From the NCBI GenBank assembly GCA_910578855.1, contig CAJTRV010000004.1, forward strand, positions 5,551 through 69,550: a stretch of DNA of 64,000 nucleotides, given 5' to 3'. This document shows positions 1 to 64,000 of the stretch, in pieces. The DNA comes from an uncultured Bacilli bacterium (GTDB lineage Bacteria > Bacillota_I > Bacilli_A > RF39 > UBA660). A model generated the notes under the pieces. That model did not search any database. It saw nothing but the letters and a program-made list of their open reading frames with translations, and had not been told where the DNA came from. A program made the translations under genes and the position numbers. Within the stretch, counting starts at the first letter, position 1. Each line of letters starts with the position of its first letter.

Positions 1-1
1 T

Positions 2-796
2 TAAACGATCCCGATATTTAATATGAATTTGTTCTCCAAATTTTTCTTTTAATCCATGAATACATAACTGTTTTAAATAGGTATAACTATCTATGCCATC
101 TGGACATTTATAAATCGGTAATAAATTTCCACCAGTTTCAATGGTTACATTACATAACTGATTGATCTTAAGGTTATTATCCCAATCCTCAGGAAACTGA
201 TCCTTAACTTCATCTGGCAAGCGAAATGGTTTGGGAACATCTTTAATCTTATGATCAGTGATTGTTTTTCCATCACGAATATCAGTTAAAATGGTCAGAT
301 ATTTACTATCATCAGCTTCAAAATAACGAATCTCATCCATATAAACACAATGTTCTCCGCGGTAAGAACGGCGTTCTTCTAGTGAAGTATATCCGTGGAA
401 AACATATTGATATATTTTATTAACCTGATCAATCAGTTCCATACTAGCAAATGGTAAGATAGCCAGTAACCCTTTACTATGTGTTTCTAAATCACATAAA
501 GTAAGAGCCCGTTCACTCATAAGGGTCGCCAATTTCATTAAATTATGATACCCATCACTATCCATACAATATAAAATAATATGTTTTTGATTAAAAGTAA
601 TATCTAACCCAATGATTGGTTTGATATCATGTTTCCGACAAGCTTCATAAAATTCCATGACACCAAACATATTATTATCGGTAATTGTGAGGGTGTCTAA
701 TTGATTAGCCTCGGCAAATTTAATCAATTGAGGAATCTTGATTAAACTATAAAGTAAAGAATATTCTGTTTTTAAATTTAGTGGTACGTATTTCAT
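2..796 (-). CDS. dnaE: DNA polymerase III alpha subunit (DnaE type), N-terminal PHP-domain part; the ORF runs off the left edge
   Basis: Absent from the ORF track because it is open-ended. My translation from ATG at 796 (SD aggagg = plus cctcct 802-807) reads MKYVPLNLKTEYSLLYSLIKIPQLIKFAEANQLDTLTITDNNMFGVMEFYEACRKHDIKPIIGLD... with no stop down to position 2. The layout matches a DnaE N-terminus. Confidence 0.75.
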   Translation of the reverse strand, partial: MKYVPLNLKTEYSLLYSLIKIPQLIKFAEANQLDTLTITDNNMFGVMEFYEACRKHDIKPIIGLDITFNQKHIILYCMDSDGYHNLMKLATLMSERALTLCDLETHSKGLLAILPFASMELIDQVNKIYQYVFHGYTSLEERRSYRGEHCVYMDEIRYFEADDSKYLTILTDIRDGKTITDHKIKDVPKPFRLPDEVKDQFPEDWDNNLKINQLCNVTIETGGNLLPIYKCPDGIDSYTYLKQLCIHGLKEKFGEQIHIKYRDRL

Positions 797-891
797 AGAA
801 TCCTCCTCTACCTTATTATAACATGTATCATATTATTTTTGACAATTTCCTTATGATTGTGTTAGAATAACCATAAGAGTGAGGAGTATAT

Positions 892-1794
892 ATGAACGCA
901 ATTTTTTTTACAAATAGACAATTGAAAAAACTACAGAACTGTAGTTTGCAAAAAAGTATTGATCATACCGAATCAAAACTATATATTGTTGAAAATAATG
1001 GAAAATGGCAGCATAAAAAAATGATATTAAAATATTTTTATAATAATAGTGGCGAATACTTTAAAAACAAATTATTTACCATTAATAATCTTATTGATAG
1101 TACTAGTACTATCAATATCAGGGCCCTGATATTGCCCCAAAAATTAGCAATTGCTGGAGGGCAAATAATCGGATATATAATGCCATTTATTGAAAATACT
1201 AATTTATTAACTTTATTACAAGATTTCAAACTCAATACAGAAAAGAAAAAAGAGTATTTAACACAAGTTGGCCAAATTATTTCTCAAGTCCATGACCTAA
1301 ATAAATTTCAAAGCGAGTTATTTATTGGTGACATTCACGAAGCCAACTTCATTGTTGGAAAAGAAGATGATCAAGTATATGTAGTTGATAGTGATAGTTT
1401 TAAAACCAAAAATAATCTTCCTTTTGCTGCCAAATATTTAGCAACCAATCCTAATATATTAAATATGACACATAAATATCCCATCAATACCGAAGGGATT
1501 CATATTCCAAATGAAAATAGTGATCTTCTTTGTTATGTTTTTATCATATTAAACACAATTGCTCGAAAAGAAATGCAGAAAGTTTCTATTGATGAATATT
1601 ATAATTACCTTGATTATTTATTATCACTTGGATTTGGAGACGATTTTATTAAAACATGTGGCAAAATTTATACCAATGCCAAAAATACCTCTCCATTGCC
1701 ATATTTAGAACAAATTCCTAATAATATTTATCAAGCTACCTATCAAGTATTTAAACAGCGTCAATATATAAGTAATAATAACCGAACAAAATAA
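892..1794 (+). CDS. Protein-kinase-like fold protein of unknown function
   Basis: 300 aa ORF with SD gaggag at 881-886. It has a catalytic-loop-like IGDIHEANFIV (HxxN) followed by VYVVDSDSF (D-x-D). No closer family is recognisable by eye. Confidence 0.45.
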   Translation: MNAIFFTNRQLKKLQNCSLQKSIDHTESKLYIVENNGKWQHKKMILKYFYNNSGEYFKNKLFTINNLIDSTSTINIRALILPQKLAIAGGQIIGYIMPFIENTNLLTLLQDFKLNTEKKKEYLTQVGQIISQVHDLNKFQSELFIGDIHEANFIVGKEDDQVYVVDSDSFKTKNNLPFAAKYLATNPNILNMTHKYPINTEGIHIPNENSDLLCYVFIILNTIARKEMQKVSIDEYYNYLDYLLSLGFGDDFIKTCGKIYTNAKNTSPLPYLEQIPNNIYQATYQVFKQRQYISNNNRTK

Positions 1795-1810
1795 ACATTT
1801 TTCATATAAA

Positions 1811-1838
1811 AATTGTTGATTACTCAACAATTTTTTGT
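1811..1838. terminator. Bidirectional rho-independent terminator between convergent genes
   Basis: Nine-bp stem aattgttga / tcaacaatt with loop ttac. A T-run follows on plus and an A-run precedes it. Confidence 0.7.
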
Positions 1839-1841
1839 TCT

Positions 1842-2615
1842 TTATTTAGCTATCATTTTATCGACAATTATCTTAATATCCCGTTCATTAAACGGCTTTT
1901 GTAAGACATCGATAATCGGATATTGAAATGCCTTCTTTACTTCATCATCATTGCCAATTCCAGTAATAATTGAAACCGGAATTTTCGTAAACAATTGTTG
2001 CCTCTGAAAATAATCTAATACCGTAAACCCATCGACATGGGGCATATTTAAGTCTAGTAACATTCCAACAATATCATATTGATTGGATTCAACAATAATT
2101 CGTAATGCTTCTTCCCCATCACTAGCCGTTACAACTTGATATTGATCCATAAATAGCTTCTGAATAAACTTTTGGATAATATCAGAATCATCGACCACCA
2201 AAATAGTTTTATCAGTTGCGACGGTAACTTTCTCATGATCAATTGCAACCTCTCGCTGTTTTCCTAAATACGTTAATCCAATTTGAATCATCTGTTTAAA
2301 TTCCTTGATTAACTCATCATAGTGTTCATACACATAATAAATATCATTTGCACGACTCTTTTCTTCGTGTTGATAACACATATCCCCTAGTACATCAAAC
2401 CCAAAATACCGAGCATCACTTTTTAAGGCATGAACTAAAATAGAGTAATTTCCCATATCAGCGATCTCTTTAAACGCTTTTAATTGTTGAAGACGCTCCT
2501 CAATATCTTGAAGAAAATCCGCCAATGTCTCATCATATGTCTCCATATCTCCAAATAATTCCAAACTCTTTTGAACATTTACTCCATGTTGAAGCAATAA
2601 ATTTACATCTTTCAT
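1842..2615 (-). CDS. HPt domain plus receiver domain phosphorelay protein with no output domain
   Basis: 257 aa. The N-terminal HPt-like motif is HALKSDARYFG. The C-terminal receiver shows ILVVDDSDIIQ, LLDLNMPHVDG and SIITG. Confidence 0.75.
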   Translation of the reverse strand: MKDVNLLLQHGVNVQKSLELFGDMETYDETLADFLQDIEERLQQLKAFKEIADMGNYSILVHALKSDARYFGFDVLGDMCYQHEEKSRANDIYYVYEHYDELIKEFKQMIQIGLTYLGKQREVAIDHEKVTVATDKTILVVDDSDIIQKFIQKLFMDQYQVVTASDGEEALRIIVESNQYDIVGMLLDLNMPHVDGFTVLDYFQRQQLFTKIPVSIITGIGNDDEVKKAFQYPIIDVLQKPFNERDIKIIVDKMIAK

Positions 2616-2643
2616 ATCAATTCTCCTATTTTCTAATCTTTTC

Positions 2644-4485
2644 CTATAAAAATTTCCGCAATACTCTATCTAATTCAGCTCGATCAATTGGTTTTGAAAG
2701 ATAATCATCAAACCCATCTTGCAAATACTTCTCCTTCATTCCGGTAATCGCATTGGCAGTTAAAACAACCGTTGGAATCATAAAACCAGGTATTTTCTTT
2801 AATGATTTTAATGTTTCAACACCACTCATTCCTGGCATCATATCATCTAATAATATCAAATCATACTGTTCACCATTATTAATACGTGTAAGACATTCTG
2901 CTCCTGATGATAAACAAACAGTCTCAACCTCATAATTTAATAATAAGCGCGCAGCTACTTTTAAATTAATACGATTATCATCCACCAATAATACCTTCTT
3001 ACCCTTAGCAACAAACGGTTTTTGGTCCGCGCTTATTAATTTTTCTTGAGCAACTTTTCGCTCCTCTGTAATCGGGATAATTTTCTGATCGATTGCCACC
3101 GTAAAACAAGATCCCTCTCCATAGGTACTCTGAACGACAATTCGGCCATGCATTAATTCAACCAATTTTTTGGTAATTGCTAGCCCAAGTCCCGTTCCTT
3201 CAATGGTTACATTTTTCTCAACATCAAAACGCTCAAACTTGGTAAATAACTTCTGAATATTCTCTGGCTTAATTCCGATTCCAGTATCTTTTACTGATAT
3301 AATTAAGCGACAGATATCATCTTGAATCACCGAACTCATCTGCAACTCGATGGATCCATCTTTCGTATATTTAACCGAATTGGTCAGTAGATTAACCATA
3401 ATCTGCTTTAAGCGCATACTGTCACCATATAATATGGGCGGCATATCGGCAGCCAAATGAAAGTGGAACGCCAAAAACTTATTTCCAATCCGGACTTTCG
3501 TTAACGAGACAACTTCATCAAAGATTTGCCGCGGATGATATTCCGTATTTACAATCTCTAATTTACCAGCTTCAATCTTAGAAATATCCAAAATACCGTT
3601 GACAATTTCTAACAGATTATTAGAGGCGATCAAGATATCTTGAATTTCATCTTGAGTATGTTCAGGTAAATTCTCTTCTAGTAAGACTTGACTGAATCCG
3701 ACAATCGAATTTAATGGTGTTCGAATCTCATGTGACATATTAGATAAAAACTCTGATTTTGCTTCGTTAGCGCGGACCGCCTGTTCCCGCGCTAGTTTCA
3801 GTTCATGAATTAATTTCAAATCAGGATTCTCAATAGTAAAATACATTAAGAATGTTACAAATGTCTCCATCGATGTAATAAGTAATAAACTAGGATTATA
3901 TTTTTGTAATAGCATAATTACCGTTCCAAACGTTAATAGAAAAAATAATGGTAAATATTTCTTGGAACGAATATTTTTTAAATTCGCAATTAAACTAACA
4001 ATACTGATTATAATACAAATGATCGACACCAAATAAACCAAATCAATACTAGGACCATAAGAATATATCTGTCCAGCAGTATTAACAAATGATATTGGTA
4101 AAAAAATTAATAATACAATAATAATCCAATAACTTATAGTAACAAAATTCATTACTTTCCTAATATTTGTACTAATATCATAGTGAATTTTATCTTCTTT
4201 ACTAAAGGAAATAATAAAAATATAAACAGTAAAAATTAAAATCCATGTTAATAAATAAACCAAATATAATTTTGAAATAACTAAATTATAAAGGGGATAA
4301 GAATTCATATTTAACACAGAATAATAATTTAATAATTCGATCATTAAACCGAGAAAATTAACGACAATCAAAATAGAAAAAATTTTATTTTCAACACTTT
4401 TCACTTTATCTTTTCTAAAAAAAACCGTCATTAATGAAATACTATAAAATAAACTTCCGACGATTAAGATAACACTTCCTATCAT
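2644..4485 (-). CDS. Hybrid sensor histidine kinase (polytopic membrane sensor, HisKA, HATPase, C-terminal receiver)
   Basis: 613 aa. The first ~220 aa are hydrophobic. It has H-box [10 protein letters not shown]-boxes DTGIGI and GTGLGLAI, and receiver motifs [21 protein letters not shown] and VVLTANA. Confidence 0.85.
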
Positions 4486-4603
4486 GAAACATCATCCTTT
4501 ACTATCTGTCAATATTATAGCATAGAAAAAGAGAAAAAGTAAACACACTTTTCCCTTTCACTATTTAGTAAAAAATACTAATTGTTAACATCCATTTATT
4601 TCT

Positions 4604-6496
4604 TTAGCGTTTATAACAATACACCTTTGAATTTTCCTTTTTATATTGATTAGCCGTTAATAACTGGCCTGTCTCTATACTAGGTTTCACCATAAAATCA
4701 CCATCATACCCTTCAGCCTTTAACAAGGGTTGACTACGCTTTCCGCAACCGCTTAACGGAAATGACTCTTTCATACCACGAATTCGATAATACAAACAAT
4801 TTAACACTTCATCAGAAAAAACATTCTTACATCTTTTTTCAGCTCCCATTAAAACATTCGTGACATTAATCTTTACTCCTGGTTGAAACTCAATATGCAC
4901 AACAATCTTATCATCATTTTTATCATCTTTTACCATGACTAACTCGCATGACAAAATATGTTTGGTATCTTTTAATATCTCATCGCTTATTAAAAATAAG
5001 GGAATTTTTTCGCCATTACTACTAATAAATTCATTTCCTATTCTTCCTTTGATATGAATAGATCCAAATTGATCAATATATCCATAAACTTGACAATCTC
5101 CCCATCTTTTTCCTGTATTATCATAAATAAAAAATTGCCTCGTCGCTTCCGGATTATTTTTATATCCTTTCATTGTACAATTAGAATTGGCAACTAATCT
5201 CCCTAGTTCATTGACTCCACATCGCTTCCCGTTCTGATCCAAGATAGCATACTCAGCCAAAGCAAATGGTTTTAAACCAAATGATTTTTTCCGTAGCCAA
5301 CATGATAATCGCTTTTCTTGTAATGCCTTATAGAGAGTAAAAAATAATCCACCGTGTTCACAATCTCCCCCACCAATCGAAAGGCAAACTGGCGTATAAG
5401 GTAAATGAAACAGATCCTTTCCCGCTTTAGTAGTTTTCAAAGCTTTATTAATAAACTTTTCTTCATTAGGTGCGACCGGCTCACCTACCGCAGTTGGTAT
5501 TATCAAGAATGGCAATTGTAAATTTCGGTATGACTCATCAAATCTAATTTTCTTCGCCGCATTTAACCAAAAACTTGTAGTAGCTGGAACAAAATTAGGT
5601 TTGTTAATCATCAAACTAGTCAAAAAGAAATTTTGATCATAGATTGGCTCTAAGGCAACCGTCCCATGCTGCGATAATACATCAGAAATACTCGTAATTA
5701 AATCCGTATTCGAATGAGCTGGAATATGCGCTAATCCTCTAATATTTTTCATTGCTGGTAATCCTGAAACATCAGAATCATGAATCCGCGCCATGGTAAC
5801 AAAACTTCTAATTCGATGAACAATTGCCTTGGGTCTTGTTGAATGGGTAGAACCACTACTATATGTAATGGTGAATTCATCATCTAAATTGGTATTGGCA
5901 GGAACAATATCCTCCATATCATCACCAAAAGCTGCAAACTCTTTCACATCGATGATTTTATCATTTTCACATTGAAATTCTGGAATTTTATTCCTAAATT
6001 CGCAAAAAATCTTATCTACCTCATCATAAGGATCTATCCCGTCCTTCAATGAACTAGTCAACGAAACCAAAACAATCTTTTCAATGCTACTTTCTAAAGT
6101 TATATTCTTAATATCTTCATATTGACAGTCAGTCGCAAAGAATACTTTTGAACTACAATCATCGATAATCTTTTTTATATAATCCTGATCAAACTGACTT
6201 CCAAAAAGATTAATTTTAGCTCCAAGCATACTAATAGCCAATAAAAGATAAATAAGTTCTGGTGTATTAGATAAGCATGCTGATACTTCATCACCTTGTT
6301 TTATTCCTAGTTTTCGTAATGACTTTGCATACCTATTTGCTTCTTTCAACATCTCTTGATAAGAGATGTTGGTACCGCGGTACCATAGGGATGGCGCATC
6401 TAAATTATCTTTGTTTCGCTCATAAATGTCTTGAAACCACGACTCGTTATGTTGTTCTATTTCACTTAGTACTTCTTTGATATCAGATTCTTTCAT
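4604..6496 (-). CDS. Adenylate-forming enzyme (ANL superfamily, acyl-CoA synthetase-like), divergent
   Basis: 630 aa. A degenerate AMP-binding motif TYSSGSTHSTRPKA replaces the usual T-S-G-T-T-G-x-P-K. A hinge-like GDCQVYGYIDQFGSIHIKGR is present. Confidence 0.6.
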   Translation of the reverse strand: MKESDIKEVLSEIEQHNESWFQDIYERNKDNLDAPSLWYRGTNISYQEMLKEANRYAKSLRKLGIKQGDEVSACLSNTPELIYLLLAISMLGAKINLFGSQFDQDYIKKIIDDCSSKVFFATDCQYEDIKNITLESSIEKIVLVSLTSSLKDGIDPYDEVDKIFCEFRNKIPEFQCENDKIIDVKEFAAFGDDMEDIVPANTNLDDEFTITYSSGSTHSTRPKAIVHRIRSFVTMARIHDSDVSGLPAMKNIRGLAHIPAHSNTDLITSISDVLSQHGTVALEPIYDQNFFLTSLMINKPNFVPATTSFWLNAAKKIRFDESYRNLQLPFLIIPTAVGEPVAPNEEKFINKALKTTKAGKDLFHLPYTPVCLSIGGGDCEHGGLFFTLYKALQEKRLSCWLRKKSFGLKPFALAEYAILDQNGKRCGVNELGRLVANSNCTMKGYKNNPEATRQFFIYDNTGKRWGDCQVYGYIDQFGSIHIKGRIGNEFISSNGEKIPLFLISDEILKDTKHILSCELVMVKDDKNDDKIVVHIEFQPGVKINVTNVLMGAEKRCKNVFSDEVLNCLYYRIRGMKESFPLSGCGKRSQPLLKAEGYDGDFMVKPSIETGQLLTANQYKKENSKVYCYKR

Positions 6497-6580
6497 AATA
6501 CCTCCATCAAACTTTACTACTCACTCTTATCATAACACAGTTAAATGAAATATAGAACTACTTTAATCATAAATATCTTC

Positions 6581-7672
6581 TTATTTTTGATAACGACTAA
6601 TATTTAAAATAATTCCAATACTAGACATCGTAATAAGCAAGCTAGAGCCTCCATAACTTAGAAATGGAAGTGTAACCCCAGTTACGGGAATTAAGCCAGT
6701 TACAACCATTAAATTTAAAATCGCTTGGAAGCCAATTTGAAAGGCAATCCCAAATGTCAAATACTTCGCAAACATATCTTGACTCTTTCTAGCAATCTTA
6801 AACGCACGCGTAAGAATAATAAGAAACAAACCAACGACAATAATGACCCCTAGAAAACCAAACTCTTCACTGATAATGGAGAATATAAAATCAGTCTGTG
6901 GTTCTGGTAGATAGAAATGCTTTTGTCGCGAATTTAAAAAGCCATAGCCAAATAATCCTCCAGGACCAATCGCATATAACGATTGAATGATCTGGAAGCC
7001 ACTACCAAGTGGATCCTTCCATGGATTTAAAAAGGATAATATCCGTTCTAACCGATAGGGAGCTACAGCAATCAAGCCAACAATCCCGGCCATTCCAAGC
7101 ATTCCCATGCGTAAGAAAAATTTGAAAGGAACACCGCCAACAAAGATAAGCCCCATAATACTCATCACGATAATCATTCCGGTTCCAAAGTCAGGTTGTA
7201 ACATAATAATTCCAAAGACAAGTAAGGTAAGGCTTAGAATCGGTAAAACCCCTTTTTTGATATCAGTCATCTGCTTTTCATTCTTAACCAGATACTTCGC
7301 TGTAAAAATGATAAGTGCCAATTTCATGAACTCACTTGGTTGAATCCCAAATGAGCCAATTCCAAACCAGCTACGACTTCCATTCCGAACCGTTCCAATC
7401 CCAGGAATTAAGACCAACACCAATAAAATAAAACAGGTAATAACCAAAGGTGTAGCCTTCTCATAATAAAGTCGATAATCAATTTTACTAATAACATACA
7501 TAAAAACTAGTCCCAAGAGAAAGAAGACACCTTGATTAATGACAAATTTAAATGGATTATGAAACTTATATTCAGCCCATACATAAGAAGCGGAATAAAT
7601 CATGATAATTCCAAAGATGGAAATCAAGATCACACTAATCAGAAGTCCATAATCAATATTCCCTTTTTTCAT
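6581..7672 (-). CDS. ftsW: SEDS-family peptidoglycan polymerase FtsW/SpoVE
   Basis: 363 aa polytopic protein with motifs LPEPQTDFIFS and GVTLPFLSYGGSS. It sits immediately downstream of mraY in the dcw cluster. Confidence 0.85.
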   Translation of the reverse strand: MKKGNIDYGLLISVILISIFGIIMIYSASYVWAEYKFHNPFKFVINQGVFFLLGLVFMYVISKIDYRLYYEKATPLVITCFILLVLVLIPGIGTVRNGSRSWFGIGSFGIQPSEFMKLALIIFTAKYLVKNEKQMTDIKKGVLPILSLTLLVFGIIMLQPDFGTGMIIVMSIMGLIFVGGVPFKFFLRMGMLGMAGIVGLIAVAPYRLERILSFLNPWKDPLGSGFQIIQSLYAIGPGGLFGYGFLNSRQKHFYLPEPQTDFIFSIISEEFGFLGVIIVVGLFLIILTRAFKIARKSQDMFAKYLTFGIAFQIGFQAILNLMVVTGLIPVTGVTLPFLSYGGSSLLITMSSIGIILNISRYQK

Positions 7673-7684
7673 TCTATCACCCTT

Positions 7685-8677
7685 TTAAAACCATACTCCA
7701 AATGCCAGCGCAACCATTGCCCCCAATAGTCCGATAATCCAAAATAACTTCACAATATCATTTTCCTTCCAGCCCCATTTTTCAAAAGTATGATGAATCG
7801 GTGCCATAGGAAAAAGGCGTTTTTTCGTTAGTTTATAATAATAACGTTGTAAAATACAACTCATCGTTTCTAGAACAAAGACAATCCCGATGATCACTAG
7901 TAGCAATTCATGACGCGTCAAAATGGCTAGTGTTCCTAATGTTGCCCCAAGAGCGAGCGAACCGGTATCACCCATAAATATTTTAGCTGGTTTGGTATTA
8001 AACACAAGAAACCCTAGTAGTGATCCAATCAGAATAAAACAAAATAAGCCAAGATCCGTATACCCCTCTAACCAACCAGTATTATAACTAATTAAACCAA
8101 AAGCAAGAAAAGCAATAACGGAAAGACCGCCAGCAAGACCATCTAAGCCATCGGTTAAGTTAACCGCATTACTACTGGCAAGGAGCAAAAAGAGAATAAA
8201 TAAACCATAGAAGAACCCGATGTTACAGCGAATATTAAATGTATGAATCCAGATTAGTGGCTCGTTCCCAGCTTTCATAAATAAATAGAAAAAGACAATC
8301 GCAATGATCAATTGTAATAATAATTTTTGTCCCTCCGATAATCCTTTATTATTATGTCTTAACACAATTAGATAGTCATCGATAAACCCAATCATTGCAT
8401 AACCAATAAACGATAATAAAACGATTGCTAGCGTATAAGTCATCACCATCTTGCCTGTAAGAATTAAGATCGTCACCGTAAATAACGTTGGAAGTAGGAA
8501 AATAAGTCCGCCCATCGTCGGTGTATGCGACTTACTCTGGTGGGCCTCCCGAAGATAAATACTGAGATTTTGATCAACCTTAAATTTCTTTAAAATAGGA
8601 ATGAGAATCGCAGCGGTAATCACCGATAAAATAAATCCGATCATCATTGCTAGTACTGATTTTGTCATTAGTAACAT
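7685..8677 (-). CDS. mraY: Phospho-N-acetylmuramoyl-pentapeptide transferase
   Basis: 330 aa with motifs NAVNLTDGLDGLA and FMGDTGSLALG. SD ggagga lies 6 nt upstream of ATG 8677. Confidence 0.92.
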   Translation of the reverse strand: MLLMTKSVLAMMIGFILSVITAAILIPILKKFKVDQNLSIYLREAHQSKSHTPTMGGLIFLLPTLFTVTILILTGKMVMTYTLAIVLLSFIGYAMIGFIDDYLIVLRHNNKGLSEGQKLLLQLIIAIVFFYLFMKAGNEPLIWIHTFNIRCNIGFFYGLFILFLLLASSNAVNLTDGLDGLAGGLSVIAFLAFGLISYNTGWLEGYTDLGLFCFILIGSLLGFLVFNTKPAKIFMGDTGSLALGATLGTLAILTRHELLLVIIGIVFVLETMSCILQRYYYKLTKKRLFPMAPIHHTFEKWGWKENDIVKLFWIIGLLGAMVALAFGVWF

Positions 8678-8687
8678 ACCATTCCTC

Positions 8688-10604
8688 CTACTGTTTTAAT
8701 AACAATCTTACTACGTCACCCTCGTAAATTTTCTCGCCTGCTTTAGGTGATTGATAGGCGATTGTCTCCCCAGTTCCAGAAAATTCTACCTTGAAGCTGG
8801 TAAGCTCCTTCATCGCCTCACTGGTACTCTTGCCAACAACATTTGGAACCTTGGCATATTTCTTATCCCCATAGTTATAGCGTTTCTCGCTACTTCCTTT
8901 TCGTTTGGGAATATTAAGAGCAGTAATCGAATCTTGTAAAATAGTCTTAGCAATCGGTGCCGCAACAGTTCCACCATACTGGGTAATGCCCTTGGCATTG
9001 TCAATTGCTACATAGACAACAACCTGAGGATCATCAGCTGGTAAAAAACCAATAAACGAGGTAATATAGTTTCCTACCATATAACGACCATCCTTTACCT
9101 TTTGCGCTGTCCCAGTCTTTCCACCAACCCGGTACCCATCAATAAAGGCTGGGCGTCCTGTTCCATTGGTTACAACACTTTCTAGCGTCATTCGTACTTG
9201 CTCAGATGTTTTCGAACTGATGACTTTGCGGACCACTTTCTTCTTCGTCTCTTTAATTACACCATTGGTTTCCGGTTCATTTAAACTCTTAACAATATAG
9301 GGTTGATATAAGTATCCCCCATTGATGGCTGCACTAACTGCTGTAATCTGTTGAATTGGTGTAACTGATACCCCTTGCCCAAATGACGTCGTTGCAAGTT
9401 CAACAGGCCCTACTTTATCGAGTGGAAACAAGATACCAGATCCTTCTCCATTTAAATCAATTCCGGTTTTCGTTCCAAAACCAAAATTATGAATGTACTG
9501 GAACAATTTTTCCTTACCGATTCGCTGCCCCAGTACAACGAATCCTGGGTTGCATGAATTTTCAACAACCTGTAAAAAAGTTTGTTCCCCATGACCTCCA
9601 TGCTTCCAACACTTAATCTTGGCATTCTCAACCCGAATTGATCCCCCATCGGTAAACTTATCTTTATTAAGATCAACAAGCTTCTCTTCTAAAGCCGTTG
9701 CAAGGGTAATAATTTTAAATGTCGATCCTGGCTCATAGGTCATCCAAATTGGTAAATTTCGATTGATTTCCTCGATGGTATAATCTTGATAATTACTTGG
9801 TGAAAAATTAGGACGCGAAGACATTGCTAATATCTCCCCACTCTTAGGATCCATCACAATTCCAAGAGCTTGATCAGGATTATACTTTAACATCGCATTA
9901 TCTAGTTCCCGTTCTAGTGAGGATTGAATATCATAATTAATTGTTAACGTCATATTCATTCCATCCTGTGGTTTTTCATAGACCTCATTTAATTCTAACT
10001 TGTTTCCCTTGGCATCACTAAAATATTTAATTGCTCCATATTCTCCCGTTAAATACTGATCATACATGAGTTCCAATCCTGATAATCCTTGGTTATCAAT
10101 TCCAACAAATCCAATCGTATGTGATAAATACCGATCGTTAGGATAATTGCGTTTTGACTCTTTTACGAGATAAACCCCTGGTAATTCTAAAGCAGCAATT
10201 TTATCGGCAACATCATATGACAAACGGCGTCCTTCAGGGTGAACCCGTTCAATCGACTCCTTCTTGGTAACATGCTGATAAATAGTCTGATATGAAACAC
10301 CTAAAATCGCACTGATCTCTTTGGCTGTCTTTTCCTTATCTTTAATTTGATTGGGAATAAAGACCAATGACGATGTTGTTAGATTATCAGCGAGAACAAC
10401 CCCATTACGGTCATAGATATTACCACGACTCGCCTCGATAGGAAGATTACGACTCCATAAACCAGCTGCATATTGATTAAGACGTTTATAATCGATTACT
10501 TGAATATAAAAGACTTTCCCAATGATCATCAAAAATAATAGAAGCATGATCAATAAAACAATCCGAATACGATAGTGAATATTTTTAAAGAACATGGTAA
10601 TCAC
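8688..10604 (-). CDS. spoVD: Class B penicillin-binding protein with one C-terminal PASTA domain (SpoVD-like)
   Basis: 638 aa with an N-terminal TM segment. Catalytic motifs are SxxK (GSTFK), SxN (NSCN) and KTGTA. The single PASTA-like tail and second position in the cluster match the B. subtilis pbpB-spoVD order. Confidence 0.7.
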   Translation of the reverse strand: MITMFFKNIHYRIRIVLLIMLLLFLMIIGKVFYIQVIDYKRLNQYAAGLWSRNLPIEASRGNIYDRNGVVLADNLTTSSLVFIPNQIKDKEKTAKEISAILGVSYQTIYQHVTKKESIERVHPEGRRLSYDVADKIAALELPGVYLVKESKRNYPNDRYLSHTIGFVGIDNQGLSGLELMYDQYLTGEYGAIKYFSDAKGNKLELNEVYEKPQDGMNMTLTINYDIQSSLERELDNAMLKYNPDQALGIVMDPKSGEILAMSSRPNFSPSNYQDYTIEEINRNLPIWMTYEPGSTFKIITLATALEEKLVDLNKDKFTDGGSIRVENAKIKCWKHGGHGEQTFLQVVENSCNPGFVVLGQRIGKEKLFQYIHNFGFGTKTGIDLNGEGSGILFPLDKVGPVELATTSFGQGVSVTPIQQITAVSAAINGGYLYQPYIVKSLNEPETNGVIKETKKKVVRKVISSKTSEQVRMTLESVVTNGTGRPAFIDGYRVGGKTGTAQKVKDGRYMVGNYITSFIGFLPADDPQVVVYVAIDNAKGITQYGGTVAAPIAKTILQDSITALNIPKRKGSSEKRYNYGDKKYAKVPNVVGKSTSEAMKELTSFKVEFSGTGETIAYQSPKAGEKIYEGDVVRLLLKQ

Positions 10605-10630
10605 CTCTAATAATGTATATGTACAAGCAC

Positions 10631-10660
10631 AAAAAAAAGAACAACATCACGATTGTTCTT
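10631..10660 (-). terminator. Rho-independent terminator downstream of the deacetylase gene and upstream of spoVD-like
   Basis: On minus the sequence reads aagaacaa-tcgtgatg-ttgttctt followed by tttttttt. Confidence 0.7.
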
Positions 10661-10839
10661 AGCGTTCTTTATGTGCATAAATATAAAGTGAGATAGGGTA
10701 ACCAATCTAATGATCATTGCGGTCATCAACCAGTAACAAAGTCCCTGGATGCGCAAAAAATATTTCAAATAATACTACACCAATGGGAAGATTATGCTTC
10801 CAGATTTTCCAAAAAGTTCTCCAGTAAGACAACTAAATC

Positions 10840-12042
10840 TTAATTGTTCACTCCATGATGGATGGGCTTAGTCCCAGCTGTAATCCGATCAAACTGATAG
10901 CCATTCTGTTTGCCATAGGTAATAATACGGTCTAAAGCATCCGCTGTTTGTTGGTTTGCTGCATAATCATGCATCAATACAACATATGTGGACTCATTAC
11001 CTAAACTAGACGTTACATTTTTGACAATCGCATCGCTCCCAATTCGCCCAGTATCTCCGCTATCAATATTCCAATCAAAATAATGAAATCCTCGGCGCAT
11101 TACTTCGGTTGTCAGAGTACTCATAATGCCTGGTTGAAACTTACTAACAGTATTCGAACTTCCTCCTGGAAAACGAATAATATTAGCATCTTCCCCAGTA
11201 ATCGTTTTTAAGCGAGCTCGTAATTCATAAAGATCTTTAAAATAAGTATCCACTGATTGATAAATATAACGATAATTATGCGTATTGCTATGAATTGCCA
11301 CCGTATGACCTTCATCATGTACTCGTTTCGTGATAGCATTGTAACTAGAATCTTTCCCGATCATAAAAAATGTTGCTTTGACCCCATGCTGCTTTAAAAC
11401 ATCCAATATGGCAGGTGTAACCTGCGATGGACCGTCATCAAATGTTAAATAAATAGTTTTTAAATTTGGATCTTTCTTAGGAACCACTCGAATTGTTCGG
11501 ATTTCCGTCACTTCATTCCCCGCTTGATCCTTACTATAATATTGTAATCGATATTCCCCCTGTTTCTTTGGATTGACTTGCCCCGTTACCCGAACAGATT
11601 TGGTAATATCTCCATCATTATTATCGATTGCCTGATAACCAGGCTCGGTATAGTTTGTCCCCTCTTCTACAAACATCTCTTTGGCTCCATGTAGGACAAG
11701 TCGGGGTTTATCACGGTCTATAACAATCACTGTTCGTGATTTACGAATCGTTCCATTTAGATAAGAAATACGATATTGAATTTGATACCTACCAGCTCTC
11801 TTCATATTTAAATTACTTTTAACGATAACCCGTGGTGACTTCATTCCAAGTATCACTGAAACCTTCGTTCCAGGATCAACATAGTTCTCCCCCATAGGAA
11901 TAGTCATTGTCTTTGGACCCTTCAATTGGATCCTTGGACGATATAATACCAGTCCCGTAATTAAAATAAATAAAAAACTCCAAAAAACAACGAGAAACTG
12001 CATTCTTCGCGTCCATTTTTTTATCGCTTGTTGCTTCATCAA
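10840..12042 (-). CDS. Membrane-anchored NodB-type polysaccharide deacetylase with N-terminal Ig-like repeats
   Basis: 400 aa with an N-terminal TM segment. NodB motifs are LTFDDGP, HSNTH and RFPGGS. Repeated beta-rich segments precede the catalytic domain. Confidence 0.8.
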   Translation of the reverse strand: MMKQQAIKKWTRRMQFLVVFWSFLFILITGLVLYRPRIQLKGPKTMTIPMGENYVDPGTKVSVILGMKSPRVIVKSNLNMKRAGRYQIQYRISYLNGTIRKSRTVIVIDRDKPRLVLHGAKEMFVEEGTNYTEPGYQAIDNNDGDITKSVRVTGQVNPKKQGEYRLQYYSKDQAGNEVTEIRTIRVVPKKDPNLKTIYLTFDDGPSQVTPAILDVLKQHGVKATFFMIGKDSSYNAITKRVHDEGHTVAIHSNTHNYRYIYQSVDTYFKDLYELRARLKTITGEDANIIRFPGGSSNTVSKFQPGIMSTLTTEVMRRGFHYFDWNIDSGDTGRIGSDAIVKNVTSSLGNESTYVVLMHDYAANQQTADALDRIITYGKQNGYQFDRITAGTKPIHHGVNN

Positions 12043-12152
12043 TAATCACATCCTACATCCTCATCATTAGTATAACTAATTTTAATCAAAATACTCTTTT
12101 TATCATAACACACCCAAATCTTTTTGTATAGCAAGTTCTAACTTATTTTAGC

Positions 12153-12184
12153 AAAAAAACATAGTCATTTTTTCATGTCTATGT
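12153..12184 (-). terminator. Possible terminator overlapping the pbpB stop codon
   Basis: On minus the sequence reads acatag-(14 nt loop)-ctatgt followed by ttttttt. The stem is short and the loop large, so this is weak. Confidence 0.35.
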
Positions 12185-14377
12185 TTCTTTTTTAGAATCT
12201 TGTTCCTCTACATATTTATCATTTAAAATAATTTTAATCGTTTCTTTTCCAGTAATTACCGTTCCTGGTTTGATACTCTGGTTAGTAATATATCCATGTC
12301 CTTCTGTTTCATACGCAATTCCTAATAAGGTAAACAGGTGAATGGCATCACCACTCGACCAACCAGTTAAATCAATCATTTTTTTATTGGCATCATTGGT
12401 TAATAGAATTACTTTATCTCCTGACATAACGGTTGTTCCACGAGAAGGATATTGACTAATAATTTTTGCACCCTCTCCAATGACGATTGGCGTAATTTTT
12501 TGATTGGTTAACTCTTTTACCACCGTCTCCTTTGTTTTGTTGATATAGGATGGCAACACATAAGTAACAATCGCCGTCTTATCTAATGTTTCACCAAACA
12601 TATTTCTATATTTGGCAATACTAGTAATCACACTCTTAACCGCGGTATATAGGCCTTTACTTTCACCCCAGCTTGGTTTTCGCATGGCACCATAAATAAT
12701 AATTTCCGGCTCATCTTTGGGATACATCCCAGCAAACGAGAAAATATAATCATTTTTCCCACTCAAATATAGACCTGTTTCATTGTCAAAAATTTGGGCA
12801 GTTCCGGTTTTTCCAATAATATCAAAACCATCAATTTTATATGTTGTTCCGGTCGTTCCAAGATCTTTTCCGTGAATGGTATTCCACATCAATTCTTTCA
12901 TCTTATCAACCGTCGATTGTTTGACTAGTTGTTCTGATTCTTCCCGCTTCGCCTTATACGTAACTTTTTTGGTATTAGGATCGACGATTTTATCAACAAT
13001 ATGTGGTTTCAACATCTTTCCATTATTCGATAGAATTGTAAGGGCTTGTAAATTTTGAATTTGCGTTGTTGTAATCCCTTGCCCAAATCCCGCATTGGCA
13101 ACTTCAATGGGATATGTGAATGAAATATCACCAGTTTGTTCCCGAGGAAGTTCAATTCCCGTCTTCGCCCCAAAACCATATTTTTTAAGACAAGTCCGTA
13201 AATCTTCTTTATTGATAAACCGCGATAGCATATTGGTAATACCAACATTTGAAGAATACTCATACCCTTTATCAAAGGTGATGTTTCCCCAACCTTTTCG
13301 GTTCCAATCATATACCGTATTCTCACCTACAGCAATCGATCCCGATTTAAACGAAGCTTGACCATCATAAGTACCTTTTTCAAGCGCACACATATAGGTA
13401 AATGTCTTCATCGTCGATCCTGGTTCATAGACATATGAGACTAAAGGATTCTCATAGTTTTCAATATCTCGTAAATTAGGATCAAATGAAGGAATCGAGG
13501 AAGTACCAAGTATTTTCCCAGTCTTTGCATCCATAGCTGTTAAAATTAGCCATTCTGGATCATAAACGTTTTCACTTTCTTTCACCGCACTTTCGATAAA
13601 GCGCTGAATATTAGAGTCAAGTGTAAGATAGATATTTGCCCCATCCAAGGCTGGAGTCTTATATTCTTTCGTATCAGGTATTTGATATCCATTTCGGTCC
13701 TGTTGTTGCCTAAGACTCCCATTACTTCCTTTCAGTAAATCATCATACATACTCTCGATACCAAGCTCTCCAACAATATAGCTTTGAATGGTACTAATAC
13801 CATTATCTTCAATTGTTTTATCATACTGTTTGGCATATCCAACGACATAAGAAGCAAAATTTCCATTTGGATAGTAGCGTTTCTTATTCTCAGTAAAACC
13901 AATTCCTGGTAGCTCCAACTGTTCAATCTCTTCTTTTTTTAGCTCCGTAATTCCCCGACCACCAGGTCCAAGCTCAACCTGATAGGCATTGCTACTAAGT
14001 AGCCGCTCTAAATATTCTACAGTCATCCCAAGAACGGGCGCTAATTTTTCGGCTGTCTTCTTTTTATCGACAACATGACGTGGCTTTTTCGAATTGGTGG
14101 TTCGGCTCTCACTTAGATAAGCAACCACCGTATACGAGTAAACATTTAAAGCGAGCGTATTTCCATCTTTATCATAGATATTTCCCCGCTTCGCATATAA
14201 TGTTTTCGTTACTGTATTTCGAGCCTTAGCAAATTTCTCCATATTAATTCCATAAATAATTGGTGACAATGATAAATAACACAATTGCACATACAAAAGA
14301 ACCATAAAAAAAAGGAAGCATTTTAAAATCAAATTTGGAAATTTCCAAGCTTTTAATTTTACACTTCTCTTCTTCAT
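12179..14377 (-). CDS. pbpB: Class B penicillin-binding protein 2B (FtsI-like) with two PASTA domains
   Basis: 732 aa. Catalytic motifs are SxxK (GSTMK), SSN and KTGTA. Two PASTA-like repeats lie in the last ~130 aa. It follows ftsL directly. Confidence 0.8.
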   Translation of the reverse strand: MKKRSVKLKAWKFPNLILKCFLFFMVLLYVQLCYLSLSPIIYGINMEKFAKARNTVTKTLYAKRGNIYDKDGNTLALNVYSYTVVAYLSESRTTNSKKPRHVVDKKKTAEKLAPVLGMTVEYLERLLSSNAYQVELGPGGRGITELKKEEIEQLELPGIGFTENKKRYYPNGNFASYVVGYAKQYDKTIEDNGISTIQSYIVGELGIESMYDDLLKGSNGSLRQQQDRNGYQIPDTKEYKTPALDGANIYLTLDSNIQRFIESAVKESENVYDPEWLILTAMDAKTGKILGTSSIPSFDPNLRDIENYENPLVSYVYEPGSTMKTFTYMCALEKGTYDGQASFKSGSIAVGENTVYDWNRKGWGNITFDKGYEYSSNVGITNMLSRFINKEDLRTCLKKYGFGAKTGIELPREQTGDISFTYPIEVANAGFGQGITTTQIQNLQALTILSNNGKMLKPHIVDKIVDPNTKKVTYKAKREESEQLVKQSTVDKMKELMWNTIHGKDLGTTGTTYKIDGFDIIGKTGTAQIFDNETGLYLSGKNDYIFSFAGMYPKDEPEIIIYGAMRKPSWGESKGLYTAVKSVITSIAKYRNMFGETLDKTAIVTYVLPSYINKTKETVVKELTNQKITPIVIGEGAKIISQYPSRGTTVMSGDKVILLTNDANKKMIDLTGWSSGDAIHLFTLLGIAYETEGHGYITNQSIKPGTVITGKETIKIILNDKYVEEQDSKKET

Positions 14378-14390
14378 AGGTTCACCTCGA

Positions 14391-14687
14391 TTATTTATTA
14401 ATTATTACAATATTATCATTATTATACTCTAAACCCATTTCCTTGGCAACATCTTTCACTTTATCAAAAGATGTTAACTCATTGACTTTCATCGTTAAAC
14501 TCTCATTCTTTTTTTCTTGTTGGGTAATATCATATTTTAACTTTTCAACATTCATTTTTAAATTTCCAATATTGGCTCCACAAAAAATAGAGGAAGCAAA
14601 AGAAAGCACAGCACAAAGAACTGCTGCTGTATATAATATTTTCTCACCCTTAGTAATACGTAGTCTTCTCACTTTTCTCGTTCTCAC
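14391..14687 (-). CDS. ftsL: Cell division protein FtsL
   Basis: 98 aa with a basic N-terminus, one TM segment and a coiled coil. It lies between rsmH and pbpB. Confidence 0.75.
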   Translation of the reverse strand: MRTRKVRRLRITKGEKILYTAAVLCAVLSFASSIFCGANIGNLKMNVEKLKYDITQQEKKNESLTMKVNELTSFDKVKDVAKEMGLEYNNDNIVIINK

Positions 14688-14701
14688 ACTGAACCCTCGC
14701 T

Positions 14702-15619
14702 TTATTTTATTCTTTCAATGACTCTAAGTCGCGCACTACGAGCCCGATTGTTTTCTTCTAATTCCTCAGTACTTGGACAAATATTAGCAATGATTTGATA
14801 CTTTGGCAAGTATTCCTCCGGAACTACCGGCAATTGCCGCAAGCTAGCATCCATTGTACTATGTGCTTTAAAGATCGTCTTTACCAACCGATCTTCTAAG
14901 GAATGAAAGGTAATTACACAGACTCTTCCCCCTACTTTGACAAGCTCCAGTGCTTGTCTTACCGCTTCTTCACAGACTGCTAATTCCTGATTCACTTCAA
15001 TTCGAATTGCCTGAAACACTTTGCGTGCAGGATGTTTTAAACGACGATATTTTTCAGGAACATGATTCTTAATAATCTCAACCAGCTCTAATGTCGTGGC
15101 AATTGGTTGTACTTCTCTTGCTTGAACAATTCCCCGGGCAATTTGATAAGCAAATTTTTCTTCTCCATATTCTTTAAAAATACGGGTTAAATCAGAAATC
15201 GTATAAGTATTAACCACTTGATAAGCAGATAACGCTTGATCCTGATCCATGCGCATATCAAGCGGTGCATCCTGATGAAAACTAAACCCCCGATCTTTTT
15301 CATCTAATTGTGGACTTGAAACCCCAAGGTCAAACAAGATCCCATCGACCTCTTGGATTCCCCGCTTCTGTAATTCTTCTGTCATATGACAAAAATTACT
15401 CTTGATAATTTCAAAATTAGGCGCTATTTCACTAAGCCGTTTCTGACTATGAGAAATAGCATCGCGATCTTGGTCAAAGGCGAATAGAAACCCCTTTTTA
15501 ATTTCTTTTAAAATGGCACTACTGTGCCCGCCATATCCCAAGGTGGCGTCGACGATAATACTATCGTCGTGTATTTTTAAATAGGATAGACTCTCTTCTA
15601 ATAAAACACTTTTATGCAT
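14702..15619 (-). CDS. rsmH: 16S rRNA (cytosine1402-N4)-methyltransferase
   Basis: 305 aa with motifs DATLGYGGHS and FDLGVSSPQLD. It follows mraZ. Confidence 0.92.
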   Translation of the reverse strand: MHKSVLLEESLSYLKIHDDSIIVDATLGYGGHSSAILKEIKKGFLFAFDQDRDAISHSQKRLSEIAPNFEIIKSNFCHMTEELQKRGIQEVDGILFDLGVSSPQLDEKDRGFSFHQDAPLDMRMDQDQALSAYQVVNTYTISDLTRIFKEYGEEKFAYQIARGIVQAREVQPIATTLELVEIIKNHVPEKYRRLKHPARKVFQAIRIEVNQELAVCEEAVRQALELVKVGGRVCVITFHSLEDRLVKTIFKAHSTMDASLRQLPVVPEEYLPKYQIIANICPSTEELEENNRARSARLRVIERIK

Positions 15620-15627
15620 AGTCCCTC

Positions 15628-16059
15628 CTAATTAAAACTTGTAGAAAATAGATTATCAGCAATTGCTGATAAGTTGCTCTCATTTTCATCAATAAACGCT
15701 TCCCAACGATCTTTACTCCAGATTTCCAAACGATCATTGACGCCAATAATAATACAGTCTTTCACTAGACCGGCAAATTTCATCAGTGGTGGTGTTAATT
15801 TTAAACGTCCTTGTTTATCAAATTCACAAGTGGTCGCACCCGATAAAAAGAAGCGCATGAAATTACGAGCATCTTTCGTATTGGGTAATTCTTTGTACTT
15901 CTCAATAATGGAATTCCATTCTTTCATCGGATAGACAAATAGACAGTTATCAAGACCTCGCGTCACGACAAAAGTTTCTCCTAGGTCATAACGGACTTTC
16001 GACGGAATGGTTAATCGGCCTTTGTCATCAACCGAATGATGATATTCCCCCATCAACAT
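15628..16059 (-). CDS. mraZ: Transcriptional regulator MraZ
   Basis: Two SpoVT/AbrB-like halves are present (DDKGRLTIP and DKQGRLKLTPPL). I place the start at the internal MLMGEYHH (ATG at 16059). The longer track ORF to 16119 would translate through the operator repeats. Confidence 0.85.
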   Translation of the reverse strand: MLMGEYHHSVDDKGRLTIPSKVRYDLGETFVVTRGLDNCLFVYPMKEWNSIIEKYKELPNTKDARNFMRFFLSGATTCEFDKQGRLKLTPPLMKFAGLVKDCIIIGVNDRLEIWSKDRWEAFIDENESNLSAIADNLFSTSFN

Positions 16060-16066
16060 GAAATCA

Positions 16067-16124
16067 CCCACTTTGCTCCACTTTATTCCACTAGATACCA
16101 CTATTTTACTCCATAACACCCACT
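16067..16124 (-). promoter_or_regulatory. Array of five MraZ-box-like direct repeats (AGTGG[G]) immediately upstream of mraZ
   Basis: Plus-strand ccact occurs at 16068, 16078, 16088 and 16098, exactly 10 nt apart, and again at 16120. The minus strand reads aAGTGGGtg...tAGTGGtatctAGTGGaataaAGTGGagcaaAGTGGGtgatttcATG. Confidence 0.6.
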
Positions 16125-16336
16125 TTGTAAATAGGTCCTTTCGATTTTTTCATAAAAAGTGAAGCAAGAAAACAAATTAGAAATCAATTATGACAAGTAA
16201 ATTGTCAAGAAATAAGAATGGCCAACCATAAGACACAAAAAAAGACAATCAAAAATTCGATTGTCGAGACCATTATCAGAAATTGTGAATAGTATTTGAT
16301 AAATCGGTATTCCCAATTTAAAATCAATTCTATCAA

Positions 16337-16795
16337 TTACCAACGTCTTACTTTATTATTTTTTACTCTTTGAATATTTTGAATATTAAGCTGATTGTAA
16401 TTTTGTTCTGCACCACAGAGATTCAATATATCTTCATCAGAGTTTAATTCAAAGAATCTTTTTAACGACTCCTCTAAAGTGATATTTTTACCTTCCATTC
16501 GCTGCTTCATTAGCCATATTTGCATATCACCATAATTCATAATATTTTTCAGAAGCAGTAGGAATTCATCATACTCCATCTTTTCTTGTCTTTTATCTTC
16601 AATAGCTGCTTTTATTATCCAAAGTCTTTGTAACACTTCATCATCCCGAATACCGTATACTAACTTCATATCTTCTAATGTTTCATTTATAATAAGAATG
16701 TCTGTACAACAAAGTTTGCTCGGTTCCGTACCACATCCCTTTTTCTGCTTCCTCTTTAAACTTTCACTCAATTTTTTAAATATGTTTTCACCCAT
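16337..16795 (-). CDS. Hypothetical protein
   Basis: The start is moved to MGENIFKK (ATG 16795) because SD gggagga sits 7 nt upstream. No motif is recognised. Confidence 0.5.
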   Translation of the reverse strand: MGENIFKKLSESLKRKQKKGCGTEPSKLCCTDILIINETLEDMKLVYGIRDDEVLQRLWIIKAAIEDKRQEKMEYDEFLLLLKNIMNYGDMQIWLMKQRMEGKNITLEESLKRFFELNSDEDILNLCGAEQNYNQLNIQNIQRVKNNKVRRW

Positions 16796-16885
16796 ATATA
16801 CTTCCTCCCAGAAGTAGTATAACATATTTTAGATATTATTGTTATTATCTACTAATATTATTTAAAATAACTGTATAAAATTTTA

Positions 16886-16918
16886 TATAAAAAAGAAAAG
16901 AGGACTACTCTCCTCTTT
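16886..16918 (-). terminator. Rho-independent terminator after the micro-ORF pair
   Basis: On minus the sequence reads aaagagga-gagtag-tcctcttt followed by a T-rich tail. It overlaps the stop codon at 16917-16919. Confidence 0.65.
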
Positions 16919-17057
16919 AAAAGAAACAAGAACCTAAAATAATTGCTAATAAGATGTATAATACGATAATGCAAACATAATTATTTCCGGTGTTGCATCC
17001 ACATCCACATCCACAATTAGTTGGTTCTGGACGACTGCAATTGTTTCCACATGCCAT
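16917..17057 (-). CDS. 46-aa Cys-rich small hydrophobic protein, YjcZ-like (sporulation micro-protein family)
   Basis: Below the ORF-track size cutoff. My translation is MACGNNCSRPEPTNCGCGCGCNTGNNYVCIIVLYILLAIILGSCFF, with SD aggagg 6 nt upstream. A Gly/Cys head plus an IVLxILLxI tail is the YjcZ-type pattern as I remember it. Confidence 0.55.
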   Translation of the reverse strand: MACGNNCSRPEPTNCGCGCGCNTGNNYVCIIVLYILLAIILGSCFF

Positions 17058-17073
17058 ACGATTCACCTCCTGC

Positions 17074-17157
17074 CTAAATGTACGCTCCAAGTATGATTAT
17101 TAAAAGAATAAATAATACTAAAACGATAGCAGCGCCTGATACTCCTGTGTTACACAT
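17074..17157 (-). CDS. 27-aa small hydrophobic protein, YjcZ-like paralog
   Basis: My translation is MCNTGVSGAAIVLVLFILLIIILGAYI. SD aggagga lies about 9 nt upstream of ATG 17157. An alternative ATG at 17166 is too close to the SD. Confidence 0.5.
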   Translation of the reverse strand: MCNTGVSGAAIVLVLFILLIIILGAYI

Positions 17158-17192
17158 AAAAATCATTCCTCCTTTTTTTGTCTTTTCAAGAG

Positions 17193-17219
17193 TATTTTAT
17201 GGCAATCAGAGTAATTTGT
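17193..17219 (-). promoter_or_regulatory. Possible mother-cell (SigK/SigE-type) promoter for the micro-ORFs
   Basis: The minus strand reads AC-16 nt-CATAAAATA, which resembles the AC-17-CATAnnnTA consensus. It sits about 35 nt upstream of the start. This is a by-eye match only. Confidence 0.3.
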
Positions 17220-17303
17220 GATTACTTATAACCAAAATATTGTAATTTTTATATTTTTTTGATAATATAGTACATGTATAATTGAAAGGAGTTCATAAAA
17301 CAT

Positions 17304-18299
17304 ATGAATAAAAACAGAAATAAAAAACTAGGTTTGATTGCCCTTGTAGCAGTTGTACTGTTAACAGCTGGATGTGGAAAGGTATCAAAACTAAAAAATG
17401 GTGAAGAATTAGTTGCTAGTATCAATGGAAAGAAAATTACAACCGAAGATTTATACAAGGAATTAAAAAAACAGGGAGGATCTAGTGTTCTGATTAATTT
17501 AATTGACGAATATATCGCCAATAAAGAAGTAAAAACCGATGATACAACCAAAGAATATGCCAATGCACAATTAGAACAAATGAAAACACAATATACCCAA
17601 GCTGGACAAGACTTTAATGCAGCTCTTATCAATGCTGGTTATAAAAATGAAGCGGCATTTAAAGACGTATTAATTCTCGACTATAAAAAACAACAAGTAG
17701 TTAAGAAATTCTTAGAGAAAGAATTGAAAGATGAAGAAATTGACAAATACTATAAAGATGAAATCTTTGGAGCCATGACAGCTCGCCATATCTTAATTAA
17801 ACCTGATGTCAAAGATGATGCTAGTGATGAAGACAAAGAGAAAGCGGAAGAAGCAGCAAAGAAAAAAGCCGAAGAGCTCATAAAAAAATTAGAAGATAGC
17901 AAAGATGTTGAAAAAACATTCAAGGAACTAGCTGAGAAAAATTCTGACGATGAAGCTACAGCCAAAGAAGGTGGACTATTTAGTGACTTTGAAAAAAGTG
18001 AAGTCGTAACTGAATTCTGGGATGCAAGTGCCAAATTAAAAGATGGAAAATATACCAAAGAGCCAGTAAAAAGTGACTATGGATATCATATCATTTATCG
18101 TGTTAGCCAAAAAAGCAAACCAAAATTAAAAGATGTCAAAGACGAAATTAAAGAAACCCTTGTTTCTAATAAATTAACAAATGACGCTAACTTATCTAGT
18201 AAAACTTGGGATCGTATTCGTCGGGAAAAGTATAAATTAAAAATTGAAGACAGTGAACTAAATGATTCTTATAAGAGCATTGTTGATAATATTAAATAA
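17304..18299 (+). CDS. prsA: Foldase lipoprotein PrsA (parvulin-type peptidyl-prolyl isomerase)
   Basis: 331 aa with lipobox LLTAGCG. The parvulin core shows ARHILI and GYHIIY. SD aaaggag lies upstream. Confidence 0.85.
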   Translation: MNKNRNKKLGLIALVAVVLLTAGCGKVSKLKNGEELVASINGKKITTEDLYKELKKQGGSSVLINLIDEYIANKEVKTDDTTKEYANAQLEQMKTQYTQAGQDFNAALINAGYKNEAAFKDVLILDYKKQQVVKKFLEKELKDEEIDKYYKDEIFGAMTARHILIKPDVKDDASDEDKEKAEEAAKKKAEELIKKLEDSKDVEKTFKELAEKNSDDEATAKEGGLFSDFEKSEVVTEFWDASAKLKDGKYTKEPVKSDYGYHIIYRVSQKSKPKLKDVKDEIKETLVSNKLTNDANLSSKTWDRIRREKYKLKIEDSELNDSYKSIVDNIK

Positions 18300-18300
18300 A

Positions 18301-18322
18301 AAGAGCAACTGCTCTTTTTTTG
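18301..18322. terminator. Short hairpin plus T-run between convergent prsA and truB
   Basis: The sequence is aagagca-ac-tgctctt followed by tttttt. The usable stem is about 5-6 bp. Confidence 0.45.
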
Positions 18323-18327
18323 ATCTT

Positions 18328-19188
18328 CTAAAACATAATCCGTGGTTTAAAGTGTCCTGGTTCATATTGTTCATATATCCCAATCGGTGAGCCATCAGGA
18401 TTAATAAATAAAATCTTATCAACATCATAATAAGCTTCTATTTTATTACCATTCCGGATCCGGGTTGCATTTTCATCACCAACGACCATCTGTTTGACAT
18501 CGACTAATGCTTCGGGAATCGAAATACAACGATAATTGCCATTTTCAAGCGCGGTTAAGCGAATTGCCGATGCCAAGGTATAATTTCCCTGTCTCGTCCG
18601 TTCTAACCGCAGCATCGTTCCAATCGTTCCCAACTGAGCAGCCAAGTCCCGGATGAGACTACGAATATAAGTCCCCTTACTTACCGTTGTTCGAATCGTA
18701 AACCGAATTTTTCCATCGCTAACAGTAAGTGGGGAAATCCGTTTTAAAGAGGCAATTGTCACCTCTTTTTTTGGTAATGTTACTGCCTCATGATGACGAG
18801 CATACTCATATAATTTTTTTCCCCGAACCTTAACCGCTGAATAAATTGGTACTTCTTGCAGATACGTCCCAATCATTTGCGCTAAGGCATGATCAATCTC
18901 AGTCTCTGATTTCCTTACTGTTTCCGAAGCGAGAATCTTACCCGTAATATCTAAAGTATCAGTCAACGTTCCCAATTCTATTTCGGCAATATATTCTTTC
19001 TCCTTATTGGTAATATAATCCACTAATTTCGTTGCTTTCCCAACGGCTAAAACCAACACCCCGGTAGCCATGGGATCAAGAGTTCCCGTATGGCCGATTT
19101 TCTTCGTCTTTAGGGCCTTGCAGGCAATGTTTACAACATCACGACTTGTATACCCTGTTTCCTTATTAATCACAATAAACCCATTCAT
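18328..19188 (-). CDS. truB: tRNA pseudouridine(55) synthase
   Basis: 286 aa with the catalytic-Asp motif HTGTLDPMATGVL. Confidence 0.9.
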   Translation of the reverse strand: MNGFIVINKETGYTSRDVVNIACKALKTKKIGHTGTLDPMATGVLVLAVGKATKLVDYITNKEKEYIAEIELGTLTDTLDITGKILASETVRKSETEIDHALAQMIGTYLQEVPIYSAVKVRGKKLYEYARHHEAVTLPKKEVTIASLKRISPLTVSDGKIRFTIRTTVSKGTYIRSLIRDLAAQLGTIGTMLRLERTRQGNYTLASAIRLTALENGNYRCISIPEALVDVKQMVVGDENATRIRNGNKIEAYYDVDKILFINPDGSPIGIYEQYEPGHFKPRIMF

Positions 19189-19253
19189 ATCATCACCACT
19201 CGTCTTACAGTATAAAGAAAATTATTGAAAAAGGCAAGAAAAAAAAATCCAGG

Positions 19254-19715
19254 TTATGAATTCTTACAGGTAAGACCATCATCTTCCATCTGTTTTTGAT
19301 ACTTTTTCACATCAATCGTTTTCTTGTTTGCATCATACTTAGGCATAAACTTTTGAATATCTGCTTCCGAAGCCTTGGCAAAATCTAGCTCTAATAACAC
19401 GACAAGATTGTTATCCTTCTGTTTAACCGAAGCTTCGACTCCGGTAGCATTATATGATTCATAGGCTTTTTTTAATGCCTCATAGGCAGCGGTTCTAACA
19501 CTCTCTTGCTGCTTAGAAACATCCATATCAACCGATATCGTCATTTGTTGAATCGCATTTCGCTTGGTCTTTAAAACCATTTTTTGCTCGGTTGGAATCC
19601 CAGAATCTTCCGTATGCTCCGTACAAGTTAAGGTCTTCGTTCCCCCGAAACATCCCGTTACCATGCTTACCATTAAAACAGTAACAACAATGGCAACTCC
19701 TTTTTTCTTTATCAT
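19254..19715 (-). CDS. Small lipoprotein (YehR/DUF1307-like)
   Basis: 153 aa with a signal peptide and lipobox MVTGCFG. Confidence 0.5.
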   Translation of the reverse strand: MIKKKGVAIVVTVLMVSMVTGCFGGTKTLTCTEHTEDSGIPTEQKMVLKTKRNAIQQMTISVDMDVSKQQESVRTAAYEALKKAYESYNATGVEASVKQKDNNLVVLLELDFAKASEADIQKFMPKYDANKKTIDVKKYQKQMEDDGLTCKNS

Positions 19716-19790
19716 TTCCTCACTCCTCCTATTTCAATTATAACATAATTTGACTTTTTTCACCAATGTTTCACATTCAAAAAAACAAGA

Positions 19791-20489
19791 TCAATCACGA
19801 TCTTGCATCATTATAATAATTCGCAAAATATTTAGAATATTCGATACCAAACTCGCCACATAAGTCATCGCTGCTGCTTTCAACATATCAGCGATCCCTT
19901 GTTTTTCGTCTGGTTCGATTAACATTAACTGTTCTAACTGAACTCCAGCTCGTTTAGAAGCATCAAATTCAACTGGCAATGTCACTAGCTGAAATAACAA
20001 TGTCGCACATAACACCAAGATAGAAACCATGAAATATCCTGTCAGTCCACTAAATAAAGAAATGATAATTCCAAAATATCCAAGGTAAGAAACAAGATTT
20101 ACAAATGGTACTAAAGCTGAACGGATTTTCATCATGGAATACCCTTCTTTATCCTGAATCGCATGCCCTACTTCATGGGCAGCAATTGCTAAGGCAGCAA
20201 TCGTTTCCCCATGGAAAATCTGTGACGACAGACGAATCACTTTTCTACTAGGATCGTAGTGATCAGTCAATTCTCCTTTGGTTTCCACCACATAAATCTC
20301 TTGTAACCCATTGGCATCTAGAATAACGCGAGCAGCTTCTGCTCCACTCATCGTTTTCTTATTCTTGATCACTCTAAATCGTCGGTAGGCGCTGCTTATT
20401 TTTGACTGTGCAACAACTACAATGATAATTGCAATAATTGATAATAATATGGTTAAGGGCGTCTCATAGCCCCATGTTAAATAATTCAT
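19791..20489 (-). CDS. Membrane zinc metallopeptidase (YpfJ/Zn_peptidase_2-like)
   Basis: 232 aa with motif HEVGHAIQ between N- and C-terminal TM segments. Confidence 0.7.
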   Translation of the reverse strand: MNYLTWGYETPLTILLSIIAIIIVVVAQSKISSAYRRFRVIKNKKTMSGAEAARVILDANGLQEIYVVETKGELTDHYDPSRKVIRLSSQIFHGETIAALAIAAHEVGHAIQDKEGYSMMKIRSALVPFVNLVSYLGYFGIIISLFSGLTGYFMVSILVLCATLLFQLVTLPVEFDASKRAGVQLEQLMLIEPDEKQGIADMLKAAAMTYVASLVSNILNILRIIIMMQDRD

Positions 20490-21890
20490 TTATTTCTCCT
20501 CTATTTCATATGTCGTACCAACTCTTGTATCTCGAAGCACAATTCCTTGTTTTAAGAGCTCTGATCGAATTCGATCGGCAGTTGCAAAGTCTTTTTGCTC
20601 TTTGGCTTCTTGACGTTTGGCTATTTGTTCTAAAATATATTGTTCTAAATTTTTATCAACTTCAACTGTTTCTAACAATGACAATGATAAAACAGAATCG
20701 AACTTACGTATCAAATCAAGTTTGGTCGCATTGTTACAATCCAATTTCAAGACATCATATAAAACAGTACAAGCATTGGCAGTATTTAAGTCATCCATTA
20801 ACGCTTCCTGAAATTGCCTGTCATACTGAAAAACGATTTTAGAATCAACTTCTCCACTAGAATCTAATAATAAACCTCGTACCCGCTGTTTTAGTTTTTG
20901 ATATGCCTTCGCCGCACTTTCTAATGATTCATAATGAAACAATAACTGTTTACGATAATGCGAACCAAGACAGAAAAAGCGGTAACTAAGTGGATCAAAG
21001 CCTTTTTCTTCTAAGGTTGCCACCGTAATAAATTCCCCAGTTGACTTACTCATCTTCCCACTTGCTATATTCAAGTGTTCATTATGAACCCAATAGTTAC
21101 ACCATTTATGCCCCAAATAGGCCTCACTTTGGGCAATTTCGTTGGTATGATGGGGAAAAATATTATCAACTCCGCCACAGTGAATATCCAATGTTTCCCC
21201 AAGATGACACATCGAGATACAGGAACATTCAATGTGCCAGCCAGGATAACCAATTCCCCATGGACTATCCCACTTCAGCTCCTGATCATCAAACTTTGAC
21301 TTAGTAAACCACAAAACAAAGTCGGCCTGATTTCGCTTACTATCATCATACTCTACCCCAGCCCGTGCTCCTACTACCAAGTCATCTTCCTGATGATTGG
21401 TCAGTTGATAATAATCATCTAGCTTAGATGTATCAAAATAAATATTACCTTGACTCTCATAGGCATACCCTTTGGCTAGTAACGTCTCAATCATTTTAAT
21501 ATAATCAGCAATATGGCTCGTTGCTGGGGAAACAATATCAGGGTATTTAATATTTAATTTTTCACAGTCTTGAAAAAATGCTTTCGTATATAAATCAGCA
21601 ATTTCTAATACCGTTTTATGTTCCCGTTTGGCCCCCTTTAACATTTTATCTTCACCAGTATCTGCATCACTACTAAGATGTCCAACATCGGTAATATTCA
21701 TCACTCTCGTAACCTCGTATCCGATATACCGTAAAGTCTTTTCTAAAATATCTTCCATAATATAATTACGAAGATTTCCAATATGTGCATAGTGATATAC
21801 CGTCGGACCACAAGTATACATTTTTACTTTTCCTTCTTCAAGGGGAACAAATGGTTCGATCTTTCCAGACAATGTGTTATATAATTTCAT
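20490..21890 (-). CDS. cysS: Cysteine--tRNA ligase
   Basis: Class I motifs are HIGN (YAHIGNLRNY) and KMSKS. The start is set at MKLYNTLSG (ATG 21890) with SD ggaggga upstream. Confidence 0.92.
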   Translation of the reverse strand: MKLYNTLSGKIEPFVPLEEGKVKMYTCGPTVYHYAHIGNLRNYIMEDILEKTLRYIGYEVTRVMNITDVGHLSSDADTGEDKMLKGAKREHKTVLEIADLYTKAFFQDCEKLNIKYPDIVSPATSHIADYIKMIETLLAKGYAYESQGNIYFDTSKLDDYYQLTNHQEDDLVVGARAGVEYDDSKRNQADFVLWFTKSKFDDQELKWDSPWGIGYPGWHIECSCISMCHLGETLDIHCGGVDNIFPHHTNEIAQSEAYLGHKWCNYWVHNEHLNIASGKMSKSTGEFITVATLEEKGFDPLSYRFFCLGSHYRKQLLFHYESLESAAKAYQKLKQRVRGLLLDSSGEVDSKIVFQYDRQFQEALMDDLNTANACTVLYDVLKLDCNNATKLDLIRKFDSVLSLSLLETVEVDKNLEQYILEQIAKRQEAKEQKDFATADRIRSELLKQGIVLRDTRVGTTYEIEEK

Positions 21891-21910
21891 AGTTTCCCTC
21901 CACACTATTT

Positions 21911-21938
21911 ATTATATCATATCTCATTTACTTTGGAA
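21911..21938 (-). promoter_or_regulatory. Putative sigma-A promoter of cysS
   Basis: The minus strand reads TTCCAA-16 nt-TATAAT, ending about 20 nt before the start codon. Confidence 0.45.
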
Positions 21939-22028
21939 ATATGTTCGACATCTCTATATTCCGCTATATTTATGGTACCTAGACCAAAAAGATTTAAAAC
22001 TATTTTTACATCTTCTTAAAGTAAGTAT

Positions 22029-22057
22029 TTGAATATTCATCCCCAACATGTTATAAT
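22029..22057 (+). promoter_or_regulatory. Near-consensus sigma-A promoter
   Basis: TTGAAT (22029-22034), a 17-nt spacer, then TATAAT (22052-22057). Confidence 0.6.
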
Positions 22058-22154
22058 ACAACCATTCCAAGTCACGCTTTTAAATACCATAAAAAGAAGT
22101 GAGGAAAATATAATATATATATCTTACTATTTATGTATATTATATTACTTTATA

Positions 22155-22907
22155 ATGAAATATAATTTAGACAAAGAGGCGGCGCTATTTATCGATAGAA
22201 TTAATCATGGTTTTTTCTACCAAGATTACCTAAAAAACGGGGCAAAAAGTTATCACGATACCGGAAAAGCAGACCAAGATGTCCAGACGTTCCTTGATTG
22301 TATGCTTTTAGATTTTCCTGATTTATTCGCCCAGGAAACCCCTTATACAATTAATGTCAAATACAGCGAATTATTAGATCCAATTTATTTTGAAACAATG
22401 AAAAATAGATATAAAATGATTCTAGAAGAAATGATAGCTTTCATTGAAAAAGGTAATCATGAAAATAATTTAATTATAAATACCAATCTTTTAAGTCAGG
22501 CTATTTTGGATTACTTTCTTAATATTCAACATTTAAAGAGTATTTATAATGTTTACAATGTTAACACCGATATCATCTATGCTGATACAGCATTCTGGCT
22601 CTTACGAAAGAAGCCTATTCAAGTTATCCCTACTTTGAATCATGATGAAATAACAATTCCAAACCAAAAGGAAGCAATCAATCAATTCCTATTTATCAAT
22701 GAAGAGTTTGTTGCTTTCCAAATGATAAGTAATCTTTTATCAGACTTAGAAATTAATCCATTCTTATTAAAAACGGAAGAAACACATCTTACTGAGTTTT
22801 ATAATCATTTATTATACTATTTTAAAAATTATGATTTCACATCATTCCATTTAGAGTTAATGGTGAAGGGATTTAGATCCGGCTATACATTCGGTAAAAG
22901 AAAATAA
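22155..22907 (+). CDS. Hypothetical protein; start uncertain
   Basis: The track ORF starts at a TTG that is really the -35 box. The first ATG in frame is 22155 (MKYNLDKEAALF) but it has no clear SD. GAGGAA at about 22101 is followed only by ATA codons. Confidence 0.45.
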   Translation: MKYNLDKEAALFIDRINHGFFYQDYLKNGAKSYHDTGKADQDVQTFLDCMLLDFPDLFAQETPYTINVKYSELLDPIYFETMKNRYKMILEEMIAFIEKGNHENNLIINTNLLSQAILDYFLNIQHLKSIYNVYNVNTDIIYADTAFWLLRKKPIQVIPTLNHDEITIPNQKEAINQFLFINEEFVAFQMISNLLSDLEINPFLLKTEETHLTEFYNHLLYYFKNYDFTSFHLELMVKGFRSGYTFGKRK

Positions 22908-23061
22908 TTTTAATACCTTTCATGCCAAAATAAAAGACTAAATAGCAAAGTTGATTTTCAAAACCGCCTTTGCTACTAGCCTATAAAATTTTAAAATAAA
23001 CCGGTTTATTACAATTGGGAACTTTTCTAAAGTTGCCAGGATCGATTATATATCCCATTGT

Positions 23062-24021
23062 TTAAGAAATTATCTCATAATCTAACAATTCAATTTGATT
23101 AGATAAATAAGCTGCATCAGAATTGATCTCATCGGCATACGAAGTAGATAAATATTTTTTATTATCATCAGGAAAAACGGTTGCAACTACTCCAGGATAA
23201 TCAGCTTGTTCTAAGACAGCTGCTAAAAAATTAGCACCCGAAGAAATTCCTACGCCAAGTCCAAGTTTGGCTGCTAAGAGCCTTGCCATATTAACTGCAT
23301 CATCATCATTAATTAATCGAACATCATCTAATAATGATTGATCGACTAATTCAGGAATAAAATCATCGCCAATTCCCTCAATTTTATGTTGACCGAGTAT
23401 CGCTCCATTTGTCAGCATTGGCATCTTATCAGGTTCTAAAGCTACAACCCGAATACGAGGGTTATTCTCTTTGAGATAAGAGCCAATCCCCATTAATGTT
23501 CCACCCGTTCCAATCCCTGATACAAAACTCGTAACACCAGGAAGCGATTTATATATCTCTAAAGCGGTACTTTTATAATGGGCCTTTCGATTATCAGAAT
23601 TTGAAAATTGATCAGGTCGATATCCACCAAGTGTTTTCGCTAAGGCATCTGCTTTTGCAATACACCCAGCAAACCCACCTTCTGCTTTAGATACCAGTGT
23701 AAGATGGGCGCCATATCGCTTCATCATAAGTTGTCGTTCTTTGCTACACCAATCTGGCATAAAAATATAAACTGAGTGATGATAACGAGCTCCTAACGCT
23801 GCAATCGATATTCCTGTATTCCCACTCGTTGCTTCGATAATCGGCATACCATCTTTTAACATTCCCGTTTGTTTGGCATTCGTTAATATATAATCGACCA
23901 TTCGGTCTTTAATGCTACCTGATAAATTATAGTACTCTAATTTGGTATAACATGAGCCCATCACTCCTTGATATCGATAGTTTATTTTGATCATTGGGGT
24001 ATTTCCAATTAATGTTGTCAT
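23062..24021 (-). CDS. cysK: Cysteine synthase A (O-acetylserine sulfhydrylase)
   Basis: The PLP-lysine motif is SGSIKDR, and TSGNTG is present. The start is set at MTTLIGNTPM (ATG 24021). Confidence 0.85.
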   Translation of the reverse strand: MTTLIGNTPMIKINYRYQGVMGSCYTKLEYYNLSGSIKDRMVDYILTNAKQTGMLKDGMPIIEATSGNTGISIAALGARYHHSVYIFMPDWCSKERQLMMKRYGAHLTLVSKAEGGFAGCIAKADALAKTLGGYRPDQFSNSDNRKAHYKSTALEIYKSLPGVTSFVSGIGTGGTLMGIGSYLKENNPRIRVVALEPDKMPMLTNGAILGQHKIEGIGDDFIPELVDQSLLDDVRLINDDDAVNMARLLAAKLGLGVGISSGANFLAAVLEQADYPGVVATVFPDDNKKYLSTSYADEINSDAAYLSNQIELLDYEIIS

Positions 24022-24092
24022 CTTTTTCCTCACTTTCACATATATTATTATAGCCAATTTTTAAATAATTGCCCTCTTTTTTAGAAATAATG

Positions 24093-24121
24093 TTGCAAAA
24101 TCATCAAACTTATGATATTAT
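24093..24121 (+). promoter_or_regulatory. Sigma-A promoter of the tRNA pair
   Basis: TTGCAA, a 17-nt spacer, then TATTAT. It ends 18 nt before the first tRNA. Confidence 0.6.
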
Positions 24122-24139
24122 TAAATAGCGATGTATCTT

Positions 24140-24216
24140 GGACCTTTAGCTCAGTTGGTTAGAGCATCCGGCTCATAACCGGACGGTCGATGGTTCGAGT
24201 CCATCAAGGTCCACCA
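24140..24216 (+). tRNA. tRNA with CAU anticodon, most likely tRNA-Ile2 (lysidine-modified) rather than Met
   Basis: Cloverleaf folded by hand: acceptor GGACCTT/AAGGTCC, anticodon loop ctCATaa, T-loop GGTTCGAGTCC, encoded CCA. The C4-G69 and C5-G68 pairs match known TilS determinants. Confidence 0.85.
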
Positions 24217-24222
24217 TTACTT

Positions 24223-24307
24223 GCGAGTGTGGCGAAATTGGCAGACGCACTAGACTTAGGATCTAGCGCCTTATGGCATGGGGGTTCAAGTCCCTTCACT
24301 CGCACCA
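24223..24307 (+). tRNA. tRNA-Leu (UAG), class II with long variable arm
   Basis: Acceptor GCGAGTG/CACTCGC, anticodon loop ctTAGga, long variable arm, T-loop TTCAAGT, encoded CCA. Confidence 0.9.
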
Positions 24308-24348
24308 TCGATGAATCTGTTCGAACTATTCGAACTTCATATATAAAT

Positions 24349-24375
24349 ATCAACTCAATTTGGGTTGATTTTTTC
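24349..24375 (+). terminator. Rho-independent terminator after the tRNA pair
   Basis: The sequence is atcaac-(9 nt)-gttgat followed by ttttt. Confidence 0.55.
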
Positions 24376-24589
24376 GTTATATGGAAAATCATCCTACTAA
24401 GAAAAGCTAGTGTCTATGATAAACATTATTAAGCAAGAAATAACTTTTGATGAATCTTTAAAATAAAAATTAGAGTTTATCTATAGTTTTTGCAATACTA
24501 CATCTACTATTTATAATGAATTTATCATATTTCTTCATTATTCTTATCTCCAATGATATCATACTAAGATGTATCACAAGGGTAAATTT

Positions 24590-25135
24590 TTCATTAAAAA
24601 ACGTCTATACCCAAAACTGCACCAGCGTATTTTGACCAAGTTACTTTAAATTCACTTTGGACTACTTTTAGATTAGCAGTAAATTTTATAGTCTTTACTT
24701 GGAACATATTTTAAGAAATTTCTAATTAAACGTACAATACATCTTTGTACAATAACACCTTTAAAGATTCCTTTTGCACCATCCTCAATACCACTGACTT
24801 CATCCATAGAAATAAAGAATATGTCTTCAACACCACGAGTTTTTATCTCATCAAATATTTGCACCCAAGAATGCTTCGATTCTGTCTCATTTAACCAGAT
24901 ACCAGTGAGATCCCTATGACTATCATCATATCCAAGTATTATATAAACAGCACTTTCCGTACGTTCAGATTCATAACACATCATAACATACACATTTCAC
25001 CCTGTAGCATCACCTCAAACATAGGAACAAATACATCTTTTAATACATCCGGCACTTCTTTAGTAGTTTCTGGTTGATAAACACCTAACATTGATTGAAA
25101 TAGCTCATTTTACTTCTCATACTTTTACCTCTTTC
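24590..25135 (-). pseudogene. IS256-family (mutator-type) transposase relic, internally deleted and frameshifted
   Basis: The 106-aa track ORF contains the IS256-like core ...GVEDIFFISMDEVSGIEDGAKGIFKGVIVQRCIVRLIRNFLKYV. Other frames upstream read ...KEVPDVLKDVFVPMFEVMLQGEM (N-terminal region) and downstream ...SEFKVTWSKY. No intact transposase-length ORF and no terminal inverted repeats were identified. Confidence 0.6.
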
Positions 25136-25210
25136 ATTTATTTTATCACACTATAAAAGTGCGTAGCTTTTACTAGACTACACACTTTATTTTACGCACT
25201 CTCGACTTAA

Positions 25211-25558
25211 TTATAATTTGATGCTAATATTTTTAGTTGCTCCCTGATTACCAGTTGCAAATACTTTTATACTTTCTGGATCTGTTAAAAAGTACATGTT
25301 GTAAACTACTTTTTCCCTTATTAATTGTAACCATTTATTATCATCATCAACCATAGATCTACCAAACCTTGAAATTAGAACTAAATCGTCACCAATTTCA
25401 GTTATGTTTCTTTTTATTGTATCAACGTCATTGTGAATAAATCCACATGCATCTGAACAAGCTAAAAGATAATCTAGCGCCTGAAAATCTTCTAAACTTT
25501 GAAGTCGATTCCAAAGCCTACCACTTTTTAAAGTCGTCAAACTTGCTAAACTTATCAA
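25211..25558 (-). CDS. Hypothetical protein, possibly a 5'-truncated remnant
   Basis: The track start is a TTG. The frame stays open 36 more codons upstream with no ATG or SD, and the upstream gene ends only about 90 nt away. Confidence 0.3.
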   Translation of the reverse strand: MISLASLTTLKSGRLWNRLQSLEDFQALDYLLACSDACGFIHNDVDTIKRNITEIGDDLVLISRFGRSMVDDDNKWLQLIREKVVYNMYFLTDPESIKVFATGNQGATKNISIKL

Positions 25559-25645
25559 TAGATGTTCATCAATCCCTAACTCTTGTAAGATAAATGTCGT
25601 CAGTATTGATATATAATATCTCTAAAGTTTAAAAATAACTAAAAA

Positions 25646-26650
25646 TTATAATAGCGTTTTTAATACTAAGTCAATTAAAAAAGAGATCGTTTTAGATTTT
25701 CCATAAAATTGATAAAAAAAGTTTCTAATATAGGTATTATAAATTAAGAATTTTGATATTCTATGATTAAAAATTATAAATCTATCCTTCCACATTCGAA
25801 CTTTATAAAACCAATTCATTGATTTTGATAAATTATAAGAAGATGATACAGCATAATAAATTCCCTCACCACTTACTGGAGAAATAAGACCTGCGGCATC
25901 TCCTACAAAAAATATATCCCCTTTTCTCAGAAAAATATTATTCCCTGTTGGCAAAAAGGCTCCCCTCATAGGAATATCATTCTTTAAATAAAAATGATTT
26001 AAAAATATATTTTGAATATCCGTATTTTGAGAAACATCTCCCAACCCCCTCAAATTAGTTTTATTATTTGAAATAGTCCAAGCATATCCTTTGAAATGAT
26101 TAAAAAAATCTATTTGAATTATTTCGTTTTTTATGGCATTTTCACTTTCAATAGCAAAATTCATTTTCTGACGTTTACCTGTCAAATCATTTCTTACTTT
26201 ACTAAAAACCCCGTCTGCCCCAACTAAATGATTATATTTAAAAGCTTTCTCAGAAGTATATATAATTTTATTTTTAAAATCTATTTTTTCATAACTAGTG
26301 TTATCAATAACTTTCCCACCACATTGTTTAAACTGATTAACTACAAAATCGTCCAAATCTTTTCTATCTATTGTATATATCGAATGCATCTTTATTTCTT
26401 TTGTAATTCCATTATTATTAACCTTAAAAGTATCAAATTTTTTAAAATCTATTTTTGCAAGTTCTGTTCCATATATTTTAAATAAAAGTTTATATGCCTT
26501 CGTTGTAACGATCCCCCCACATAATTTGTTTTTCTTTTTTAAATCTTGACTTTCAACAATCATTACAGTTTGTTTTTTATTTAGAAGAAGATTACCCAAA
26601 GTGCATCCTGCTAATCCCGCTCCTATTATTATAGTATCAAAATACTCCAT
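25646..26650 (-). CDS. FAD-dependent oxidoreductase (geranylgeranyl-reductase-like)
   Basis: 334 aa with an N-terminal dinucleotide fold DTIIIGAGLAGC, a KLCGG motif and GDAAG near the C-terminal third. The gene is very AT-rich. Confidence 0.65.
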   Translation of the reverse strand: MEYFDTIIIGAGLAGCTLGNLLLNKKQTVMIVESQDLKKKNKLCGGIVTTKAYKLLFKIYGTELAKIDFKKFDTFKVNNNGITKEIKMHSIYTIDRKDLDDFVVNQFKQCGGKVIDNTSYEKIDFKNKIIYTSEKAFKYNHLVGADGVFSKVRNDLTGKRQKMNFAIESENAIKNEIIQIDFFNHFKGYAWTISNNKTNLRGLGDVSQNTDIQNIFLNHFYLKNDIPMRGAFLPTGNNIFLRKGDIFFVGDAAGLISPVSGEGIYYAVSSSYNLSKSMNWFYKVRMWKDRFIIFNHRISKFLIYNTYIRNFFYQFYGKSKTISFLIDLVLKTLL

Positions 26651-26937
26651 TTTAACCTCCGATATTTAAATTTTTCCTTTTGATAATTATACCATTTTTT
26701 ATAAATTTATAATAGAATACTAAAATCTTTTTATATGCTTTTTATTTAACCAAAAGTTACATAATTATAATCGATATCGTAAATATAGTATTAAATCAAT
26801 ATAGCTCCATCTTATCCTATTGTATACAACTCTATCTAATTACCGATCCCTGTCCCCTAACCTCATCAAAAATACACGTTATTCATAAAAAATATGCTAT
26901 AATAGTTATAATCATTTTAACCATTGGAGGTGTTGGA

Positions 26938-27537
26938 TTGTCAAAGATATCAAATGTTATAACAATGCTTAATCTTCTAGCAACTGGTAAAAAATATGGC
27001 ATTAAAGAACTCGCTAATCTGCTAGAAGTATCACCAAGAATGATTAGAATATATAAAGAAGAGTTAGAAAAAGCAGGAATCTATATTGATTCTATTATGG
27101 GACCATATGGAGGATATGTCTTAAATCAAACAATTAGAATTCCAAAACGTAAATTTAAACAAGAAGATTATCTATTACTCGATCAACTACTAACGAATCA
27201 TATTTCTAATCTAGAAAAAGAAAAACTAGAACTATTAAAAGATAAAATTAGAGGTATCTACATTGGAAGTACCCAAGAAAGAGTCGAATTAAATTTGGAC
27301 GATTACAATTTAAAAAAATATAATATTTTAACACGAGCCATTAAAGAAAGACAAAAAGTAAATACCTTATATTATTCTTATAACAAAGGTGAACATGAAA
27401 GAGTAATCTGTCCAGCTGAAATGTTTTTATTTAAAGATGGCTGGTATTGTGCCGCCTATTGCACCCTTAAACACGATATGAGACACTTTGAATTAAAACG
27501 AATTAGAAATATAGAACTTTTAGATGATAAATTTTAG
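26938..27537 (+). CDS. HTH plus WYL-domain transcriptional regulator (YafY/BrxR/CapW-like architecture)
   Basis: 199 aa with a TTG start and SD ggagg at 26926-26930. The N-terminal HTH is YGIKELANLLEVSPRMIRIYKEEL. The C-terminal WYL-like segment is FLFKDGWYCAAYC...RHFELKRI. Confidence 0.7.
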   Translation: MSKISNVITMLNLLATGKKYGIKELANLLEVSPRMIRIYKEELEKAGIYIDSIMGPYGGYVLNQTIRIPKRKFKQEDYLLLDQLLTNHISNLEKEKLELLKDKIRGIYIGSTQERVELNLDDYNLKKYNILTRAIKERQKVNTLYYSYNKGEHERVICPAEMFLFKDGWYCAAYCTLKHDMRHFELKRIRNIELLDDKF

Positions 27538-27549
27538 AGTAGACCATAT

Positions 27550-27588
27550 ATTACCTCCTTACGTGATAAGATTCATGTAGGAGGTAAT
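27550..27588 (+). promoter_or_regulatory. Perfect 10-bp inverted repeat that sequesters the SD of the downstream gene
   Basis: attacctcct (27550-27559) pairs with aggaggtaat (27579-27588) across a 19-nt loop. The 3' arm is the SD of the ATG at 27596. Confidence 0.6.
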
Positions 27589-27595
27589 TTTAATT

Positions 27596-28510
27596 ATGAA
27601 AGACAATATGAATGATAATTTTTCTAAATTACAAGCAAGAGTCTTCGATTCTATAGGCAAAACAGATTTACTAGCAATACGAAATATTTTATCTACAATA
27701 AAGGACCCTACACTGGTAAGTGGGGTCGGTGGTTCATCCGTAGTGAGTTTATTTTTATCCAAAGTATTAAGTGCTAAAAATAATATTATATGTGAAGATG
27801 TGACCCCAAGAGACTTAAATTATAAAAATTTACAAGGTTTTAAAAATATCATCGTCTGTAGTTATGGAGGGCTTAACTATGGTGTTACAACAGCCTTTAA
27901 TCATGATTTAACAAAATATTTATTGGCTAGGAACACCAAAGACGAAATCATCAATCTTCAATATCAAAACGATGATCTAGAAAAAAGTTTTATTTCACTG
28001 GCGGCAACTTTAATCCCAATGACTATTTCCTTGATGTATTATTTGGACAATGATCCTACGATTATCTATGAAATTTTGAATTCATCACCTCAGTTTGATT
28101 TTATCGATCATGATATCTATGAAATATTGACTGGATACGAAACGAGCACAGCCGCAAGATTCATGGAATCAACCCTAGTCGAAGCAGGGCTTGCAATTCC
28201 TATCCTCCACGATAAATATGACTATTGTCATGGAAGAACAACATTAGGCTTTCAACAAGATCATGGTTTACTATTCTTTAATAATCATAATGAGTTAGAC
28301 CAACTATATAGCGAGATACTAAATCATGCCTATCACAACATCATCACAATCGATCGAAAATATGATGATCATATTATTAACGATTATTATTTTACCTATA
28401 TAAGTATGCTATTATGTAAGAAAATTGCCGAACAAAAAGGAAAAGATTTATCAAATGTAAGTTATTCGCCACTCGTCAAAAAACTATATTTTTATAAAGG
28501 AGAAATGTAA
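27596..28510 (+). CDS. SIS-domain-like protein of unknown function
   Basis: 304 aa. VSGVGGSSVVSLFLSKVL and IIVCSYGGLNYGV resemble the SIS phosphosugar-binding fold (GxGxS ... S-x-S-G). The C-terminal half is unrecognised. Confidence 0.4.
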   Translation: MKDNMNDNFSKLQARVFDSIGKTDLLAIRNILSTIKDPTLVSGVGGSSVVSLFLSKVLSAKNNIICEDVTPRDLNYKNLQGFKNIIVCSYGGLNYGVTTAFNHDLTKYLLARNTKDEIINLQYQNDDLEKSFISLAATLIPMTISLMYYLDNDPTIIYEILNSSPQFDFIDHDIYEILTGYETSTAARFMESTLVEAGLAIPILHDKYDYCHGRTTLGFQQDHGLLFFNNHNELDQLYSEILNHAYHNIITIDRKYDDHIINDYYFTYISMLLCKKIAEQKGKDLSNVSYSPLVKKLYFYKGEM

Positions 28511-28511
28511 A

Positions 28512-28537
28512 AAAAGTCTACAATTAAATAGACTTTT
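28512..28537. terminator. Bidirectional hairpin between convergent genes
   Basis: The sequence is aaaagtcta-(8 nt)-tagactttt, flanked by A and T runs. It overlaps the stop codon of the FkbM gene. Confidence 0.6.
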
Positions 28538-29480
28538 TGATTTCATTCTTCTCAGGATAGATCGCAAATAAAACAATTTCCGTTGGAAAAATATTACTAC
28601 CATAAAATCTTAAATAAAATTCATATCCGGGACAAATCTCCTCGATCATTTTAGGAATTTTCCACAAATCCTCATGGTTATGGTAAACAGATAGTAATAA
28701 TTTAGGATGATCTTCTACAATATGTCGCCGACACCCTAATAATGCTTTCGTCTCTGCCCCTTCAATATCCATTTTCACCATTGTAATTGGTTCACTAATA
28801 TCATCATCCAAGGTTACCGTTTCGACAAATGTATTCCCATTGTCTACTAACACATTGGCAGAAGCATTGACCCTATTCGTATCCATCGAGACAACTTCTT
28901 GTCGATCAGTCACAGCTTTTTTACGACATACAATATTGGGATAATCTTTGACATTTGTTTGGAGATTTAAAAATGTCTCATCCGTCATTTCGTAACAATA
29001 AATTTTTTGATAAGCATCCAAGCCATAACTATGAATAAAGTCTAAGGTCGAATCACCAATATAAGCTCCAACATCAACCAATATTTCTTGATCACAAGTC
29101 ACAATATCTAAATCAAAATAGTGACAATAAGTTTGATCCATTAACTCCTTTAAAGTTGTAAAATCGTAATCATACCAATTATATAATATAGCAAATAATA
29201 ATTTTTTTGAACGATAATCTTTTAAGTGTTGATATAACCAGCGATAATCATCAATATGATCATGAAGTGATTCTGCTTTATTATGAATCTCTTCATATAC
29301 TTTCTTCTGATCATCTAATACACCCCAATAAGGAAAATCAGATAAGAATTGTTCCATTGACTGTTTCACTGCTAGTGGAAGTAGCTGGTACTTCTTCTTG
29401 ATATGTTCAAATACTTCTATCTTCGTTTTTCCTTTTATTTCCGAAGTTAACCATTCAAAATTGCGATCCACATAATTCAT
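28524..29480 (-). CDS. FkbM-family methyltransferase
   Basis: 318 aa with motifs VDVGAYIGD and VKMDIEGAETKAL, typical of the FkbM family. Confidence 0.7.
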   Translation of the reverse strand: MNYVDRNFEWLTSEIKGKTKIEVFEHIKKKYQLLPLAVKQSMEQFLSDFPYWGVLDDQKKVYEEIHNKAESLHDHIDDYRWLYQHLKDYRSKKLLFAILYNWYDYDFTTLKELMDQTYCHYFDLDIVTCDQEILVDVGAYIGDSTLDFIHSYGLDAYQKIYCYEMTDETFLNLQTNVKDYPNIVCRKKAVTDRQEVVSMDTNRVNASANVLVDNGNTFVETVTLDDDISEPITMVKMDIEGAETKALLGCRRHIVEDHPKLLLSVYHNHEDLWKIPKMIEEICPGYEFYLRFYGSNIFPTEIVLFAIYPEKNEIKKSI

Positions 29481-29586
29481 CTTCTCACATCCTATTTCTT
29501 TACATCATATTCTAAACTTGAAAAATGATACCAATAATTGATTAAAGAATCGGAAACGTCCATAAATAATATTATGAACGTTTTTT

Positions 29587-30810
29587 TTATTCATTAAAAA
29601 TTCCTTTTAACATATTGGATACCGCAACAAAAATAGCTGATATTCGATACCAAGTAGCAAAGTTAACAATTCCTGTAACTGGTAGATTAAAAACACGTTG
29701 AAATACCTTTACGGCCTCGATCGTATCTGGGCCATATATTCCATTGGCCTTTTGAATGGAAGGAATAGCAGGATAACTCCCTCTAATTTTATTCAATGCA
29801 TTTTGTAATAGTTGAACTTCTTCACCACATGCCCCTTCTGTCAAATTATAACCTGGAAACGAAGTTGGCAACCCTGGGACAATTTCAGCTGTAACAAGCT
29901 CGATGGTATTTCCATAATAATAACGAACAATTTGTAGAGAATTATAACCTTGGTCCCCTAGTGACTTAGACCCCCACTGACTAAGCCAACCTTCTCGCAC
30001 TACATTAATTCCATCACTATATTGGGCAAAAAAAGGATAAGAACGTCCAGGAAATTTTAAATATTCCATAAATACTTCATCGACTACATTAGATATGGTA
30101 TCAAAAATTGTTCGATTATGAGAATATTTTTGATCATATGCAGTCGAAGAGGTAATCGTAAAATTATACCCTTTAGAGTAATACCATTCCGTATAGACCC
30201 GATTTAAAGTAAATGATACAATCGCATGGACATTGGCCTTTAGTGTTTCTCTAGGCCAACTAGGATAAATTTCTGACGATGTGACATTCTTGATATAATC
30301 TGAAAATGATACATAATAATTTGGAGCATAAGTATCCGTAGGAATTCCATCATGAACAATAATATATTCGGGAATGACAACCCGGGGTAATACCTTAGAT
30401 TCCAATGATCCTATCTCTGGATGTTCAACAATTTTGGGAACTTCATTGTCCCATATCGTTGGTGGTGGGACAATTGTTGTTATCTTTCCTGATCCCCCTG
30501 TTGTTGTACTGAGATATACATCCTGAATCGATGTAATACCAGCATAAACTTGAACCCCGAGAACGGTTCCGGTTCCAAGGCCATCTTTGGTTACGGTAAC
30601 ATTATACGTCTCCCAAGGTTGAACTATCGTCTGTGGTTCTAAAGAGTATTCGATATTAGGTGCTTCAAGAGCAATCGCCTCCGTCCTTCCAGATTCATCA
30701 GTAACAACATTAATATTGGTATTATTTCCACTAATATTCACTCTGGCCCCCATTAATGGTTGCGCAACATTATCTACAAACACATTCACAACCAAATGTC
30801 CAATTGCCAT
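29587..30810 (-). CDS. Peptidoglycan-binding protein (N-terminal CarboxypepD_reg-like domain, C-terminal PG_binding_1), possibly SleC-like cortex hydrolase
   Basis: The C-terminal motif is GEEVQLLQNALN...GIYGPDTIEAVKVFQRVFNLPVTGIV. The start is moved to ATG 30810 because the TTG at 30819 abuts the SD. The hydrolase role is a guess. Confidence 0.5.
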   Translation of the reverse strand: MAIGHLVVNVFVDNVAQPLMGARVNISGNNTNINVVTDESGRTEAIALEAPNIEYSLEPQTIVQPWETYNVTVTKDGLGTGTVLGVQVYAGITSIQDVYLSTTTGGSGKITTIVPPPTIWDNEVPKIVEHPEIGSLESKVLPRVVIPEYIIVHDGIPTDTYAPNYYVSFSDYIKNVTSSEIYPSWPRETLKANVHAIVSFTLNRVYTEWYYSKGYNFTITSSTAYDQKYSHNRTIFDTISNVVDEVFMEYLKFPGRSYPFFAQYSDGINVVREGWLSQWGSKSLGDQGYNSLQIVRYYYGNTIELVTAEIVPGLPTSFPGYNLTEGACGEEVQLLQNALNKIRGSYPAIPSIQKANGIYGPDTIEAVKVFQRVFNLPVTGIVNFATWYRISAIFVAVSNMLKGIFNE

Positions 30811-30928
30811 AACACTCAAATCCTTTCTTTCTATAATTCAATATATGTTTTTTAACAACTAATATCATTAAAAGACAACATTTTTCATCTTTCTAATATA
30901 ATACAAGTAATAGAGATGGGGTTATAAA

Positions 30929-31942
30929 ATGAATGATAACAAAAAATACTTTGTTCACCAAGAAACGGTTTCATCACTAGAAAATATGTATTTTAATGAT
31001 GTAATTACGATGATTCAACATCAACTTAAAACATTAGGTTATTATGATGTCAGCATTACCGGTAGCTACGACCACAATACCAAAACAGCAATCAAAAATT
31101 TTCAGACAGATCACCATTTAAAAAACGATGGTACGCTCAATGATCAAACCTGGGATACACTTTACTCTAACAGAAATAATTTAGAGCGCCAAGTAGCGGA
31201 ACGCCAAACAAGACCGGTTCTTAGACTCGGTAGTACTGGCCCATATGTAACGGAGTTACAAACAATTTTAAAAAATCTTCTTTACTATACTGGTACCATT
31301 GATGGTAATTTCGGAAATACTACTGCTCTCGCAGTCAAAACATTTCAGACGAATAATCACTTAACACCAGATGGTGTTGTCGGTCGAGATACTTGGAGTG
31401 CCCTTTCGACGCTATATTCACCACTGGCTATCTGTGATGACAACGAAAATGGAAATGGGAATAATCCAATTTCTTATACAGTGGTGGCCGGGGACTCCTT
31501 ATGGAGTATTGCCAAACGATTTAATACTACCGTTGAGGCAATTAAACAATTAAATCAATTAACGAGTGATGTTATTTATGTTGGTCAGCAACTTCTCATC
31601 CCGAGCGGCAATGATAATGGAACACCGCCAACTTATACCCTATATACGGTGGTAGCTGGTGATTCTCTATGGAATATTGCCAAACGATTTAATACCACCG
31701 TTGAAGAGATTAAAAGCCTCAATAATCTGACAAGTAACCTATTAACTATCGGTCAACAATTAAAGATCCCATCAGATACTTCAAATGTCATCACCTATAC
31801 AGTAATTGCTGGGGATACATTATGGAAAATAGCTCAAAAATTTAATACTACTGTAAATACATTAAAAAGCTTTAACAATCTTACCAATGACACTTTAAAT
31901 ATTGGTCAGCAATTAAGAATCCCAATCAATCGTAACGAATAA
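30929..31942 (+). CDS. Cell-wall-binding protein with 2 PG_binding_1 and 3 LysM domains
   Basis: The pattern TAIKNFQ...L..DG occurs twice. The pattern Y(T)V(V/I)AGD(S/T)LW.IA.(R/K)FNTTV...L...N.LT...(L/I).(I/V)GQQL.IP occurs three times. Confidence 0.8.
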   Translation: MNDNKKYFVHQETVSSLENMYFNDVITMIQHQLKTLGYYDVSITGSYDHNTKTAIKNFQTDHHLKNDGTLNDQTWDTLYSNRNNLERQVAERQTRPVLRLGSTGPYVTELQTILKNLLYYTGTIDGNFGNTTALAVKTFQTNNHLTPDGVVGRDTWSALSTLYSPLAICDDNENGNGNNPISYTVVAGDSLWSIAKRFNTTVEAIKQLNQLTSDVIYVGQQLLIPSGNDNGTPPTYTLYTVVAGDSLWNIAKRFNTTVEEIKSLNNLTSNLLTIGQQLKIPSDTSNVITYTVIAGDTLWKIAQKFNTTVNTLKSFNNLTNDTLNIGQQLRIPINRNE

Positions 31943-31968
31943 AAAATACCATCGAAATGGTATTTTTT
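31943..31968. terminator. Bidirectional rho-independent terminator
   Basis: The sequence is aaaataccat-cgaa-atggtatttt followed by tt. Confidence 0.75.
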
Positions 31969-31973
31969 GTTTC

Positions 31974-32942
31974 TTATATAATTAATCGTTGGCCTGGATA
32001 AATTCTATTGGGATTATCTCCAATCGTTGCTTTATTCTTATTATAAATAGTCTGCCATGTCGTCCCAAATTGTTTGGCAATTTTAGATAAATTATCGCCT
32101 TTTTTTACAATATAAACAGTTGGTTCAACTGCAGTAGATGGCAAGATTAGTACTTGACCTGGATAGATTAGATTGGGATTTTTAATATGATTCAATGCTA
32201 CTAATGTCGCAACAGTTGTTTGGTACCTACTTGCAATCGTCGATAAGTTATCACCAGCTTTTACGACATATGTTTTCTGATTAGTTGGTGGTTCATCTGG
32301 ATCAGTTGGTTCTGTTGATTCATCTAGGTGGTTTAATCCTCGTTCTTTTATGATCATAGGATAATCTAGATAAGCAATATCACGATCGACTCGACCATTA
32401 ATTCCGGAAATACTTCCATCACTCGTATACTGCCACATACCAAATGGTTTATCATAAGTAGGAAGATTACTCCATTGTGCCAACCACTTATCATAGCGAT
32501 CTAATTTAGGTGAATTTAATTTTGATTGAAAAAAGGCTTTGCTCGAATATATTCCTACATAGTATCCAGCCTGCTCTATTTTATCACAAAATGTTTGACA
32601 CATTTTTACCAGCATTTCATTACTATTTTGGTCGGTATAAGAGTTAGCCTCAATATCATAATAAATCGGATATTCTAGTCGGTAATTCTTAGCCAATCGT
32701 AAAGCATGATCTGCTTCACTACTCGCTTCAGCTGTTCCCCTGGCGTAACTAAATAAATAGATTCCAAAGGGAATCCCTAACCGAGTACATTCTGAAGCAT
32801 TACGGTGGAACTTTGTATCATCTTGACTAGTACGATCAACACCATAACCACATCTTAAAATAGCAAAATCAACTTGATCTTTAACTTTTTCCCAATCGAT
32901 ATCACCTTGGTAATAAGAAACATCAATTCCTTGCTTTTCCAT
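31974..32942 (-). CDS. GH25 muramidase (lysozyme) with two C-terminal LysM domains
   Basis: [16 protein letters not shown] and [10 protein letters not shown] are GH25 signatures. Two LysM repeats are present ([13 protein letters not shown] and [13 protein letters not shown]). The start is at MEKQGID. Confidence 0.85.
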
Positions 32943-33025
32943 ATACAACTCCTTTCGTTATTATAGTATACGAATGAAATAATATAAGAGTAAGGAAGTC
33001 AAACTAAAAAAGAAGGAATAACCTT

Positions 33026-33445
33026 CTATTTTTGAATCATGTTTAATAAATTGATTTTAAAAATGTCTTTTTCCGCATGTTCTTTCGAAACCATAACACC
33101 CTTGTAAGTAACCAATTCCGATTGATGACCTTCTGCTAAAATATCTTCCGGTGTAATCGTATCTAACATAATAATATGATCTGCTTCATAAACGTGATAA
33201 TGTAATTTAATATCACCATGGACTTTAGAAAACATGGAATCCGTTGGCAATTTTAATTCATAAGTTACAGTTCCTTTGCTTTGATTGGTAGAAACAATTT
33301 CTCCTAGAAAAATACCAGTTTTTAGTTTTGGATAAAATTCGAAATATAATTTTTTATAGGCTAACATATTATACTTTTTTAAAGAACGTTCAAGCTTCTT
33401 AAATTCATTTTCATTGACATAGTCAAATACGTAAGCACCCTTCAT
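33026..33445 (-). CDS. Hypothetical protein
   Basis: 139 aa with no motif recognised. Confidence 0.4.
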   Translation of the reverse strand: MKGAYVFDYVNENEFKKLERSLKKYNMLAYKKLYFEFYPKLKTGIFLGEIVSTNQSKGTVTYELKLPTDSMFSKVHGDIKLHYHVYEADHIIMLDTITPEDILAEGHQSELVTYKGVMVSKEHAEKDIFKINLLNMIQK

Positions 33446-33565
33446 TATATTTCACCTTCCCCATGCATCTACTATTTTCTATCGTACTTAAATGATAACA
33501 TGATTACTGGTTTTTGTCAAACAAAAAAAGGAAAGATTCCTTTCCTTTAGAAACTTGAATAACAA

Positions 33566-35239
33566 CTATCGTGACATTCCACCAGTAGATGCTTCTACTT
33601 GAACAGGAGTGCCATCAGATAAATACCAGTTACCATCAGCACCCATAATCAAGTCACTATAATAAACTTCCTCAGTCGTCGTTGTAGTAGTTGCACTATT
33701 ACTATTTTCATTTGGTTGCGACTGTCCACCATTATTTGGAAGCACATTACCACTATCGAAACCTGGATAATAGTTGTCTTGTGTATCTTGATTATTATCT
33801 ATAACATTATCGTCCTCAGGTGGCGTTATGTTATTTTTAACAGAATTATATCCTAACATATAATTAGAATCACTTGATTGTGGTGGCAACCCTGCAAGTG
33901 CATCATTTGCCCCACGTTGAACTAATTGTTCAACTGTTTCTTTATTTGACTGTTGATTGTTTTCATCATGAAAACCGGTATCCACTTCTTGACCTTTATG
34001 TTCATTATAATCAGCTACACCTGCATTAATCGTCGTTTTTCCAGTCTTTGGATCAGTTCGCAAATTTTTATAATCCTCCGCTGTCATCTGACTACCTTTT
34101 TGTTTTTTCATTGCTTCTGTATATTCATGTGAATCACTTGCTTGCGAAGCAATTTCACTAGCATTTTTCTTATTTTCAACTTTTACTTTACTAATTTCAA
34201 TCGCGATTTCTTTTAAAGATTTACCACCATCAGACTTTGATTCATCAGTTGCTTTTTCAATTTCAATCATCTCAGTAATATTTTCTAATATTGATGTGAA
34301 AGCACTGGAATAACTAGAATGATTTTCTTCAATAAAATCCGTATTTTCTGTTCTTTCAGCACATGCTTTATCGAGATGATCAATGAAAGTATTTCGAACA
34401 GTTTGATTAATATCCTTATAGCTATGAAAATACTGAGCGTAACTTGTTGCAACGAACATAGCCATTTCACTATAACCAGCTGATCCATTTTGAATTTTAT
34501 CTAAGGTCTTTACCAATTCATCACGATTTTCATTACTTCGTTCTGTATTCAATTTTTGATACAATGCTTGTAACTCATTTAACATCTTCGCATCATATTT
34601 TTTCGGAAATATACTAGACCAATCCACTTTGAATTGATTAGTCATCAACCCAGTATTCAATGATTGTCTATATTCCTCAAGGTATTTCAACGCATCCGCT
34701 CTATTAGATACAAACTCAGAAATATTTAATGATTTAATTCTAGCATCAGTTTTTGCTTCAAAACCAGCTAATATTGAATAAAATGCTAACTTATCATTAG
34801 AAAACCGTCCCTCTTCTAACAATCCATTTTCACCTAATAACTTCTTAATACTAATTCCTTGATCAATTAGCGTTTGGTCTGCTAAAGCATTACGGCTCCA
34901 ATAATCCTCATCAAACAAAACAATATTATTTTTATCTGAACCTGGTTCTTTATCTTTACTATCATTTCCACAACCAGTCAAGGAAACCGCAATTGCTCCA
35001 ATTAGTCCCACTGGAACTAGTATTTTTACAAGTACTCCATACTTTTCTTTAATTTTACTGACAATATTTTCCCGAACACCCTGTTGCTTTTTATAGTCCT
35101 TCACAATTTTATTAATTTTAGTTAATGCTCCATTCGAAAAATCATTTAGTTCAAGTTTCGAAAAGGCTTCCAACACATTTTCCCCGCGATCGAGTGTTCG
35201 TTGTAAAGCTGCAATTATGGACATTTCATATGCATTCAT
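33566..35239 (-). CDS. Hypothetical single-pass envelope protein with Q/N/D/T-rich C-terminal tail
   Basis: 557 aa. An ~80-aa cytoplasmic head is followed by the TM segment ILVPVGLIGAIAVSLTGCG, then a large external region and a low-complexity tail ending NSATTTTTEEVYYSDL. Confidence 0.5.
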   Translation of the reverse strand: MNAYEMSIIAALQRTLDRGENVLEAFSKLELNDFSNGALTKINKIVKDYKKQQGVRENIVSKIKEKYGVLVKILVPVGLIGAIAVSLTGCGNDSKDKEPGSDKNNIVLFDEDYWSRNALADQTLIDQGISIKKLLGENGLLEEGRFSNDKLAFYSILAGFEAKTDARIKSLNISEFVSNRADALKYLEEYRQSLNTGLMTNQFKVDWSSIFPKKYDAKMLNELQALYQKLNTERSNENRDELVKTLDKIQNGSAGYSEMAMFVATSYAQYFHSYKDINQTVRNTFIDHLDKACAERTENTDFIEENHSSYSSAFTSILENITEMIEIEKATDESKSDGGKSLKEIAIEISKVKVENKKNASEIASQASDSHEYTEAMKKQKGSQMTAEDYKNLRTDPKTGKTTINAGVADYNEHKGQEVDTGFHDENNQQSNKETVEQLVQRGANDALAGLPPQSSDSNYMLGYNSVKNNITPPEDDNVIDNNQDTQDNYYPGFDSGNVLPNNGGQSQPNENSNSATTTTTTEEVYYSDLIMGADGNWYLSDGTPVQVEASTGGMSR

Positions 35240-35253
35240 CTAAACCCCTCCTT

Positions 35254-36606
35254 CTATTTTTCTTTCTTCTCGCCGGTCCATTCATAACCGTCGTTGATTA
35301 AATTTTTATCGTCACACTTGCTCCATTTTTCATCACGCCATCCGCTCTTAATAGATCGTGTTCGGTAACGATAATACTTTGTATTAACAGGAACTTTGAC
35401 CGTTCCATAAATTGGTTCGGTTGTTTTTTCGACCCGTTGTGATGTACCATAATCTACAATCACCTTAATGGTTGTATAAACAGGTGTTGACTTCGTCTCC
35501 CATTTTGTACATACCGTTTGCGTTTTAGTAACTTCGTACTTTTGACATGTTTTTTGAGCCCATATCTGATATTCTCCAAAAGAACAATTACCACAATGCT
35601 CTGGGACATCTGAAATCCAATACCAATACTCAGTATCACTAAAAGTTAACTCGTCTCTACTTCCAACCTTTTTTCTAACCCCTGTATCAGTAAATTTTGT
35701 ATATTTATACTCACCAGTTCCCACTTCCTGAGTTTTCGTTGCTGTACATACTTTTTTCTGTTCAGTACCAATTTGAATTTGTTTATCACCATAAATTGGC
35801 TTATTTTTATCTTTATATGTAATGGTCTTGGTGATAATTCGTTCTCCAATTTTAACCGTCTCATTTTTATAAGTAACTTCGTTTTTCGTTTCAACATCAG
35901 TTAAATCATCTTCATACTTTGGTGATGTTGACCAGCTTGACCAGTTACCCCAATCAGTATAGGAAGCCTTTACCGTCTTAACATACTTACAAATAAATTC
36001 TTTTTGACCTGGTGTTGGCGTTGGTTTTGGTTTATTTGTCGGAGTTGGTGTCGGTTTTGGTTTACTAGTTGGCGTTGGTGTTTTACTAGGCTTACTGGTT
36101 GGTGCTGGAGTTGCCTTTGATGGTAAGATCGCTGGTGTTTTCACATCCTTTTCATCTTTTTCACAGATGGTCGTCTTACAATAATCATAACATCCCATGT
36201 AAACTAATAAATAATTTTCTTGTTCAGTACATTTCAAGTTGACCTTCATGATATACTCTTCATCCATCTTCGTAATTTCTACATAAGAAGCCGTATTATC
36301 ACATGATCTTCCTTTACTATCGGTAAATGGTAACACAATTTTCTTGTCTAACATTTCACCTAATGTCATCGACACTTTATCCCCAACTTTTTGTGGCAAT
36401 CGCGGCGTCGTATAATAACTCTTTGCTGAATCTTTCATCATTAAAATGTTTTCATTAAAGATTCGATCATATAAAGGTGTTAACGCATCCTTTACAAATT
36501 GTTTTGATGGAAATAAATAAATTAAAATAAATACAAACAGTACTACAAATAAAATCTGTAATACAATATCCTTAATTGAAAAACTATCTTTACGTTCTTG
36601 ATACAT
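35254..36606 (-). CDS. Hypothetical single-pass envelope protein with Pro/Thr/Lys linker
   Basis: The start is moved to MYQERKD (ATG 36606, SD gaggggga). A TM segment is followed by a globular part, the linker PAPTSKPSKTPTPTSKPKPTPTPTNKPKPTPTPG and a Cys/Trp/Tyr-rich beta-type C-terminal domain. Confidence 0.5.
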   Translation of the reverse strand: MYQERKDSFSIKDIVLQILFVVLFVFILIYLFPSKQFVKDALTPLYDRIFNENILMMKDSAKSYYTTPRLPQKVGDKVSMTLGEMLDKKIVLPFTDSKGRSCDNTASYVEITKMDEEYIMKVNLKCTEQENYLLVYMGCYDYCKTTICEKDEKDVKTPAILPSKATPAPTSKPSKTPTPTSKPKPTPTPTNKPKPTPTPGQKEFICKYVKTVKASYTDWGNWSSWSTSPKYEDDLTDVETKNEVTYKNETVKIGERIITKTITYKDKNKPIYGDKQIQIGTEQKKVCTATKTQEVGTGEYKYTKFTDTGVRKKVGSRDELTFSDTEYWYWISDVPEHCGNCSFGEYQIWAQKTCQKYEVTKTQTVCTKWETKSTPVYTTIKVIVDYGTSQRVEKTTEPIYGTVKVPVNTKYYRYRTRSIKSGWRDEKWSKCDDKNLINDGYEWTGEKKEK

Positions 36607-36742
36607 AAAAACTCCCCCTCTTCTCAAATTATGTTCGCTATGATAACACAACCGTCTATTCTTGTCAAGTGCCACACAATTCCAATTTTTTCTTATTTTT
36701 CAAACCATCACTTGTTAATAAATTATACCATATTTTAGGCTG

Positions 36743-37012
36743 TTAGTCAATTTTGATTTGGACAATTGTACAACCATGATTATAGTAAAAACTCTTGTAA
36801 TCGATTACCATTTTATGACTTCTTAATACTTCGTTGGTCGTGCTTCTTAAAATTCCATATCCAATTCCATGAATGATAACGATAATTGGTTGTTTTAACG
36901 TTCTTTGATCACGAATAAAATCCTGAATGGCTACTCTCGCCGTTTCCCGATCATAACCATGTAAATCTAGTTTAGGAAAGCGATCAATAAAAATAACATC
37001 ATTTAAATTCAT
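36743..37012 (-). CDS. Small Smr-domain protein
   Basis: LDLHGY and IIHGIGYGILR are Smr signatures. The start is at MNLNDV (ATG 37012), overlapping the pfkB-type gene by 14 nt. Confidence 0.65.
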   Translation of the reverse strand: MNLNDVIFIDRFPKLDLHGYDRETARVAIQDFIRDQRTLKQPIIVIIHGIGYGILRSTTNEVLRSHKMVIDYKSFYYNHGCTIVQIKID

Positions 37013-37898
37013 AAAAATACTTCCGCATTTCTTCTTTTTCGGGCATCGAAGGCTTACTGCCAATGCGGGTTGCCGAAATGGCCCCAGCTAAATTACCGAT
37101 TCTGAGGCAATCTTCAAACGGATAATGTTTGGCAATCGCATAAGTAAATGCCCCATGAAAAATATCACCTGCTCCAGTTGTATCTTTGGCCTCAACCGTA
37201 ATAGATGGCATGATTTTGATCATTCCGTCATATTCATAAAGACAACCATGTGCTTCTAAAGTAATAACAATATTGGTTTGAAATCGTTGTTGTAAATAAC
37301 GGAGATTATCAATTAACGTTTGATGATTTTCGTAATCAATAGTAATCCCACTTACTTGCTCAGCAAAATCATGAGAACAAACAACATAGTCAACCAACGA
37401 ACATAATTCCTGAATCTCAGGAGTGGACCTACCCGCATCGATAATTCCAATTGCCTTCGGATACTGCTTTAACACCATCTTCGCATAGGCATATTCCTGA
37501 CCATCAATTAAAATAATATCAGGTTCCACAGGATAACACGGTGCCTGGTATTCTAACTGATCAGAGCGATATGTCAAAATTGTCCGTGACCCTGTTTCCG
37601 TATTGACAATTACCGTTGATGATGTTGTCGCCCCTGTCTCACTAAACGCTAAATAATCCGTATTGACATGGGCTTCCGTTAATTCCTGCTTAATCTTCTC
37701 TCCAAAACGGTCTTTTCCAACCACCCCAGCAAAGGCGACATCTAAGCCCCATTTTCCTAGTAAATAGGCAGCATTACATGCCGGACCACCGCCACATTCA
37801 ATTTGCTGTTTCACTCTATTTTTGGTATTTTCCTTAGGATAACCATCAACGGGAATGGTCGTATCATAGGCAGCATGTCCAATTGCTAAAATTTTCAT
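36999..37898 (-). CDS. PfkB-family carbohydrate kinase
   Basis: 299 aa with GGGPACNAA (signature 1-like) and DTTGAGDIFHGAF (signature 2). Confidence 0.8.
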   Translation of the reverse strand: MKILAIGHAAYDTTIPVDGYPKENTKNRVKQQIECGGGPACNAAYLLGKWGLDVAFAGVVGKDRFGEKIKQELTEAHVNTDYLAFSETGATTSSTVIVNTETGSRTILTYRSDQLEYQAPCYPVEPDIILIDGQEYAYAKMVLKQYPKAIGIIDAGRSTPEIQELCSLVDYVVCSHDFAEQVSGITIDYENHQTLIDNLRYLQQRFQTNIVITLEAHGCLYEYDGMIKIMPSITVEAKDTTGAGDIFHGAFTYAIAKHYPFEDCLRIGNLAGAISATRIGSKPSMPEKEEMRKYFYEFK

Positions 37899-38009
37899 TG
37901 ATCCACCTCATCTTGTGTATCGTACTATTTACGATCTACTATTATTATTCTACCACAAAACTAATTATTACAGAAAAAAAGTGATCAAAATCATCACTTT
38001 TTTACAACT

Positions 38010-40637
38010 TTACATCATTTCTTTTACTTTGGCCTGTGCTGCCGCTAAACGAGCAACCGGAACACGGAATGGACTACAAGACACATATGTAAGGCCAATG
38101 TTATGGCAGAACTCGACGGTTGCTGGTTCTCCACCATGCTCTCCACAGATTCCCATTTTCATATTTGGTCTTGTTTCACGACCTTTTTCCACAGCCATTT
38201 TCACAAGCACTCCCACACCTGTTTGATCTAATTTAGCAAATGGATCAGCCTCGAAAATTCCTTTGGCATAATAATCTTCTAAGAATTTACCAGCATCATC
38301 ACGACTAAATCCATATGTTAGTTGTGTTAAATCATTGGTTCCAAAACTAAAGAACTCAGCCTGTTCGGCAATCTTATCAGCTAAAAGCGCTGCTCTTGGA
38401 ATCTCGATCATCGTTCCAACACTATAACGAAGTTTTACACCAGATTCAGCAATAATTGCATCGGCTGTTTTAGTGACAATATCTTTTACAAATTGCAATT
38501 CCTTTTCATCACCAATCAATGGGATCATAATCTCAGGTTCAACATTCATACCATCTTTATTAACATTGATGGCCGCTTCAATCACCGCTTGTGTCTGCAT
38601 TCTTGCAATTTCTGGATATGTTACAGCAAGCCTGCAACCACGATGTCCCATCATCGGATTAAATTCTTTTAATGATTCAACCCGCACCTTTAATGCTTCA
38701 AAAGTCATCCCAAGACTTTCAGCAAGTGGTTTTATCTCTTCATCTGTATGAGGCAAGAATTCGTGAAGTGGTGGGTCTAAGTAACGAATGGTAACACTAT
38801 ATCCATCCATTGCTCTAAATAAGCCTTCGAAATCGTCACGTTGATAAGGAAGAATTTTTTCTAAGGCTTCTTCACGTGCTTCTACTGTTTCTGCGGTAAT
38901 CATTCGGCGGAAATTAAAAATTCGCTCTTCTTCAAAAAACATATGCTCCGTTCGACAAAGTCCAATTCCCTCAGCACCATATTTACGAGCATTGATCGCA
39001 TCTTTTGGGGTATCCGCATTCGTTCTGACCTTTAATGTACGAATATCATCAGCCCAAGCCATAAACACTTCGAAATCCCCAACAATTTCTGGATCAACAG
39101 TTTCAATCTTTTCCCCATAAACATTACCAGTAGTTCCATCTAAACTAAACCAATCACCCTCATGGTACTCATGACCATCTTTGGTTCTAACAATTTTAGC
39201 TGTTTCATCGATTTGTAATTCACCACAGCCACATACACAGCAAGTTCCCATTCCTCGGGCAACCACAGCAGCATGACTGGTCATTCCCCCACGCGTTGTC
39301 AAAATACCATGGGCGAGGTTCATCCCTTCGATGTCTTCCGGTGATGTTTCTAATCGAACAAGAAGAATATCTTCAATCCCTTCTTTATGTGCCTTAATTA
39401 CATCAGGAGCTGTAAAATAAATATGTCCCGTAGCTGCTCCAGGAGAAGCTGCAAGTCCTTTGGCAATGACCGCCCCATTCTTCAACGATTCACTATCAAA
39501 ATTAGGATGAAGCAATTGATCTAATTGCTTTGGTTCTACTTTTAACAAAGCCTCTTCTTTGGTACACATTCCTTCATTGACTAAGTCAACCGCAATTTTT
39601 AATGCTGCTGGCGCTGTTCGTTTCCCATTTCGAGTTTGTAGCATAAATAGTTTTCCATCTTCAATCGTAAACTCCATATCTTGCATATCACGATAATGAT
39701 TTTCTAAAATACCACAGATTTTTACAAATTCGTTATAACAATCAGGCATAACCTCTTTTAACGTATCAATTGATTGTGGTGTTCGAATTCCGGCAACCAC
39801 ATCTTCTCCTTGGGCATTCATGAGGTATTCTCCGTATAACTTCTTTTCACCTGTCGCTGGATTACGTGTAAAAGCTACTCCGGTTCCTGAGGTTTCCCCA
39901 CGGTTACCATAAACCATCTCTTGGACGTTAACAGCTGTTCCCCAACTTCCTGGGATATCATTTAAACGGCGATAAGTAATTGCCCGGTCATTGTTCCAAC
40001 TACGGAATACTGCTTTGACCGATTCTAATAGTTGTACCTTAGGATCTTGAGGAAAATCAGTTCCTGCATGATTGCGATATTCATTTTTATAGATTTCCAC
40101 CACTTCTATTAAATCTTCAGCAGTTAAATCAGTATCAAACTCAACTCCCTTAGCTTCCTTGATACGATCAAACTGATGTTCAAATGAACTTTTAGGAAAT
40201 CCCATCACCACATCAGCAAACATCTGGATAAAACGACGATAACTATCATAAACAAACCGGGGATTATTGGTGATTTCGATAAATCCTTTGGCAACTTCAT
40301 CATTTAGTCCCAAGTTGAGAACCGTATCCATCATTCCTGGCATACTCGTTCTTGCCCCACTACGAACTGATACCAATAATGGATTCTTAGGATCGCCCAT
40401 TTTCTTACCCGTCATCACTTCGAGCGCCGAAAGCTGTTCAAAGATTTCCTTTTCAACTTCCTCGCTAATTCGTTTCCCATCTTCATAGTACTTGGTACAA
40501 GCTTCGGTCGTAACAGTAAATCCTTGAGGAACTGGTAGTCCTAATCCCGTCATTTCTGCAAGATTGGCGCCTTTTCCTCCTAACAAATTCTTCATTTCTT
40601 TATTTCCCTCTTTAAAGAGGTAAACGTACTTTGTCAT
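38010..40637 (-). CDS. ppdK: Pyruvate, phosphate dikinase
   Basis: 875 aa. GGKGANLAEM and the phosphohistidine motif GGMTSHAAVVARG are present, with a PEP-utilising C-terminal barrel containing GICGE. Confidence 0.92.
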   Translation of the reverse strand: MTKYVYLFKEGNKEMKNLLGGKGANLAEMTGLGLPVPQGFTVTTEACTKYYEDGKRISEEVEKEIFEQLSALEVMTGKKMGDPKNPLLVSVRSGARTSMPGMMDTVLNLGLNDEVAKGFIEITNNPRFVYDSYRRFIQMFADVVMGFPKSSFEHQFDRIKEAKGVEFDTDLTAEDLIEVVEIYKNEYRNHAGTDFPQDPKVQLLESVKAVFRSWNNDRAITYRRLNDIPGSWGTAVNVQEMVYGNRGETSGTGVAFTRNPATGEKKLYGEYLMNAQGEDVVAGIRTPQSIDTLKEVMPDCYNEFVKICGILENHYRDMQDMEFTIEDGKLFMLQTRNGKRTAPAALKIAVDLVNEGMCTKEEALLKVEPKQLDQLLHPNFDSESLKNGAVIAKGLAASPGAATGHIYFTAPDVIKAHKEGIEDILLVRLETSPEDIEGMNLAHGILTTRGGMTSHAAVVARGMGTCCVCGCGELQIDETAKIVRTKDGHEYHEGDWFSLDGTTGNVYGEKIETVDPEIVGDFEVFMAWADDIRTLKVRTNADTPKDAINARKYGAEGIGLCRTEHMFFEEERIFNFRRMITAETVEAREEALEKILPYQRDDFEGLFRAMDGYSVTIRYLDPPLHEFLPHTDEEIKPLAESLGMTFEALKVRVESLKEFNPMMGHRGCRLAVTYPEIARMQTQAVIEAAINVNKDGMNVEPEIMIPLIGDEKELQFVKDIVTKTADAIIAESGVKLRYSVGTMIEIPRAALLADKIAEQAEFFSFGTNDLTQLTYGFSRDDAGKFLEDYYAKGIFEADPFAKLDQTGVGVLVKMAVEKGRETRPNMKMGICGEHGGEPATVEFCHNIGLTYVSCSPFRVPVARLAAAQAKVKEMM

Positions 40638-40751
40638 AACTCTTCCTCCTTTATGTTATACATCCACATTATAACACATTTTATTTTGTTTGTAACAAAG
40701 TATGTAAAAACACAATGATTCGACAAAAAAAGAATGTCACTTGACAATCAT

Positions 40752-41648
40752 TCACTTCTCATGGGCCCGGGGATGGGTGTGGAGATAAACACTTCGAAGT
40801 CGTTCATTCGAAACATGGGTATAAATTTGGGTTGTACTTAAGTTTTCATGTCCCAATAATTCTTGAACACTCTTTAAATCCGCCCCATTATTTAAAAGAT
40901 GGGTGGCAAAGGTATGGCGCAGCGTATGGGGAGAAACATGGAGTTTTAATCCACTTTGCTTCAATAGTTTATTTATGATATAACGAACTCCGGCAGTCGA
41001 TAATTGATTCCCATCTTTATTTAAAAATAAATATGATGTCGGTTTCTGGTGAAGCAACTTCTTTCGACCATCTTGCAAGTATAATTCTAATAATTTAGCA
41101 CATTGACGACCATATAATACATAGCGTTCCTTGTTTCCTTTTCCGCAAATTTTAATATTCCGCTCAGTGTATTTAATGTGTTTTAACTGAATAGAAACCA
41201 GCTCACTAACCCGAATGCCGCTAGCATACAGTAATTCCAAAATTAAGGCATCACGCTGCCCAAATGGATCTTTCAAATCAGGAAGTCCTAAAATTGTCTC
41301 AATTTCTGTATCATTGAGATAATTTGGTAACTTTTTATCCTGTTTTGGATTACTAATCAAAGTCATAGGGTTAACCGTAATCTGCTCTTCCTGAAGCAAA
41401 TACTTAAAAAAAGAGCGTAGTGTACTAATATGTCTTGCAATCGTCTTTTTAGCATATTGTTTTTCATACATCATTTTTAGAAAAGAACGAATATCTTGAT
41501 ATGTCACTTGTGAAAACGAATGCATCTTCTGCTGCCTCAAAAATTCACTAAAATGACATAAATCTTCTTCGTAACTCAAAATGGTATCATCCGCATACTG
41601 TTTTTCAAATGTCAAATAATCTAAAAAAGCTTGTTTGTTTCTATCCAT
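40752..41648 (-). CDS. Tyrosine recombinase, XerC/XerD family
   Basis: 298 aa with ASGIRVSEL, HTLRHTFATHLL and LGHENLSTTQIYTHV, which supply the R-H-R-Y residues. Confidence 0.8.
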   Translation of the reverse strand: MDRNKQAFLDYLTFEKQYADDTILSYEEDLCHFSEFLRQQKMHSFSQVTYQDIRSFLKMMYEKQYAKKTIARHISTLRSFFKYLLQEEQITVNPMTLISNPKQDKKLPNYLNDTEIETILGLPDLKDPFGQRDALILELLYASGIRVSELVSIQLKHIKYTERNIKICGKGNKERYVLYGRQCAKLLELYLQDGRKKLLHQKPTSYLFLNKDGNQLSTAGVRYIINKLLKQSGLKLHVSPHTLRHTFATHLLNNGADLKSVQELLGHENLSTTQIYTHVSNERLRSVYLHTHPRAHEK

Positions 41649-41718
41649 ACTATCATCTCTATTTTTAGCATAACAAATTTTAAAAGAAAGAGCAAATAAA
41701 AATGACTATGAAAGTCAT

Positions 41719-42705
41719 TTAACGTCTTATTGTGCATCCATTATAATTATCTTGGGGACGATAGTATCCAGGTTGAGTCAAACGATCGATAAGATCAAAA
41801 ATCTCACCCGCAAGGTCAGCACGTTCTTGGCGTAAAACATCAAATTGCATCATCATCTCCAGCATTGCTTTTACCCTATCATAATCATTTCGTCTACGAA
41901 AAGGAATCTTTGAAAGATCAACCGTTCCATTAATAATTGATTGATAAAATTTCCAAACCACTTCATTTCCTTGATAACGAAGAGAATCAATATAACTCAA
42001 ATTTTCACTTCCGAAAGAAGCGGCCGTTATTTCATCAGGCTTTTCGCAATGATAAAGCCACCAATCGCGTTGTGTTACTTTTTGTTCCTTTAATTCCTTA
42101 AAATAATGACTTGCAGCTATATAGGTTCCGCGTAATACAGGATAAGAACTCATCAACTGAAAGACATTATAAATTGAGACGTGATTCCCATTATAGTGTT
42201 GTAATGCCTGTTTCATCTTAGTTCCAATATAAGGACCTTCCATCAAATGATTCCGGTAAGCTGCTTGATCGATATCATTCATAAATTGTTCTTTATAATG
42301 CAAAAACGAATCAGCAAGCATAGGGATTGTTTCATTCTTCGAATCCATACTTTCGAGAATTTCTTCCATCATATAATCATGATAAAGTGGCTCGATATCG
42401 ATTCGTTGCTTCTGTTTCTTTTTAAATAATTCAATCCGTACAAAAGCTTTGTACTGATCTTCAAATGGATCATATGATGTAAAATACTGATCAATAAAGT
42501 GTTCCATGCAATCGTACTTTAACAATTCACGATCAATATCACTAAGCCGATTCCCAATCTCTTCAGGACAAAATGTATAGATATGATCAAAACGGGTATA
42601 ATGATTGATCGTTAAATGAAATAAACTAGGATCTTTTGGCTTTATTTGATCTCCCATAGTTTCAACGATAAGAAAATACTGATTATTTCGTTTTCTTACT
42701 TTCAT
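41719..42705 (-). CDS. Hypothetical protein
   Basis: The start is moved to MKVRKRNNQYF (ATG 42705, SD gaggga). No motif is recognised. Confidence 0.45.
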   Translation of the reverse strand: MKVRKRNNQYFLIVETMGDQIKPKDPSLFHLTINHYTRFDHIYTFCPEEIGNRLSDIDRELLKYDCMEHFIDQYFTSYDPFEDQYKAFVRIELFKKKQKQRIDIEPLYHDYMMEEILESMDSKNETIPMLADSFLHYKEQFMNDIDQAAYRNHLMEGPYIGTKMKQALQHYNGNHVSIYNVFQLMSSYPVLRGTYIAASHYFKELKEQKVTQRDWWLYHCEKPDEITAASFGSENLSYIDSLRYQGNEVVWKFYQSIINGTVDLSKIPFRRRNDYDRVKAMLEMMMQFDVLRQERADLAGEIFDLIDRLTQPGYYRPQDNYNGCTIRR

Positions 42706-42792
42706 ACTATCCCTCACTTCTTTCATTATATCCAATCTTGGGCCAAACGTCAATTGCATCTTTATCCTTTTTCCTACAAAAAAAGGGAAAGC

Positions 42793-43212
42793 TTATTTCC
42801 CTTCGCTTTCCAAACGTGTTAACACTTCTTTGGTCGTTGTAATCGCTTTTTCCCGAATTGAGTTTGCTGTTTTTTCTAACACTGGTGTCCCTTTTTCTAC
42901 CGTATATTCAACCAATTCTTCCACAGCATCTTGAATTTGTTTTGCTTTTTTCTTGGCAATCTTAAGAACTTTCTCTTTGTCTAAGTCTTCTAGTTCTTCT
43001 TTGATCTCATACAACTTTTCTTCAAACTCTACTTTTACTTCTTCAACATCAATATCTTTAATTTTAAGAATCATATCATCGATCGCTTTTTTTAAATCTT
43101 CTCTTGTTTCACTTCCTTTTTTCGGTGCGAACAAAATTCCAAGTCCAGCCCCAAGTGCTGCTCCAGCTAAAAATTTTCCAAAACCACTATGCTTTTTACT
43201 CTTTTTACTCAT
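42793..43212 (-). CDS. YtxH-domain protein
   Basis: 139 aa with GKFLAGAALGAGLGILFAPKKGSETRE followed by a charged helix. Confidence 0.7.
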   Translation of the reverse strand: MSKKSKKHSGFGKFLAGAALGAGLGILFAPKKGSETREDLKKAIDDMILKIKDIDVEEVKVEFEEKLYEIKEELEDLDKEKVLKIAKKKAKQIQDAVEELVEYTVEKGTPVLEKTANSIREKAITTTKEVLTRLESEGK

Positions 43213-43492
43213 AATTGTTATCCTCTTTTCTTTTTCTATTCATGATACGACTCACGGTTCGTGTAATATATCCAACCGCCATATCACTTACCGATGCTAA
43301 AGCATCAGCAGTATGATCAACAATATCAAACACACCATTTAACTTACTCGCTTTTAAATTAACATCATCAATTAGCGTATCCACTCGATTCAACGTCTGA
43401 ATCAATCGGACACCTAATACAATCATGACAATTAATAATATGCTACCTAACATATAAAGTATGATTGGAAATAATTCATTTATACAGATCAT
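43205..43492 (-). CDS. DUF948-like membrane protein
   Basis: 95 aa with an N-terminal TM segment and a helical tail. Its stop overlaps the ytxH-like start. Confidence 0.55.
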   Translation of the reverse strand: MICINELFPIILYMLGSILLIVMIVLGVRLIQTLNRVDTLIDDVNLKASKLNGVFDIVDHTADALASVSDMAVGYITRTVSRIMNRKRKEDNNYE

Positions 43493-44292
43493 TATTCTTC
43501 ATCTCTCTTTTCATACATCGAATCAATCAAATGAAACAAATCATTTTCATCTAATTCTTGGTCTTCTACTTCTTGATTTAACGCTTCTTCAACCATATTA
43601 TCAGATTCGATCGCGTGGGCCATTGCTGGCGATTCTTCCACATTACCAATTGTAATATCATCCGTCTGATCAATCACTGGTTCGGTAAGATGATCGACAC
43701 TCATTTCCTCAAAAATATCATTTTCTAATGACTCTTCACCAAATTGATTTTCTAAGACAAGATCATCATCTTGCAAAGCAGATTCGGTATGCAAATTCAA
43801 ATCTATATCATCTTCTAGAGTGCCAAATGCCTTTTTTCGTACTTCATCTACCGTTAATTCTCTTGTTGTCTCATGGTAATAGGATGATACAAAATCTTCT
43901 CCTTTATTCACAATATCTTCTTTTTTATAATTTTTATCTAAAATACCATACACTGGAGAAATAATTGGCGAAGGCTCGAATACATGCTTTTCCCGACGGT
44001 CTTTTTGATGATACGTTGGCCGTTCCGTTCGCTTAGCAGGTACTTCCTCTTTCCGTTTTGGCTTTGGTTTTGGTTGTTCCAAATTGACAAAATCCTTGTC
44101 ATCAAAGAACACTGGTCCCGATGTTTTCATTTCTTCTAATGGGGCAATGACATGATCCACTTCAGGTACTCGTACAGTTTCCTTCTTCGGTACTGGGGCC
44201 TTAATCTCCACCTGCATCACTTCTTTTTTAACGGGTTCAATGATTTCCTCTTCCTCTGTGAATAAATTCTTCATTTTTTCCATAAATCCCAT
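43492..44292 (-). CDS. Hypothetical acidic protein
   Basis: 266 aa, E/D/K-rich and probably disordered. It is translationally coupled to both neighbours. Confidence 0.45.
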   Translation of the reverse strand: MGFMEKMKNLFTEEEEIIEPVKKEVMQVEIKAPVPKKETVRVPEVDHVIAPLEEMKTSGPVFFDDKDFVNLEQPKPKPKRKEEVPAKRTERPTYHQKDRREKHVFEPSPIISPVYGILDKNYKKEDIVNKGEDFVSSYYHETTRELTVDEVRKKAFGTLEDDIDLNLHTESALQDDDLVLENQFGEESLENDIFEEMSVDHLTEPVIDQTDDITIGNVEESPAMAHAIESDNMVEEALNQEVEDQELDENDLFHLIDSMYEKRDEE

Positions 44293-44293
44293 C

Positions 44294-44944
44294 TTATTTC
44301 ACCTCTTCGTTTTTCTTTGCTTCTGCTTCCAGGCGTTTTGCTTCTTCTTCATCATACTGTAAAAAATTGTTATCAGTATCCTTCTTAGTCGTGTCAAAAA
44401 TATCATATTTTTCCTCTTTATTGACAAAACTATTTTCATTCATCATAAGTTTAATTACATTATGATTAAATTTAACTGTTGACAAGATATAGGAAGCATT
44501 TAAGACTGTTTCGTTGATATCTTGTTTATCAACCAACGCTTCAATCTTAGAATAGTTATACATGAATTCAATGAGATATTTTCCATCCATCTCGTTAATC
44601 TCCAAATAGCCTGTCTTACCATTCATATTTAGCGCTCTAGAATAATAAGCATCCGGATTTTCTTGATAATTACTCTTGGCTTTATGATAATACCGAATTG
44701 CGTCAATATATAAATAATAATAAGTACCATTGGAATACAGCTTTTCATTTAATTCATTGGTATCAATATAAGTTACACCTCGTGGTACATAATACTTATA
44801 TCCCTTACCTACGCGATTATATAATGTATTGTTCTTCGATAATATTACATTGATAGTATTATCTATACTTGCTGTATCTATTCTCACAACAGTACATCCT
44901 GATAGAAAGACTACAGTAAGCATTATCCATATGAGTTTTTTCAT
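44294..44944 (-). CDS. Lipoprotein of unknown function
   Basis: 216 aa with a signal peptide and lipobox FLSGCTV. Confidence 0.55.
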   Translation of the reverse strand: MKKLIWIMLTVVFLSGCTVVRIDTASIDNTINVILSKNNTLYNRVGKGYKYYVPRGVTYIDTNELNEKLYSNGTYYYLYIDAIRYYHKAKSNYQENPDAYYSRALNMNGKTGYLEINEMDGKYLIEFMYNYSKIEALVDKQDINETVLNASYILSTVKFNHNVIKLMMNENSFVNKEEKYDIFDTTKKDTDNNFLQYDEEEAKRLEAEAKKNEEVK

Positions 44945-45023
44945 ATATCACCACTCTTTCTAAATTATATCAGATTTTAATGACTTGCAAAAGTCCTTTT
45001 GTTTTTTAGTGTATATCAAATGT

Positions 45024-45662
45024 CTAATCATGCTTTTTGGCAACTAGTTTATAGATTGGAAAACCTTGATTGGCAAACCTTTCTTCATATTCAGTTGGAA
45101 TATTATCCTTTACATTATCTTGATATAAATCGAGAGATAATTCCGTTAGTTGGTATCCATAATTAGCAATACTCATTATGGAATATGCAAATAAAGATCG
45201 ATTATCTGTTTTCATAACAATTTGTTTTTCTTGACAAAATAAGGAATCATATTTTTGAAGAAATAACGGACTACTTAATCGACGATTCTGATGCCGTTTC
45301 TTAGGCCATGGATCAGAAAAATTCAAATATACAGTCGTAATTTCATGATCAAATACCTCCATAATATGAAGCGCATCCATACGAATTAGTTTTAGATTTT
45401 GTAGTGGTTCTTCCACTTCCAACTTCTCAATCGCCCGAACAATCACACTATCAAATTTTTCAATTCCAATAAAATTGATCTCAGGATAACGTTTGGCATT
45501 TTCAATAATAAAATTTCCTTTTCCCATTCCAATTTCAACATGGATTGGATTATGATTTTGAAAGACTTGGTTCCAGGCTCCAAAATGGTCCTTAGGATCT
45601 AAGACCATATAGGGGGAGTTATAAATCTTCTCCTCTGCCCCTTTCACTTTTTTTAATCTCAT
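45024..45662 (-). CDS. trmB: tRNA (guanine46-N7)-methyltransferase
   Basis: 212 aa with motifs VEIGMGKGNF and NFSDPWPKKRH. Confidence 0.9.
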   Translation of the reverse strand: MRLKKVKGAEEKIYNSPYMVLDPKDHFGAWNQVFQNHNPIHVEIGMGKGNFIIENAKRYPEINFIGIEKFDSVIVRAIEKLEVEEPLQNLKLIRMDALHIMEVFDHEITTVYLNFSDPWPKKRHQNRRLSSPLFLQKYDSLFCQEKQIVMKTDNRSLFAYSIMSIANYGYQLTELSLDLYQDNVKDNIPTEYEERFANQGFPIYKLVAKKHD

Positions 45663-45757
45663 ATTATCACCACAGACATTATATCATATTTTTAAATTTG
45701 ACACCATTTTATTCTAGATGCATATAATGAATTAGAGAAATAAAAGGAGTGTGTAAT

Positions 45758-46126
45758 GTGAAGAAAGATAGAAACTGTGGTTGTCCTGGAAACATGGCAA
45801 TGCCCTATGGTGGTATGCCCGTAATGCCAGGTGCTCCAATGCCAGGAGGAATGCCAGGAGGAATGCCTGTATATCCAATGGGTCCAGGAATGGCATACCC
45901 AATGCCAAATGATATGAATACCATGCCAACACCTAGTACAGGAAGTACGATGAATTCTAATTCAGGCATCACGACCAACCAAGCTGTAACAGCCGTTGAA
46001 CAGTTACAAGCCCAGATCAATAATATTGATCGCCGAGTTAGTCGCTTAGAGTCAATGATTCAAGATACTAAATCAACATCATTCTCTAGTAACAAATATA
46101 CTGATTCAAATTATCATATGATGTAA
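45758..46126 (+). CDS. Pro/Gly/Met-repeat protein with C-terminal coiled coil
   Basis: The GTG start at 45758 lies 8 nt after SD aaggag; the track start at 45749 overlaps the SD. The sequence reads MKKDRNCGCPGNMAMPYGGMPVMPGAPMPGGMPGGMPVYPMGPGMAYPMP... and then AVEQLQAQINNIDRRVSRLESMI. Confidence 0.55.
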   Translation: MKKDRNCGCPGNMAMPYGGMPVMPGAPMPGGMPGGMPVYPMGPGMAYPMPNDMNTMPTPSTGSTMNSNSGITTNQAVTAVEQLQAQINNIDRRVSRLESMIQDTKSTSFSSNKYTDSNYHMM

Positions 46127-46133
46127 CAAAAAA

Positions 46134-46158
46134 CTTCACAAATCGTGAAGCTTTTTTT
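46134..46158. terminator. Bidirectional terminator between convergent genes
   Basis: The sequence is cttcac-aaatc-gtgaag followed by cttttttt, with an A-run upstream. Confidence 0.6.
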
Positions 46159-46162
46159 AGTA

Positions 46163-48073
46163 TTAGAAACGGCCACCACCACCGCCGCCACCGAAAGATC
46201 CACCACCACTAGAAAATCCTCCGCCAAATCCGCCACCAGATGAGTTGGACGACTGAGCAGCACTTTTGGTTGAAATCGCATTCGATACAGCCCGACTCAT
46301 TCCCTGATTAATTGCTCGGTTAAATGAAACCATAAAATAGAAATCATATGAACTATCTGGGTAAATCGAATGGTCACCAGAATAATATTCCTGAGCCTTG
46401 ATCTCCATCGTTTTCGCTAGCTTATTAGCACATCCTAGAACGACAGCATAAACAAGATATTTTTCCCATAGAACAATCTCTGGTAATTCTTTTTGACTAA
46501 AATTCCCAAAGTCTAATAAGAAATTTTTAAACGCTTTCCAGCGAACATATAATTCATTTCCTTGAATCGTTCGTTTTTGAAATGATAATAGATAGATTAT
46601 ACTACCAATTGTCAGTACCAAAATAGAGGCTATAACAATATTATTTACCTCTAAATTAACAAGCATAAAGACAAGAATAAATCCTAGTAAAGCATAGAAA
46701 ACAGTTCCTATTTTTTGACGCGTAAAATTGTAGAAAAAATTACGTTGTTCAGCCTCTTTTTTCACAATATTTTTCCAATCCTCATAGCCACTTAAAAAGG
46801 TATCATAGTTGCGTTTGGCATCCTTTTGCAATTCTGATAACAAGATACTTTCCTCTTTTGAAGCATCATGATGACTTTTCTGAAATAACCATCCTATCAA
46901 AATTCGATCAGTTGGTGATAACGTCTCATTGGCAATTTGATCTGGTTGATAAAGAAAACGATAGTCATCTTTTTTCTTTCCTTGAACTTTTTCAACCTTA
47001 ATTGCTTTCCGATAAACAAGATCTAAAATGGTTGCCGATAATGCCTTAGTTCCAATTTTTTGTTCCATCAAATATTCAATTGTTGACGGCGAATCCTCAC
47101 TCGGAAACTCTCGATAATACTTACCTGTAAAATTACCTCGATATTCTTTATCATACTTGAAATAAACCCAGATCACGATTGCGATCATTCCCAGTGACCA
47201 TAATCCACTAAGCATTAAAACTCCATAGTATTTTACCCGAGCTTGCTTACGAATTTGATTGGCTTCATCGGCCATTTTCTCCTCATACTTCAGAATCTTA
47301 TCTAAAGCTATCACATCTGTTTTTTTCGTACTTTCTTTAATCACTTCTTGATCAAAAGCGAGCCGAACATCAAAGGCAGTATTTGCTGATAAATGATCGA
47401 TGGTCACTTTGACTGTTTCAGAATCAATTATTTCACTCTTTCCATTCAATGGACCATGCGCCCAAATTCGCATCAAAGTTTTATTATCCGGAAGATGAAC
47501 CATTAGTTCAAAATAACCAACTGATTCTTTTAATTCGTCACTAAAAATATTCCAACCAATTTCTGCCATATCCTGATGTAGAATGGCTGCATTTTTGACA
47601 ATATATTCTAAATAAAATGATTTGTTTCGCTCACTTGGATTATAAATTCGGTACCGATAACCATTTGCTTTACTTATTGTTGTGTAATCCCCATAATCAC
47701 TTCCAATATTGGTAGCAGTAAAGACTTCGATATCACGATCTGTAAGTGTTTCTAAACGTTTCCCACGATCAACTGCCCCTACTCTTACTAGTACAATATC
47801 ATCAGCATTATGAATGTCACTCCCACCATAATAATTTTGATTTGCGTCAAAAGATGAAGCAAGGGAGTTCTTATAATTAATAATACGATCATACCCATTA
47901 TAATCCCCATTCACGGTAAATAATTCCTTTATGAGAATATCCCCGTTAGCCTGTACAGTTGCATCCATATAATAATGCTTAATGCCATCATCACTTGCCA
48001 TTACATAATCAGGCGCAACATTCAATGCCAAAACAAAGAAAAATGCAATGATAAGACTTTTTATTTTTTTCAC
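46163..48073 (-). CDS. DUF2207-family membrane protein with Gly-rich C-terminus
   Basis: 636 aa with a signal peptide, a large external domain and TM segments. The tail is SSGGGFGGGFSSGGGSFGGGGGGGRF. It is adjacent to lemA, which is the usual pairing. Confidence 0.7.
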   Translation of the reverse strand: MKKIKSLIIAFFFVLALNVAPDYVMASDDGIKHYYMDATVQANGDILIKELFTVNGDYNGYDRIINYKNSLASSFDANQNYYGGSDIHNADDIVLVRVGAVDRGKRLETLTDRDIEVFTATNIGSDYGDYTTISKANGYRYRIYNPSERNKSFYLEYIVKNAAILHQDMAEIGWNIFSDELKESVGYFELMVHLPDNKTLMRIWAHGPLNGKSEIIDSETVKVTIDHLSANTAFDVRLAFDQEVIKESTKKTDVIALDKILKYEEKMADEANQIRKQARVKYYGVLMLSGLWSLGMIAIVIWVYFKYDKEYRGNFTGKYYREFPSEDSPSTIEYLMEQKIGTKALSATILDLVYRKAIKVEKVQGKKKDDYRFLYQPDQIANETLSPTDRILIGWLFQKSHHDASKEESILLSELQKDAKRNYDTFLSGYEDWKNIVKKEAEQRNFFYNFTRQKIGTVFYALLGFILVFMLVNLEVNNIVIASILVLTIGSIIYLLSFQKRTIQGNELYVRWKAFKNFLLDFGNFSQKELPEIVLWEKYLVYAVVLGCANKLAKTMEIKAQEYYSGDHSIYPDSSYDFYFMVSFNRAINQGMSRAVSNAISTKSAAQSSNSSGGGFGGGFSSGGGSFGGGGGGGRF

Positions 48074-48092
48074 TCTAACACTCCTTCATTAT

Positions 48093-48117
48093 AAAAAAGG
48101 GCTTACTTTGTAAGCCT
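48093..48117 (-). terminator. Hairpin plus T-run between lemA and the DUF2207 gene
   Basis: On minus the sequence reads ggcttac-aaa-gtaagcc followed by cttttttat. It overlaps the lemA stop codon. Confidence 0.5.
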
Positions 48118-48679
48118 AAAATTTTACTTGTGGCACTTCTTTATCCGCTTCAGATGCTTCAAAGAATGCTTCCTGTTTAAATCCAAACATTCCGGCGATA
48201 ATATTAGATGGGAACATTTCTAATTTATTTTTATAGGCAAGTACCGTATCATTATAAAATTGTCTTGCAAATGTTATTTTATCTTCGGTATCCTGTAATG
48301 AAGCTTGTAATTCCATAAAATTGGTATTGGCTTTTAAATCAGGGTAACTTTCCGTAAGAGCAAATAAACGACTCAAGGCACCACTGAGTTCTCCATTAGC
48401 GGCCATTTCATCAACAGGGGTAGTCGCACTCACCGCTTTATTCCGCGCGTTGATCACCGCATCTAATGTTTCTTTTTCATGACCAGCATATCCTTTGACA
48501 GTTTCCACTAAATTAGGGATTAAATCAGCCCGTCTTTTTAAGACAACATCCACTTGTGCCCATTGATCTTTCACTCGATTCCTTAAACGAACTAAGGAAT
48601 TGTAAACTCCCATCGCCCATAGGGCAATTAAGACGATTAAGACAACGATAACAATAACACCAACCATAATTCCATTCAT
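48116..48679 (-). CDS. lemA: LemA-family protein
   Basis: The start is at MNGIMVG (ATG 48679, SD ggagga 6 nt upstream). A TM segment is followed by YNSLVRLRN...QW..V...L.RR.DLIPNLV, which is typical of LemA. Confidence 0.8.
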   Translation of the reverse strand: MNGIMVGVIVIVVLIVLIALWAMGVYNSLVRLRNRVKDQWAQVDVVLKRRADLIPNLVETVKGYAGHEKETLDAVINARNKAVSATTPVDEMAANGELSGALSRLFALTESYPDLKANTNFMELQASLQDTEDKITFARQFYNDTVLAYKNKLEMFPSNIIAGMFGFKQEAFFEASEADKEVPQVKF

Positions 48680-48737
48680 AACAAATCCTCCTTCTATTTT
48701 CATTATATAATAATTTTCTAAAAAAATATAGATAAAT

Positions 48738-48767
48738 TGAATAAAATTGAATTATTTCATCACTATA
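48738..48767 (+). promoter_or_regulatory. Possible forespore (SigG/SigF-type) promoter of sspI
   Basis: TGAATA, a 17-nt spacer, then CACTATA. This is a by-eye match to the GHATR-17/18-CAxxxTA consensus. Confidence 0.35.
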
Positions 48768-48786
48768 ACTTAGAAAGGATGGTTAT

Positions 48787-48990
48787 ATGAATATCGATAT
48801 TAGAAAAAACATCATCGACAATTTTAAAGGATCAGATATTGAGGAGATTAAAACATCGATTGTCTCTTCAATTTCAGAACATCAAGAAATTACATTACCT
48901 GGACTTGGTGTCTTCTTTGAATTACTATGGAACAATAGCGATGAATCAAATCAAACCGAGATATTAAATACCATCAAAAAAGGACTTTAA
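48787..48990 (+). CDS. sspI: Small acid-soluble spore protein I
   Basis: 67 aa: MNIDIRKNIIDNFKGSDIEEIKTSIVSSI...LPGLGVFFELLWN. This matches my recollection of Bacillus SspI (LPGLGVLFEVIW core). Confidence 0.6.
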   Translation: MNIDIRKNIIDNFKGSDIEEIKTSIVSSISEHQEITLPGLGVFFELLWNNSDESNQTEILNTIKKGL

Positions 48991-51900
48991 CAGTCTTTTT
49001 TTGATGCTAATTCTTGATAAGATTGAAAGCGTCGCATCGCATCTTGTTTATTTTGTTCAAACAATTCTTTCGCATGATCAGGATTAACTGTTTCTAACAT
49101 TTGATAGCGAAGCTGACTTCGTAAATAGTTCTCATACTGATCAAAATCGACATTTTTATAATCTAGAAGGAATTTTCCGGTCTCAGGATGCCGATGAAAG
49201 ATTGGGAAATAGCCACAAGTAACCGCCAGTTTTTCACTCGCAATACTCTCCTGCATTCCCCCAATTAGTCCATGGGCAATACATGGGGCATAAGCAATGA
49301 TAATAGATGGCCCATCATAATTAGCAGCCTCCCTCATCACCCGAATTACCTGTTGCATATTGCCACCCAGTGATACTTGGGCAACATAAACATGAGGATA
49401 CATAAGCGCAATTGCTGCCAAATCTTTCTTAGCTAGTTTCTTTCCACTCGAAGTAAATGAGGCAATCGTTCCTTTGGGACTTGCTTTACTAGACTGCCCG
49501 CCAGTATTAGAATAAACTTCAGTATCTAAAACGAGAATGTTGATATTATCACTCCGTGATAAAACATGATCAATCCCACTATATCCAATGTCGTAGGCCC
49601 AACCATCCCCGCCGATACACCAAACTGTCTTGGTCAAAAAATCACTTCGATAATTTTCTAACTCACTTGGTAACTTCATAGTACTTAACGTATGATATAA
49701 TTCTTTTACTTGATCCAAATCATGATGTTGTTCAAGCCATGTTTCAAAAATAGGATATTCCCTTTGATATTTCGCTACCAGTGCTCGCATCCGTTCTTGT
49801 TTTAGCTGTTCTGACAATAAAATTCCATACCCATATTCAGCATTGTCTTCAAACAATGACGATCCCCAGGATACTTGATATGGTAATGTCGGAACACTGG
49901 CTCCATAAATAGACGAGCACCCAGTCGCATTGGCAATCACGAGTTGCTCCCCAAATAACTGTGTTAATAATTTAATATAGGCTGGTTCCCCACAGCCAGC
50001 ACAAGCCCCACAGAATTCAAATTTAGGCTTGCGAAATTGACTTCCCTTGATCGTATATTTATTCCCTACAGGTTTTTCTGTAACATGTTGATTTACATAA
50101 TCAAATATTTCCTGCTCATGATTTCGCTTGCTATCGTCTAAACTAATTTCAGTAAGAGCTTTCGGAATCGCAGGACATGTTTTAATACATAACCCACACC
50201 CGGTACAGTTTTGAATCGATACAGCCAACAAATAGTAATAGTCGGATAAATCTGGTGTTTTGGCCTTTATTGCACGCTGTTTTACAATATCTGGAGCTTC
50301 TTGATACTCTGCCTCTGTTAATAGAAAAGGTCGAATGACACTATGCGGACAGACAAAGGAACATTGATTACATTGAATACAATTGCTGCTGATCCACTCG
50401 GGAACCAAGGCACTGATTCCCCGTTTCATCGTCTCCTTTTCATCATAGTAGAATTTTCCATCGGCCCCTTTAAGAAATGCGCTAGTTGGAAGAAGATTGG
50501 CAGTTCTATTTTGGAGAGCGTTGATCACACTCTTATTGGCAAGATCTAATATTTCAGCATCATCAGTGTCATATATACTAATTCTTGTGATATAGCTAAG
50601 GGCTTGATCAAGCGCTTGAATATTGGCCTCGACAACTTTATGACCTTTTTTATAAAAGTGATGTTGAATATACTGGATTAATTCCTGTTTCATCTCTTCA
50701 TGAGAAAAATCTTCTAATAAAGACAGAATTGCACTTTCCATAATCATACTAATTTTATCTTTTAGACCTAACTTTCGAGCTAGTGCATAAGCATGAATGG
50801 TGTAGCAAGTAATATTTTGATCCCGTAATAACTGCTTATCTTTTGGTGTTAATAAATGATTCAATTCTTCTTCCGTCTTAGCCGTATTAATTAAGACAAT
50901 TCCATTTTTACAAATTCCATGAAAACAATCAAAGTCATCAAGGTAAGTATCTTTACTAATAACCACAATCCGTGGATGTTCAACATAATAAGTTGATCGA
51001 ATAGGATGCTCACTAATTCGTAGATGACTAATCGTTACCCCACCTGATTTTTTAGAATCATATTGGAAATAGCCTTGAATATACTGATTTTTACTAGTTC
51101 CGATTAATTTTAACAAGGACTTACTAGCGCTGATCATTCCGTCACTACCATATCCATAAATGCGCATTTCATGCGATGATGAAATATAAAAATGATGATC
51201 AACTGGCAAACTCAAATGGGTCACATCATCGATAATCCCCACCGTAAAGTTATGAAATGGTTGCTTTCGTAAAAAATCATAGACCGCCTTGATATCAGCC
51301 GGAGTTGTATTTTTACTAGATAATCCATAACGTCCTCCATAAACAGAAATGTTATCTCCTAAGACACTCTTAATATCTAAATATAACGGTTCCCCTACAC
51401 TTCCACTTTCTTTGGTACGATCTAAGACTGCAATTCTTTGAACTGTGGTCGGCAATACTTGTAATAGATACTTCGGACTAAATGGGCGATATAGGTGAAC
51501 GATGATCAACCCTACTTGATATCCTTGTTCATTTAAGACATCAATCGTTTCCTTGATCGTCTCTGTCACCGACCCCATTGCCACGATAATATGCTCAGCA
51601 ACACTCGATCCATAGTATTCAAATGGCTGATAATGCGTCCCCTTAATCCGATTGATTTTAGTCATGTAATCGTTAACTATATCAGGAATTGCATCATATG
51701 CTTGATTTCGTGCTTCCGTAGCTTGGAAGTAAATATCATCATTCTGATTGGTTCCAATAGTATAAGGGGTCTCTCCTAATAAAGAATGAGTTCTAAATTT
51801 CTCTACCTTTTTCTTATTCAATAATGGAGCTAGATCATCACGTTCTAATAAAGTCACAGTAGATAATTCATGACTGGTTCGAAAGCCATCAAAAAAGTGA

Positions 51901-52397
51901 AGAAAGGGCATCCCCGCCTCGATCGCCGCTAAATGACTAACCGCCGCCATATCGCCTGCTTCTTCTGGATTAGATGAAGAAAGCATGGCAAAGCCAGTCA
52001 TTCTTGTCGCATAGACATCTTGATGATCCCCTAAAATACTAAGAGCATGAGTCGATAAACTACGGGCTGCTACATGCATTACACAAGGTAGCATTTCCCC
52101 GGCTATCTTATACATGTTGGGTATCATCAACAATAGACCTTGACTTGCTGTATAGGTAACTCCTAAAGTACCAGCTTGTAAAGCCCCATGCAAAACCCCG
52201 GCAGCCCCTGCTTCACTTTGCATCTCGACTACATGGACCTCGGTATCAAACAAATTTTTCATATTCTGACTGGCAAACGCCTCGACATGCTCGGCCATCG
52301 GACTCGACGGTGTAATCGGATATATGCTAGCAAGTTCTGTAAATAAATAAGAGACCCTTGCTACCGCCTCATTACCATCTATCATTAATTTTTTCAT
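48987..52397 (-). CDS. nifJ: Pyruvate:ferredoxin (flavodoxin) oxidoreductase
   Basis: 1136 aa with two 4Fe-4S motifs (CIQCNQCSFVCPH and CTGCGLCIKTCP) and a TPP-binding motif GGDGWAYDIG. Confidence 0.92.
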   Translation of the reverse strand: MKKLMIDGNEAVARVSYLFTELASIYPITPSSPMAEHVEAFASQNMKNLFDTEVHVVEMQSEAGAAGVLHGALQAGTLGVTYTASQGLLLMIPNMYKIAGEMLPCVMHVAARSLSTHALSILGDHQDVYATRMTGFAMLSSSNPEEAGDMAAVSHLAAIEAGMPFLHFFDGFRTSHELSTVTLLERDDLAPLLNKKKVEKFRTHSLLGETPYTIGTNQNDDIYFQATEARNQAYDAIPDIVNDYMTKINRIKGTHYQPFEYYGSSVAEHIIVAMGSVTETIKETIDVLNEQGYQVGLIIVHLYRPFSPKYLLQVLPTTVQRIAVLDRTKESGSVGEPLYLDIKSVLGDNISVYGGRYGLSSKNTTPADIKAVYDFLRKQPFHNFTVGIIDDVTHLSLPVDHHFYISSSHEMRIYGYGSDGMISASKSLLKLIGTSKNQYIQGYFQYDSKKSGGVTISHLRISEHPIRSTYYVEHPRIVVISKDTYLDDFDCFHGICKNGIVLINTAKTEEELNHLLTPKDKQLLRDQNITCYTIHAYALARKLGLKDKISMIMESAILSLLEDFSHEEMKQELIQYIQHHFYKKGHKVVEANIQALDQALSYITRISIYDTDDAEILDLANKSVINALQNRTANLLPTSAFLKGADGKFYYDEKETMKRGISALVPEWISSNCIQCNQCSFVCPHSVIRPFLLTEAEYQEAPDIVKQRAIKAKTPDLSDYYYLLAVSIQNCTGCGLCIKTCPAIPKALTEISLDDSKRNHEQEIFDYVNQHVTEKPVGNKYTIKGSQFRKPKFEFCGACAGCGEPAYIKLLTQLFGEQLVIANATGCSSIYGASVPTLPYQVSWGSSLFEDNAEYGYGILLSEQLKQERMRALVAKYQREYPIFETWLEQHHDLDQVKELYHTLSTMKLPSELENYRSDFLTKTVWCIGGDGWAYDIGYSGIDHVLSRSDNINILVLDTEVYSNTGGQSSKASPKGTIASFTSSGKKLAKKDLAAIALMYPHVYVAQVSLGGNMQQVIRVMREAANYDGPSIIIAYAPCIAHGLIGGMQESIASEKLAVTCGYFPIFHRHPETGKFLLDYKNVDFDQYENYLRSQLRYQMLETVNPDHAKELFEQNKQDAMRRFQSYQELASKKDC

Positions 52398-52491
52398 AAG
52401 ATCCTCCTTTTAAGCATACGAAAGAAACATTCTATCTATTAATATTTTATCACAAAATTCTATATTATGGGCCCTGGAAACAAGATTTACC

Positions 52492-52517
52492 AAAAAAGAG
52501 TAGCATCATCGCTACTT
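52492..52517 (-). terminator. Rho-independent terminator after sigH
   Basis: On minus the sequence reads agtagc-gatgat-gctact followed by cttttttgg. Confidence 0.6.
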
Positions 52518-52524
52518 TCAATAA

Positions 52525-53151
52525 TTACTTTGTATCTAATTCATCTAAAATATTACGCATTTTCCCTTTGATCCGTTGTAAAGCATTATCGATAGACTTC
52601 GTATTCTTATCTAAAATGCTGGCAATTTCATCATAGGAAAAATGGTTAAGTTTTAATTCAAATACCTGCAATTCAAGATCAGTTAACTGATCTTTGATTA
52701 AATTGGATAAGATATGTTCCCGTTCACTATTTAATAAAACATGTTCTGGATCCGTAGTTTCATCACGTAATAGATAATCAGCATAGACCATTTCATTATC
52801 ATCACCACGCACTTCAAAAGGAACTGATTCATTGAGAATTTTATGTTTCATTCGACGGGTGCTAACAGCTGCAGTAATGATTTTCCGTTCAATACACGTT
52901 TTAGCAAACGTATAAAAAGTAATATTCTTTTTTTCATTAAAGTGATCAATCGCTTTCGATAGACCTAACATCCCTTCTTGAATCAAATCATTGAGTTCGA
53001 GGCCACCATTTTCACAATAAGGAAGCATTTTCTTCGCAAAATTAACAATTAATGGTTTATATTTATCGTATAAAAGAGTTTCTGCTTCATCACTATGTTC
53101 TGCAATCGCATAATTTACCAACTCATAATCATTAAGATCTTTATAATTCAT
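52525..53151 (-). CDS. sigH: RNA polymerase sigma factor SigH
   Basis: 208 aa. DLIQEGMLGLSKAIDHF...FYTFAKTCIERKIITAAVSTRRMKHKILN parallels B. subtilis SigH region 2. The synteny mrnC-rlmB-sigH also supports the call. Confidence 0.8.
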   Translation of the reverse strand: MNYKDLNDYELVNYAIAEHSDEAETLLYDKYKPLIVNFAKKMLPYCENGGLELNDLIQEGMLGLSKAIDHFNEKKNITFYTFAKTCIERKIITAAVSTRRMKHKILNESVPFEVRGDDNEMVYADYLLRDETTDPEHVLLNSEREHILSNLIKDQLTDLELQVFELKLNHFSYDEIASILDKNTKSIDNALQRIKGKMRNILDELDTK

Positions 53152-53157
53152 AAGAAC

Positions 53158-53853
53158 CTACTTTCTAAGTCTTACTGCTTCATAAATAATAATCCCGGCA
53201 GCCACCGAGGCATTTAGACTATTGGTCTTACCCTTCATAGGAATACTGGCAATAAAATCACAGTTTTCTCTGACCATTCGCGCCAAACCGTCACCTTCAT
53301 TTCCTATCACAATCGCACATTTTCCACGATAATCAATATCGCTATAGTCTTCACCCTCCATATCTGTTCCAACAATCCAAAACCCCTGTTTCTTTAAATA
53401 ACGCATCGTATTATTTAGATTGGTTACCTGGGCTATTTTCATATAATCAATCGCCCCCGTACTCACTTTAATAACCGTTGGGGTTACCCCAACAGATCGA
53501 TGTTCTGGAATAATAATTCCATCCACTCCAGCCGCTTCACAAGTACGAATAATCGCACCTAAGTTATGAGGATCTTCTAAATGATCGAGAATGACAATGA
53601 GTGGGTTGTCCCCTTGAATTAGGGTTTCTATTTCATCATACTGAAAATCAGGAACTTGCAAAACAATTCCTTGATGATTTCCTTTAACCATTTGATCCAA
53701 CTGTCTTTTTTCGACATAGCGAATTGGAGCTGCAGTCGTGGCAAGGGCACCTATGACTTCGTTATCCCGAAATTGTTTGGATAAGTAAACCCGTTTTATT
53801 TTCTTGTTCGTCTTAATTGTTTCTAATGCGACATTTTTTCCATAGATATACAT
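53158..53853 (-). CDS. rlmB: 23S rRNA (guanosine-2'-O)-methyltransferase, SpoU/TrmH family (RlmB)
   Basis: 231 aa with motifs DPHNLGAIIRT, VIGNEGDGL and SLNASVAAGI. Confidence 0.85.
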   Translation of the reverse strand: MYIYGKNVALETIKTNKKIKRVYLSKQFRDNEVIGALATTAAPIRYVEKRQLDQMVKGNHQGIVLQVPDFQYDEIETLIQGDNPLIVILDHLEDPHNLGAIIRTCEAAGVDGIIIPEHRSVGVTPTVIKVSTGAIDYMKIAQVTNLNNTMRYLKKQGFWIVGTDMEGEDYSDIDYRGKCAIVIGNEGDGLARMVRENCDFIASIPMKGKTNSLNASVAAGIIIYEAVRLRK

Positions 53854-54230
53854 AATTTTTCTCCTAACATTATTTCCATAATTTCTTGAATTCGATTAAA
53901 GTGACCATTTAGATAATGATACCCAATTAATGCTTCTAAACCAGTTGATTCTTTATAAGTTACAATGTCAGTATGCTTAGGATGACGAGATCCTTTATGA
54001 TTCCTGGCACGTTTCACAATCTGAATCTCTTCGGTTGTTAATGATTCCTGATCTAGTAACATTTTTAAATAACGACTTTGGGCTTTGGCACTAACATATT
54101 GAACAGCTTCTTTCTGAAGATCATTCACTTTACAAAGACCTTTTTTTAATAACAGAGTCCGAATAACAACTTCATAAATACTATCACCAACATAAGCCAA
54201 CGCCAAAACATTTAGGCAATCTGTTTTCAT
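53823..54230 (-). CDS. mrnC: Mini-ribonuclease 3
   Basis: 135 aa with motif LALAYVGDSIYE, which resembles the RNase III signature. It lies upstream of rlmB. Confidence 0.8.
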   Translation of the reverse strand: MKTDCLNVLALAYVGDSIYEVVIRTLLLKKGLCKVNDLQKEAVQYVSAKAQSRYLKMLLDQESLTTEEIQIVKRARNHKGSRHPKHTDIVTYKESTGLEALIGYHYLNGHFNRIQEIMEIMLGEKLCISMEKMSH

Positions 54231-55108
54231 ACAAGTTCCTCAATTCGATCAAAGGTAATTCCTTTTATTAGACCACTTTTCATATCGTTTAAAATGAGAT
54301 TCATCACGCGGTCATAATCAATTTCCCCACCCTGAATCATACATCCTCGACGTTTACCAATGATATCCAACGTGTTAACCATATCTTCTTCATCAATAGT
54401 CGTAATTCCATAACGTGATTCTAACTCCTGAGGATAATAAGTATATAGCATGTTCAAAATGTAACAGACCACATCATAAATAGGCAATACTTCCTCTTTA
54501 ATTGCCGTTAAACTTGCGAGATTAAGGGCAATAGTTTGATCATCAAACTTCGGCCATAGTACCCCTGGTGAGTCTAACAATTCAAGACGCTGATTGATGC
54601 GAATCCAATCCAATGACTTCGTCACTCCAGGACGGTTTCCAACATTGGCAACCTTTTTTCCAACTAAGCGATTGATCAATGTGCTCTTTCCAACATTGGG
54701 AATCCCGACAACAAGGACCCGAATACGTCTTGATTTCATTCCTCTAGCAATCATATCATCCATCTTATCTTGCATCATCGCTTCAGTCTTTTTCACTATT
54801 CCGGTTGTACTTTGTTGATGCTCTAAATCAACCCCCATTACTTGATAACCTAGTTGTTCATAATACCGAATCCAGCGCTCTGTTTCTTTTTTATCACATA
54901 GATCCATCTTGGTCATAATTAACAACTTCGGCTTATTTCCAATAATCGATTCAATATCTTGAATCTTTGATGAGTATGGCATCCGAGCATCGATTACTTC
55001 ATAAACAACATCAATAACACTCATTTTTTCCTTCATAATTCGCTTGGCTTTCGCCATGTGACCGGGATACCAGTTGATTGTCGTATTTTGTCCTTTATTG
55101 TCGTTCAT
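54227..55108 (-). CDS. rbgA: Ribosome biogenesis GTPase A (YlqF/RbgA), circularly permuted GTPase
   Basis: The start is at MNDNKGQNTTINWYPGHMAKAKR (ATG 55108, SD aaggaag). The G4-like MTKMDL precedes the G1 motif GIPNVGKSTLIN. The longer track ORF to 55156 lacks an SD. Confidence 0.88.
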   Translation of the reverse strand: MNDNKGQNTTINWYPGHMAKAKRIMKEKMSVIDVVYEVIDARMPYSSKIQDIESIIGNKPKLLIMTKMDLCDKKETERWIRYYEQLGYQVMGVDLEHQQSTTGIVKKTEAMMQDKMDDMIARGMKSRRIRVLVVGIPNVGKSTLINRLVGKKVANVGNRPGVTKSLDWIRINQRLELLDSPGVLWPKFDDQTIALNLASLTAIKEEVLPIYDVVCYILNMLYTYYPQELESRYGITTIDEEDMVNTLDIIGKRRGCMIQGGEIDYDRVMNLILNDMKSGLIKGITFDRIEELV

Positions 55109-55123
55109 TTGTTTCACTTCCTT
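55070..55123 (-). repeat. Junction A: native rbgA SD plus first 13 codons, the chromosomal member of the repeat family that bounds the cassettes
   Basis: The minus strand reads aaggaagtgaaacaaATGAACGACAATAAAGGACAAAATACGACAATCAACTGG and then continues into rbgA (TATCCCGGTCAC). It aligns with copies B and C up to AACTGG (plus ccagtt at 55070-55075). Confidence 0.7.
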
Positions 55124-55559
55124 TAGATTTATTTTTATATTTAACATATTCTTCAATTTTTTTATTATAGTTCTTTAAATCTTCTACAAATTGAGGCTTA
55201 AATTGATTTAAATAATCAATGATTAAATCAGCATATTCATCAATATTTTCATCATCAACTATATCTATGAGATATTTATTGATTCCTTTTTTAGTATTTA
55301 TTCTTTCTACATAAAAGGCTAACAAATTAGTTGGACCTATTTTTTCTTTTGCTGATAAAACAATAGAAATCAAATTTTCTCTTGATGCATAATATCTCGG
55401 TTTAAATCCATTTGACCTAGAAAATAATATCAAAGTACAACCAATAAATAATTTATCTGAACCATTTTTAGGAAATGTTTTGTTTGCAAATTCAATTAAA
55501 CTTTCTGTATTACCCTGTTCGTAATCATCATATAGTTCCATTAAAATTCTATTTATCAT
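55095..55559 (-). CDS. Hypothetical protein (cassette 1 cargo)
   Basis: 154 aa with SD gaggag upstream of ATG 55559. The last 13 codons read through the rbgA SD and start codon. No motif is recognised. Confidence 0.5.
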   Translation of the reverse strand: MINRILMELYDDYEQGNTESLIEFANKTFPKNGSDKLFIGCTLILFSRSNGFKPRYYASRENLISIVLSAKEKIGPTNLLAFYVERINTKKGINKYLIDIVDDENIDEYADLIIDYLNQFKPQFVEDLKNYNKKIEEYVKYKNKSKGSETNERQ

Positions 55560-55569
55560 TTTATCTCCT

Positions 55570-55845
55570 CTATTTATATAGACTTTTTATAACTCTATTA
55601 ATGCAATCTTTGGCACTTCTGTTATTATTTGAAAAACTAATTTTTACTAATGTCCCATTTACTTTAAAAGCATATGGATTCTTTGTGGAAGCAATAAAAT
55701 CCAATATTCTTTCATTACTAGGTTTTCTTCTATCTATTTTTATATTTGTTATTTCATCCACATCTTCTAATTTTACATCATCAAGATTTACATTTCTACA
55801 TCTTTCTAATTTTTCTGCTAATTCTTTAATATTATATTTATTCAT
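55570..55845 (-). CDS. Small DUF6870-like protein (cassette 1)
   Basis: The start is at MNKYNIKELAEK (ATG 55845, SD ggagtg). The pattern ...DVDEITNIKIDRRKPSNERILDFIASTKNPYAFKVNGTLVKISFS resembles small proteins I recall from Firmicute mobile elements. That assignment is from memory. Confidence 0.5.
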   Translation of the reverse strand: MNKYNIKELAEKLERCRNVNLDDVKLEDVDEITNIKIDRRKPSNERILDFIASTKNPYAFKVNGTLVKISFSNNNRSAKDCINRVIKSLYK

Positions 55846-55927
55846 AAAATCACACTCCATATTAATTATAAAATCAAATACAATTAATGTTAAATGTGCA
55901 ATTTTTTATTATAAATGATAATCTTTA

Positions 55928-56953
55928 CTAATCTTTATTATTTTCTGAAGTTTCTAATAATTTTGTACTTTCAATAAATTTATCGAAGTCAGAAATATAT
56001 AATTGGTCTTGTTTTTCCTTAAACTTATCATACTCTTTATATGCAAGTTCTTGAGCCACTTTATGAGATATTTTTCCTGCATCATGCAGTATTTCTTGCC
56101 CATTAAATTGTAAAAACGCATCCAATTTTTCTACCCAATCTTTCATTGTCATCGCATTATGATTTTCTGCTTGTAATTCAGCATAATCTAAATACATAGT
56201 AACTATTCTATTTAAGTTTTTTAATTCTTTTTCTGTCAAATAATTTTTAGCAATATCAACATCATATTTATAAATCGTTCCATCAGGAGAACCTGTCCAA
56301 TTTGTTAAACCCATATTGTCTTTTTCTGAATCAACTCTATTATAAATAATCTCTGCAGCAGTATTACCAGTGACTGAATAATGAAGTTTATTCTGCACAG
56401 TTTTAAAAAAAGTTTTAGTGATTTCTGAATCTTTATCATAATCAACACTACAAGATGAATATATATCTGTTATCTTTTGGTAAAATCTTCTTTCACTAGA
56501 ACGAATATTTCTAATTCTTTCTAGTGTTCTTTCAAAATAATCTTCTCCAAAAATATAATTTGGATTTTTTAATCTCTCGTCATCCATAACAACGCCAGTA
56601 ATTAAGTATTCTTTTAGAACTTTTGTTGCCCATATTCTAAATTGCGTTGCTTTTTTGGAATTAACTCTATAACCTACAGCAATAATCATATCTAAATTGT
56701 ATATTTTAGATTTTCTTCCACCTGTACTTTCGTCGGAAATTCCGACAGAAGTTTCTTCCTTAAGTTCACCACTATTTAATATATTATTAATATGTTCTGT
56801 TATGGTACTTCTACCTACTCCAAATAATTCAGCAATCAAATTTTGCGTCAACCAAATATCATTATTAATTAATAATACATTCACTTTGATATCATTATTA
56901 TCATCACGATATATTAAAAAGTCGTGGGTAGTTATTTGTAAATTATTTTTCAT
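55928..56953 (-). CDS. RhuM-family protein (N-terminal HTH, conserved RhuM core)
   Basis: 341 aa with motifs WLTQNLIAELFGVGRSTITEHINNI, YNLDMIIAVGYRVNSKKATQFRIWATKVLKEYL, SERRFYQKITDIY and MYLDYAELQA. Confidence 0.75.
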   Translation of the reverse strand: MKNNLQITTHDFLIYRDDNNDIKVNVLLINNDIWLTQNLIAELFGVGRSTITEHINNILNSGELKEETSVGISDESTGGRKSKIYNLDMIIAVGYRVNSKKATQFRIWATKVLKEYLITGVVMDDERLKNPNYIFGEDYFERTLERIRNIRSSERRFYQKITDIYSSCSVDYDKDSEITKTFFKTVQNKLHYSVTGNTAAEIIYNRVDSEKDNMGLTNWTGSPDGTIYKYDVDIAKNYLTEKELKNLNRIVTMYLDYAELQAENHNAMTMKDWVEKLDAFLQFNGQEILHDAGKISHKVAQELAYKEYDKFKEKQDQLYISDFDKFIESTKLLETSENNKD

Positions 56954-57209
56954 TTATTTTCACCGCTTTCTTATGTTCTTAAATGTCGTAATCACCTATC
57001 TAATTTCTATTATAAATAGCGCAAAAATTACTATATTTTTATGAATTTTTATTGTTTTTTATCATTTTTTAATGAAAACATGCAAGATATAAATTGGATA
57101 GTTTCCTTTATTTATAAGGGTTTAAGGGTGTTCTTAATTAAATCGTAATCAACCAGTTTATGTTTGCCTGATTTTGTCGATTTTCATTATTCATTTATTT
57201 CACTTCCTT
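56954..57209 (-). repeat. Cassette-boundary repeat B, containing a decoy rbgA 5' end
   Basis: Positions 57107-57209 match 59039-59141 at 99 of 103 nt; the rest is roughly 80% identical by eye. It contains SD, ATG (57194) and MNNENRQNQANINWLITI* (57138-57194), the core ccagtt at 57153-57158, and two cgtaatc motifs at 56987 and 57144. Confidence 0.8.
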
Positions 57210-57704
57210 CAATTCAATATTATTTTCTAATAAAACGCTTTCTAATGTTTCATTTTCGTTTATAATATATAAGTTCTCATAATTTCTTTGCAAACAATCC
57301 TCATAGAATGGAACAAATACATTTCCCAAGCCACTAATAAAACTTTCATTATTACCTCGATTTATACACTTTCTCTTTACATCTTCCCAATTATTAATAT
57401 TAGGATATGCTATACTGTATTTAATATTATTTTTATCGAAATAATCGAAGTGTTCTGGTTTTAATTGAACTAAAACAACATCATATTCCTTTATAGCCAT
57501 TCGAATGGCTTTATAGTAATTCTTTGGCCATTCACTATTTACTTCTCTTTTCGTTCCTTTTCTTGCTTCAACAGGTACATTTTCAAGATTAGTATTAATA
57601 TATTTAAAATTACTCGATTCTAAATCAATTACATTCCTATATTTTTTACCCAAAATGCTTTTTCCACACGTTGCAAATCCTGCAATTATTATTCCCTTAG
57701 CCAT
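57195..57704 (-). CDS. P-loop NTPase/kinase-like protein (cassette 2 cargo)
   Basis: 169 aa with Walker A IIIAGFATCGKS. The C-terminal KEVK and stop are encoded by the repeated rbgA SD segment, and the TAA abuts the decoy ATG (TAAATG). Confidence 0.55.
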   Translation of the reverse strand: MAKGIIIAGFATCGKSILGKKYRNVIDLESSNFKYINTNLENVPVEARKGTKREVNSEWPKNYYKAIRMAIKEYDVVLVQLKPEHFDYFDKNNIKYSIAYPNINNWEDVKRKCINRGNNESFISGLGNVFVPFYEDCLQRNYENLYIINENETLESVLLENNIELKEVK

Positions 57705-57993
57705 TATTTACCTCTTGTCTATATAAATTTTCTAAAATTTTAGTTAAACAATCATCTGCAGTTAAATTACTATTTTCTGAAAATCTTATTCTAACTAATT
57801 TCCCATTGACTTTAAATATATATGGGTTCTTTTTCTTCATTACAAACGCTAATATTCTTTCATTACTAGGTTTTCTTCTATCTATTTTTATATCTGTTAT
57901 TTCATCCACATCTTCTAATTTTACATCGTCAAGATTTACATTTCTACATCTCTCTAATTTTTCTGCTAATTCTTTAATATTATGTTTATTCAT
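57697..57993 (-). CDS. Small DUF6870-like protein (cassette 2)
   Basis: The start is at MNKHNIKELAEK (ATG 57993). The first 143 nt match the cassette 1 paralog at 139 of 143 positions, and the C-terminal half is diverged. It overlaps the next gene by 8 nt. Confidence 0.5.
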   Translation of the reverse strand: MNKHNIKELAEKLERCRNVNLDDVKLEDVDEITDIKIDRRKPSNERILAFVMKKKNPYIFKVNGKLVRIRFSENSNLTADDCLTKILENLYRQEVNNG

Positions 57994-58056
57994 ATTATAC
58001 CTTCTTTCTATAATAATTTTATTATTTAGAAAGAAATAACACAAATGTGCAAAATA

Positions 58057-58899
58057 CTAGATATTATCTTTTTCTCCTAATAGTTTTATCTTTTCTGCAT
58101 TATTAAGTATATCAAGTTGATACTTAGCAATGCTACTTAATATTTCAAATCTTTCTTCTTTGCTTTTTCCTTCTTTAATTAGTTCTGCATTATGTGATTC
58201 TAAATTAGATAATACTGTTAATTCATTTATCGATGCATAATCTCTAACATTTGAGTTTTTTGCTAAATTCGGATTAAGTTCTCTCCATCTTTTAGCAGTT
58301 GTGTTAAATAAGGCAACATTTAAAATATCTGCTTCTTCTGCATACTTTAACCATTCTCTATCTTTATAATAATCATTATCAGGTAATATATAATTTTTAA
58401 TTGCATCTGTATGAATAAGATAATTATTTTTGGTTAAGATTCTTTTTATATCCCATTCCCTATTTTGATTTTCTAACTCTTTTAGTCTTTCAAATTCTTT
58501 TATCAAATATAGTTTAAAAACCGGACTAATAGAAGATGCAAATTCAAAAGCAATGTCTTTATGAGCATAAGTTCCACCATATTTTCCACGCTTCGAATAT
58601 ATCCCAATTGCATTTGTTTTACTACACCATTCTGTAACACTTAGTGTAAAAGTATGAAGTCCTGCCTCACTTTTAAACCCGTCGAATTCGACGGAATTAA
58701 AATTTGGATTGTAAATTGACTCCCAAGTACCTAAAAATTCTAAAGTAATTCTATTTCTTAACCAATTTCTGATAACATCATCTGATGTAGATTTTCCTTC
58801 TTTAAACTTGGTAAAATCAGAAATACAAATATAATCGCTATCATTTATATTTGTTATGTTCACTTTAATATTTTGAACTTCAATTATTTTGTTTGGCAT
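58057..58899 (-). CDS. KilA-N domain protein
   Basis: 280 aa. ICISDFTKFKEG...IRNWLRNRITLEFLGTWE...GGTYAHKDIAFEFASSISP has the KilA-N layout. Confidence 0.7.
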   Translation of the reverse strand: MPNKIIEVQNIKVNITNINDSDYICISDFTKFKEGKSTSDDVIRNWLRNRITLEFLGTWESIYNPNFNSVEFDGFKSEAGLHTFTLSVTEWCSKTNAIGIYSKRGKYGGTYAHKDIAFEFASSISPVFKLYLIKEFERLKELENQNREWDIKRILTKNNYLIHTDAIKNYILPDNDYYKDREWLKYAEEADILNVALFNTTAKRWRELNPNLAKNSNVRDYASINELTVLSNLESHNAELIKEGKSKEERFEILSSIAKYQLDILNNAEKIKLLGEKDNI

Positions 58900-59141
58900 A
58901 TATTCGCCTCTTTTCCATGTCCTTAAAATTCGTAATCACCTATCTAATTCTTATAATAAATAATACCAAAATTATTAGTTTTTATATTTTTAATTATTTT
59001 TTAATGAAAATATGCAAGATCTAATCTAGATAATTTTCTTTATTTATAAGGGTTTAATGGTATTCTTAATTAAATCGTAATCAGCCAGTTTATGTTTGCC
59101 TGATTTTGTCGATTTTCATTATTCATTTGTTTCACTTCCTT
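58900..59141 (-). repeat. Cassette-boundary repeat C, containing a decoy rbgA 5' end
   Basis: It is homologous to repeat B throughout. It contains SD, ATG (59126) and MNNENRQNQANINWLITI* (59070-59126), the core ccagtt at 59085-59090, and cgtaatc motifs at 58931 and 59076. Confidence 0.8.
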
Positions 59142-59147
59142 TATTAT

Positions 59148-59321
59148 TTAACATTGAGAATTTAAAAAATTTGCAATTTGTTCTAAATTTTTAAATATTT
59201 TTCCATCATTTCTTATAACTATTCCTCTTGCACCATATCTCATTCTAGGCTCATTCATTTCAATCATACTTTCGCCTAAATCTTCATCAGTTATTTTACA
59301 TATTAATTTCATTAATATCAT
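59148..59321 (-). pseudogene. Possible 5' fragment of a NUDIX-type hydrolase gene (57 codons)
   Basis: My translation is MILMKLICKITDEDLGESMIEMNEPRMRYGARGIVIRNDGKIFKNLEQIANFLNSQC*. The RxGARGIVIxxDGKI stretch resembles the strand preceding a Nudix box, but the box itself is absent. Confidence 0.25.
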
Positions 59322-59338
59322 CTCGCTTTCATTTTATA

Positions 59339-59863
59339 TTACAACTTGTATTCTTTTATCTCACAATTCTTCAATCCACGATTTAAAAACCAACCATCAT
59401 TAATGCCATCAAAATATGCACTAAAAGCTTTTGAAACACCACTATGTGCAACAATTAAAACACTTTTATAATTTTGAGTTTTAAGTTCATCTAAAAAATT
59501 ATATATTCTATCAAAAAAGTCTTTTATATTTTCAGAGGTTCCATATTGAATTGTTGTATTATAATTCCAATATTCATCACGATTAGTTATTTCAAGAGGT
59601 TTACCACTTAAATCTCCACAACTTCTTTCTTGAATTCTATCATCAATAATAATTTCATTATTATTAGCATTAATAATATTAGCTGTGTGTTTTGCCCTAA
59701 TTAAAGGTGAAGAAATTATAATATCAAAGTTTATATCTTTAATTTTGTCTCTTAATTCTTCTGCTTGACTTATTCCAAGTTCAGTTAAATCTTCATCTTT
59801 TGTATTATATTGTTTCAATGCATTATGAGGTACTTCACCATGTCTTACTATATATATTTTCAT
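59339..59863 (-). CDS. Histidine phosphatase family protein (phosphoglycerate-mutase-like)
   Basis: 174 aa with the RHG motif IYIVRHGEVPHN, plus SSPLIRAKHTA and VAHSG. Confidence 0.75.
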   Translation of the reverse strand: MKIYIVRHGEVPHNALKQYNTKDEDLTELGISQAEELRDKIKDINFDIIISSPLIRAKHTANIINANNNEIIIDDRIQERSCGDLSGKPLEITNRDEYWNYNTTIQYGTSENIKDFFDRIYNFLDELKTQNYKSVLIVAHSGVSKAFSAYFDGINDGWFLNRGLKNCEIKEYKL

Positions 59864-59989
59864 TTATTGACTCCTTTTTTATAGAATTTTTATAGTAACA
59901 TTTTATCATCGAGGATATATATTTATTTTATTATTGATACCATTATATTAAAATCATACTCATTTTTACTATTTTTATCTGTTTCTAAG

Positions 59990-61254
59990 GTTATATGATT
60001 ATTCTCTGTTTTTCCTTTAAAATAAAGCAAATCAGCTATTTTAAATTGTCGTGTCATTTCGCGTACACAAGCCAGGAAGTCAGGCCCATATGTTCTTTAT
60101 TTGAATCAACTCTATTATATATAATTTCTGCTGTTTGTTTTGATACAGCAAAATGCATTTTGTTTTGTACTTTTTTAAAAAATTCAATTGATATTGGAGA
60201 TTTAAAATCATAGTCAATACTTGTAGCATATATATCTGTTATTTTTTGATAAAATCGCCTTTCTGATAACCTTATTTCTCTAATTTCTTCTAATAATTTT
60301 TCAAAATAATCTTCTCCAAAAATATAATTTGGATTTTTTTATCTTTCGTCATCCATAACAGCATCATTAATTAGATATTCTTTTAAAACCTTTGTTGCCC
60401 ATATTTTAAATTCTGTTGCTTTTTTAGAATTGATCCTGTATCCAACTACAATAATTACATCTAAATTATATATTTTGGTTTTATATTTTTTACCATCAGA
60501 GGCAGTTATCGAGGATTCCTCGATAACTGAATCCTGATTTAATGCATTATCTTTAGAAATTGCAGATTTTTTTATTTCCTTTTCATATAAATCTCTAGCA
60601 CCTTTAGCAACTCCTCCGCCTCTTTTTGCTACATTTAAATTTTCTTTTAAACCTTGCGGATGTTCTTCTCTTGCAATATCTCGTGTTGCAATCTCTCCTA
60701 TATTTGTTCACTAGCTTTCATTCCAGACCACCCCTTATAGATTTCATTGGTTTGGTTATGCCTCCTTCTTTCCAAACATCTGTAAGTTTAAATCTATCTA
60801 CAACCCCCATTAGTCTTGCCTTAATCCATTCATCAGAGTACCCTTTATTACGATAATAATTTACTGCTCTATTTATTGCAATTTCAGGATCAAATACTTC
60901 ATCAATCCTCTCACTACCAAGACTCGCTAACCAAACTTTAAATGGTTCGGCCTTAGGGCTAGAAACTGATTCAATTAATCTTAATATTCCATTTGTATCT
61001 AAAGTATCAGTTATACGATTTTTACCATCCCGGGCCTCCATTTTCAACTGCACGATTTCTTCGTGCAGTTCACTTCCTTCATAAATTAATCTTCTTTTTA
61101 AACCGCTCCAATAATTTCTTGGGATTTTTGCTTCAGTTAATACACTTATTACATCAGCAACGCTAAAATAATACTCTTCTTTTTCACTATCCCAAATGCT
61201 TCTTATTTCTTTACCTTCAAATAAATTTGATATTGTTTCTAATTTGTTGTTCAA
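59990..61254 (-). pseudogene. Bro-N / RhuM-core chimeric gene, inactivated
   Basis: The N-terminal Bro-N-like ORF (TTG 61254 to 60718) reads FEGKEIRSIWDSEKEEYYFSVADVISVL. A frameshift near 60715 follows. The RhuM core then continues in another frame (YNLDVIIVVGYRINSKKATEFKIWATKVLKEYL). An in-frame TAA at 60339-60341 sits where the intact paralog has TTA (DER-L-KNPN). The 3' end is truncated near 60054. Confidence 0.7.
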
Positions 61255-61396
61255 ATATAACACCTCTTTTCTATGGTCTTAAATGCCGTAATCATCTTTC
61301 TAATTCTTAAATAAAAATATGGAAAATTTAAAATCGTACAACCTCCTTATTTATAGGGATTTACTTAAGAGTGCAATAAATCGTAATCAAACAGTT
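61255..61396 (-). repeat. Cassette-boundary repeat D, the outermost, degenerate copy with no rbgA decoy
   Basis: It shares with B and C the blocks cttaaatgccgtaatca, tttataggg/tttataaggg and aaatcgtaatcaaacagtt. Homology stops at acagtt (61391-61396). Beyond that a different short frame, MRQEKRIAKVIKKVFHQSELTV*, reads into the core. Confidence 0.6.
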
Positions 61397-61503
61397 AATT
61401 CTGACTGATGAAAAACTTTTTTGATTACTTTCGCTATTCTTTTTTCTTGTCTCATTTTTCCCTTTTGATATATATCCATATTTTTCACTTTCTTTTCAAT
61501 AGT

Positions 61504-62064
61504 TTAAAGTTTTTTACCCATTACAATGGGTCTATCATCATAAATATGAATTCTGTTATTTATATCACTAATTAATGCAACAAGTTTTCTAGGATTTTCT
61601 ACTCCTTCAAAACTCATTCCATTTTTTATTTGTTCAATTAAATTATTAGCATAAAAATTAAAAGATATATCTCCATAATTATTTTTTTCTCTTGCAATTC
61701 CAATATGTTCTATATCAGATATATTTTCTATCCTAAATCCATTTTTAGAATTATATAGAGCTATCCTTTTATTGGTAATAAAATATTCATTATTTTTCTT
61801 TTTATATTTTAAGAATATATTATAAACTAATCCATAAATTAAACAAATTGTTAATATGCCCAAAGTAAGAAAAATTATCAAAATTTCAAAATTTAGTATT
61901 TCCCCACTTTTTATACCTATTATAATTAATATCCAAAATAATAACAATACGGCAAAACCTAATAAAAATCTACCATATTGTTTACTAGTCTTACTAACGT
62001 TTGAAACACCATAGAATAATATTTTTTCATTCTCTTCCAATTTATTTATAAACTCATTTTTCAT
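61504..62064 (-). CDS. Membrane protein with bacterial PH-like (YdbT/bPH_2-type) domain
   Basis: 186 aa. EKILFYG is followed by two TM segments and then YFITNKRIALYN, as in bPH_2 proteins. Confidence 0.45.
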   Translation of the reverse strand: MKNEFINKLEENEKILFYGVSNVSKTSKQYGRFLLGFAVLLLFWILIIIGIKSGEILNFEILIIFLTLGILTICLIYGLVYNIFLKYKKKNNEYFITNKRIALYNSKNGFRIENISDIEHIGIAREKNNYGDISFNFYANNLIEQIKNGMSFEGVENPRKLVALISDINNRIHIYDDRPIVMGKKL

Positions 62065-62201
62065 TTATCTCTCTCCTTACAATTTATTAAATATAATACC
62101 ATTTAATAAAAGAGAATTCCTTTATTAAAATCATTCTAGTTTTATCCACTATAGATTCCTCATAAGATAACCATTTATTCATTTCGAAAATGCATTTATT
62201 T

Positions 62202-62840
62202 TTATTTAAAGATTACATATGGAATGCCCATTTTATGATAAACATCATAAGCTCGTGGCCACGAGAACATTCGGGCAATTAATAAATTATAAAGTTCATC
62301 AAACATGATGATAGAACACAATGTAATTGAAAGCATTAAAAATAATTTTTTATTCATCCGTTTCGCAAGAAAAAAACACATAGGAATTATGACATACATC
62401 AACAATAAACTAGATAACCCAAAGAACATAACACTTCTTAAACAAACAAAACCATGAATGTTTCCAAAGTTTAAAATTTCCGAATTATAATCCCAACAAC
62501 GCATTCCATTTCCAATGATATACATGCCCAAACCTGATATATATTCGAGAATCCCAGTTGCAAAAAAACTAATTAAAAATACCCAGAATGGTTTTTTTCG
62601 ATGCTTGTAAGTTAATAGATAAATCATAATTGAACCTGTCGCATATATATTAATCCATGGTAAGAAATTACCACCTCGCCAATAAAATTGTTTCATACCA
62701 CCATTAAAATAATAAAATATAAATTCATAGATCCAACCAAAAATTCCGGTGATAACGATTAACAGACAACAAATTCCTAGCATCGTCCATTTATCAAACG
62801 AATGATTATTTTCTATATAATGTTTATACCATTTCTTCAT
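62202..62840 (-). CDS. Polytopic membrane protein (possibly the putative ABC-transporter type IV / DUF1113 family)
   Basis: 212 aa with about 6 TM segments and an N-terminal GIFGWIYEFIFYYF. The family call is from memory. Confidence 0.4.
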   Translation of the reverse strand: MKKWYKHYIENNHSFDKWTMLGICCLLIVITGIFGWIYEFIFYYFNGGMKQFYWRGGNFLPWINIYATGSIMIYLLTYKHRKKPFWVFLISFFATGILEYISGLGMYIIGNGMRCWDYNSEILNFGNIHGFVCLRSVMFFGLSSLLLMYVIIPMCFFLAKRMNKKLFLMLSITLCSIIMFDELYNLLIARMFSWPRAYDVYHKMGIPYVIFK

Positions 62841-62896
62841 ACTACTAAACTCCTACCTCATTATATCGTAAACAAAATATTAACTTAACAATTGTC

Positions 62897-64000
62897 CTAC
62901 TTTCGTTCTTCCATTTTCAATATTTTTTGTTTTCCTTTTTCATAACTGCTATCTAACACTTGCTGCTGCTTTAATAACTGTTCTTGTTGAGCCATAACCG
63001 TTTCTTCTAACGATTGTAATTCCTCTAAAAATTGTTCCACTTCAGGACTTCGATCATAAGCGAACTGTCCCATAAACTCCATCTTTAACGATTGAAGTTG
63101 ATCAAGTGAATCAGCGCAAAAATCAATCGACATCATCAAAGCATCTTTCTCTGTTTTTAATTGTTTCATTATCTTTTTTAAATCAAAATAAGCAATATCC
63201 TCGTTTCGGTCTTTGACCATATTGCGCATACCGCGAATTCCATGGTTCGTAAGCAATATCCCAGTTAGTAAGCCAAAGGCATTCTTGCGACTCTTTAATA
63301 ACGTAAAAACCCCCAGACTAGCAAACATTGTATGTTTAATTAACGATCCTAATCGAAAGAGACGACCACGTTTTCTCTTATGTTGTGGCAGTTTCCAAAG
63401 ACTCGCCTGTAATGACTCAATCATAATCCGTTGTTTGGTAATTTCTTGACTCATTTTTTTCTTTTCCAGAGTAATATCGACCATTTTCTCTTTTTGTTTA
63501 TTCAATACTTGTTTCTCTTTTTCTTTTTTTACCACTTGCTGCTTCTGCTTCACTTGCAATTGGTGAGTTCGCTCTTGACACTTCTTCAATCTTGATGCAA
63601 AGATAAGATCGGATGTTAAAAAATGTTCCTTATCTATCTTTTTTAATGTCTTATCAGAGGCAAACTTTGAAAAACGATATTGCTTTCGCATCGATAATTC
63701 TGACATATGACAAGAAAATATTTTATCATAAAGATTCGATAATTGAAGCAGAACCATTCCTATTTCCTTGTCATCAATTGATCCAGTATATTTTGCAAGT
63801 TCCCGGTCAAATTCTTTTAGTTTTTCATGACTTTCTTCTAAATATTGAGCAAGTACCACGATCGCTGGATCTTTACCCTCACCGACTTTTTTTCGTTGTG
63901 GAGAAACCAAGACCATTTCCGTGGCTTCTGCTAGCGCTATTTCTTTTTGTTCTAATTGTTCACTTACCGCATCGATCGTATCAAGTGTTTCCTCAAGTTG
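62897..64000 (-). CDS. Coiled-coil protein with a central hydrophobic hairpin; the ORF is open at the right edge
   Basis: The track starts it at Met 63916, but the frame stays open to position 64000 (…QLEETLDTIDAVSEQLEQKEIALAEATEMVLV…). It is K/E/Q-rich, with a TM-like segment MFASLGVFTLL...LLTGILL. Confidence 0.5.
   Translation of the reverse strand, partial: QLEETLDTIDAVSEQLEQKEIALAEATEMVLVSPQRKKVGEGKDPAIVVLAQYLEESHEKLKEFDRELAKYTGSIDDKEIGMVLLQLSNLYDKIFSCHMSELSMRKQYRFSKFASDKTLKKIDKEHFLTSDLIFASRLKKCQERTHQLQVKQKQQVVKKEKEKQVLNKQKEKMVDITLEKKKMSQEITKQRIMIESLQASLWKLPQHKRKRGRLFRLGSLIKHTMFASLGVFTLLKSRKNAFGLLTGILLTNHGIRGMRNMVKDRNEDIAYFDLKKIMKQLKTEKDALMMSIDFCADSLDQLQSLKMEFMGQFAYDRSPEVEQFLEELQSLEETVMAQQEQLLKQQQVLDSSYEKGKQKILKMEERK

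Follow-up and report, generated by a model that had tools for sequence, protein, structure and literature searches.

The YjcZ proteins, whose prototype is B. subtilis YjcZ and which are described by the models TIGR01732 ('tiny_TM_bacill') and PF09680 (YjcZ_2), are very small proteins made up of a polar head and a C-terminal hydrophobic helix. Two other micro-proteins of the B. subtilis mother cell, SpoVM (26 aa) and CmpA (37 aa), act at the interface between the forespore membrane and the coat; the former is controlled by sigma-E and forms an amphipathic surface helix. As for the promoters, the sigma-K pattern of B. subtilis is AC-N16/17-CATAnnnTA, and the -10 element of sigma-E is CATACAnT. 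According to Eichenberger et al. (2004), B. subtilis yjcZ is a member of the sigma-K regulon, with gene-specific evidence (PMC517825). In the sORFdb preprint, YjcZ proteins count among the bacterial proteins of up to 50 residues that are annotated most often.

The window considered in the present work (that is, the whole stretch of 64,000 nucleotides that was analysed; low in GC, about 25-40%) harbors two tandem micro-ORFs resembling these proteins. In our opinion, they probably represent a compact two-gene sporulation operon coding for two paralogous micro-proteins of the YjcZ family, each with a polar head and one C-terminal membrane helix.

The gene pair and its relatives

The minus strand between positions 16700 and 17500 was read and all the ORFs of at least 20 aa were listed; both micro-ORFs were present. 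The earlier note had placed them at 17074-17157 and 16917-17057, each behind a strong Shine-Dalgarno sequence, and every coordinate was borne out. The unit comprises, in the direction of the minus strand, a promoter, a ribosome-binding site (RBS), the 27-aa ORF, a second RBS, the 46-aa ORF, a hairpin, and a T-run. The features of the region are as follows:

17217-17221, minus strand: -35 element of sigma-K type, tCACA, with the consensus AC at 17219-17218
17193-17201, minus strand: -10 element CATAAAATA, of the CATAnnnTA (sigma-K/sigma-E) type
17168-17172, minus strand: GGAGG, Shine-Dalgarno sequence of the short ORF; spacing to the first ATG, 10 nt
17074-17157, minus strand: gene for the short YjcZ-type micro-protein, 27 aa, MCNTGVSGAAIVLVLFILLIIILGAYI (from sequence reading and ORF listing)
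17066-17071, minus strand: AGGAGG, Shine-Dalgarno sequence of the long ORF; spacing to the second ATG, 8 nt
16917-17057, minus strand: gene for the long YjcZ-type paralogue, 46 aa, MACGNNCSRPEPTNCGCGCGCNTGNNYVCIIVLYILLAIILGSCFF (from sequence reading and ORF listing)
16996-17015, minus strand: perfect 6-bp tandem repeat within the long ORF, TGTGGA on the coding strand, 3.3 copies, encoding CGCGCGC
16886-16918, minus strand: intrinsic-terminator-like hairpin (16918-16892) and T-run closing the unit (from a consensus scan)
17304-18299, plus strand: gene for a PrsA-like parvulin PPIase lipoprotein (Pfam Rotamase), outside the operon and with its own sigma-A extended -10 promoter
18328-19188: TruB
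16337-16825: 162-aa ORF with no family match

A word-indexed search with the long peptide retrieved 34 homologues, in which the tail IVLYILLAII..S is invariant and the head variable, with M-A/S-C-x-N-x-C as its usual start. From a scan of one genome per species, 227 loci were obtained and 80 of them were kept; all belong to uncultured gut MAGs named 'Bacilli', 'Tenericutes' or 'Bacillota', including Clostridium sp. CAG:451, CAG:710, Ca. Onthousia, and Ca. Pelethosoma. In the NCBI taxonomy the last two of these are incertae sedis, within Bacilli and Mycoplasmatota; Ca. Onthousia and CAG-451 probably belong to RF39. In 79 out of 80 loci the long ORF is immediately preceded by a short YjcZ-like ORF (25-28 aa); in the last one (L044) the short ORF had been overlooked by the regular expression used. 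The two ORFs are separated by 10-36 nt in these relatives, which indicates that they share one transcript. Furthermore, a natural 70-aa fusion of a short and a long peptide through an SGGVK linker occurs in one representative sequence (P0083, with three cluster members) and is compatible with a functional link between the two peptides.

The Shine-Dalgarno sequence of the short ORF was found in 64 out of 64 unique loci, with a spacing of 8-11 nt, and that of the long ORF in 63 out of 64. An alternative in-frame ATG at 17166 would yield a protein of 30 aa; since it falls 1 nt past the first GGAGG, and since an extra upstream in-frame ATG exists in only 13 out of 82 loci, the start giving 27 aa is the real one. 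At the other end of the unit, the terminator claimed for 16886-16918 was recovered by the scan (two sites found in the region vs. 0.3 expected), and in 73 out of 76 unique related loci the long ORF is followed by a hairpin with a T-run, the stems varying in sequence.

Reading-frame conservation in relatives, a check named in the earlier note, gave an excess of synonymous changes with both frames kept. In the short ORF the variation at codon positions 1, 2, and 3 is 0.125, 0.033, and 0.331, respectively, pairwise codon differences amount to 13428 synonymous vs. 4054 non-synonymous ones, and ten tail residues are invariant among 59 distinct nucleotide versions. The short ORF played no part in the selection of the loci; its conservation therefore represents independent evidence. 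The corresponding values for the long ORF are 0.132, 0.017, and 0.405; its core IVLYILLAI was the search pattern, so that the invariance of the core is partly ascertained by the locus selection. These patterns indicate strong purifying selection on both frames.

A very improbable reading is that the ORFs arose by chance in a non-coding transcript, or that they encode Cys-containing precursors of modified peptides (RiPP/bacteriocin). The tiny size of the ORFs and the Cys-rich head of the long peptide are what might be expected from it. The non-coding version is excluded by the synonymous substitution pattern together with the conserved RBSs, and an Rfam scan of 16200-17400 gave no family match. 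A precursor peptide, in turn, is hard to reconcile with a conserved segment that is the hydrophobic tail, with no leader/core arrangement, and with surroundings in which genes for a modification enzyme, a protease or an exporter are not conserved (prsA upstream, varied genes downstream).

The pair had been described as unannotated; this holds for the ORF track available to the earlier reader and does not hold for NCBI nr, where the exact peptides are MBD9085395.1 (short) and MCI8445679.1 (long), both named 'sporulation protein YjcZ'. A 'Bacilli bacterium' MAG (GCA_022792275.1) also has the exact 46-aa protein among its called genes, on a contig of 3.2 kb.

Family assignment and the head of the long peptide

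Both peptides possess the traits of the YjcZ family: they are shorter than about 50 aa and consist of a short polar head joined to a hydrophobic C-terminal helix with the motif VL(F/Y)ILLxI..G; in the long one, a Cys/Asn/Gly-rich head precedes the tail IIVLYILLAIILGSCFF. The tail motif is absent from every other ORF of the window. In an HMM search, the short peptide matched PF09680 with 19.6 bits (cut-off 21) and TIGR01732 with 16.3 bits (cut-off 21.35), and the only match of the long peptide was TIGR01732 with 17.5 bits (cut-off 21.35). The YjcZ models were thus the sole specific matches of both peptides, and the YjcZ-like assignment proposed from the letters alone gains from this result, though all the scores are slightly below the curated cut-offs. 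The relatives gave clearer matches: all 33 variants of the short orthologue match PF09680 (best E-value 7.8e-6), and 29 out of 34 long homologues match TIGR01732 (best E-value 4.2e-5). Moreover, the alignment of the short and long family profiles with hhalign returned a probability of 96.4% over the tail, on the basis of which the two peptides can be considered paralogues.

Exhaustive probing with a long-peptide profile retrieved 294 representative clusters at an E-value of 0.001 or lower; nearly all of the best 150 of these 294 are of the VLYILLAIILGS type. Judging from these profiles, the long peptide belongs to a distinct long-head subfamily of YjcZ with the VLYILLAIILGS tail. For ten more distant members of this subfamily, no name was found in any source looked up.

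The head of the long peptide comprises 14-35 residues in the different loci, mainly N, C, S, G, and T. The 64 distinct long peptides from the loci mostly have three or four head Cys residues (range 1-7), the seven of the window being the maximum, and some more distant homologues (e.g., P0132 and P0153) have none or one. At the site of CGCGCGC the relatives carry a shorter CGC or CC. An AlphaFold2 prediction on the long-peptide alignment gave a confident helix at residues 25-45 and a pLDDT below 50 for the head. As read from these comparisons, the head is a variable, low-complexity, Cys-prone segment, and the expansion of the 6-bp repeat, together with the family-maximum Cys count, marks the exact CGCGCGC motif as a lineage-specific product of slippage.

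The idea that the Cys-dense head is atypical of the family stands, then, for the exact CGCGCGC motif and its seven Cys residues; a head rich in Cys, Asn, Ser, and Gly is normal in the long subfamily. The suggestion of metal binding does not survive in the form of a fixed site at CGCGCGC: we set it aside, given that the motif is a repeat expansion, that the Cys positions are unconserved, and that the number of Cys residues varies from zero to seven.

Promoter, neighbourhood, and predicted sporulation capacity of the hosts

Upstream of the short ORF, the sequence reads AC-N16-CATAAAATA at 17219-17193 (equivalently, CACA-N15-CATAAAATA at 17220-17193). In a single genome such a match is non-significant, a related pattern being expected 0.7 times per 64-kb window by chance. 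We aligned 65 unique upstream regions, anchored on the -10 element, and obtained the consensus tCACA-N16-C-A-T-A-[A/C/G]-A-A-T-A. The positions C, T, A, A, T, and A of the -10 element are invariant in 65 out of 65 unique loci; the variants are CATAAAATA (44 loci), CATACAATA (9), CATAGAATA (8), CGTACAATA (3), and CATATGATA (1). The distance from the AC to the -10 element downstream is exactly 16 nt in 48 out of 65 regions and 15, 17 or 18 nt in all but one of the others, and the end of the -10 element is 27-35 nt from the ATG. Chance does not account for its conservation across 65 distinct upstream sequences.

The by-eye match to a mother-cell promoter reported earlier is therefore strengthened by its conservation in about 80 related loci (65 unique upstream regions), and it also agrees with the membership of B. 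subtilis yjcZ in the sigma-K regulon (PMC517825). The promoter of the pair is consistent with the sigma-K type. It may also be used by sigma-E, whose -10 CATACAnT resembles the one observed here. A sigma-70 scan matched the same site as ATCACA-17-TAAAAT (9 out of 12 positions), so that a weak use by sigma-A may occur as well. However, what is kept across the loci speaks against sigma-A, namely the CA of CATA, the final A, and the CACA at -35, which puts a C in the place of the G of TTGACA; neither this G nor an extended -10 TG is conserved. The divergent prsA promoter of the same intergenic regions has TTGnnn, a 17-nt spacer, and TGnTATGAT (TG in 32 out of 49 unique loci), which indicates that the sigma-A promoters of this clade look unlike that of the pair. 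A scan of all the loci for other genes preceded by this motif brought up just three additional candidates, too few for a regulon.

The prsA-like gene is adjacent to the pair and divergent from it in 79 out of 80 loci, with a PrsA identity of 33-69%; the exception is a truncated locus. Downstream of the pair, mraZ and the dcw cluster are found in only about 30 loci, and the other neighbours on this side vary (spoIIGA, HIT-like genes, ABC ATPases, transposase-like genes, and others). In the window, the flanking dcw cluster encodes MraZ, RsmH, a PBP, a polysaccharide deacetylase, a SpoVD equivalog (TIGR02214, 743 bits vs. a cut-off of 688), MraY, and a SpoVE/FtsW protein (TIGR02615, 440.8 bits vs. 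448.8, hence borderline as SpoVE). The 162-aa ORF is inserted between the pair and mraZ and is missing from the closest relatives (L002 and L003).

In one relative (L017), a SpoIIGA-like gene lies directly downstream of the pair (its only match is TIGR02854, 96 bits, below the cut-off), and the next gene codes for a sigma factor of the SigE/SigK group (311.8 bits vs. a SigE cut-off of 339). Two further loci (L018 and L020) have ORFs of matching size at this position, a sigma-sized ORF being present in all three. In a genome survey, RF39, ML615J-28, and the RFN20 families CAG-631 and CAG-449 are predicted to form spores with a reduced complement of genes (PMC10868615). Pfam scans of 20 further proteins of the window detected no other sporulation-specific gene. 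A spoIIIA operon at 52-59 kb, guessed from ORF sizes, was rejected; the genes there code for a SigH-like sigma factor, RlmB, YlqF, and ORFs without a family match.

Function of the pair and comparison with known systems

At the sequence level, we consider the coding nature of the pair, its operon structure, its promoter class, and the paralogy of its members to be established. On this basis, the following scenario can be depicted. RNA polymerase with a sigma-K-type mother-cell sigma factor would start at tCACA-N16-CATAAAATA late in sporulation, as suggested by the conservation of the promoter and by B. subtilis yjcZ, and the single short mRNA would stop at the hairpin 16918-16892. Both ORFs would be translated from their strong conserved RBSs, as the selection at the protein level leads one to expect. 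Each peptide would then enter the membrane through its tail of about 20 residues (VLVLFILLIIILG and IVLYILLAIILGS); for the long peptide AlphaFold2 predicts a single confident helix. More speculatively, the short and the long peptide might jointly form a hetero-oligomer in the mother-cell membrane or in the outer forespore membrane, and the Cys/Asn/Ser/Gly-rich head of the long one might be exposed at the membrane-coat interface, where it could form cross-links or bind metal.

A bolder version of the sporulation operon would make the pair an obligate two-subunit membrane module, in which the short peptide is a bare anchor and the long one carries a cross-linkable Cys/Asn-rich head. Such a module could be a minimal link between the outer membrane of the forespore and the spore coat, kept by reduced-genome gut Bacilli that lost most of the classical coat and morphogenetic proteins, and the adjacent PrsA-like foldase might be needed for it. 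The strict tandem order, the 70-aa fusion, and the synteny with prsA are compatible with this idea, none of them demonstrating it, and we regard it as unlikely.

The same synteny can also be read in another way, that is, the peptides would be small membrane proteins unrelated to sporulation, acting with the PrsA-like foldase (e.g., in membrane or secretion homeostasis) under sigma-A or another sigma factor, and 'sporulation' would be an inherited family label. This would account for the divergent prsA-like neighbour being retained in 79 out of 80 loci even at 33% PrsA identity, next to variable downstream genes; the sigma-70 match ATCACA-17-TAAAAT would fit as well. Nevertheless, the promoter keeps the CA of CATA, the final A, and the CACA at -35 rather than the G of TTGACA and the extended TG, the prsA promoters of the same loci do carry TTG and TGnTATGAT, B. 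subtilis yjcZ is sigma-K dependent (PMC517825), and in some relatives the pair is immediately followed by a spoIIGA-like gene and a sigE-type one. Thus, a role apart from sporulation is improbable in our view. A role within sporulation of a quite different kind would be that of membrane-permeabilising peptides (type I toxin- or holin-like), made late in the mother cell and aiding lysis for the release of the spore. The peptides are indeed very small, strongly hydrophobic, and almost uncharged, the AlphaFold2 model of the long one has a single helix, and their promoter is of a late mother-cell type. On the other hand, an antitoxin RNA or partner is not evident, the region has no Rfam match, both RBSs are strong and conserved, which is atypical of type I toxins, the charged C-terminus of Fst, TxpA or Hok-type toxins is missing, and toxicity is unreported for the many YjcZ paralogues that Bacillus genomes carry (PMC8313275). 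A lytic function is accordingly rated as quite improbable, and the sporulation operon coding for two YjcZ-family micro-proteins is the reading that we prefer, since none of the rivals agrees equally well with the conserved promoter, the RBSs, and the neighbourhood.

Overall, the annotation is confirmed and the family is refined, leaving current understanding unchanged. What the locus adds to the YjcZ proteins is a short-plus-long pair in fixed arrangement, a distinct subfamily with long heads (VLYILLAIILGS), which scores under the curated thresholds and for the most part has no name in databases, and a cleanly conserved promoter of sigma-K type in an uncultured lineage predicted to sporulate. 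The promoter motif could mark a working late mother-cell programme in these genomes.

Among the known systems, the type I toxin peptides (Fst/Ldr, TxpA, BsrG, and Hok) resemble the pair in their size and in having a single hydrophobic helix. Unlike them, the pair has strong open RBSs, a sporulation-type promoter, two tandem coding genes, and no charged C-terminal tail; no antisense RNA partner, such as defines the type I toxins, was seen in the region, where Rfam finds no family within 16200-17400 and the promoter-like matches on the plus strand are at chance level (11 vs. 8.4 expected). SpoVM and CmpA are, as the pair would be, micro-proteins of the mother cell acting between the forespore membrane and the coat, and they share no sequence similarity with the pair; moreover, the amphipathic surface helix of SpoVM differs from the fully hydrophobic, predicted membrane-spanning tail found here.

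The closest system is the YjcZ family itself, with which the pair shares the length below 50 aa, the polar head, and the C-terminal VL(F/Y)ILLxIxxG helix. As in B. subtilis yjcZ, a member of the sigma-K regulon (PMC517825), the promoter is of sigma-K type, known here from the sequence. The presence of more than one paralogue is also a trait of the family, which has several per genome (at least six in B. cereus AH187; PMC8313275). The pair departs from the family in the VLYILLAIILGS tail of the long paralogue and in its M-[AS]-C-x-N-x-C head of 14-35 residues, in the scores of both peptides just under the curated cut-offs, and in the fixed short-plus-long bicistron adjoining prsA. Finally, the hosts are not Bacillus, as for the Bacillus YjcZ proteins, but uncultured gut Bacilli with reduced genomes.

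Genes flanking the YjcZ pair

The only constant neighbour of the YjcZ pair, the tandem of 27- and 46-aa micro-protein genes on the minus strand, is a gene for a PrsA-like peptidyl-prolyl isomerase lipoprotein, which is divergent from it in 79 of 80 related loci (L002–L081), with PrsA-like identities as low as 33%. This gene is preceded by a separate sigma-A promoter of the extended -10 type, which reads TTGTAA-17-TGaTAATAT in the window. The flanking features discussed here are the following:

17304-18299, plus strand, PrsA-like PPIase lipoprotein gene (intergenic region 17222-17303)
16337-16825, minus strand, 162-aa ORF (MLYYFWEEVYMGENIF...KKGCGTEPSKLCC...) between the YjcZ pair and mraZ
3528-4983 of related locus L017, spoIIGA-like gene and SigE/SigK-group sporulation sigma factor gene, immediately 3' of the YjcZ pair

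The 162-aa ORF matched nothing in the Pfam and NCBIfam searches; it also occurs in L001, an identical contig, whereas L002 and L003, the nearest relatives, lack it and have mraZ directly after the YjcZ pair. As for the two sporulation genes of L017, size-matched ORFs are found at the equivalent position in L018 and L020.

Other regions of the window

The dcw cluster region of the window gave the following assignments:

8688-12042, minus strand, dcw cluster including a SpoVD equivalog (743 bits versus a cut-off of 688)
6581-7672, SpoVE/FtsW protein, scoring right at the SpoVE cut-off

A 400-aa polysaccharide deacetylase is located between the two PBP genes of this cluster. Three cell-wall-binding proteins are clustered at 29587-32948, with the domains PG_binding_1, LysM x3, and GH25 muramidase plus LysM; the two large ORFs adjoining them (33566-36675) retrieved no match from Pfam.

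The region 54000-62000 has a very low GC content (0.25-0.30), and its ORFs at 55095-55559, 55928-56953, 57195-57704, and 58057-58899 have no NCBIfam match at E <= 1e-8. This block may have been horizontally acquired or may be fast-evolving.

A natural fusion, and other ORFs behind the promoter motif of the YjcZ pair

P0083, a 70-aa protein from the profile search with the long YjcZ-type peptide, is a natural fusion of a short and a long peptide (MCNTGISGAAIVLVLFILLIIILGAYI-SGGVK-MACQNT...), predicted to form one two-helix protein. Its cluster comprises three members, including P0182 and P0183, all of them from ENA metagenome assemblies.

The sigma-K-type motif conserved upstream of the YjcZ pair, AC-N16/17-CATAnnnTA, together with a ribosome-binding site, precedes three further ORFs in related loci:

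L019, motif at reversed-strand position 4870, minus strand, motif-led ORF
L056, 5231-5743, minus strand, motif-led ORF for a 164/170-aa Asn/Tyr-rich protein (no match in NCBIfam)
L065, 4697, plus strand, motif-led ORF

These three ORFs may represent additional late mother-cell genes.

Follow-up and report, generated by a model that had tools for sequence, protein, structure and literature searches.

WYL domains have an Sm-like fold, and the characterised regulators that join such a domain to a helix-turn-helix (HTH) all act on DNA according to the literature. Those WYL regulators that have been characterised respond to ssDNA and govern defence or DNA-damage regulons, apart from one recent case that senses c-di-GMP, and these two are the only WYL ligands that the literature records. 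One WYL protein, the Cas13d-associated WYL1, reportedly binds ssRNA. For dimerisation and allostery, known WYL regulators use a C-terminal WCX domain, which occupies about 100 aa after the WYL domain. Promoters that depend on the WYL regulator DriD have a -10 element and no -35, with the activator site positionally fixed over the -35 position (PMC13004042). Among the SIS phosphosugar enzymes, the catalytic Glu and His lie 16 residues apart in GlmS (E488/H504), FrlB (E224/H240) and FraB (E214/H230) (PMC10285752).

Here, we describe a locus in which a WYL regulator without the WCX domain stands directly before a strongly diverged SIS protein. It lies within a 64,000-nt stretch of DNA, the whole of which we analysed and call the window, from an uncultured member of the RF39-like Bacilli. 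These bacteria are abundant in the human and animal gut, are uncultured, and have very small genomes.

Results

The gene pair and its surroundings

The ORF map placed the gene for the WYL regulator (199 aa) at 26938-27537 on the plus strand, with a TTG start and GGAGG 7 nt upstream, and the gene for the SIS-like enzyme (304 aa) at 27596-28510 on the same strand, leaving a spacer of 58 nt between them. The enzyme resembles tandem-SIS phosphosugar isomerases and deglycases and belongs to an unannotated family. Both ORFs, the gap between them, and a perfect 10-bp inverted repeat within that gap (27550-27559 and 27579-27588) were found exactly where a first-pass annotation of this DNA had put them. 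Upstream of the WYL gene, we read a candidate promoter with the extended -10 TGCTATAAT from the sequence at 26895..26903 (plus strand). TGnTATAAT also occurs 25-35 nt before the WYL start in many homologous loci, and when we looked upstream of their WYL genes for a shared operator, these regions were otherwise unconserved. Downstream of the pair, an inverted repeat (AAAAAGTCTA / TAGACTTTTT, 28511..28538, with no strand assigned) lies between the SIS stop codon and a convergent FkbM-methyltransferase gene. This repeat is likely a bidirectional terminator, in which case SIS would be the last gene of its unit in the window.

The pair had also been described as lying in an AT-rich patch next to tRNA genes and a transposase relic. 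The patch is present but only mild, with 27.5% GC at 26-28 kb vs approximately 34% for the whole window. The two neighbours are likewise real, but they do not adjoin the pair: the tRNA-Met/Leu genes (24140-24307) and the Mutator-family transposase fragment (24673-24993) are 2-3 kb away.

The regulator and the enzyme

Searching the regulator against Pfam, we detected the WYL domain PF13280 at residues 129-193 (60.3 bits, E = 1.8e-16, cut-off 21.8) and an N-terminal winged HTH, HTH_11, at residues 10-60, the latter with 25.0 bits, which is exactly its cut-off; an Rrf2-type HTH also matched at residues 8-64. The PADLOC 'WYL' profile matched the regulator with E = 1.5e-29, and the best of the PADLOC profiles was that for CRISPR-associated WYL. 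Its closest PDB sequences were PafBC, which was the top match (E = 3e-5), 7qfz, CapW and BrxR, all of them matching through the WYL domain only. The WCX domain is absent, as the regulator stops at residue 199, 6 residues past the WYL match; the aligned WYL segment ends at residue 187 in BrxR and at residue 203 in CapW, proteins of 291 and 299 aa, respectively. Across homologous loci, the WYL protein is 57-75% identical, and it is better conserved than the enzyme.

The 304-aa protein had no match in Pfam (E <= 0.01), in PADLOC or among PDB sequences. The Pfam SIS model PF01380 does not recognise it, and its sole NCBIfam signal was a sub-threshold PGI/PMI match (E = 0.017). Distant, kinase-fused members of the family do match PF01380, with E-values of 7e-8 to 5e-7, and they thereby link the family to SIS by sequence. 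The protein comprises two consecutive SIS (alpha/beta) domains, and the glycine/serine loops singled out in the first-pass annotation are SIS phosphate-binding loops. S47, E196 and H212 are invariant, with E196 and H212 kept in 38 sequences down to 20% identity. The latter two residues are 16 apart, as in GlmS, FrlB and FraB; we equated them with the GlmS/FrlB residues by fold, invariance and this spacing rule, not by a residue-level superposition. In FrlB, the reference residues for phosphate binding are the first-loop Ser S46 and, in an S-x-S-G-x-T loop, S91, S93, G94 and T96. At the latter loop, the wider family has the consensus S-Y-S-G-x-T. The window protein reads S89-Y-G-G92-L-N94 and its close relatives S-Y-S-G-N-N, meaning that the second Ser and the Thr have been replaced in the window clade. 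The enzyme also carries an invariant motif of its own, H-[DE]-K-x-x-[YF]-[CS]-H-G-R. A profile-vs-sequence hhalign comparison of the family with E. coli GlmS yielded nothing (probability 0.1), and a comparison of the family profile with PDB sequences yielded only noise.

The family holds approximately 350 sequence clusters and is missed by current domain libraries. What had been called an unrecognised SIS-like protein is indeed SIS-like, but can now be placed by its catalytic Glu/His signature: it is probably a catalytically equipped phosphosugar enzyme of the GlmS/FrlB type, in a strongly diverged tandem-SIS form. Its reaction is most likely the isomerisation, deamination or deglycation of a 6-phospho-ketose or ketosamine. 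The first-pass annotation had allowed for an ordinary sugar-phosphate isomerase in a conserved catabolic context; we found no conserved catabolic operon around the 304-aa gene.

Conservation of the pair

Homologs of the enzyme are consistently WYL-linked, with a WYL gene directly upstream of SIS in 84/89 loci, and three of the five unlinked loci are contig ends that still carry the spacer motif. The two-gene module that the first-pass annotation had suspected is therefore genuine: the pair is a conserved chromosomal module of RF39-like gut Bacilli, present in at least 161 GTDB species, with flanking genes that differ between loci. Relatives at 24-37% enzyme identity are WYL-linked too, including kinase- and Ham1-fused forms. 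In the distant members (a PfkB-SIS fusion, P0180 and a Ham1-SIS fusion), the WYL gene has been retained and the spacer measures 54-61 nt; both of the distant-member spacers that we read (L091 and L092) contain the same spacer element. Paralogous copies of the pair within one genome remain linked as well.

In approximately 19/96 loci, an RdgB/Ham1 housekeeping gene is translationally coupled directly behind SIS. The WYL-less loci, L044 and L051, are also without the 5' arm of the spacer hairpin and the conserved box, both of which are described below. In L044, the Shine-Dalgarno sequence (SD) of an intact SIS gene directly follows the beginning of the WYL gene, the result of a deletion that leaves SIS on the WYL promoter and suggests that its unregulated expression is tolerated.

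The intergenic hairpin

The hairpin reported from the 10-bp repeat is real, but it is longer than that repeat. The RNA of the spacer is predicted to fold at 27550..27588 (plus strand) into 16 bp (10 bp, a 1-nt bulge and a further 6 bp) closed by a 6-nt loop, with the anti-SD CCTCCT in the 5' arm (27550-27566), the loop at 27567-27572 and the SD in the 3' arm (27573-27588). Its dG is -21.5 kcal/mol (z = -5.5), and 0/200 shuffles were equally stable. The SD of the SIS gene, AGGAGG (27579..27584, plus strand), lies 11 nt before the ATG and is fully paired in the hairpin; among MFE folds of 51 homologous spacers, the SD nucleotides were 92% paired.

RNAalifold predicted no structure from a plain MAFFT alignment of the spacers, because bulges and variable loops shift the 3' arms out of register, a problem that was overcome by a covariance model (R1) built from 12 in-register sequences. 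R1 detected the hairpin in 77/82 sources, and 90.7% of cells were paired in its alignment compared with 41-61% in slid controls. We found compensatory double changes in 12/14 hairpin pairs, and 0/500 shuffles reached the observed values, in an alignment that was fitted to the model structure and whose sequences are phylogenetically related. The sense fold was more stable than the antisense fold in 50/51 sequences, and the hairpin contained 106 G.U pairs vs 2 C.A mismatches; this G.U excess, together with the sense-strand stability, indicates selection on RNA and excludes a purely DNA palindrome. From this, we concluded that the SD-sequestering hairpin is maintained by RNA-level selection, and the covariation test by which the first-pass annotation would have refuted it did not do so. 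Pair 14-73 was unpaired in 23/62 rows, and the 5' side is better conserved than its 3' pairing partners. With Rfam 15, only two tRNAs passed the gathering threshold in the window, and nothing at 26800-27700 was better than E = 1.

We also asked whether a ribosome that finishes translating WYL could couple translation of the two genes. Reasoning from the sequence and general knowledge, we regard this as unlikely: the hairpin starts 10-13 nt past the WYL stop codon, just outside the region unwound by a terminating ribosome.

According to the first-pass annotation, no T-run follows the repeat. This holds only insofar as the U-tract of the window is weak; a T-rich tract (TTTTAATT, 27588..27595, plus strand) is present between the hairpin and the ATG, and a T-run is the rule in homologous loci. 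Runs of at least 5 T were found in 64% of homologous SIS spacers vs at most 14% of other SD-bearing genes from the same loci (Fisher p = 8.5e-13). A simple pattern scan called a terminator-like site at the hairpin, covering its inner part only. Given the weak U-tract, termination may be inefficient in the window itself. The hairpin had been proposed to act as a translational lock opened by a ligand; judged by these features, it looks instead like an insulator against transcripts reading through from the WYL gene, combining a terminator with SD sequestration, and its loop holds a -10-like element.

The conserved box and the loop element

Ahead of the hairpin, we found a 17-nt box (TAGACCATATATTACCT; family consensus TWGACNAWATAYTWCCT) at 27540..27556 on the plus strand, overlapping the first 7 nt of the 5' arm. 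It begins 0-5 nt past the WYL stop codon, always within the transcribed region, and ten of its columns are invariant among 51 distinct sequences. The box occurs once per locus, only at the WYL-SIS junction, in 75/96 loci. We looked for further copies that might point to a regulon and found none, either as an exact match elsewhere in the window or in approximately 700 kb of flanks. The box is a candidate binding site of the WYL protein. It lacks dyad symmetry, contrary to what one would expect of a site for a dimeric HTH protein.

The hairpin loop coincides exactly with the hexamer TAAGAT of an extended -10-like element (TGATAAGAT, 27564..27572, plus strand). Over the nine columns of this element, the counts among the 51 sequences were T 39, G 46, any nucleotide, T 51, A 50, T 38, A/T, A/T and T 46, giving the consensus TGnTAnnnT of an extended -10. 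The diagnostic -10 positions are conserved in 46-51/51 sequences, and the middle of the hexamer varies freely. An A/T-rich loop might match TAnnnT partly through base composition alone, an explanation that the invariance at the diagnostic positions argues against. The box lies 10 nt upstream, and its distance to the TAnnnT of the loop is fixed, the stretch between them being free of indels. No -35 was found at 16-18 nt from the -10. We rejected the TTGAC/TAGAC of the box as a -35, since its distance of 21 nt from the -10 is too great and fits no standard promoter geometry.

The loop element is probably an internal promoter of the SIS gene, with a predicted transcript start at approximately 27578-27581. 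In the predicted fold of an RNA starting at 27579, the SD is unpaired (dG -3.3 kcal/mol, z = +0.7).

Discussion

We give about an even chance to a reading in which the spacer acts as an insulator, through termination and SD sequestration, and encloses an internal promoter that depends on the WYL protein, in a module made up of a WYL regulator and a GlmS-type enzyme. In RNA made from the WYL promoter, the spacer would fold into a stable hairpin, usually followed by a U-tract, which would end the majority of transcripts immediately ahead of the SIS start codon. Transcripts that read through would have their SD buried in the hairpin, and the net effect would be to insulate expression of the regulator from that of the enzyme. 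At the DNA level, the loop would serve as an extended -10, and the box, at a fixed distance, would occupy the expected place of the -35, which is missing. This layout is like that of DriD/PafBC-driven promoters, from which we infer binding of the WYL protein to the box. It may switch the internal promoter according to a nucleotide-like ligand, presumably by activation rather than repression. Internal transcripts, which would start at approximately 27578-27581, would be without the 5' arm and so would have a free SD. The 58-nt spacer would then be one sequence read twice: in DNA it would be a promoter, and in RNA a terminator that also traps the SD.

The same features can be read in other ways. 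The hairpin might be a regulated terminator and SD sequestrator with a trans-acting opener, for which the WYL protein bound to the box in RNA is the most attractive candidate; the enzyme would then be made from the bicistronic mRNA only with ligand, much as in the action of RAT-binding antiterminators. RNA-level selection on the hairpin would suit this arrangement, as would a box (UAGACNAWAUA...) that is invariant, single-stranded in the predicted fold, always transcribed and overlapping the start of the 5' arm, and a 5' side that is better conserved than its partners, with pair 14-73 often open. As a matter of general knowledge, so would the Sm-like fold of WYL domains, the ssRNA binding reported for WYL1, and known WYL ligands that are nucleic acids or nucleotides. 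We nevertheless consider it rather unlikely: the regulator has a canonical DNA-binding HTH, of a type known only to act on DNA, the TGnTAnnnT conservation in the loop would be left unexplained, and we found no alternative antiterminator pairing. A dual nucleic-acid binder that recognises the box in DNA as well as in the mRNA that encodes it is in our view distinctly doubtful. Bound to the single-stranded box at the base of the terminator/SD hairpin, such a protein would be a ligand-controlled antiterminator or translational activator of a hitherto unrecognised metabolite-repair enzyme, a deglycase-like SIS protein that works with the house-cleaning pyrophosphatase RdgB/Ham1; if true, no WYL riboregulator would precede it, nor any WYL sensor of small-molecule damage, as opposed to DNA damage or phage. 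The hairpin could also be a passive attenuator that ends or dampens transcription from the WYL gene, with enzyme translation held to a low, fixed fraction, any internal promoter constitutive, the WYL protein regulating itself or something else, and the pairing a product of shared ancestry and a compact genome. The terminator-like layout, the consensus promoter that many WYL genes have of their own, and the RdgB/Ham1 coupling, which suggests steady expression, would all agree with this, but we judge it unlikely because the linkage holds down to 24% enzyme identity, through rearranged neighbourhoods and in paralogous copies, the non-pairing box is invariant and unique to the junction, and both WYL-less loci have lost the spacer element too. 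Finally, the inverted repeat does flank a -10-like element, and the WYL repressors CapW and BrxR are generally known to bind inverted repeats, as would be the case for a palindromic DNA operator straddling the -10 and bound by a dimeric repressor. This is very improbable given that the inner arms change sequence with pairing kept, that the G.U excess and the stability of the sense strand are expected only for RNA, and that the conserved outer arms, approximately 28 bp apart centre to centre, are not on one helix face.

The first-pass annotation had suggested a ligand- or damage-responsive module with a silenced effector, pointing to the defence and stress-induced accessory systems near which WYL regulators commonly sit. 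Read as a defence or stress module, or as a mobile island, a CapW/BrxR-like WYL repressor would silence a potentially harmful enzyme until phage infection or DNA damage. Characterised WYL regulators do sense ssDNA and govern defence and damage regulons, the top PADLOC profile of our regulator is CRISPR-associated, the SIS gene is silenced at the level of its SD, and one distant locus (L094) adjoins a restriction-modification pair. However, PADLOC had no match for the 304-aa protein, the FkbM methyltransferase or an FAD reductase, and only the regulator matched its generic WYL profiles; relatives were also absent from 2.9 million viral contigs and from 72,556 plasmids. On the strength of these empty searches, we rejected a mobile or defence origin of the pair. 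Its distribution is order-wide, in different chromosomal neighbourhoods, and looks vertical, the protein is equipped for catalysis like ordinary phosphosugar enzymes, there is coupling or fusion to RdgB/Ham1 and to sugar kinases, and L044, in which the WYL gene is deleted and SIS intact, tolerates unregulated expression. We accordingly give a defence or stress effector very little credence; the pair is no defence island but an ordered metabolic module.

On the preferred reading, that of an insulated enzyme gene with a WYL-dependent promoter inside the hairpin, an obligate, order-wide partnership of a minimal WYL protein with a phosphosugar enzyme would widen the range of WYL-controlled functions. 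The fusion or coupling to PfkB and RdgB/Ham1 provides leads to a missing sugar-phosphate, amino-sugar or Amadori-product step, and the covariance model of the spacer is ready for use in annotating RF39-like genomes.

Comparison with known systems

With the isomerase domain of GlmS and with NagB-II, FrlB and FraB, the enzyme shares the Glu/His pair 16 residues apart; a phosphate-loop Ser is present, an S-x-S-G-x-T loop is seen in the family consensus, and the PfkB fusions of distant members mirror the kinase-plus-deglycase logic of frl/fra loci. It differs from these enzymes in being only 10-16% identical to them and in having no Pfam, NCBIfam or PDB sequence match, in the S-Y-G-G-L-N loop of the window clade and its own H-[DE]-K-x-x-[YF]-[CS]-H-G-R motif, and in its setting, which is no sugar-utilisation operon but a pairing with WYL, often with RdgB/Ham1 coupled behind.

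DriD of Caulobacter and PafBC of mycobacteria likewise combine a winged HTH (wHTH) with WYL, and their promoter pattern appears to fit the layout of the box and the -10. In contrast to them, the regulator described here has 199 aa and no WCX, the box has no obvious dyad, the candidate target is a phosphosugar enzyme rather than a DNA-damage regulon, and the putative promoter lies inside a terminator-like hairpin. CapW and BrxR (wHTH-WYL-WCX) resemble our regulator in their WYL-domain sequence and in the position of the WYL gene immediately upstream of its presumed target; here, however, there is no WCX, the neighbour is not a defence system, and the pair is chromosomal and order-wide rather than carried on mobile elements.

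As in other intercistronic SD-sequestering hairpins and intrinsic terminators, the 3' arm is the SD, most members have a U-tract, and the hairpin starts just past the stretch that a ribosome would cover while terminating on the preceding gene. Unlike those attenuators, this one conserves an extended -10 in its loop, is preceded by an invariant unpaired box and belongs to no Rfam family. Lastly, regulators of the RpiR/MurR family have an HTH fused to an SIS sensor, whereas the SIS protein here is separate, has two domains and keeps the catalytic Glu and His, indicating that it is probably an enzyme and not a sensor; the sensor domain of the regulator is instead WYL.

A divergent, probable SIS enzyme encoded downstream of a WYL-domain regulator

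The 304-aa protein encoded at 27596–28510 (+) had no match in Pfam, PADLOC or PDB sequences, its sole signal being a sub-threshold NCBIfam match to archaeal PGI/PMI over residues 37–92. We compared an AlphaFold model built from a 38-sequence alignment (pLDDT 91.2, pTM 0.92) with known structures, and obtained scores of 25.8 for Lmo0035, 25.2 for the Pyrococcus GlcN6P deaminase, 24.1 for the GlmS isomerase domain, 23.0 for AgaS, 20.1 for FrlB and 18.1 for archaeal PGI/PMI, in agreement with Foldseek (E 4.5e-13). The family is small: among 1.84 billion representatives, an exhaustive profile search gave no more than 350 clusters at E ≤ 0.001.

Six residues (G45, S47, E196, K207, H212 and G213) are invariant across family members down to 20% identity. 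In GlmS homologues and the FrlB/FraB deglycases, the catalytic Glu and His are “exactly 16 amino acids apart”, and these enzymes also have in common residues equivalent to FrlB S46 and S91-x-S93-G94-x-T96 (PMC10285752). E196 and H212 of the 304-aa protein are likewise spaced by 16 residues, and the second loop, S-Y-S-G-x-T in the consensus of the wider family, reads S-Y-G-G-L-N in the window protein. This spacing, together with the invariant S47, the loop consensus and the fold, indicates that the glycine/serine loops flagged in the first-pass annotation are the SIS phosphate loops. Judging from sequence and model, it is very probable that the protein is enzymatically active, as an isomerase, deaminase or deglycase on a 6-phospho-sugar. 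It shares its fold and Glu/His arrangement with the GlmS-, NagB-II- and FrlB-type tandem-SIS enzymes but falls outside the Pfam SIS model and has an altered phosphate loop in the window clade; it represents a new, divergent family inside this superfamily.

Two clades of the family have additional segments. In one, the N-terminus is extended by ~118 aa that include a Cys-rich patch, CYCCC, and match nothing in Pfam or NCBIfam (locus L056, 3647–4000; also L060, L063, L066, L071, L074, L081, L086 and L089), and the other (proteins P0033, P0042, P0052 and P0076) has a ~45-aa insertion after residue ~165.

Genomic setting of the pair

The two ORFs (26938–27537 and 27596–28510, both +), their 58-nt spacer and a perfect 10-bp inverted repeat within it (27550–27559/27579–27588) lie just as first described, and the upstream protein has HTH and WYL domains (Pfam: WYL 60.3 bits, HTH_11 25 bits). 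The nearby tRNA-Met/Leu genes and Mutator-transposase fragment are both real, while the AT-rich patch reported around the pair is present only in mild form (27.5% GC vs about 34%). The fragment (24673–24993; 106 aa, matching profile positions 179–271 of 379) lies just downstream of the tRNA-Met and tRNA-Leu genes beside a 115-aa ORF without a family match (25211–25558); both also occur in near-identical strain contigs (L001), and they constitute a decayed insertion sequence.

Between the SIS stop codon and a convergent FkbM-family methyltransferase gene (28524–29480), whose 3′ end it overlaps, there is a perfect 10-bp inverted repeat (AAAAAGTCTA/TAGACTTTTT, 28511–28538) with A- and T-runs on its flanks, likely a bidirectional terminator. 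Farther on are a three-protein cell-wall cluster (29587–32948), encoding a SpoIID-like protein with PG_binding_1 (29587–30819, −), a PG_binding protein with triple LysM (30929–31942, +) and a GH25 muramidase with two LysM repeats (31974–32948, −; domains assigned from near-identical contig L001), and then 139-aa and 557-aa proteins without a Pfam match (33026–35239). GC content is lowest at 56000–62000 (25–28% vs about 34%), where GC and AT skew are strongly negative and all ORFs are short (169–341 aa). GC skew of the + strand is negative throughout the window (1–64000), and the − strand carries nearly every long ORF; the WYL–SIS pair, among the few + strand units, is therefore probably oriented head-on to replication.

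Conservation of the WYL–SIS pairing

Relatives were found in 161 GTDB species representatives, all of them MAGs of uncultured gut “Bacilli/Tenericutes”; Candidatus Coprovivens and CAG:460 are among them, and the set is thus RF39-like. A WYL gene lies directly 5′ of the SIS gene on the same strand in 84/89 loci, a consistent linkage of the kind that the first-pass annotation proposed to survey; three of the five remaining loci are contig ends that still bear the spacer motif. The regulator is better conserved than the enzyme (57–75% vs 45–60% identity), and spacer length is 50–59 nt in nearly all loci. Apparent 402-nt spacers were rejected, being really the N-terminal extension of the enzyme, which starts right after the hairpin. 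The most distant members, a PfkB-SIS fusion (24% identity), P0180 (37%) and a Ham1-SIS fusion, are likewise preceded, across spacers of 54–61 nt, by an HTH-WYL gene of 205–212 aa or by a shorter called ORF, and the same spacer element was present in both distant spacers read (L091 and L092). One MAG, CAKOTU01, has two paralogous modules (L070 on contig 9, L075 on contig 12) whose hairpin inner stems differ while their box and −10 pattern are alike.

Flanking genes are wholly different from lineage to lineage. The alternative raised at first pass was an ordinary sugar-phosphate isomerase in a conserved catabolic context; the protein has the signature of a phosphosugar enzyme but does not lie in a conserved catabolic operon. 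Our literature search returned no paper naming the WYL domain together with the SIS domain, and “sugar isomerase” was co-mentioned with the WYL domain only in a jumbo-phage survey.

Fusions and gene partners

In distant members a PfkB sugar kinase is N-terminal to SIS, a combination resembling the frl and fra fructosamine pathways; these fusions (640–670 aa; P0214, P0218, P0223, P0232, P0244, P0245, P0253, P0259 and P0269) match Pfam SIS at about 1e-7. The fusion locus L091 (5001–6929) keeps both WYL gene and spacer element, and at L094 (5001–6983), which adjoins an NgoMIV-type restriction-modification pair, the place of WYL is taken by a protein of 824 aa that has a HAD (Cof-type) phosphatase domain. 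Other distant members (P0122 and P0177) carry an RdgB/Ham1 pyrophosphatase on their N-terminus, and a gene for such a non-canonical NTP pyrophosphatase lies directly 3′ of SIS, with stop and start overlapping or adjacent, in about 19/96 loci (L008, 6917–7525, and ~18 more, e.g., L011, L013, L017, L020–L023, L030, L033, L036, L038 and L049). The window has no Ham1 homolog.

The spacer encodes a conserved RNA hairpin

As RNA, the inverted repeat forms a hairpin of 16 bp, in which a single-base bulge separates the outer 10 bp from the inner 6 bp and the loop has 6 nt (ΔG −21.5 kcal/mol, z −5.5). Its stability was reached by 0/200 dinucleotide shuffles, and its 3′ arm holds the SD AGGAGG (27579–27584), 11 nt ahead of the ATG. 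Trained on 12 sequences in register, a covariance model found the hairpin in 77/82 sources, starting always at the WYL stop codon. In the alignment 90.7% of cells pair and 12/14 pairs show changes on both sides, values attained by 0/500 shuffles (slid controls, 41–61%); the SD-sequestering hairpin proposed at first pass is therefore conserved with covariation. Independently of alignment, the sense fold was stabler than the antisense in 50/51 distinct spacers (−17.3 vs −12.3 kcal/mol), and the helices of these 51 spacers contain 106 G·U pairs vs 2 C·A mismatches, with 92% of SD nucleotides paired. Selection thus acts on the + strand RNA and not on a DNA palindrome. No Rfam family matched the element.

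A T-run of at least 5 lies between hairpin and ATG in 64% of SIS genes vs ≤14% of other SD-bearing genes at the same loci (Fisher p 8.5e-13), from which the ancestral layout appears terminator-like. The earlier remark that no T-run follows the hairpin fits the window in part, where the tract is a weaker TTTTAATT, but not most homologs.

The loop itself is constrained in sequence and matches the extended −10 consensus TGnTAnnnT (counts among 51 sequences: T 39, G 46, n, T 51, A 50, n, n, n, T 46); in the window the element is TGATAAGAT (27564–27572, +), its hexamer being exactly the hairpin loop. This element is preceded by a 17-nt box, TWGACNAWATAYTWCCT (27540–27556, +), which is invariant and unpaired, and indels between box and −10 were never seen among homologous spacers. 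The box occurs once per locus, and a search of the whole window and about 700 kb of flanking sequence turned up no further copies. A distance of 21 nt separates its TTGAC-like part from the −10, and there is no −35 at standard distance from the loop −10. Regions upstream of the WYL genes show no conservation among themselves, and many have their own TGnTATAAT.

A model for regulation of the pair

Overall, these features point to a WYL + SIS module that spans the order and has a composite spacer, at once SD trap, putative terminator and putative promoter. In the likeliest model, the WYL gene would be transcribed from its own promoter, and its transcript would fold into the hairpin, terminating transcription and/or burying the SD, so that making the regulator would leave the enzyme undriven. 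The enzyme would instead be transcribed from an internal promoter whose −10 is the hairpin loop; were transcription to begin near 27579, about 7 nt further on, its mRNA would open with the SD, and RNA starting there is predicted to be unstructured (ΔG −3.3 kcal/mol). Two natural variants fit this model. At L044 (3900–4003; CAMKMS010000024.1), a deletion that takes out box, 5′ arm and loop together directly fuses the first ~30 WYL codons to an intact 307-aa SIS gene with its SD, T-run and ATG, in effect a regulator-less, hairpin-less allele, and L051 has neither WYL nor hairpin. The spacer element therefore goes with the regulator.

An RNA switch, in which the hairpin is opened when WYL or a different factor binds the box as single-stranded RNA, would account for the box but leaves the −10 pattern of the loop unexplained, and we consider it rather improbable. 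A little less credit still is due to a passive attenuator with a constitutive promoter, which explains neither the invariant box nor the strict WYL–SIS linkage. Translational coupling by the terminating ribosome is unlikely because the hairpin starts 10–13 nt beyond the stop codon, slightly past the stretch that such a ribosome unwinds. That the spacer is purely a DNA operator is very hard to reconcile with the sense-strand stability and the G·U excess. We give equally little weight to the defence or accessory module first suggested: neither the enzyme nor its neighbours had a PADLOC match, 2.9 million viral contigs and 72,556 plasmids yielded no relatives, and retention of the enzyme without its regulator at L044 and L051 speaks against a toxic effector. 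The pair is neither a defence island nor a routine catabolic operon.

Under the internal-promoter model, the WYL protein would act at the box on sensing a nucleotide-like ligand (the literature gives ssDNA and c-di-GMP as known WYL ligands), and would probably do so as an activator, by analogy with characterized relatives. Promoters of the WYL activator DriD have a good −10, no −35 and a fixed site over the −35 position (PMC13004042). The sequence pattern of the spacer, with its box over the −35 position, resembles this layout, and we infer action at the box from this likeness and from a relation of the layout to PafBC, which gives this regulator’s WYL domain its best PDB sequence match.

Follow-up and report, generated by a model that had tools for sequence, protein, structure and literature searches.

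Upstream of rbgA in an uncultured Bacilli bacterium, four junctions (A to D) delimit three co-oriented units of about 2 kb, and each unit ends in what resembles the start of rbgA itself. What are these units, and how did they come to be stacked on the 5' end of an essential gene? We examined the 64-kb window (the whole stretch of DNA analysed) together with related contigs. The reading that we favour, and consider probable, is that three non-autonomous integrative cassettes are stacked in tandem here, at the rbgA-5'-end attachment site of a family of large serine recombinase (LSR) elements, with the LSR acting in trans.

A repeat search recovered the repeat family described by an earlier sequence-only reading of this DNA, in the sets D5 (55075-55125, 57161-57211, 59093-59143), D13 (57139-57161, 59071-59093, 61377-61399), D3 (56942-57039, 58886-58983, 61242-61339) and D2 (57047-57209 against 58979-59141, 90% identical). 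As reported there, B and C agree at 99 of 103 positions (57107-57209 and 59039-59141), and recomputation gave the same core-to-core spacings of 2083, 1932 and 2306 bp. The core is AACTGG at 55070-55075, 57153-57158 and 59085-59090, and AACTGT at 61391-61396. At the right end of each cassette, a Shine-Dalgarno (SD) sequence precedes an ATG that opens about 13 rbgA-like codons. In both B and C this is GGAAGTGA-N5-ATG followed by MNNENRQNQANINW and then LITI-stop. Junction A has the SD common to B and C followed by MNDNKGQNTTINW, running on as YPGHMAKA; as read from the sequence, cassette 1 supplies the SD, ATG and first 12 codons of rbgA. The proposed decoy rbgA start at every boundary extends to D, but D's copy is frameshifted and an in-frame start codon is absent. 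It belongs to a frameshifted copy of a long 'MDMYQKRK...SFPSVGIN' element end found on other contigs directly 3' of LSR genes, and we read this D-left segment as a relic of that end.

Table 1. Coordinates of features in and around the rbgA array
Feature	Coordinates	Strand	Remarks
Xer-type tyrosine recombinase	40752-41648		13.5 kb from the array
rbgA (ylqF) CDS	54227..55108	-	TIGR03596 GTPase_YlqF, 344 bits (cutoff 208); YPGHMAKA = RbgA
Junction A, attR-like	55069..55123	-	Cassette 1 end (SD 55114-55121, ATG 55106-55108, MNDNKGQNTTIN), TG 55071-55072, rbgA proper (GTATCCCGGTCACATGG); same architecture in 40 other species
Cassette 1	55073..57153	-	2.08 kb, nearest rbgA
154-aa cargo gene	55095-55559	-	3' end overlaps rbgA SD and start
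DUF6870	55570-55845	-	Pfam 7e-20
RhuM	55928-56953	-	Pfam RhuM 4e-109; PADLOC PDC-S05, 5e-140
Non-coding head block	56954-57153	-	
Second, direct half-site copy GATTACG	56987-56993	-	157 nt past first
Promoter-like TTGCAT	57080-57085	-	then N18, TAAAAA
TATAAATAA	57108-57116	-	
Element-side half-site TGATTACGATTTA	57139-57151	-	
Junction B, attP-like	57153..57209	-	End of cassette 2 and head of cassette 1; decoy SD 57200-57207, ATG 57192-57194, MNNENRQNQANIN, central TG 57154-57155; decoy ORF terminates after LITI
Cassette 2	57156..59085	-	1.93 kb
169-aa P-loop-like cargo gene	57195-57704	-	
DUF6870	57697-57993	-	Pfam 2e-16
KilA-N	58057-58899	-	Pfam KilA-N 4e-19; PADLOC PDC-S22, 7e-116
Head block	58900-59085	-	Half-site copies 59076-59082 and 58931-58937
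Junction C, attP-like	59085..59141	-	End of cassette 3 and head of cassette 2; decoy start 56/57 identical to B's; central TG 59086-59087
Cassette 3	59088..61391	-	2.3 kb, farthest from rbgA
57-aa ORF fragment	59148-59321	-	
His_Phos_1 gene	59339-59863	-	Pfam 4e-36
Broken RhuM-like remnants	60072-60575	-	Against cassette 1: 79% identical, 65% aa identical
Bro-N ORF	60718-61263	-	Pfam Bro-N 3e-8; PADLOC PDC-S13, 6e-69
Shortened head block	61264-61391	-	Half-site spacing just 95 nt
Junction D, attL-like	61391..61493	-	Dead decoy start; central TG 61392-61393, next base T, not G
Low-GC flank (186-aa, 31-aa and 212-aa ORFs)	61504..62840	-	Outside the three-cassette array

All three cassettes contain a candidate defence gene (RhuM, KilA-N or Bro-N) and a cargo gene that varies from one to the next; DUF6870 is often present as well. 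Decay rises from the proximal to the distal side: cassette 3 is the most decayed of the three, with its pseudogenes, short head block and the frameshifted D-left, and cassette 1 is probably the newest. The flank beyond D has a GC content of 0.21-0.30 (0.35-0.43 elsewhere), is kept in all conspecific contigs examined (L011-L019) and yielded no half-site motif; it could represent an earlier portion of the island that became fixed and has decayed.

Similar unit lengths, repeated boundaries, two DUF6870 copies 95% identical over 151 nt and the breaking of other assemblies (L006, L008, L012) at the rbgA locus could suggest that a 2-kb unit was simply duplicated in tandem, or that the array arose as an artefact of assembly. 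However, the first genes of the cassettes come from three different families and their cargo genes are unrelated. Homology between units, which the sequence-only reading had named as the point to check, extends only to the boundaries and to modules that they have in common, not through whole units. Assemblies made independently from different samples (L001, L004/L011) have the three cassettes in the same order, and more than 100 further genomes contain single cassettes of these kinds. Unit-by-unit comparison and the comparative data refute such an origin, to which we assign next to no probability.

Comparison of conspecific contigs bears directly on the proposal of repeated site-specific insertion in the region of the rbgA Trp-13 codon. 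Contigs with an identical mini-RNase III share 98-99.7% identical DNA downstream of the core and have five differing upstream contents, all of which meet between AAC and TGGTATCCCGG. These are the array as in the window, an LSR pair (569 and 528 aa), DUF6870 with a histidine phosphatase, RhuM with a 211-aa gene, and a deletion variant. The other flank also differs, with a different first cassette after D. There is, then, no invariant three-unit block, and content varies exactly at the core, as the insertion model had anticipated.

The position of the crossover can be narrowed using 128 junctions, mostly from MAGs and metagenome assemblies. The T at -4 and the G at -3 are 98% conserved and their neighbours vary (at -5, C in 66% and T in 34%; at -2, G in 82% and A in 15%). 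The break at AACTGG described earlier holds for the cores in the window; in the wider family the shared core is one base longer, reaching TGGT, and only TG is invariant. TGA occurs in 19 junctions, yet TGG in 40 of 40 attR junctions, which places the crossover at or 5' of TG with no longer identity required. This TG, part of the Trp codon, sits inside a perfect inverted repeat, ATCAAC-TG-GTTGAT, and an invariant TG in such a palindrome has the appearance of the 2-bp crossover signature of a serine recombinase. The common orientation of all cassettes with rbgA is expected with a non-palindromic central dinucleotide.

In the family, the head block is about 190 nt of non-coding DNA that starts with GT-TGATTACGATTTA and a class-specific 10-mer, followed by a promoter-like TTGCAT-N17/18-TGnTAAAAT. 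At the right end, an SD and an ATG are followed by 5-29 codons, the last of which read ...AT(C/A)AA(C/T). In most head blocks the half-site is repeated in direct orientation about 158 nt further downstream. To our knowledge, a duplicated half-site is not a feature of LSR sites; superficially, this copy is closer to the arm sites of tyrosine integrases.

Which recombinase would act here? The earlier suggestion to search for a linked recombinase led to elements that have both ends in common with the cassettes and carry LSRs. These occupy the identical site in other strains and other species. In L002 and L003, which are strains of the same species, and in L165, an LSR pair is followed by the element end and then directly by rbgA. 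In L024, L090 and L130 the LSR C-terminus leads into a decoy start and a junction, beyond which lies the next cassette. L112 has a junction, Bro-N, a 411-aa LSR and rbgA, and L080 a junction, 5.7 kb, then DUF6870 and a 569-aa LSR with no internal junction. One autonomous relative is 9-10 kb long, with ParA, ParB, a PemK toxin-antitoxin pair, DUF6870 and two LSRs; others are about 4 kb with a single 411-aa LSR. By their Resolvase, Recombinase and Zn_ribbon_recom domains the proteins are genuine LSRs, and their best PDB match is TnpX (9e-24). The recombinase for the cassettes is most likely an LSR, and its presence on sister elements at the same site supports the earlier proposal of tandem accretion with a recombinase in trans. 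The 64-kb window itself contains no LSR, and neither excised circles nor an empty site turned up; the mobility of the three cassettes is therefore an inference.

A tyrosine recombinase acting in trans (Int/Xis of the Tn5253 type or the host Xer, as in IMEX-like elements), with AACTGGT as overlap and the downstream repeat as arm-type site, is a very unlikely alternative. In its favour, streptococcal tyrosine integrases are proven to use the rbgA 5' end as attB, the repeated motif resembles arm sites, and tandem arrays of recombinase-less elements are typical of those exploiting Xer. The window also holds an Xer-type gene that the sequence-only reading, which reported no integrase out to 64 kb, had missed; this is probably a housekeeping gene. 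However, among the matches listed for 118 loci, LSRs recur, always within same-ended elements, and no tyrosine recombinase is found among the recurrent gene clusters. The free variation at -5 and -2 leaves no obligatory identity of 6-8 bp, the repeated motif copies the core-adjacent half-site rather than a distinct arm sequence, the Tn5253 attB lies elsewhere (-63 to +20 of rbgA), and the junction is unlike the 28-bp dif site.

The element-side motif TGATTACGATTTA-N18-25-TATAAATAA is present in at least 118 species-level genomes, and a decoy rbgA start precedes all but four of the matches listed. The earlier idea that an SD, an ATG and N-terminal codons arrive with each element is borne out by 40 other loci, whose attR junctions have a cassette-type start fused to TGGTAYCCNGGNCAYATG on rbgA itself. 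The first ~1590 nt of cassette 1 are 91-93% identical to cassettes of genomes whose rbgA is 65-67% identical, and cassette 2 matches L117, L025 and L136 at 92-93% nucleotide identity across the head block, KilA-N and DUF6870 only. Such identities point to recent horizontal transfer of cassette modules. Homology between genomes breaks sharply at the end of DUF6870, with cargo genes swapped, and this mosaic structure indicates that homologous recombination also shapes the cassettes.

The mosaic would also fit cassettes that are immobile relics, each a formerly autonomous LSR element that has lost its recombinase, and that were diversified by homologous recombination and transformation between the conserved head blocks and DUF6870 genes instead of by mobilisation in trans. 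Solo element-end relics (L147, L174, L177 and the window's D-left), deleted junctions (L032, L013) and the finding of the exact KilA-N protein in this one arrangement only agree with such a history. We nevertheless regard it as unlikely. The cassettes have a uniform build of about 2 kb with intact half-sites and decoy starts, and 107 of 128 junctions keep an in-frame ATG. Modules 91-97% identical reside in hosts with 65-67% flanks, too diverged for flank-mediated homologous recombination. Finally, LSR-less cassettes far outnumber LSR elements (an LSR is present in 11-15 of the 118 loci among the matches listed).

For the trans-acting LSR, the steps may be as follows. Strand exchange would most likely occur at the TG of the conserved Trp codon. 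Integration would push the native rbgA start upstream, where it becomes a decoy, and join the cassette's own start to ...GGTAYCCNGGNCAYATG, with rbgA then read from cassette promoters; this fusion would keep the essential rbgA intact. Because the element-derived start resembles the native one, the new rbgA-proximal junction would be reusable as a target and later arrivals would stack next to rbgA. The probable order of arrival begins with an old LSR element, now reduced to D-left, and continues with cassette 3, cassette 2 and cassette 1. As the cassettes encode no recombinase, autonomous relatives would supply the LSR. A canonical LSR joins attP only to attB or, helped by a directionality factor, attL to attR. 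With every internal junction attP-like, both stacking and the excision of single cassettes would require relaxed site selectivity, which is known for CcrAB.

Given the 2-bp crossover signature and the LSR-bearing elements with both cassette ends, the array is best read as a stack of the SCCmec or CIME kind. CIMEs and accreting ICEs or IMEs (ICESt1/ICESt3 at fda in Streptococcus thermophilus) are att-flanked, lack integration genes and are mobilisable in cis or trans. The cassettes here likewise lie between att sites, have no integration genes and share one target gene, in tandem, with autonomous relatives. However, CIME systems use tyrosine integrases and 3' gene ends. CIMEs are considered products of decay, in contrast to the present family, in which elements without a recombinase are the most common and the most uniform. 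The integron likeness in the sequence-only reading extends to small co-oriented cassettes at a single site, newest nearest the functional end, without a recombinase gene and with similar cargo (GNAT acetyltransferases, small enzymes). It fails in that the array has neither IntI nor attC hairpins (folding gave -0.26 kcal/mol and no conserved structure), every cassette seems to have a promoter of its own, and the recombinase is no fixed part of the platform.

It had also been thought that rbgA was no described hotspot, but Tn5253 and other streptococcal ICEs with tyrosine integrases use its 5' end as attB; the RbgA N-terminus still functions after integration, and the DNA upstream can be replaced by that of the element (PMC6079316, PMC4701971). 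Target gene and gene end are the same as here. Tn5253, however, uses Int/Xis and an 83-bp att site, in contrast to a crossover at codon 13, and such ICEs are large, conjugative and without cassette stacks; this looks like convergence on one gene.

SCCmec and psi-SCC elements are similar in several respects: one or two LSRs (CcrAB or CcrC), a target at the end of a conserved ribosome-biogenesis gene with replacement codons from the element, direct repeats at each boundary, and tandem stacks with recombinase-less, defence-enriched cassettes. Ccr LSRs mobilise tandem ccr-less, defence-rich SCC-like cassettes, which are excised by a neighbour's recombinase (PMC11470126). SCCmec cassettes differ in being 20-60 kb rather than about 2 kb with a stereotyped gene order, and in residing in staphylococci instead of uncultured gut Bacilli. 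The LSRs here score 66-98 bits against CcrB/CcrC models, far under the cutoff of 900, and the conserved 190-nt head block with its duplicated half-site is unlike SCCmec. SCCmec targets the 3' end of rlmH; with the 5' end of rbgA as target, the element must provide SD, start codon and transcription. The cassettes belong to a large and apparently undescribed family that extends over more than 100 uncultured gut bacterial species.

Upstream of rbgA lies a low-GC island (0.21 to 0.30, against 0.35 to 0.43 in the surroundings) carrying four members of a repeat family, junctions A (rbgA-proximal) to D (most distal), which delimit three units called cassettes 1, 2 and 3. All genes described here are encoded on the minus strand. 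The family and its spacings, first proposed from the sequence alone, were recovered both by a repeat search and by four-way alignment, with core-to-core distances of 2083, 1932 and 2306 bp. B and C share 99 of 103 positions and both consist of GGAAGTGA-N5-ATG followed by MNNENRQNQANINW and then LITI-stop. A has the same SD followed by MNDNKGQNTTINW and runs on into YPGHMAKA. The displaced rbgA-like starts (SD, ATG and codons) are referred to here as decoys. Junction D had been described as a core only. The core is indeed present, but it is accompanied by a decayed decoy start in which a 1-nt deletion, compared with the intact copy in locus L124, leaves no in-frame start codon. On either side of TG, cassette 1 has ACGACAATCAAC as its own end and GTTGATTACGATTTAATTAAGAACACCC as its own head.

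Coordinates of features in the window and in four other loci of the family
Feature	Sequence	Coordinates	Strand	Remarks
Xer-type tyrosine recombinase, 298 aa	window	40752-41648	-	Phage_integrase 8.7e-48 and N-terminal SAM-like domain
rbgA	window	54227-55108	-	TIGR03596, 344 bits (cutoff 208)
Core, junction A	window	55070		
End of 154-aa cargo ORF through next SD	window	55095-55123		ends within rbgA codons 4-5
Second half-site copy	window	56987-56993		also in L020-L137
Core, junction B	window	57153		
End of 169-aa cargo ORF through next SD	window	57195-57209		stops just before decoy ATG
Second half-site copy	window	58931-58937		also in L020-L137
Core, junction C	window	59085		
57-aa ORF, cassette 3	window	59148-59321	-	resembles a gene fragment
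RhuM-like remnants, cassette 3	window	60072-60575	-	frameshifted, downstream of Bro-N ORF
Second half-site copy	window	61287-61293		also in L020-L137
Core, junction D	window	61391		
D-left decoy start	window	61394-61493		frameshifted, no in-frame start codon
186-aa, 31-aa and 212-aa ORFs	window	61504-62900	-	upstream of D; GC 0.21-0.30
LSR-pair element	L080	365-8000		
Longer array	L141	9766-17693		GCA_949298035.1, 1.06-Mb contig
Junction with decoy start and head block	L138	7369-7412		IMGVR_UViG_3300006149_000131
Solo relic	L147	3053-3297		terminal ~130 nt of an LSR gene plus the long end type

Cassette 1 contains a RhuM gene, a DUF6870 gene and, as cargo, an ORF of 154 aa, while cassette 2 contains KilA-N, DUF6870 and a P-loop-like ORF of 169 aa. 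Cassette 3 has a Bro-N ORF with broken RhuM-like remnants, no second gene, and a histidine phosphatase followed by a 57-aa fragment as cargo. The first gene of each cassette matches a PADLOC single-gene 'phage defence candidate' family (RhuM, PDC-S05, 5e-140; KilA-N, PDC-S22, 7e-116; Bro-N, PDC-S13, 6e-69). The 154-aa and 169-aa cargo ORFs both overrun the next SD, which suggests translational coupling into rbgA. No record of the exact RbgA protein with the ATG start was found in an exact-protein look-up because gene callers took an upstream TTG; for the exact KilA-N protein, the look-up matches only the window's own arrangement. Homology between the cassettes is restricted to their boundaries and to shared modules; the array is no simple duplication. 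Gene content and independent assemblies rule out both a segmental duplication and an artefact of assembly.

Contigs of the same species, taken as those encoding an identical mini-RNase III downstream of rbgA, show five configurations rather than one invariant block. The window's array is present in L001 and L004 and, with a small deletion, in L005. In L006, L009 and L010 a DUF6870 gene and a 189-aa histidine phosphatase gene adjoin rbgA, and L007 has RhuM and a gene for a 211-aa protein. In L002 and L003 there are genes for a 163-aa resolvase-domain protein, for DUF6870 and for two full large serine recombinases (LSRs) of 569 and 528 aa (LSR569 and LSR528; L002 5207-8459), directly abutting rbgA. 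All of these contigs join at AAC|TGGTATCCCGG. Downstream of the core they are 98 to 99.7% identical; upstream of it, the N-terminal peptides of RbgA differ (MNDNKGQNTTIN, MNNSDKENVLNKSVIN, MDNNNRQNSTNIN and MKKKNNNEKSFTSVGVN). The strains differ exactly at the cores, so the refuting condition set by the sequence-only reading, a constant block lacking polymorphism there, does not hold. That reading, which had proposed site-specific insertions that replace the gene start, accrete in tandem and depend on a recombinase acting in trans, was right in outline.

The other flank is more constant. Genes for 212-aa, 31-aa and 186/187-aa proteins are kept in every strain together with D-left, a relic of an element end lying beyond cassette 3. 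After D-left, L013-type strains have a RhuM cassette whereas the window has the Bro-N cassette. Other strains (L013, L016, L017 and L018) have lost about 90 nt between D-left and the 186/187-aa gene, whose ORF is thereby fused to the relic. The corresponding ORFs of the window are as AT-rich as the cassettes and may represent an older segment of the island that has become fixed.

The junctions themselves indicate where exchange takes place. The consensus of 128 junctions is A-T-(C/A)-A-A-(C/T)-T-G-G-T followed by TGATTACGATTTA, and its context is a perfect inverted repeat, ATCAAC-TG-GTTGAT. T(-4) and G(-3) are 98% conserved in this set and their neighbours vary (-5 is C in 66% and T in 34%; -2 is G in 82% and A in 15%). 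TGA replaces TGG in 19 of the 128 junctions, whereas all 40 rbgA-proximal (attR) junctions have TGG. The last G of the Trp codon is therefore contributed by the rbgA side, and exchange must occur at or 5' of TG with no obligatory 6-8 bp block of identity. This pattern of conservation points to TG as the exchange point. It fits the 2-bp staggered cut of a serine recombinase and argues against the overlap region of a tyrosine recombinase. Imperfect inverted repeats, a non-palindromic 2-bp crossover and no need for longer identity between partners, all features of LSR-type att sites, are found here. Since TG is non-palindromic, the uniform orientation of the cassettes is also explained.

Among the loci listed, the only recombinases recurrently linked to junctions are LSRs, which lie inside elements with the same two ends as the cassettes. 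In L080, a junction is followed by 5.7 kb without a further junction, a DUF6870 gene and an LSR 87% identical to LSR569. LSR elements and cassettes are co-resident in three arrays (L024, L090 and L130), where a decoy start, a junction and the next cassette come after the LSR C-terminus. L112 has a 4-kb element in the order junction, Bro-N, two ORFs, a 411-aa LSR and rbgA, and L165 has the order PemK, DUF6870, LSR, LSR and rbgA (41 to 49% identity). The proteins contain Resolvase, Recombinase and zinc-ribbon domains, and among solved structures they match TnpX best (9e-24), with the TP901-1 and phiC31 integrases next. The autonomous LSR-pair element (about 9 to 10 kb; L080, L065, L057 and L002) also encodes ParB-N and ParA-like proteins, a sigma-70 region-4 protein and a PemK toxin-antitoxin pair. 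In L002 it includes the 163-aa protein, which has a resolvase catalytic domain alone. These plasmid-like maintenance genes hint at an episomal phase.

The three cassettes and the rest of the 64-kb window gave no LSR with tblastn, and no cassette ORF was recognised as a recombinase by Pfam or NCBIfam. As the LSR gene is missing from the cassettes and present in sister elements at the same site, the cassettes are classed as non-autonomous. The sequence-only reading had reported no integrase within the window. This needs correction, since an Xer-type tyrosine recombinase is encoded 13.5 kb from rbgA; it is probably the housekeeping XerC/CodV. No tyrosine recombinase occurs among the recurrent clusters of the at least 118 loci listed, in which the recurrent non-host clusters are ParA-like and ParB-like proteins. 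We consider it likely that the enzyme is an LSR cutting at TG.

Each cassette starts with a conserved non-coding 'head block' of about 190 nt. This contains, in order, a recombinase half-site, CCTTATAAATAAAGG, a promoter-like TTGCAT-N17/18-TGnTAAAAT and a second copy of the half-site, which is a direct repeat (GGTGATTACGAC plus the distal 9-10-mer). The distance from the first copy to the second is about 158 nt in 82 of 91 blocks, and 157, 145 and 95 nt in the window. The distal motif falls into several classes (TTGCAACCCC, TTAAGAACA, TTTAAACCCC and TAGAAACTCC), and the two copies co-vary within a block (mean best 9-mer match 7.99 against 6.43±0.15 for permuted pairs, a difference inflated by the relatedness of the blocks). 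To our knowledge, a duplicated half-site is no known feature of LSR sites. It may serve an LSR of the matching class as an accessory or regulatory binding site. A structured RNA or riboswitch was considered as an alternative and rejected: Rfam gave no match at E<=1 across 54000-64000, and RNAalifold with 41 diverse head blocks gave -0.26 kcal/mol with no covariation or compensatory pairs. The head block therefore acts as DNA. A promoter scan returned 35 sites against 49 expected and is uninformative in such AT-rich DNA; no terminator-like site was found on the gene strand between 54900 and 61600. We read the promoter-like element as one that would keep rbgA transcribed in the cassette-bearing state.

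The family was searched for with the element-side motif TGATTACGATTTA-N18-25-TATAAATAA, which is present in at least 118 species-level genomes, nearly all of them MAGs of uncultured gut Bacilli, 'Tenericutes', Acholeplasmatales or Clostridia. In all but four of the matches listed, an SD, an ATG and a short rbgA-like peptide with ...INW at its end stand immediately before the motif. Of the listed 8-kb loci, 40 include rbgA (39 to 63% amino acid identity to the window's RbgA), and all 40 have a cassette-type rbgA start fused to TGGTAYCCNGGNCAYATG. In the loci listed, the cassettes invariably share the orientation of rbgA. Complete cassettes (n=64) range from 751 to 4185 bp with a median of about 2 kb, and usually carry a defence-candidate gene or a YhcG PDDEXK nuclease, then DUF6870, then cargo. 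The cargo families are GNAT acetyltransferases, cytidine/dCMP deaminases, ASCH, HAD and histidine phosphatases, as well as methyltransferase, UDG, NUDIX, NT5C and CAAX protease. DUF6870 matches no PDB sequence, and its AlphaFold model is moderate (pLDDT 74.8).

Cassette modules are 91 to 93% identical in nucleotide sequence to those of the window where rbgA itself is only 65 to 67% identical, which points to recent horizontal transfer. Homology across genomes ends at the end of DUF6870, beyond which the cargo differs; the cassettes are therefore also mosaics produced by homologous recombination. Half-site variants (TGATACCGATTTA and, in L035, TGCGATACGGATTTA) and longer arrays show that the family is wider than the exact pattern. 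For example, the array in L141 has at least four junctions, mostly of the variant TGATACCGATTTA with TGCT cores, and no LSR within 10 kb. Known plasmids and phages contained no head block, the only matches being to the core of the RhuM gene (66 to 67%). A single IMG/VR contig (L138), of putative viral origin, has a junction.

The D-left relic bears on the history of the array. It is a decayed copy of a long end type, 'MDMYQKRKIRAEKKKDDSPKSFPSVGIN', which directly follows LSR genes in metagenome contigs L151, L164, L165 and L175. In solo relics (L147, L174 and L177) just the last ~130 nt of an LSR and the long end stand before rbgA, beside host ABC-transporter genes; the rbgA N-terminus is here what remains of an element since lost. 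A metagenome search with D-left and the rbgA-side pattern returned 35 loci, all with the long end type joined to rbgA and none with a clearly unoccupied rbgA. Some loci have LSR genes upstream of the long end and others have cassette genes (RhuM, KilA-N); further contigs are too short upstream for their content to be read. In the window, pseudogenes and a shortened head block mark cassette 3, whereas cassettes 1 and 2 are intact. The origin of D-left and the decay of cassette 3 together suggest that an LSR element would have occupied rbgA first, that cassettes 3, 2 and 1 would have entered in turn at the rbgA-proximal junction, and that the LSR element would have decayed afterwards. Recombination between B and A or between C and A would leave rbgA intact. 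D-left, however, lacks an in-frame start, and recombination between D and A would strip rbgA of its start codon, which would lock at least the innermost state.

The sequence-only reading knew of no description of rbgA as an integration hotspot. In fact, its 5' end includes the 83-bp attB of Tn5253 (-63 to +20 of rbgA), which uses a tyrosine Int/Xis, and is likewise the target of other streptococcal ICEs (PMC6079316, PMC4701971). Tn5253-type ICEs have a tyrosine Int and an att site of about 83 bp that reaches -63, whereas the present elements have no tyrosine Int, cross over at +38/39 of the coding sequence and show no similarity upstream of the SD. Given the different enzyme class and crossover position, this looks like convergence on the same gene.

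By analogy, SCCmec/SCC is the closest working parallel. There, a single LSR or a pair mediates integration at the end of rlmH and the element brings replacement codons; tandem SCC-like cassettes without ccr, rich in defence genes, are excised by a neighbour's recombinase (PMC11470126). SCC, however, uses CcrA/CcrB/CcrC and the 3' end of rlmH (orfX), whereas here the target is rbgA codon 13, and the LSRs score 66 to 98 bits against the NCBIfam CcrB and CcrC models (cutoffs 900) and are therefore not Ccr proteins. The likeness to integrons drawn in the sequence-only reading does not hold: unlike integrons, which have IntI and attI beside the array and attC sites forming imperfect hairpins, the window's array has no such recombinase beside it, RNAalifold detected no such hairpins, and the repeats are direct, not inverted. 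Its likeness to a CIME stands descriptively, the cassettes being flanked by att sites (junctions A-D) and free of recombination and transfer genes. The elements belong to none of the SCC, integron and Tn5253-type families, from each of which they differ in defining features. What is new here is the family as such, together with its miniature, stereotyped, promoter-bearing cassettes at the start of an essential gene in more than 100 uncultured gut species. Literature searches turned up nothing about DUF6870, an LSR at rbgA/ylqF or these cassettes as a family.

A bolder reading, which we regard as rather doubtful when taken as a whole, is that of a previously unrecognised, serine-recombinase-driven, integron-like gene-capture platform across gut Bacilli. 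The main unit of mobility would then be the ~2-kb cassette and not the LSR element, and a standard cassette would comprise a promoter head block, a defence candidate, DUF6870, cargo and a surrogate rbgA start. Several LSRs would act as helpers, and a cassette would make use of any that suits the class of its half-site. Perhaps together with DUF6870, the half-site duplication would be a new kind of accessory site or directionality control, allowing the LSR to recombine attP-like junctions with one another, and the innermost cassette would be unlosable, having taken over the start of an essential gene.

These results would add a widespread mobile-element family, found in at least 118 species-level genomes and, for one end type, in 35 metagenome contigs, to the poorly studied, mostly uncultured gut Bacilli. 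They would extend the logic of SCCmec, in which LSRs serve stacks of recombinase-less defence cassettes at a ribosome-biogenesis gene, beyond staphylococci; in its present form, miniature and at a gene start, this logic appears to be of independent origin. The family also provides a catalogue of compact candidate defence genes (RhuM/PDC-S05, KilA-N/PDC-S22, Bro-N/PDC-S13 and YhcG nucleases) and small modifying enzymes, together with new pairs of LSR and att site whose TG core is defined and which may be useful for genome engineering. That LSRs may have accessory sites is suggested by the duplication of the half-site. In many species, a mobile element supplies the N-terminus, the ribosome-binding site and probably the promoter of the essential rbgA gene, and such element-supplied starts matter when rbgA starts are annotated.
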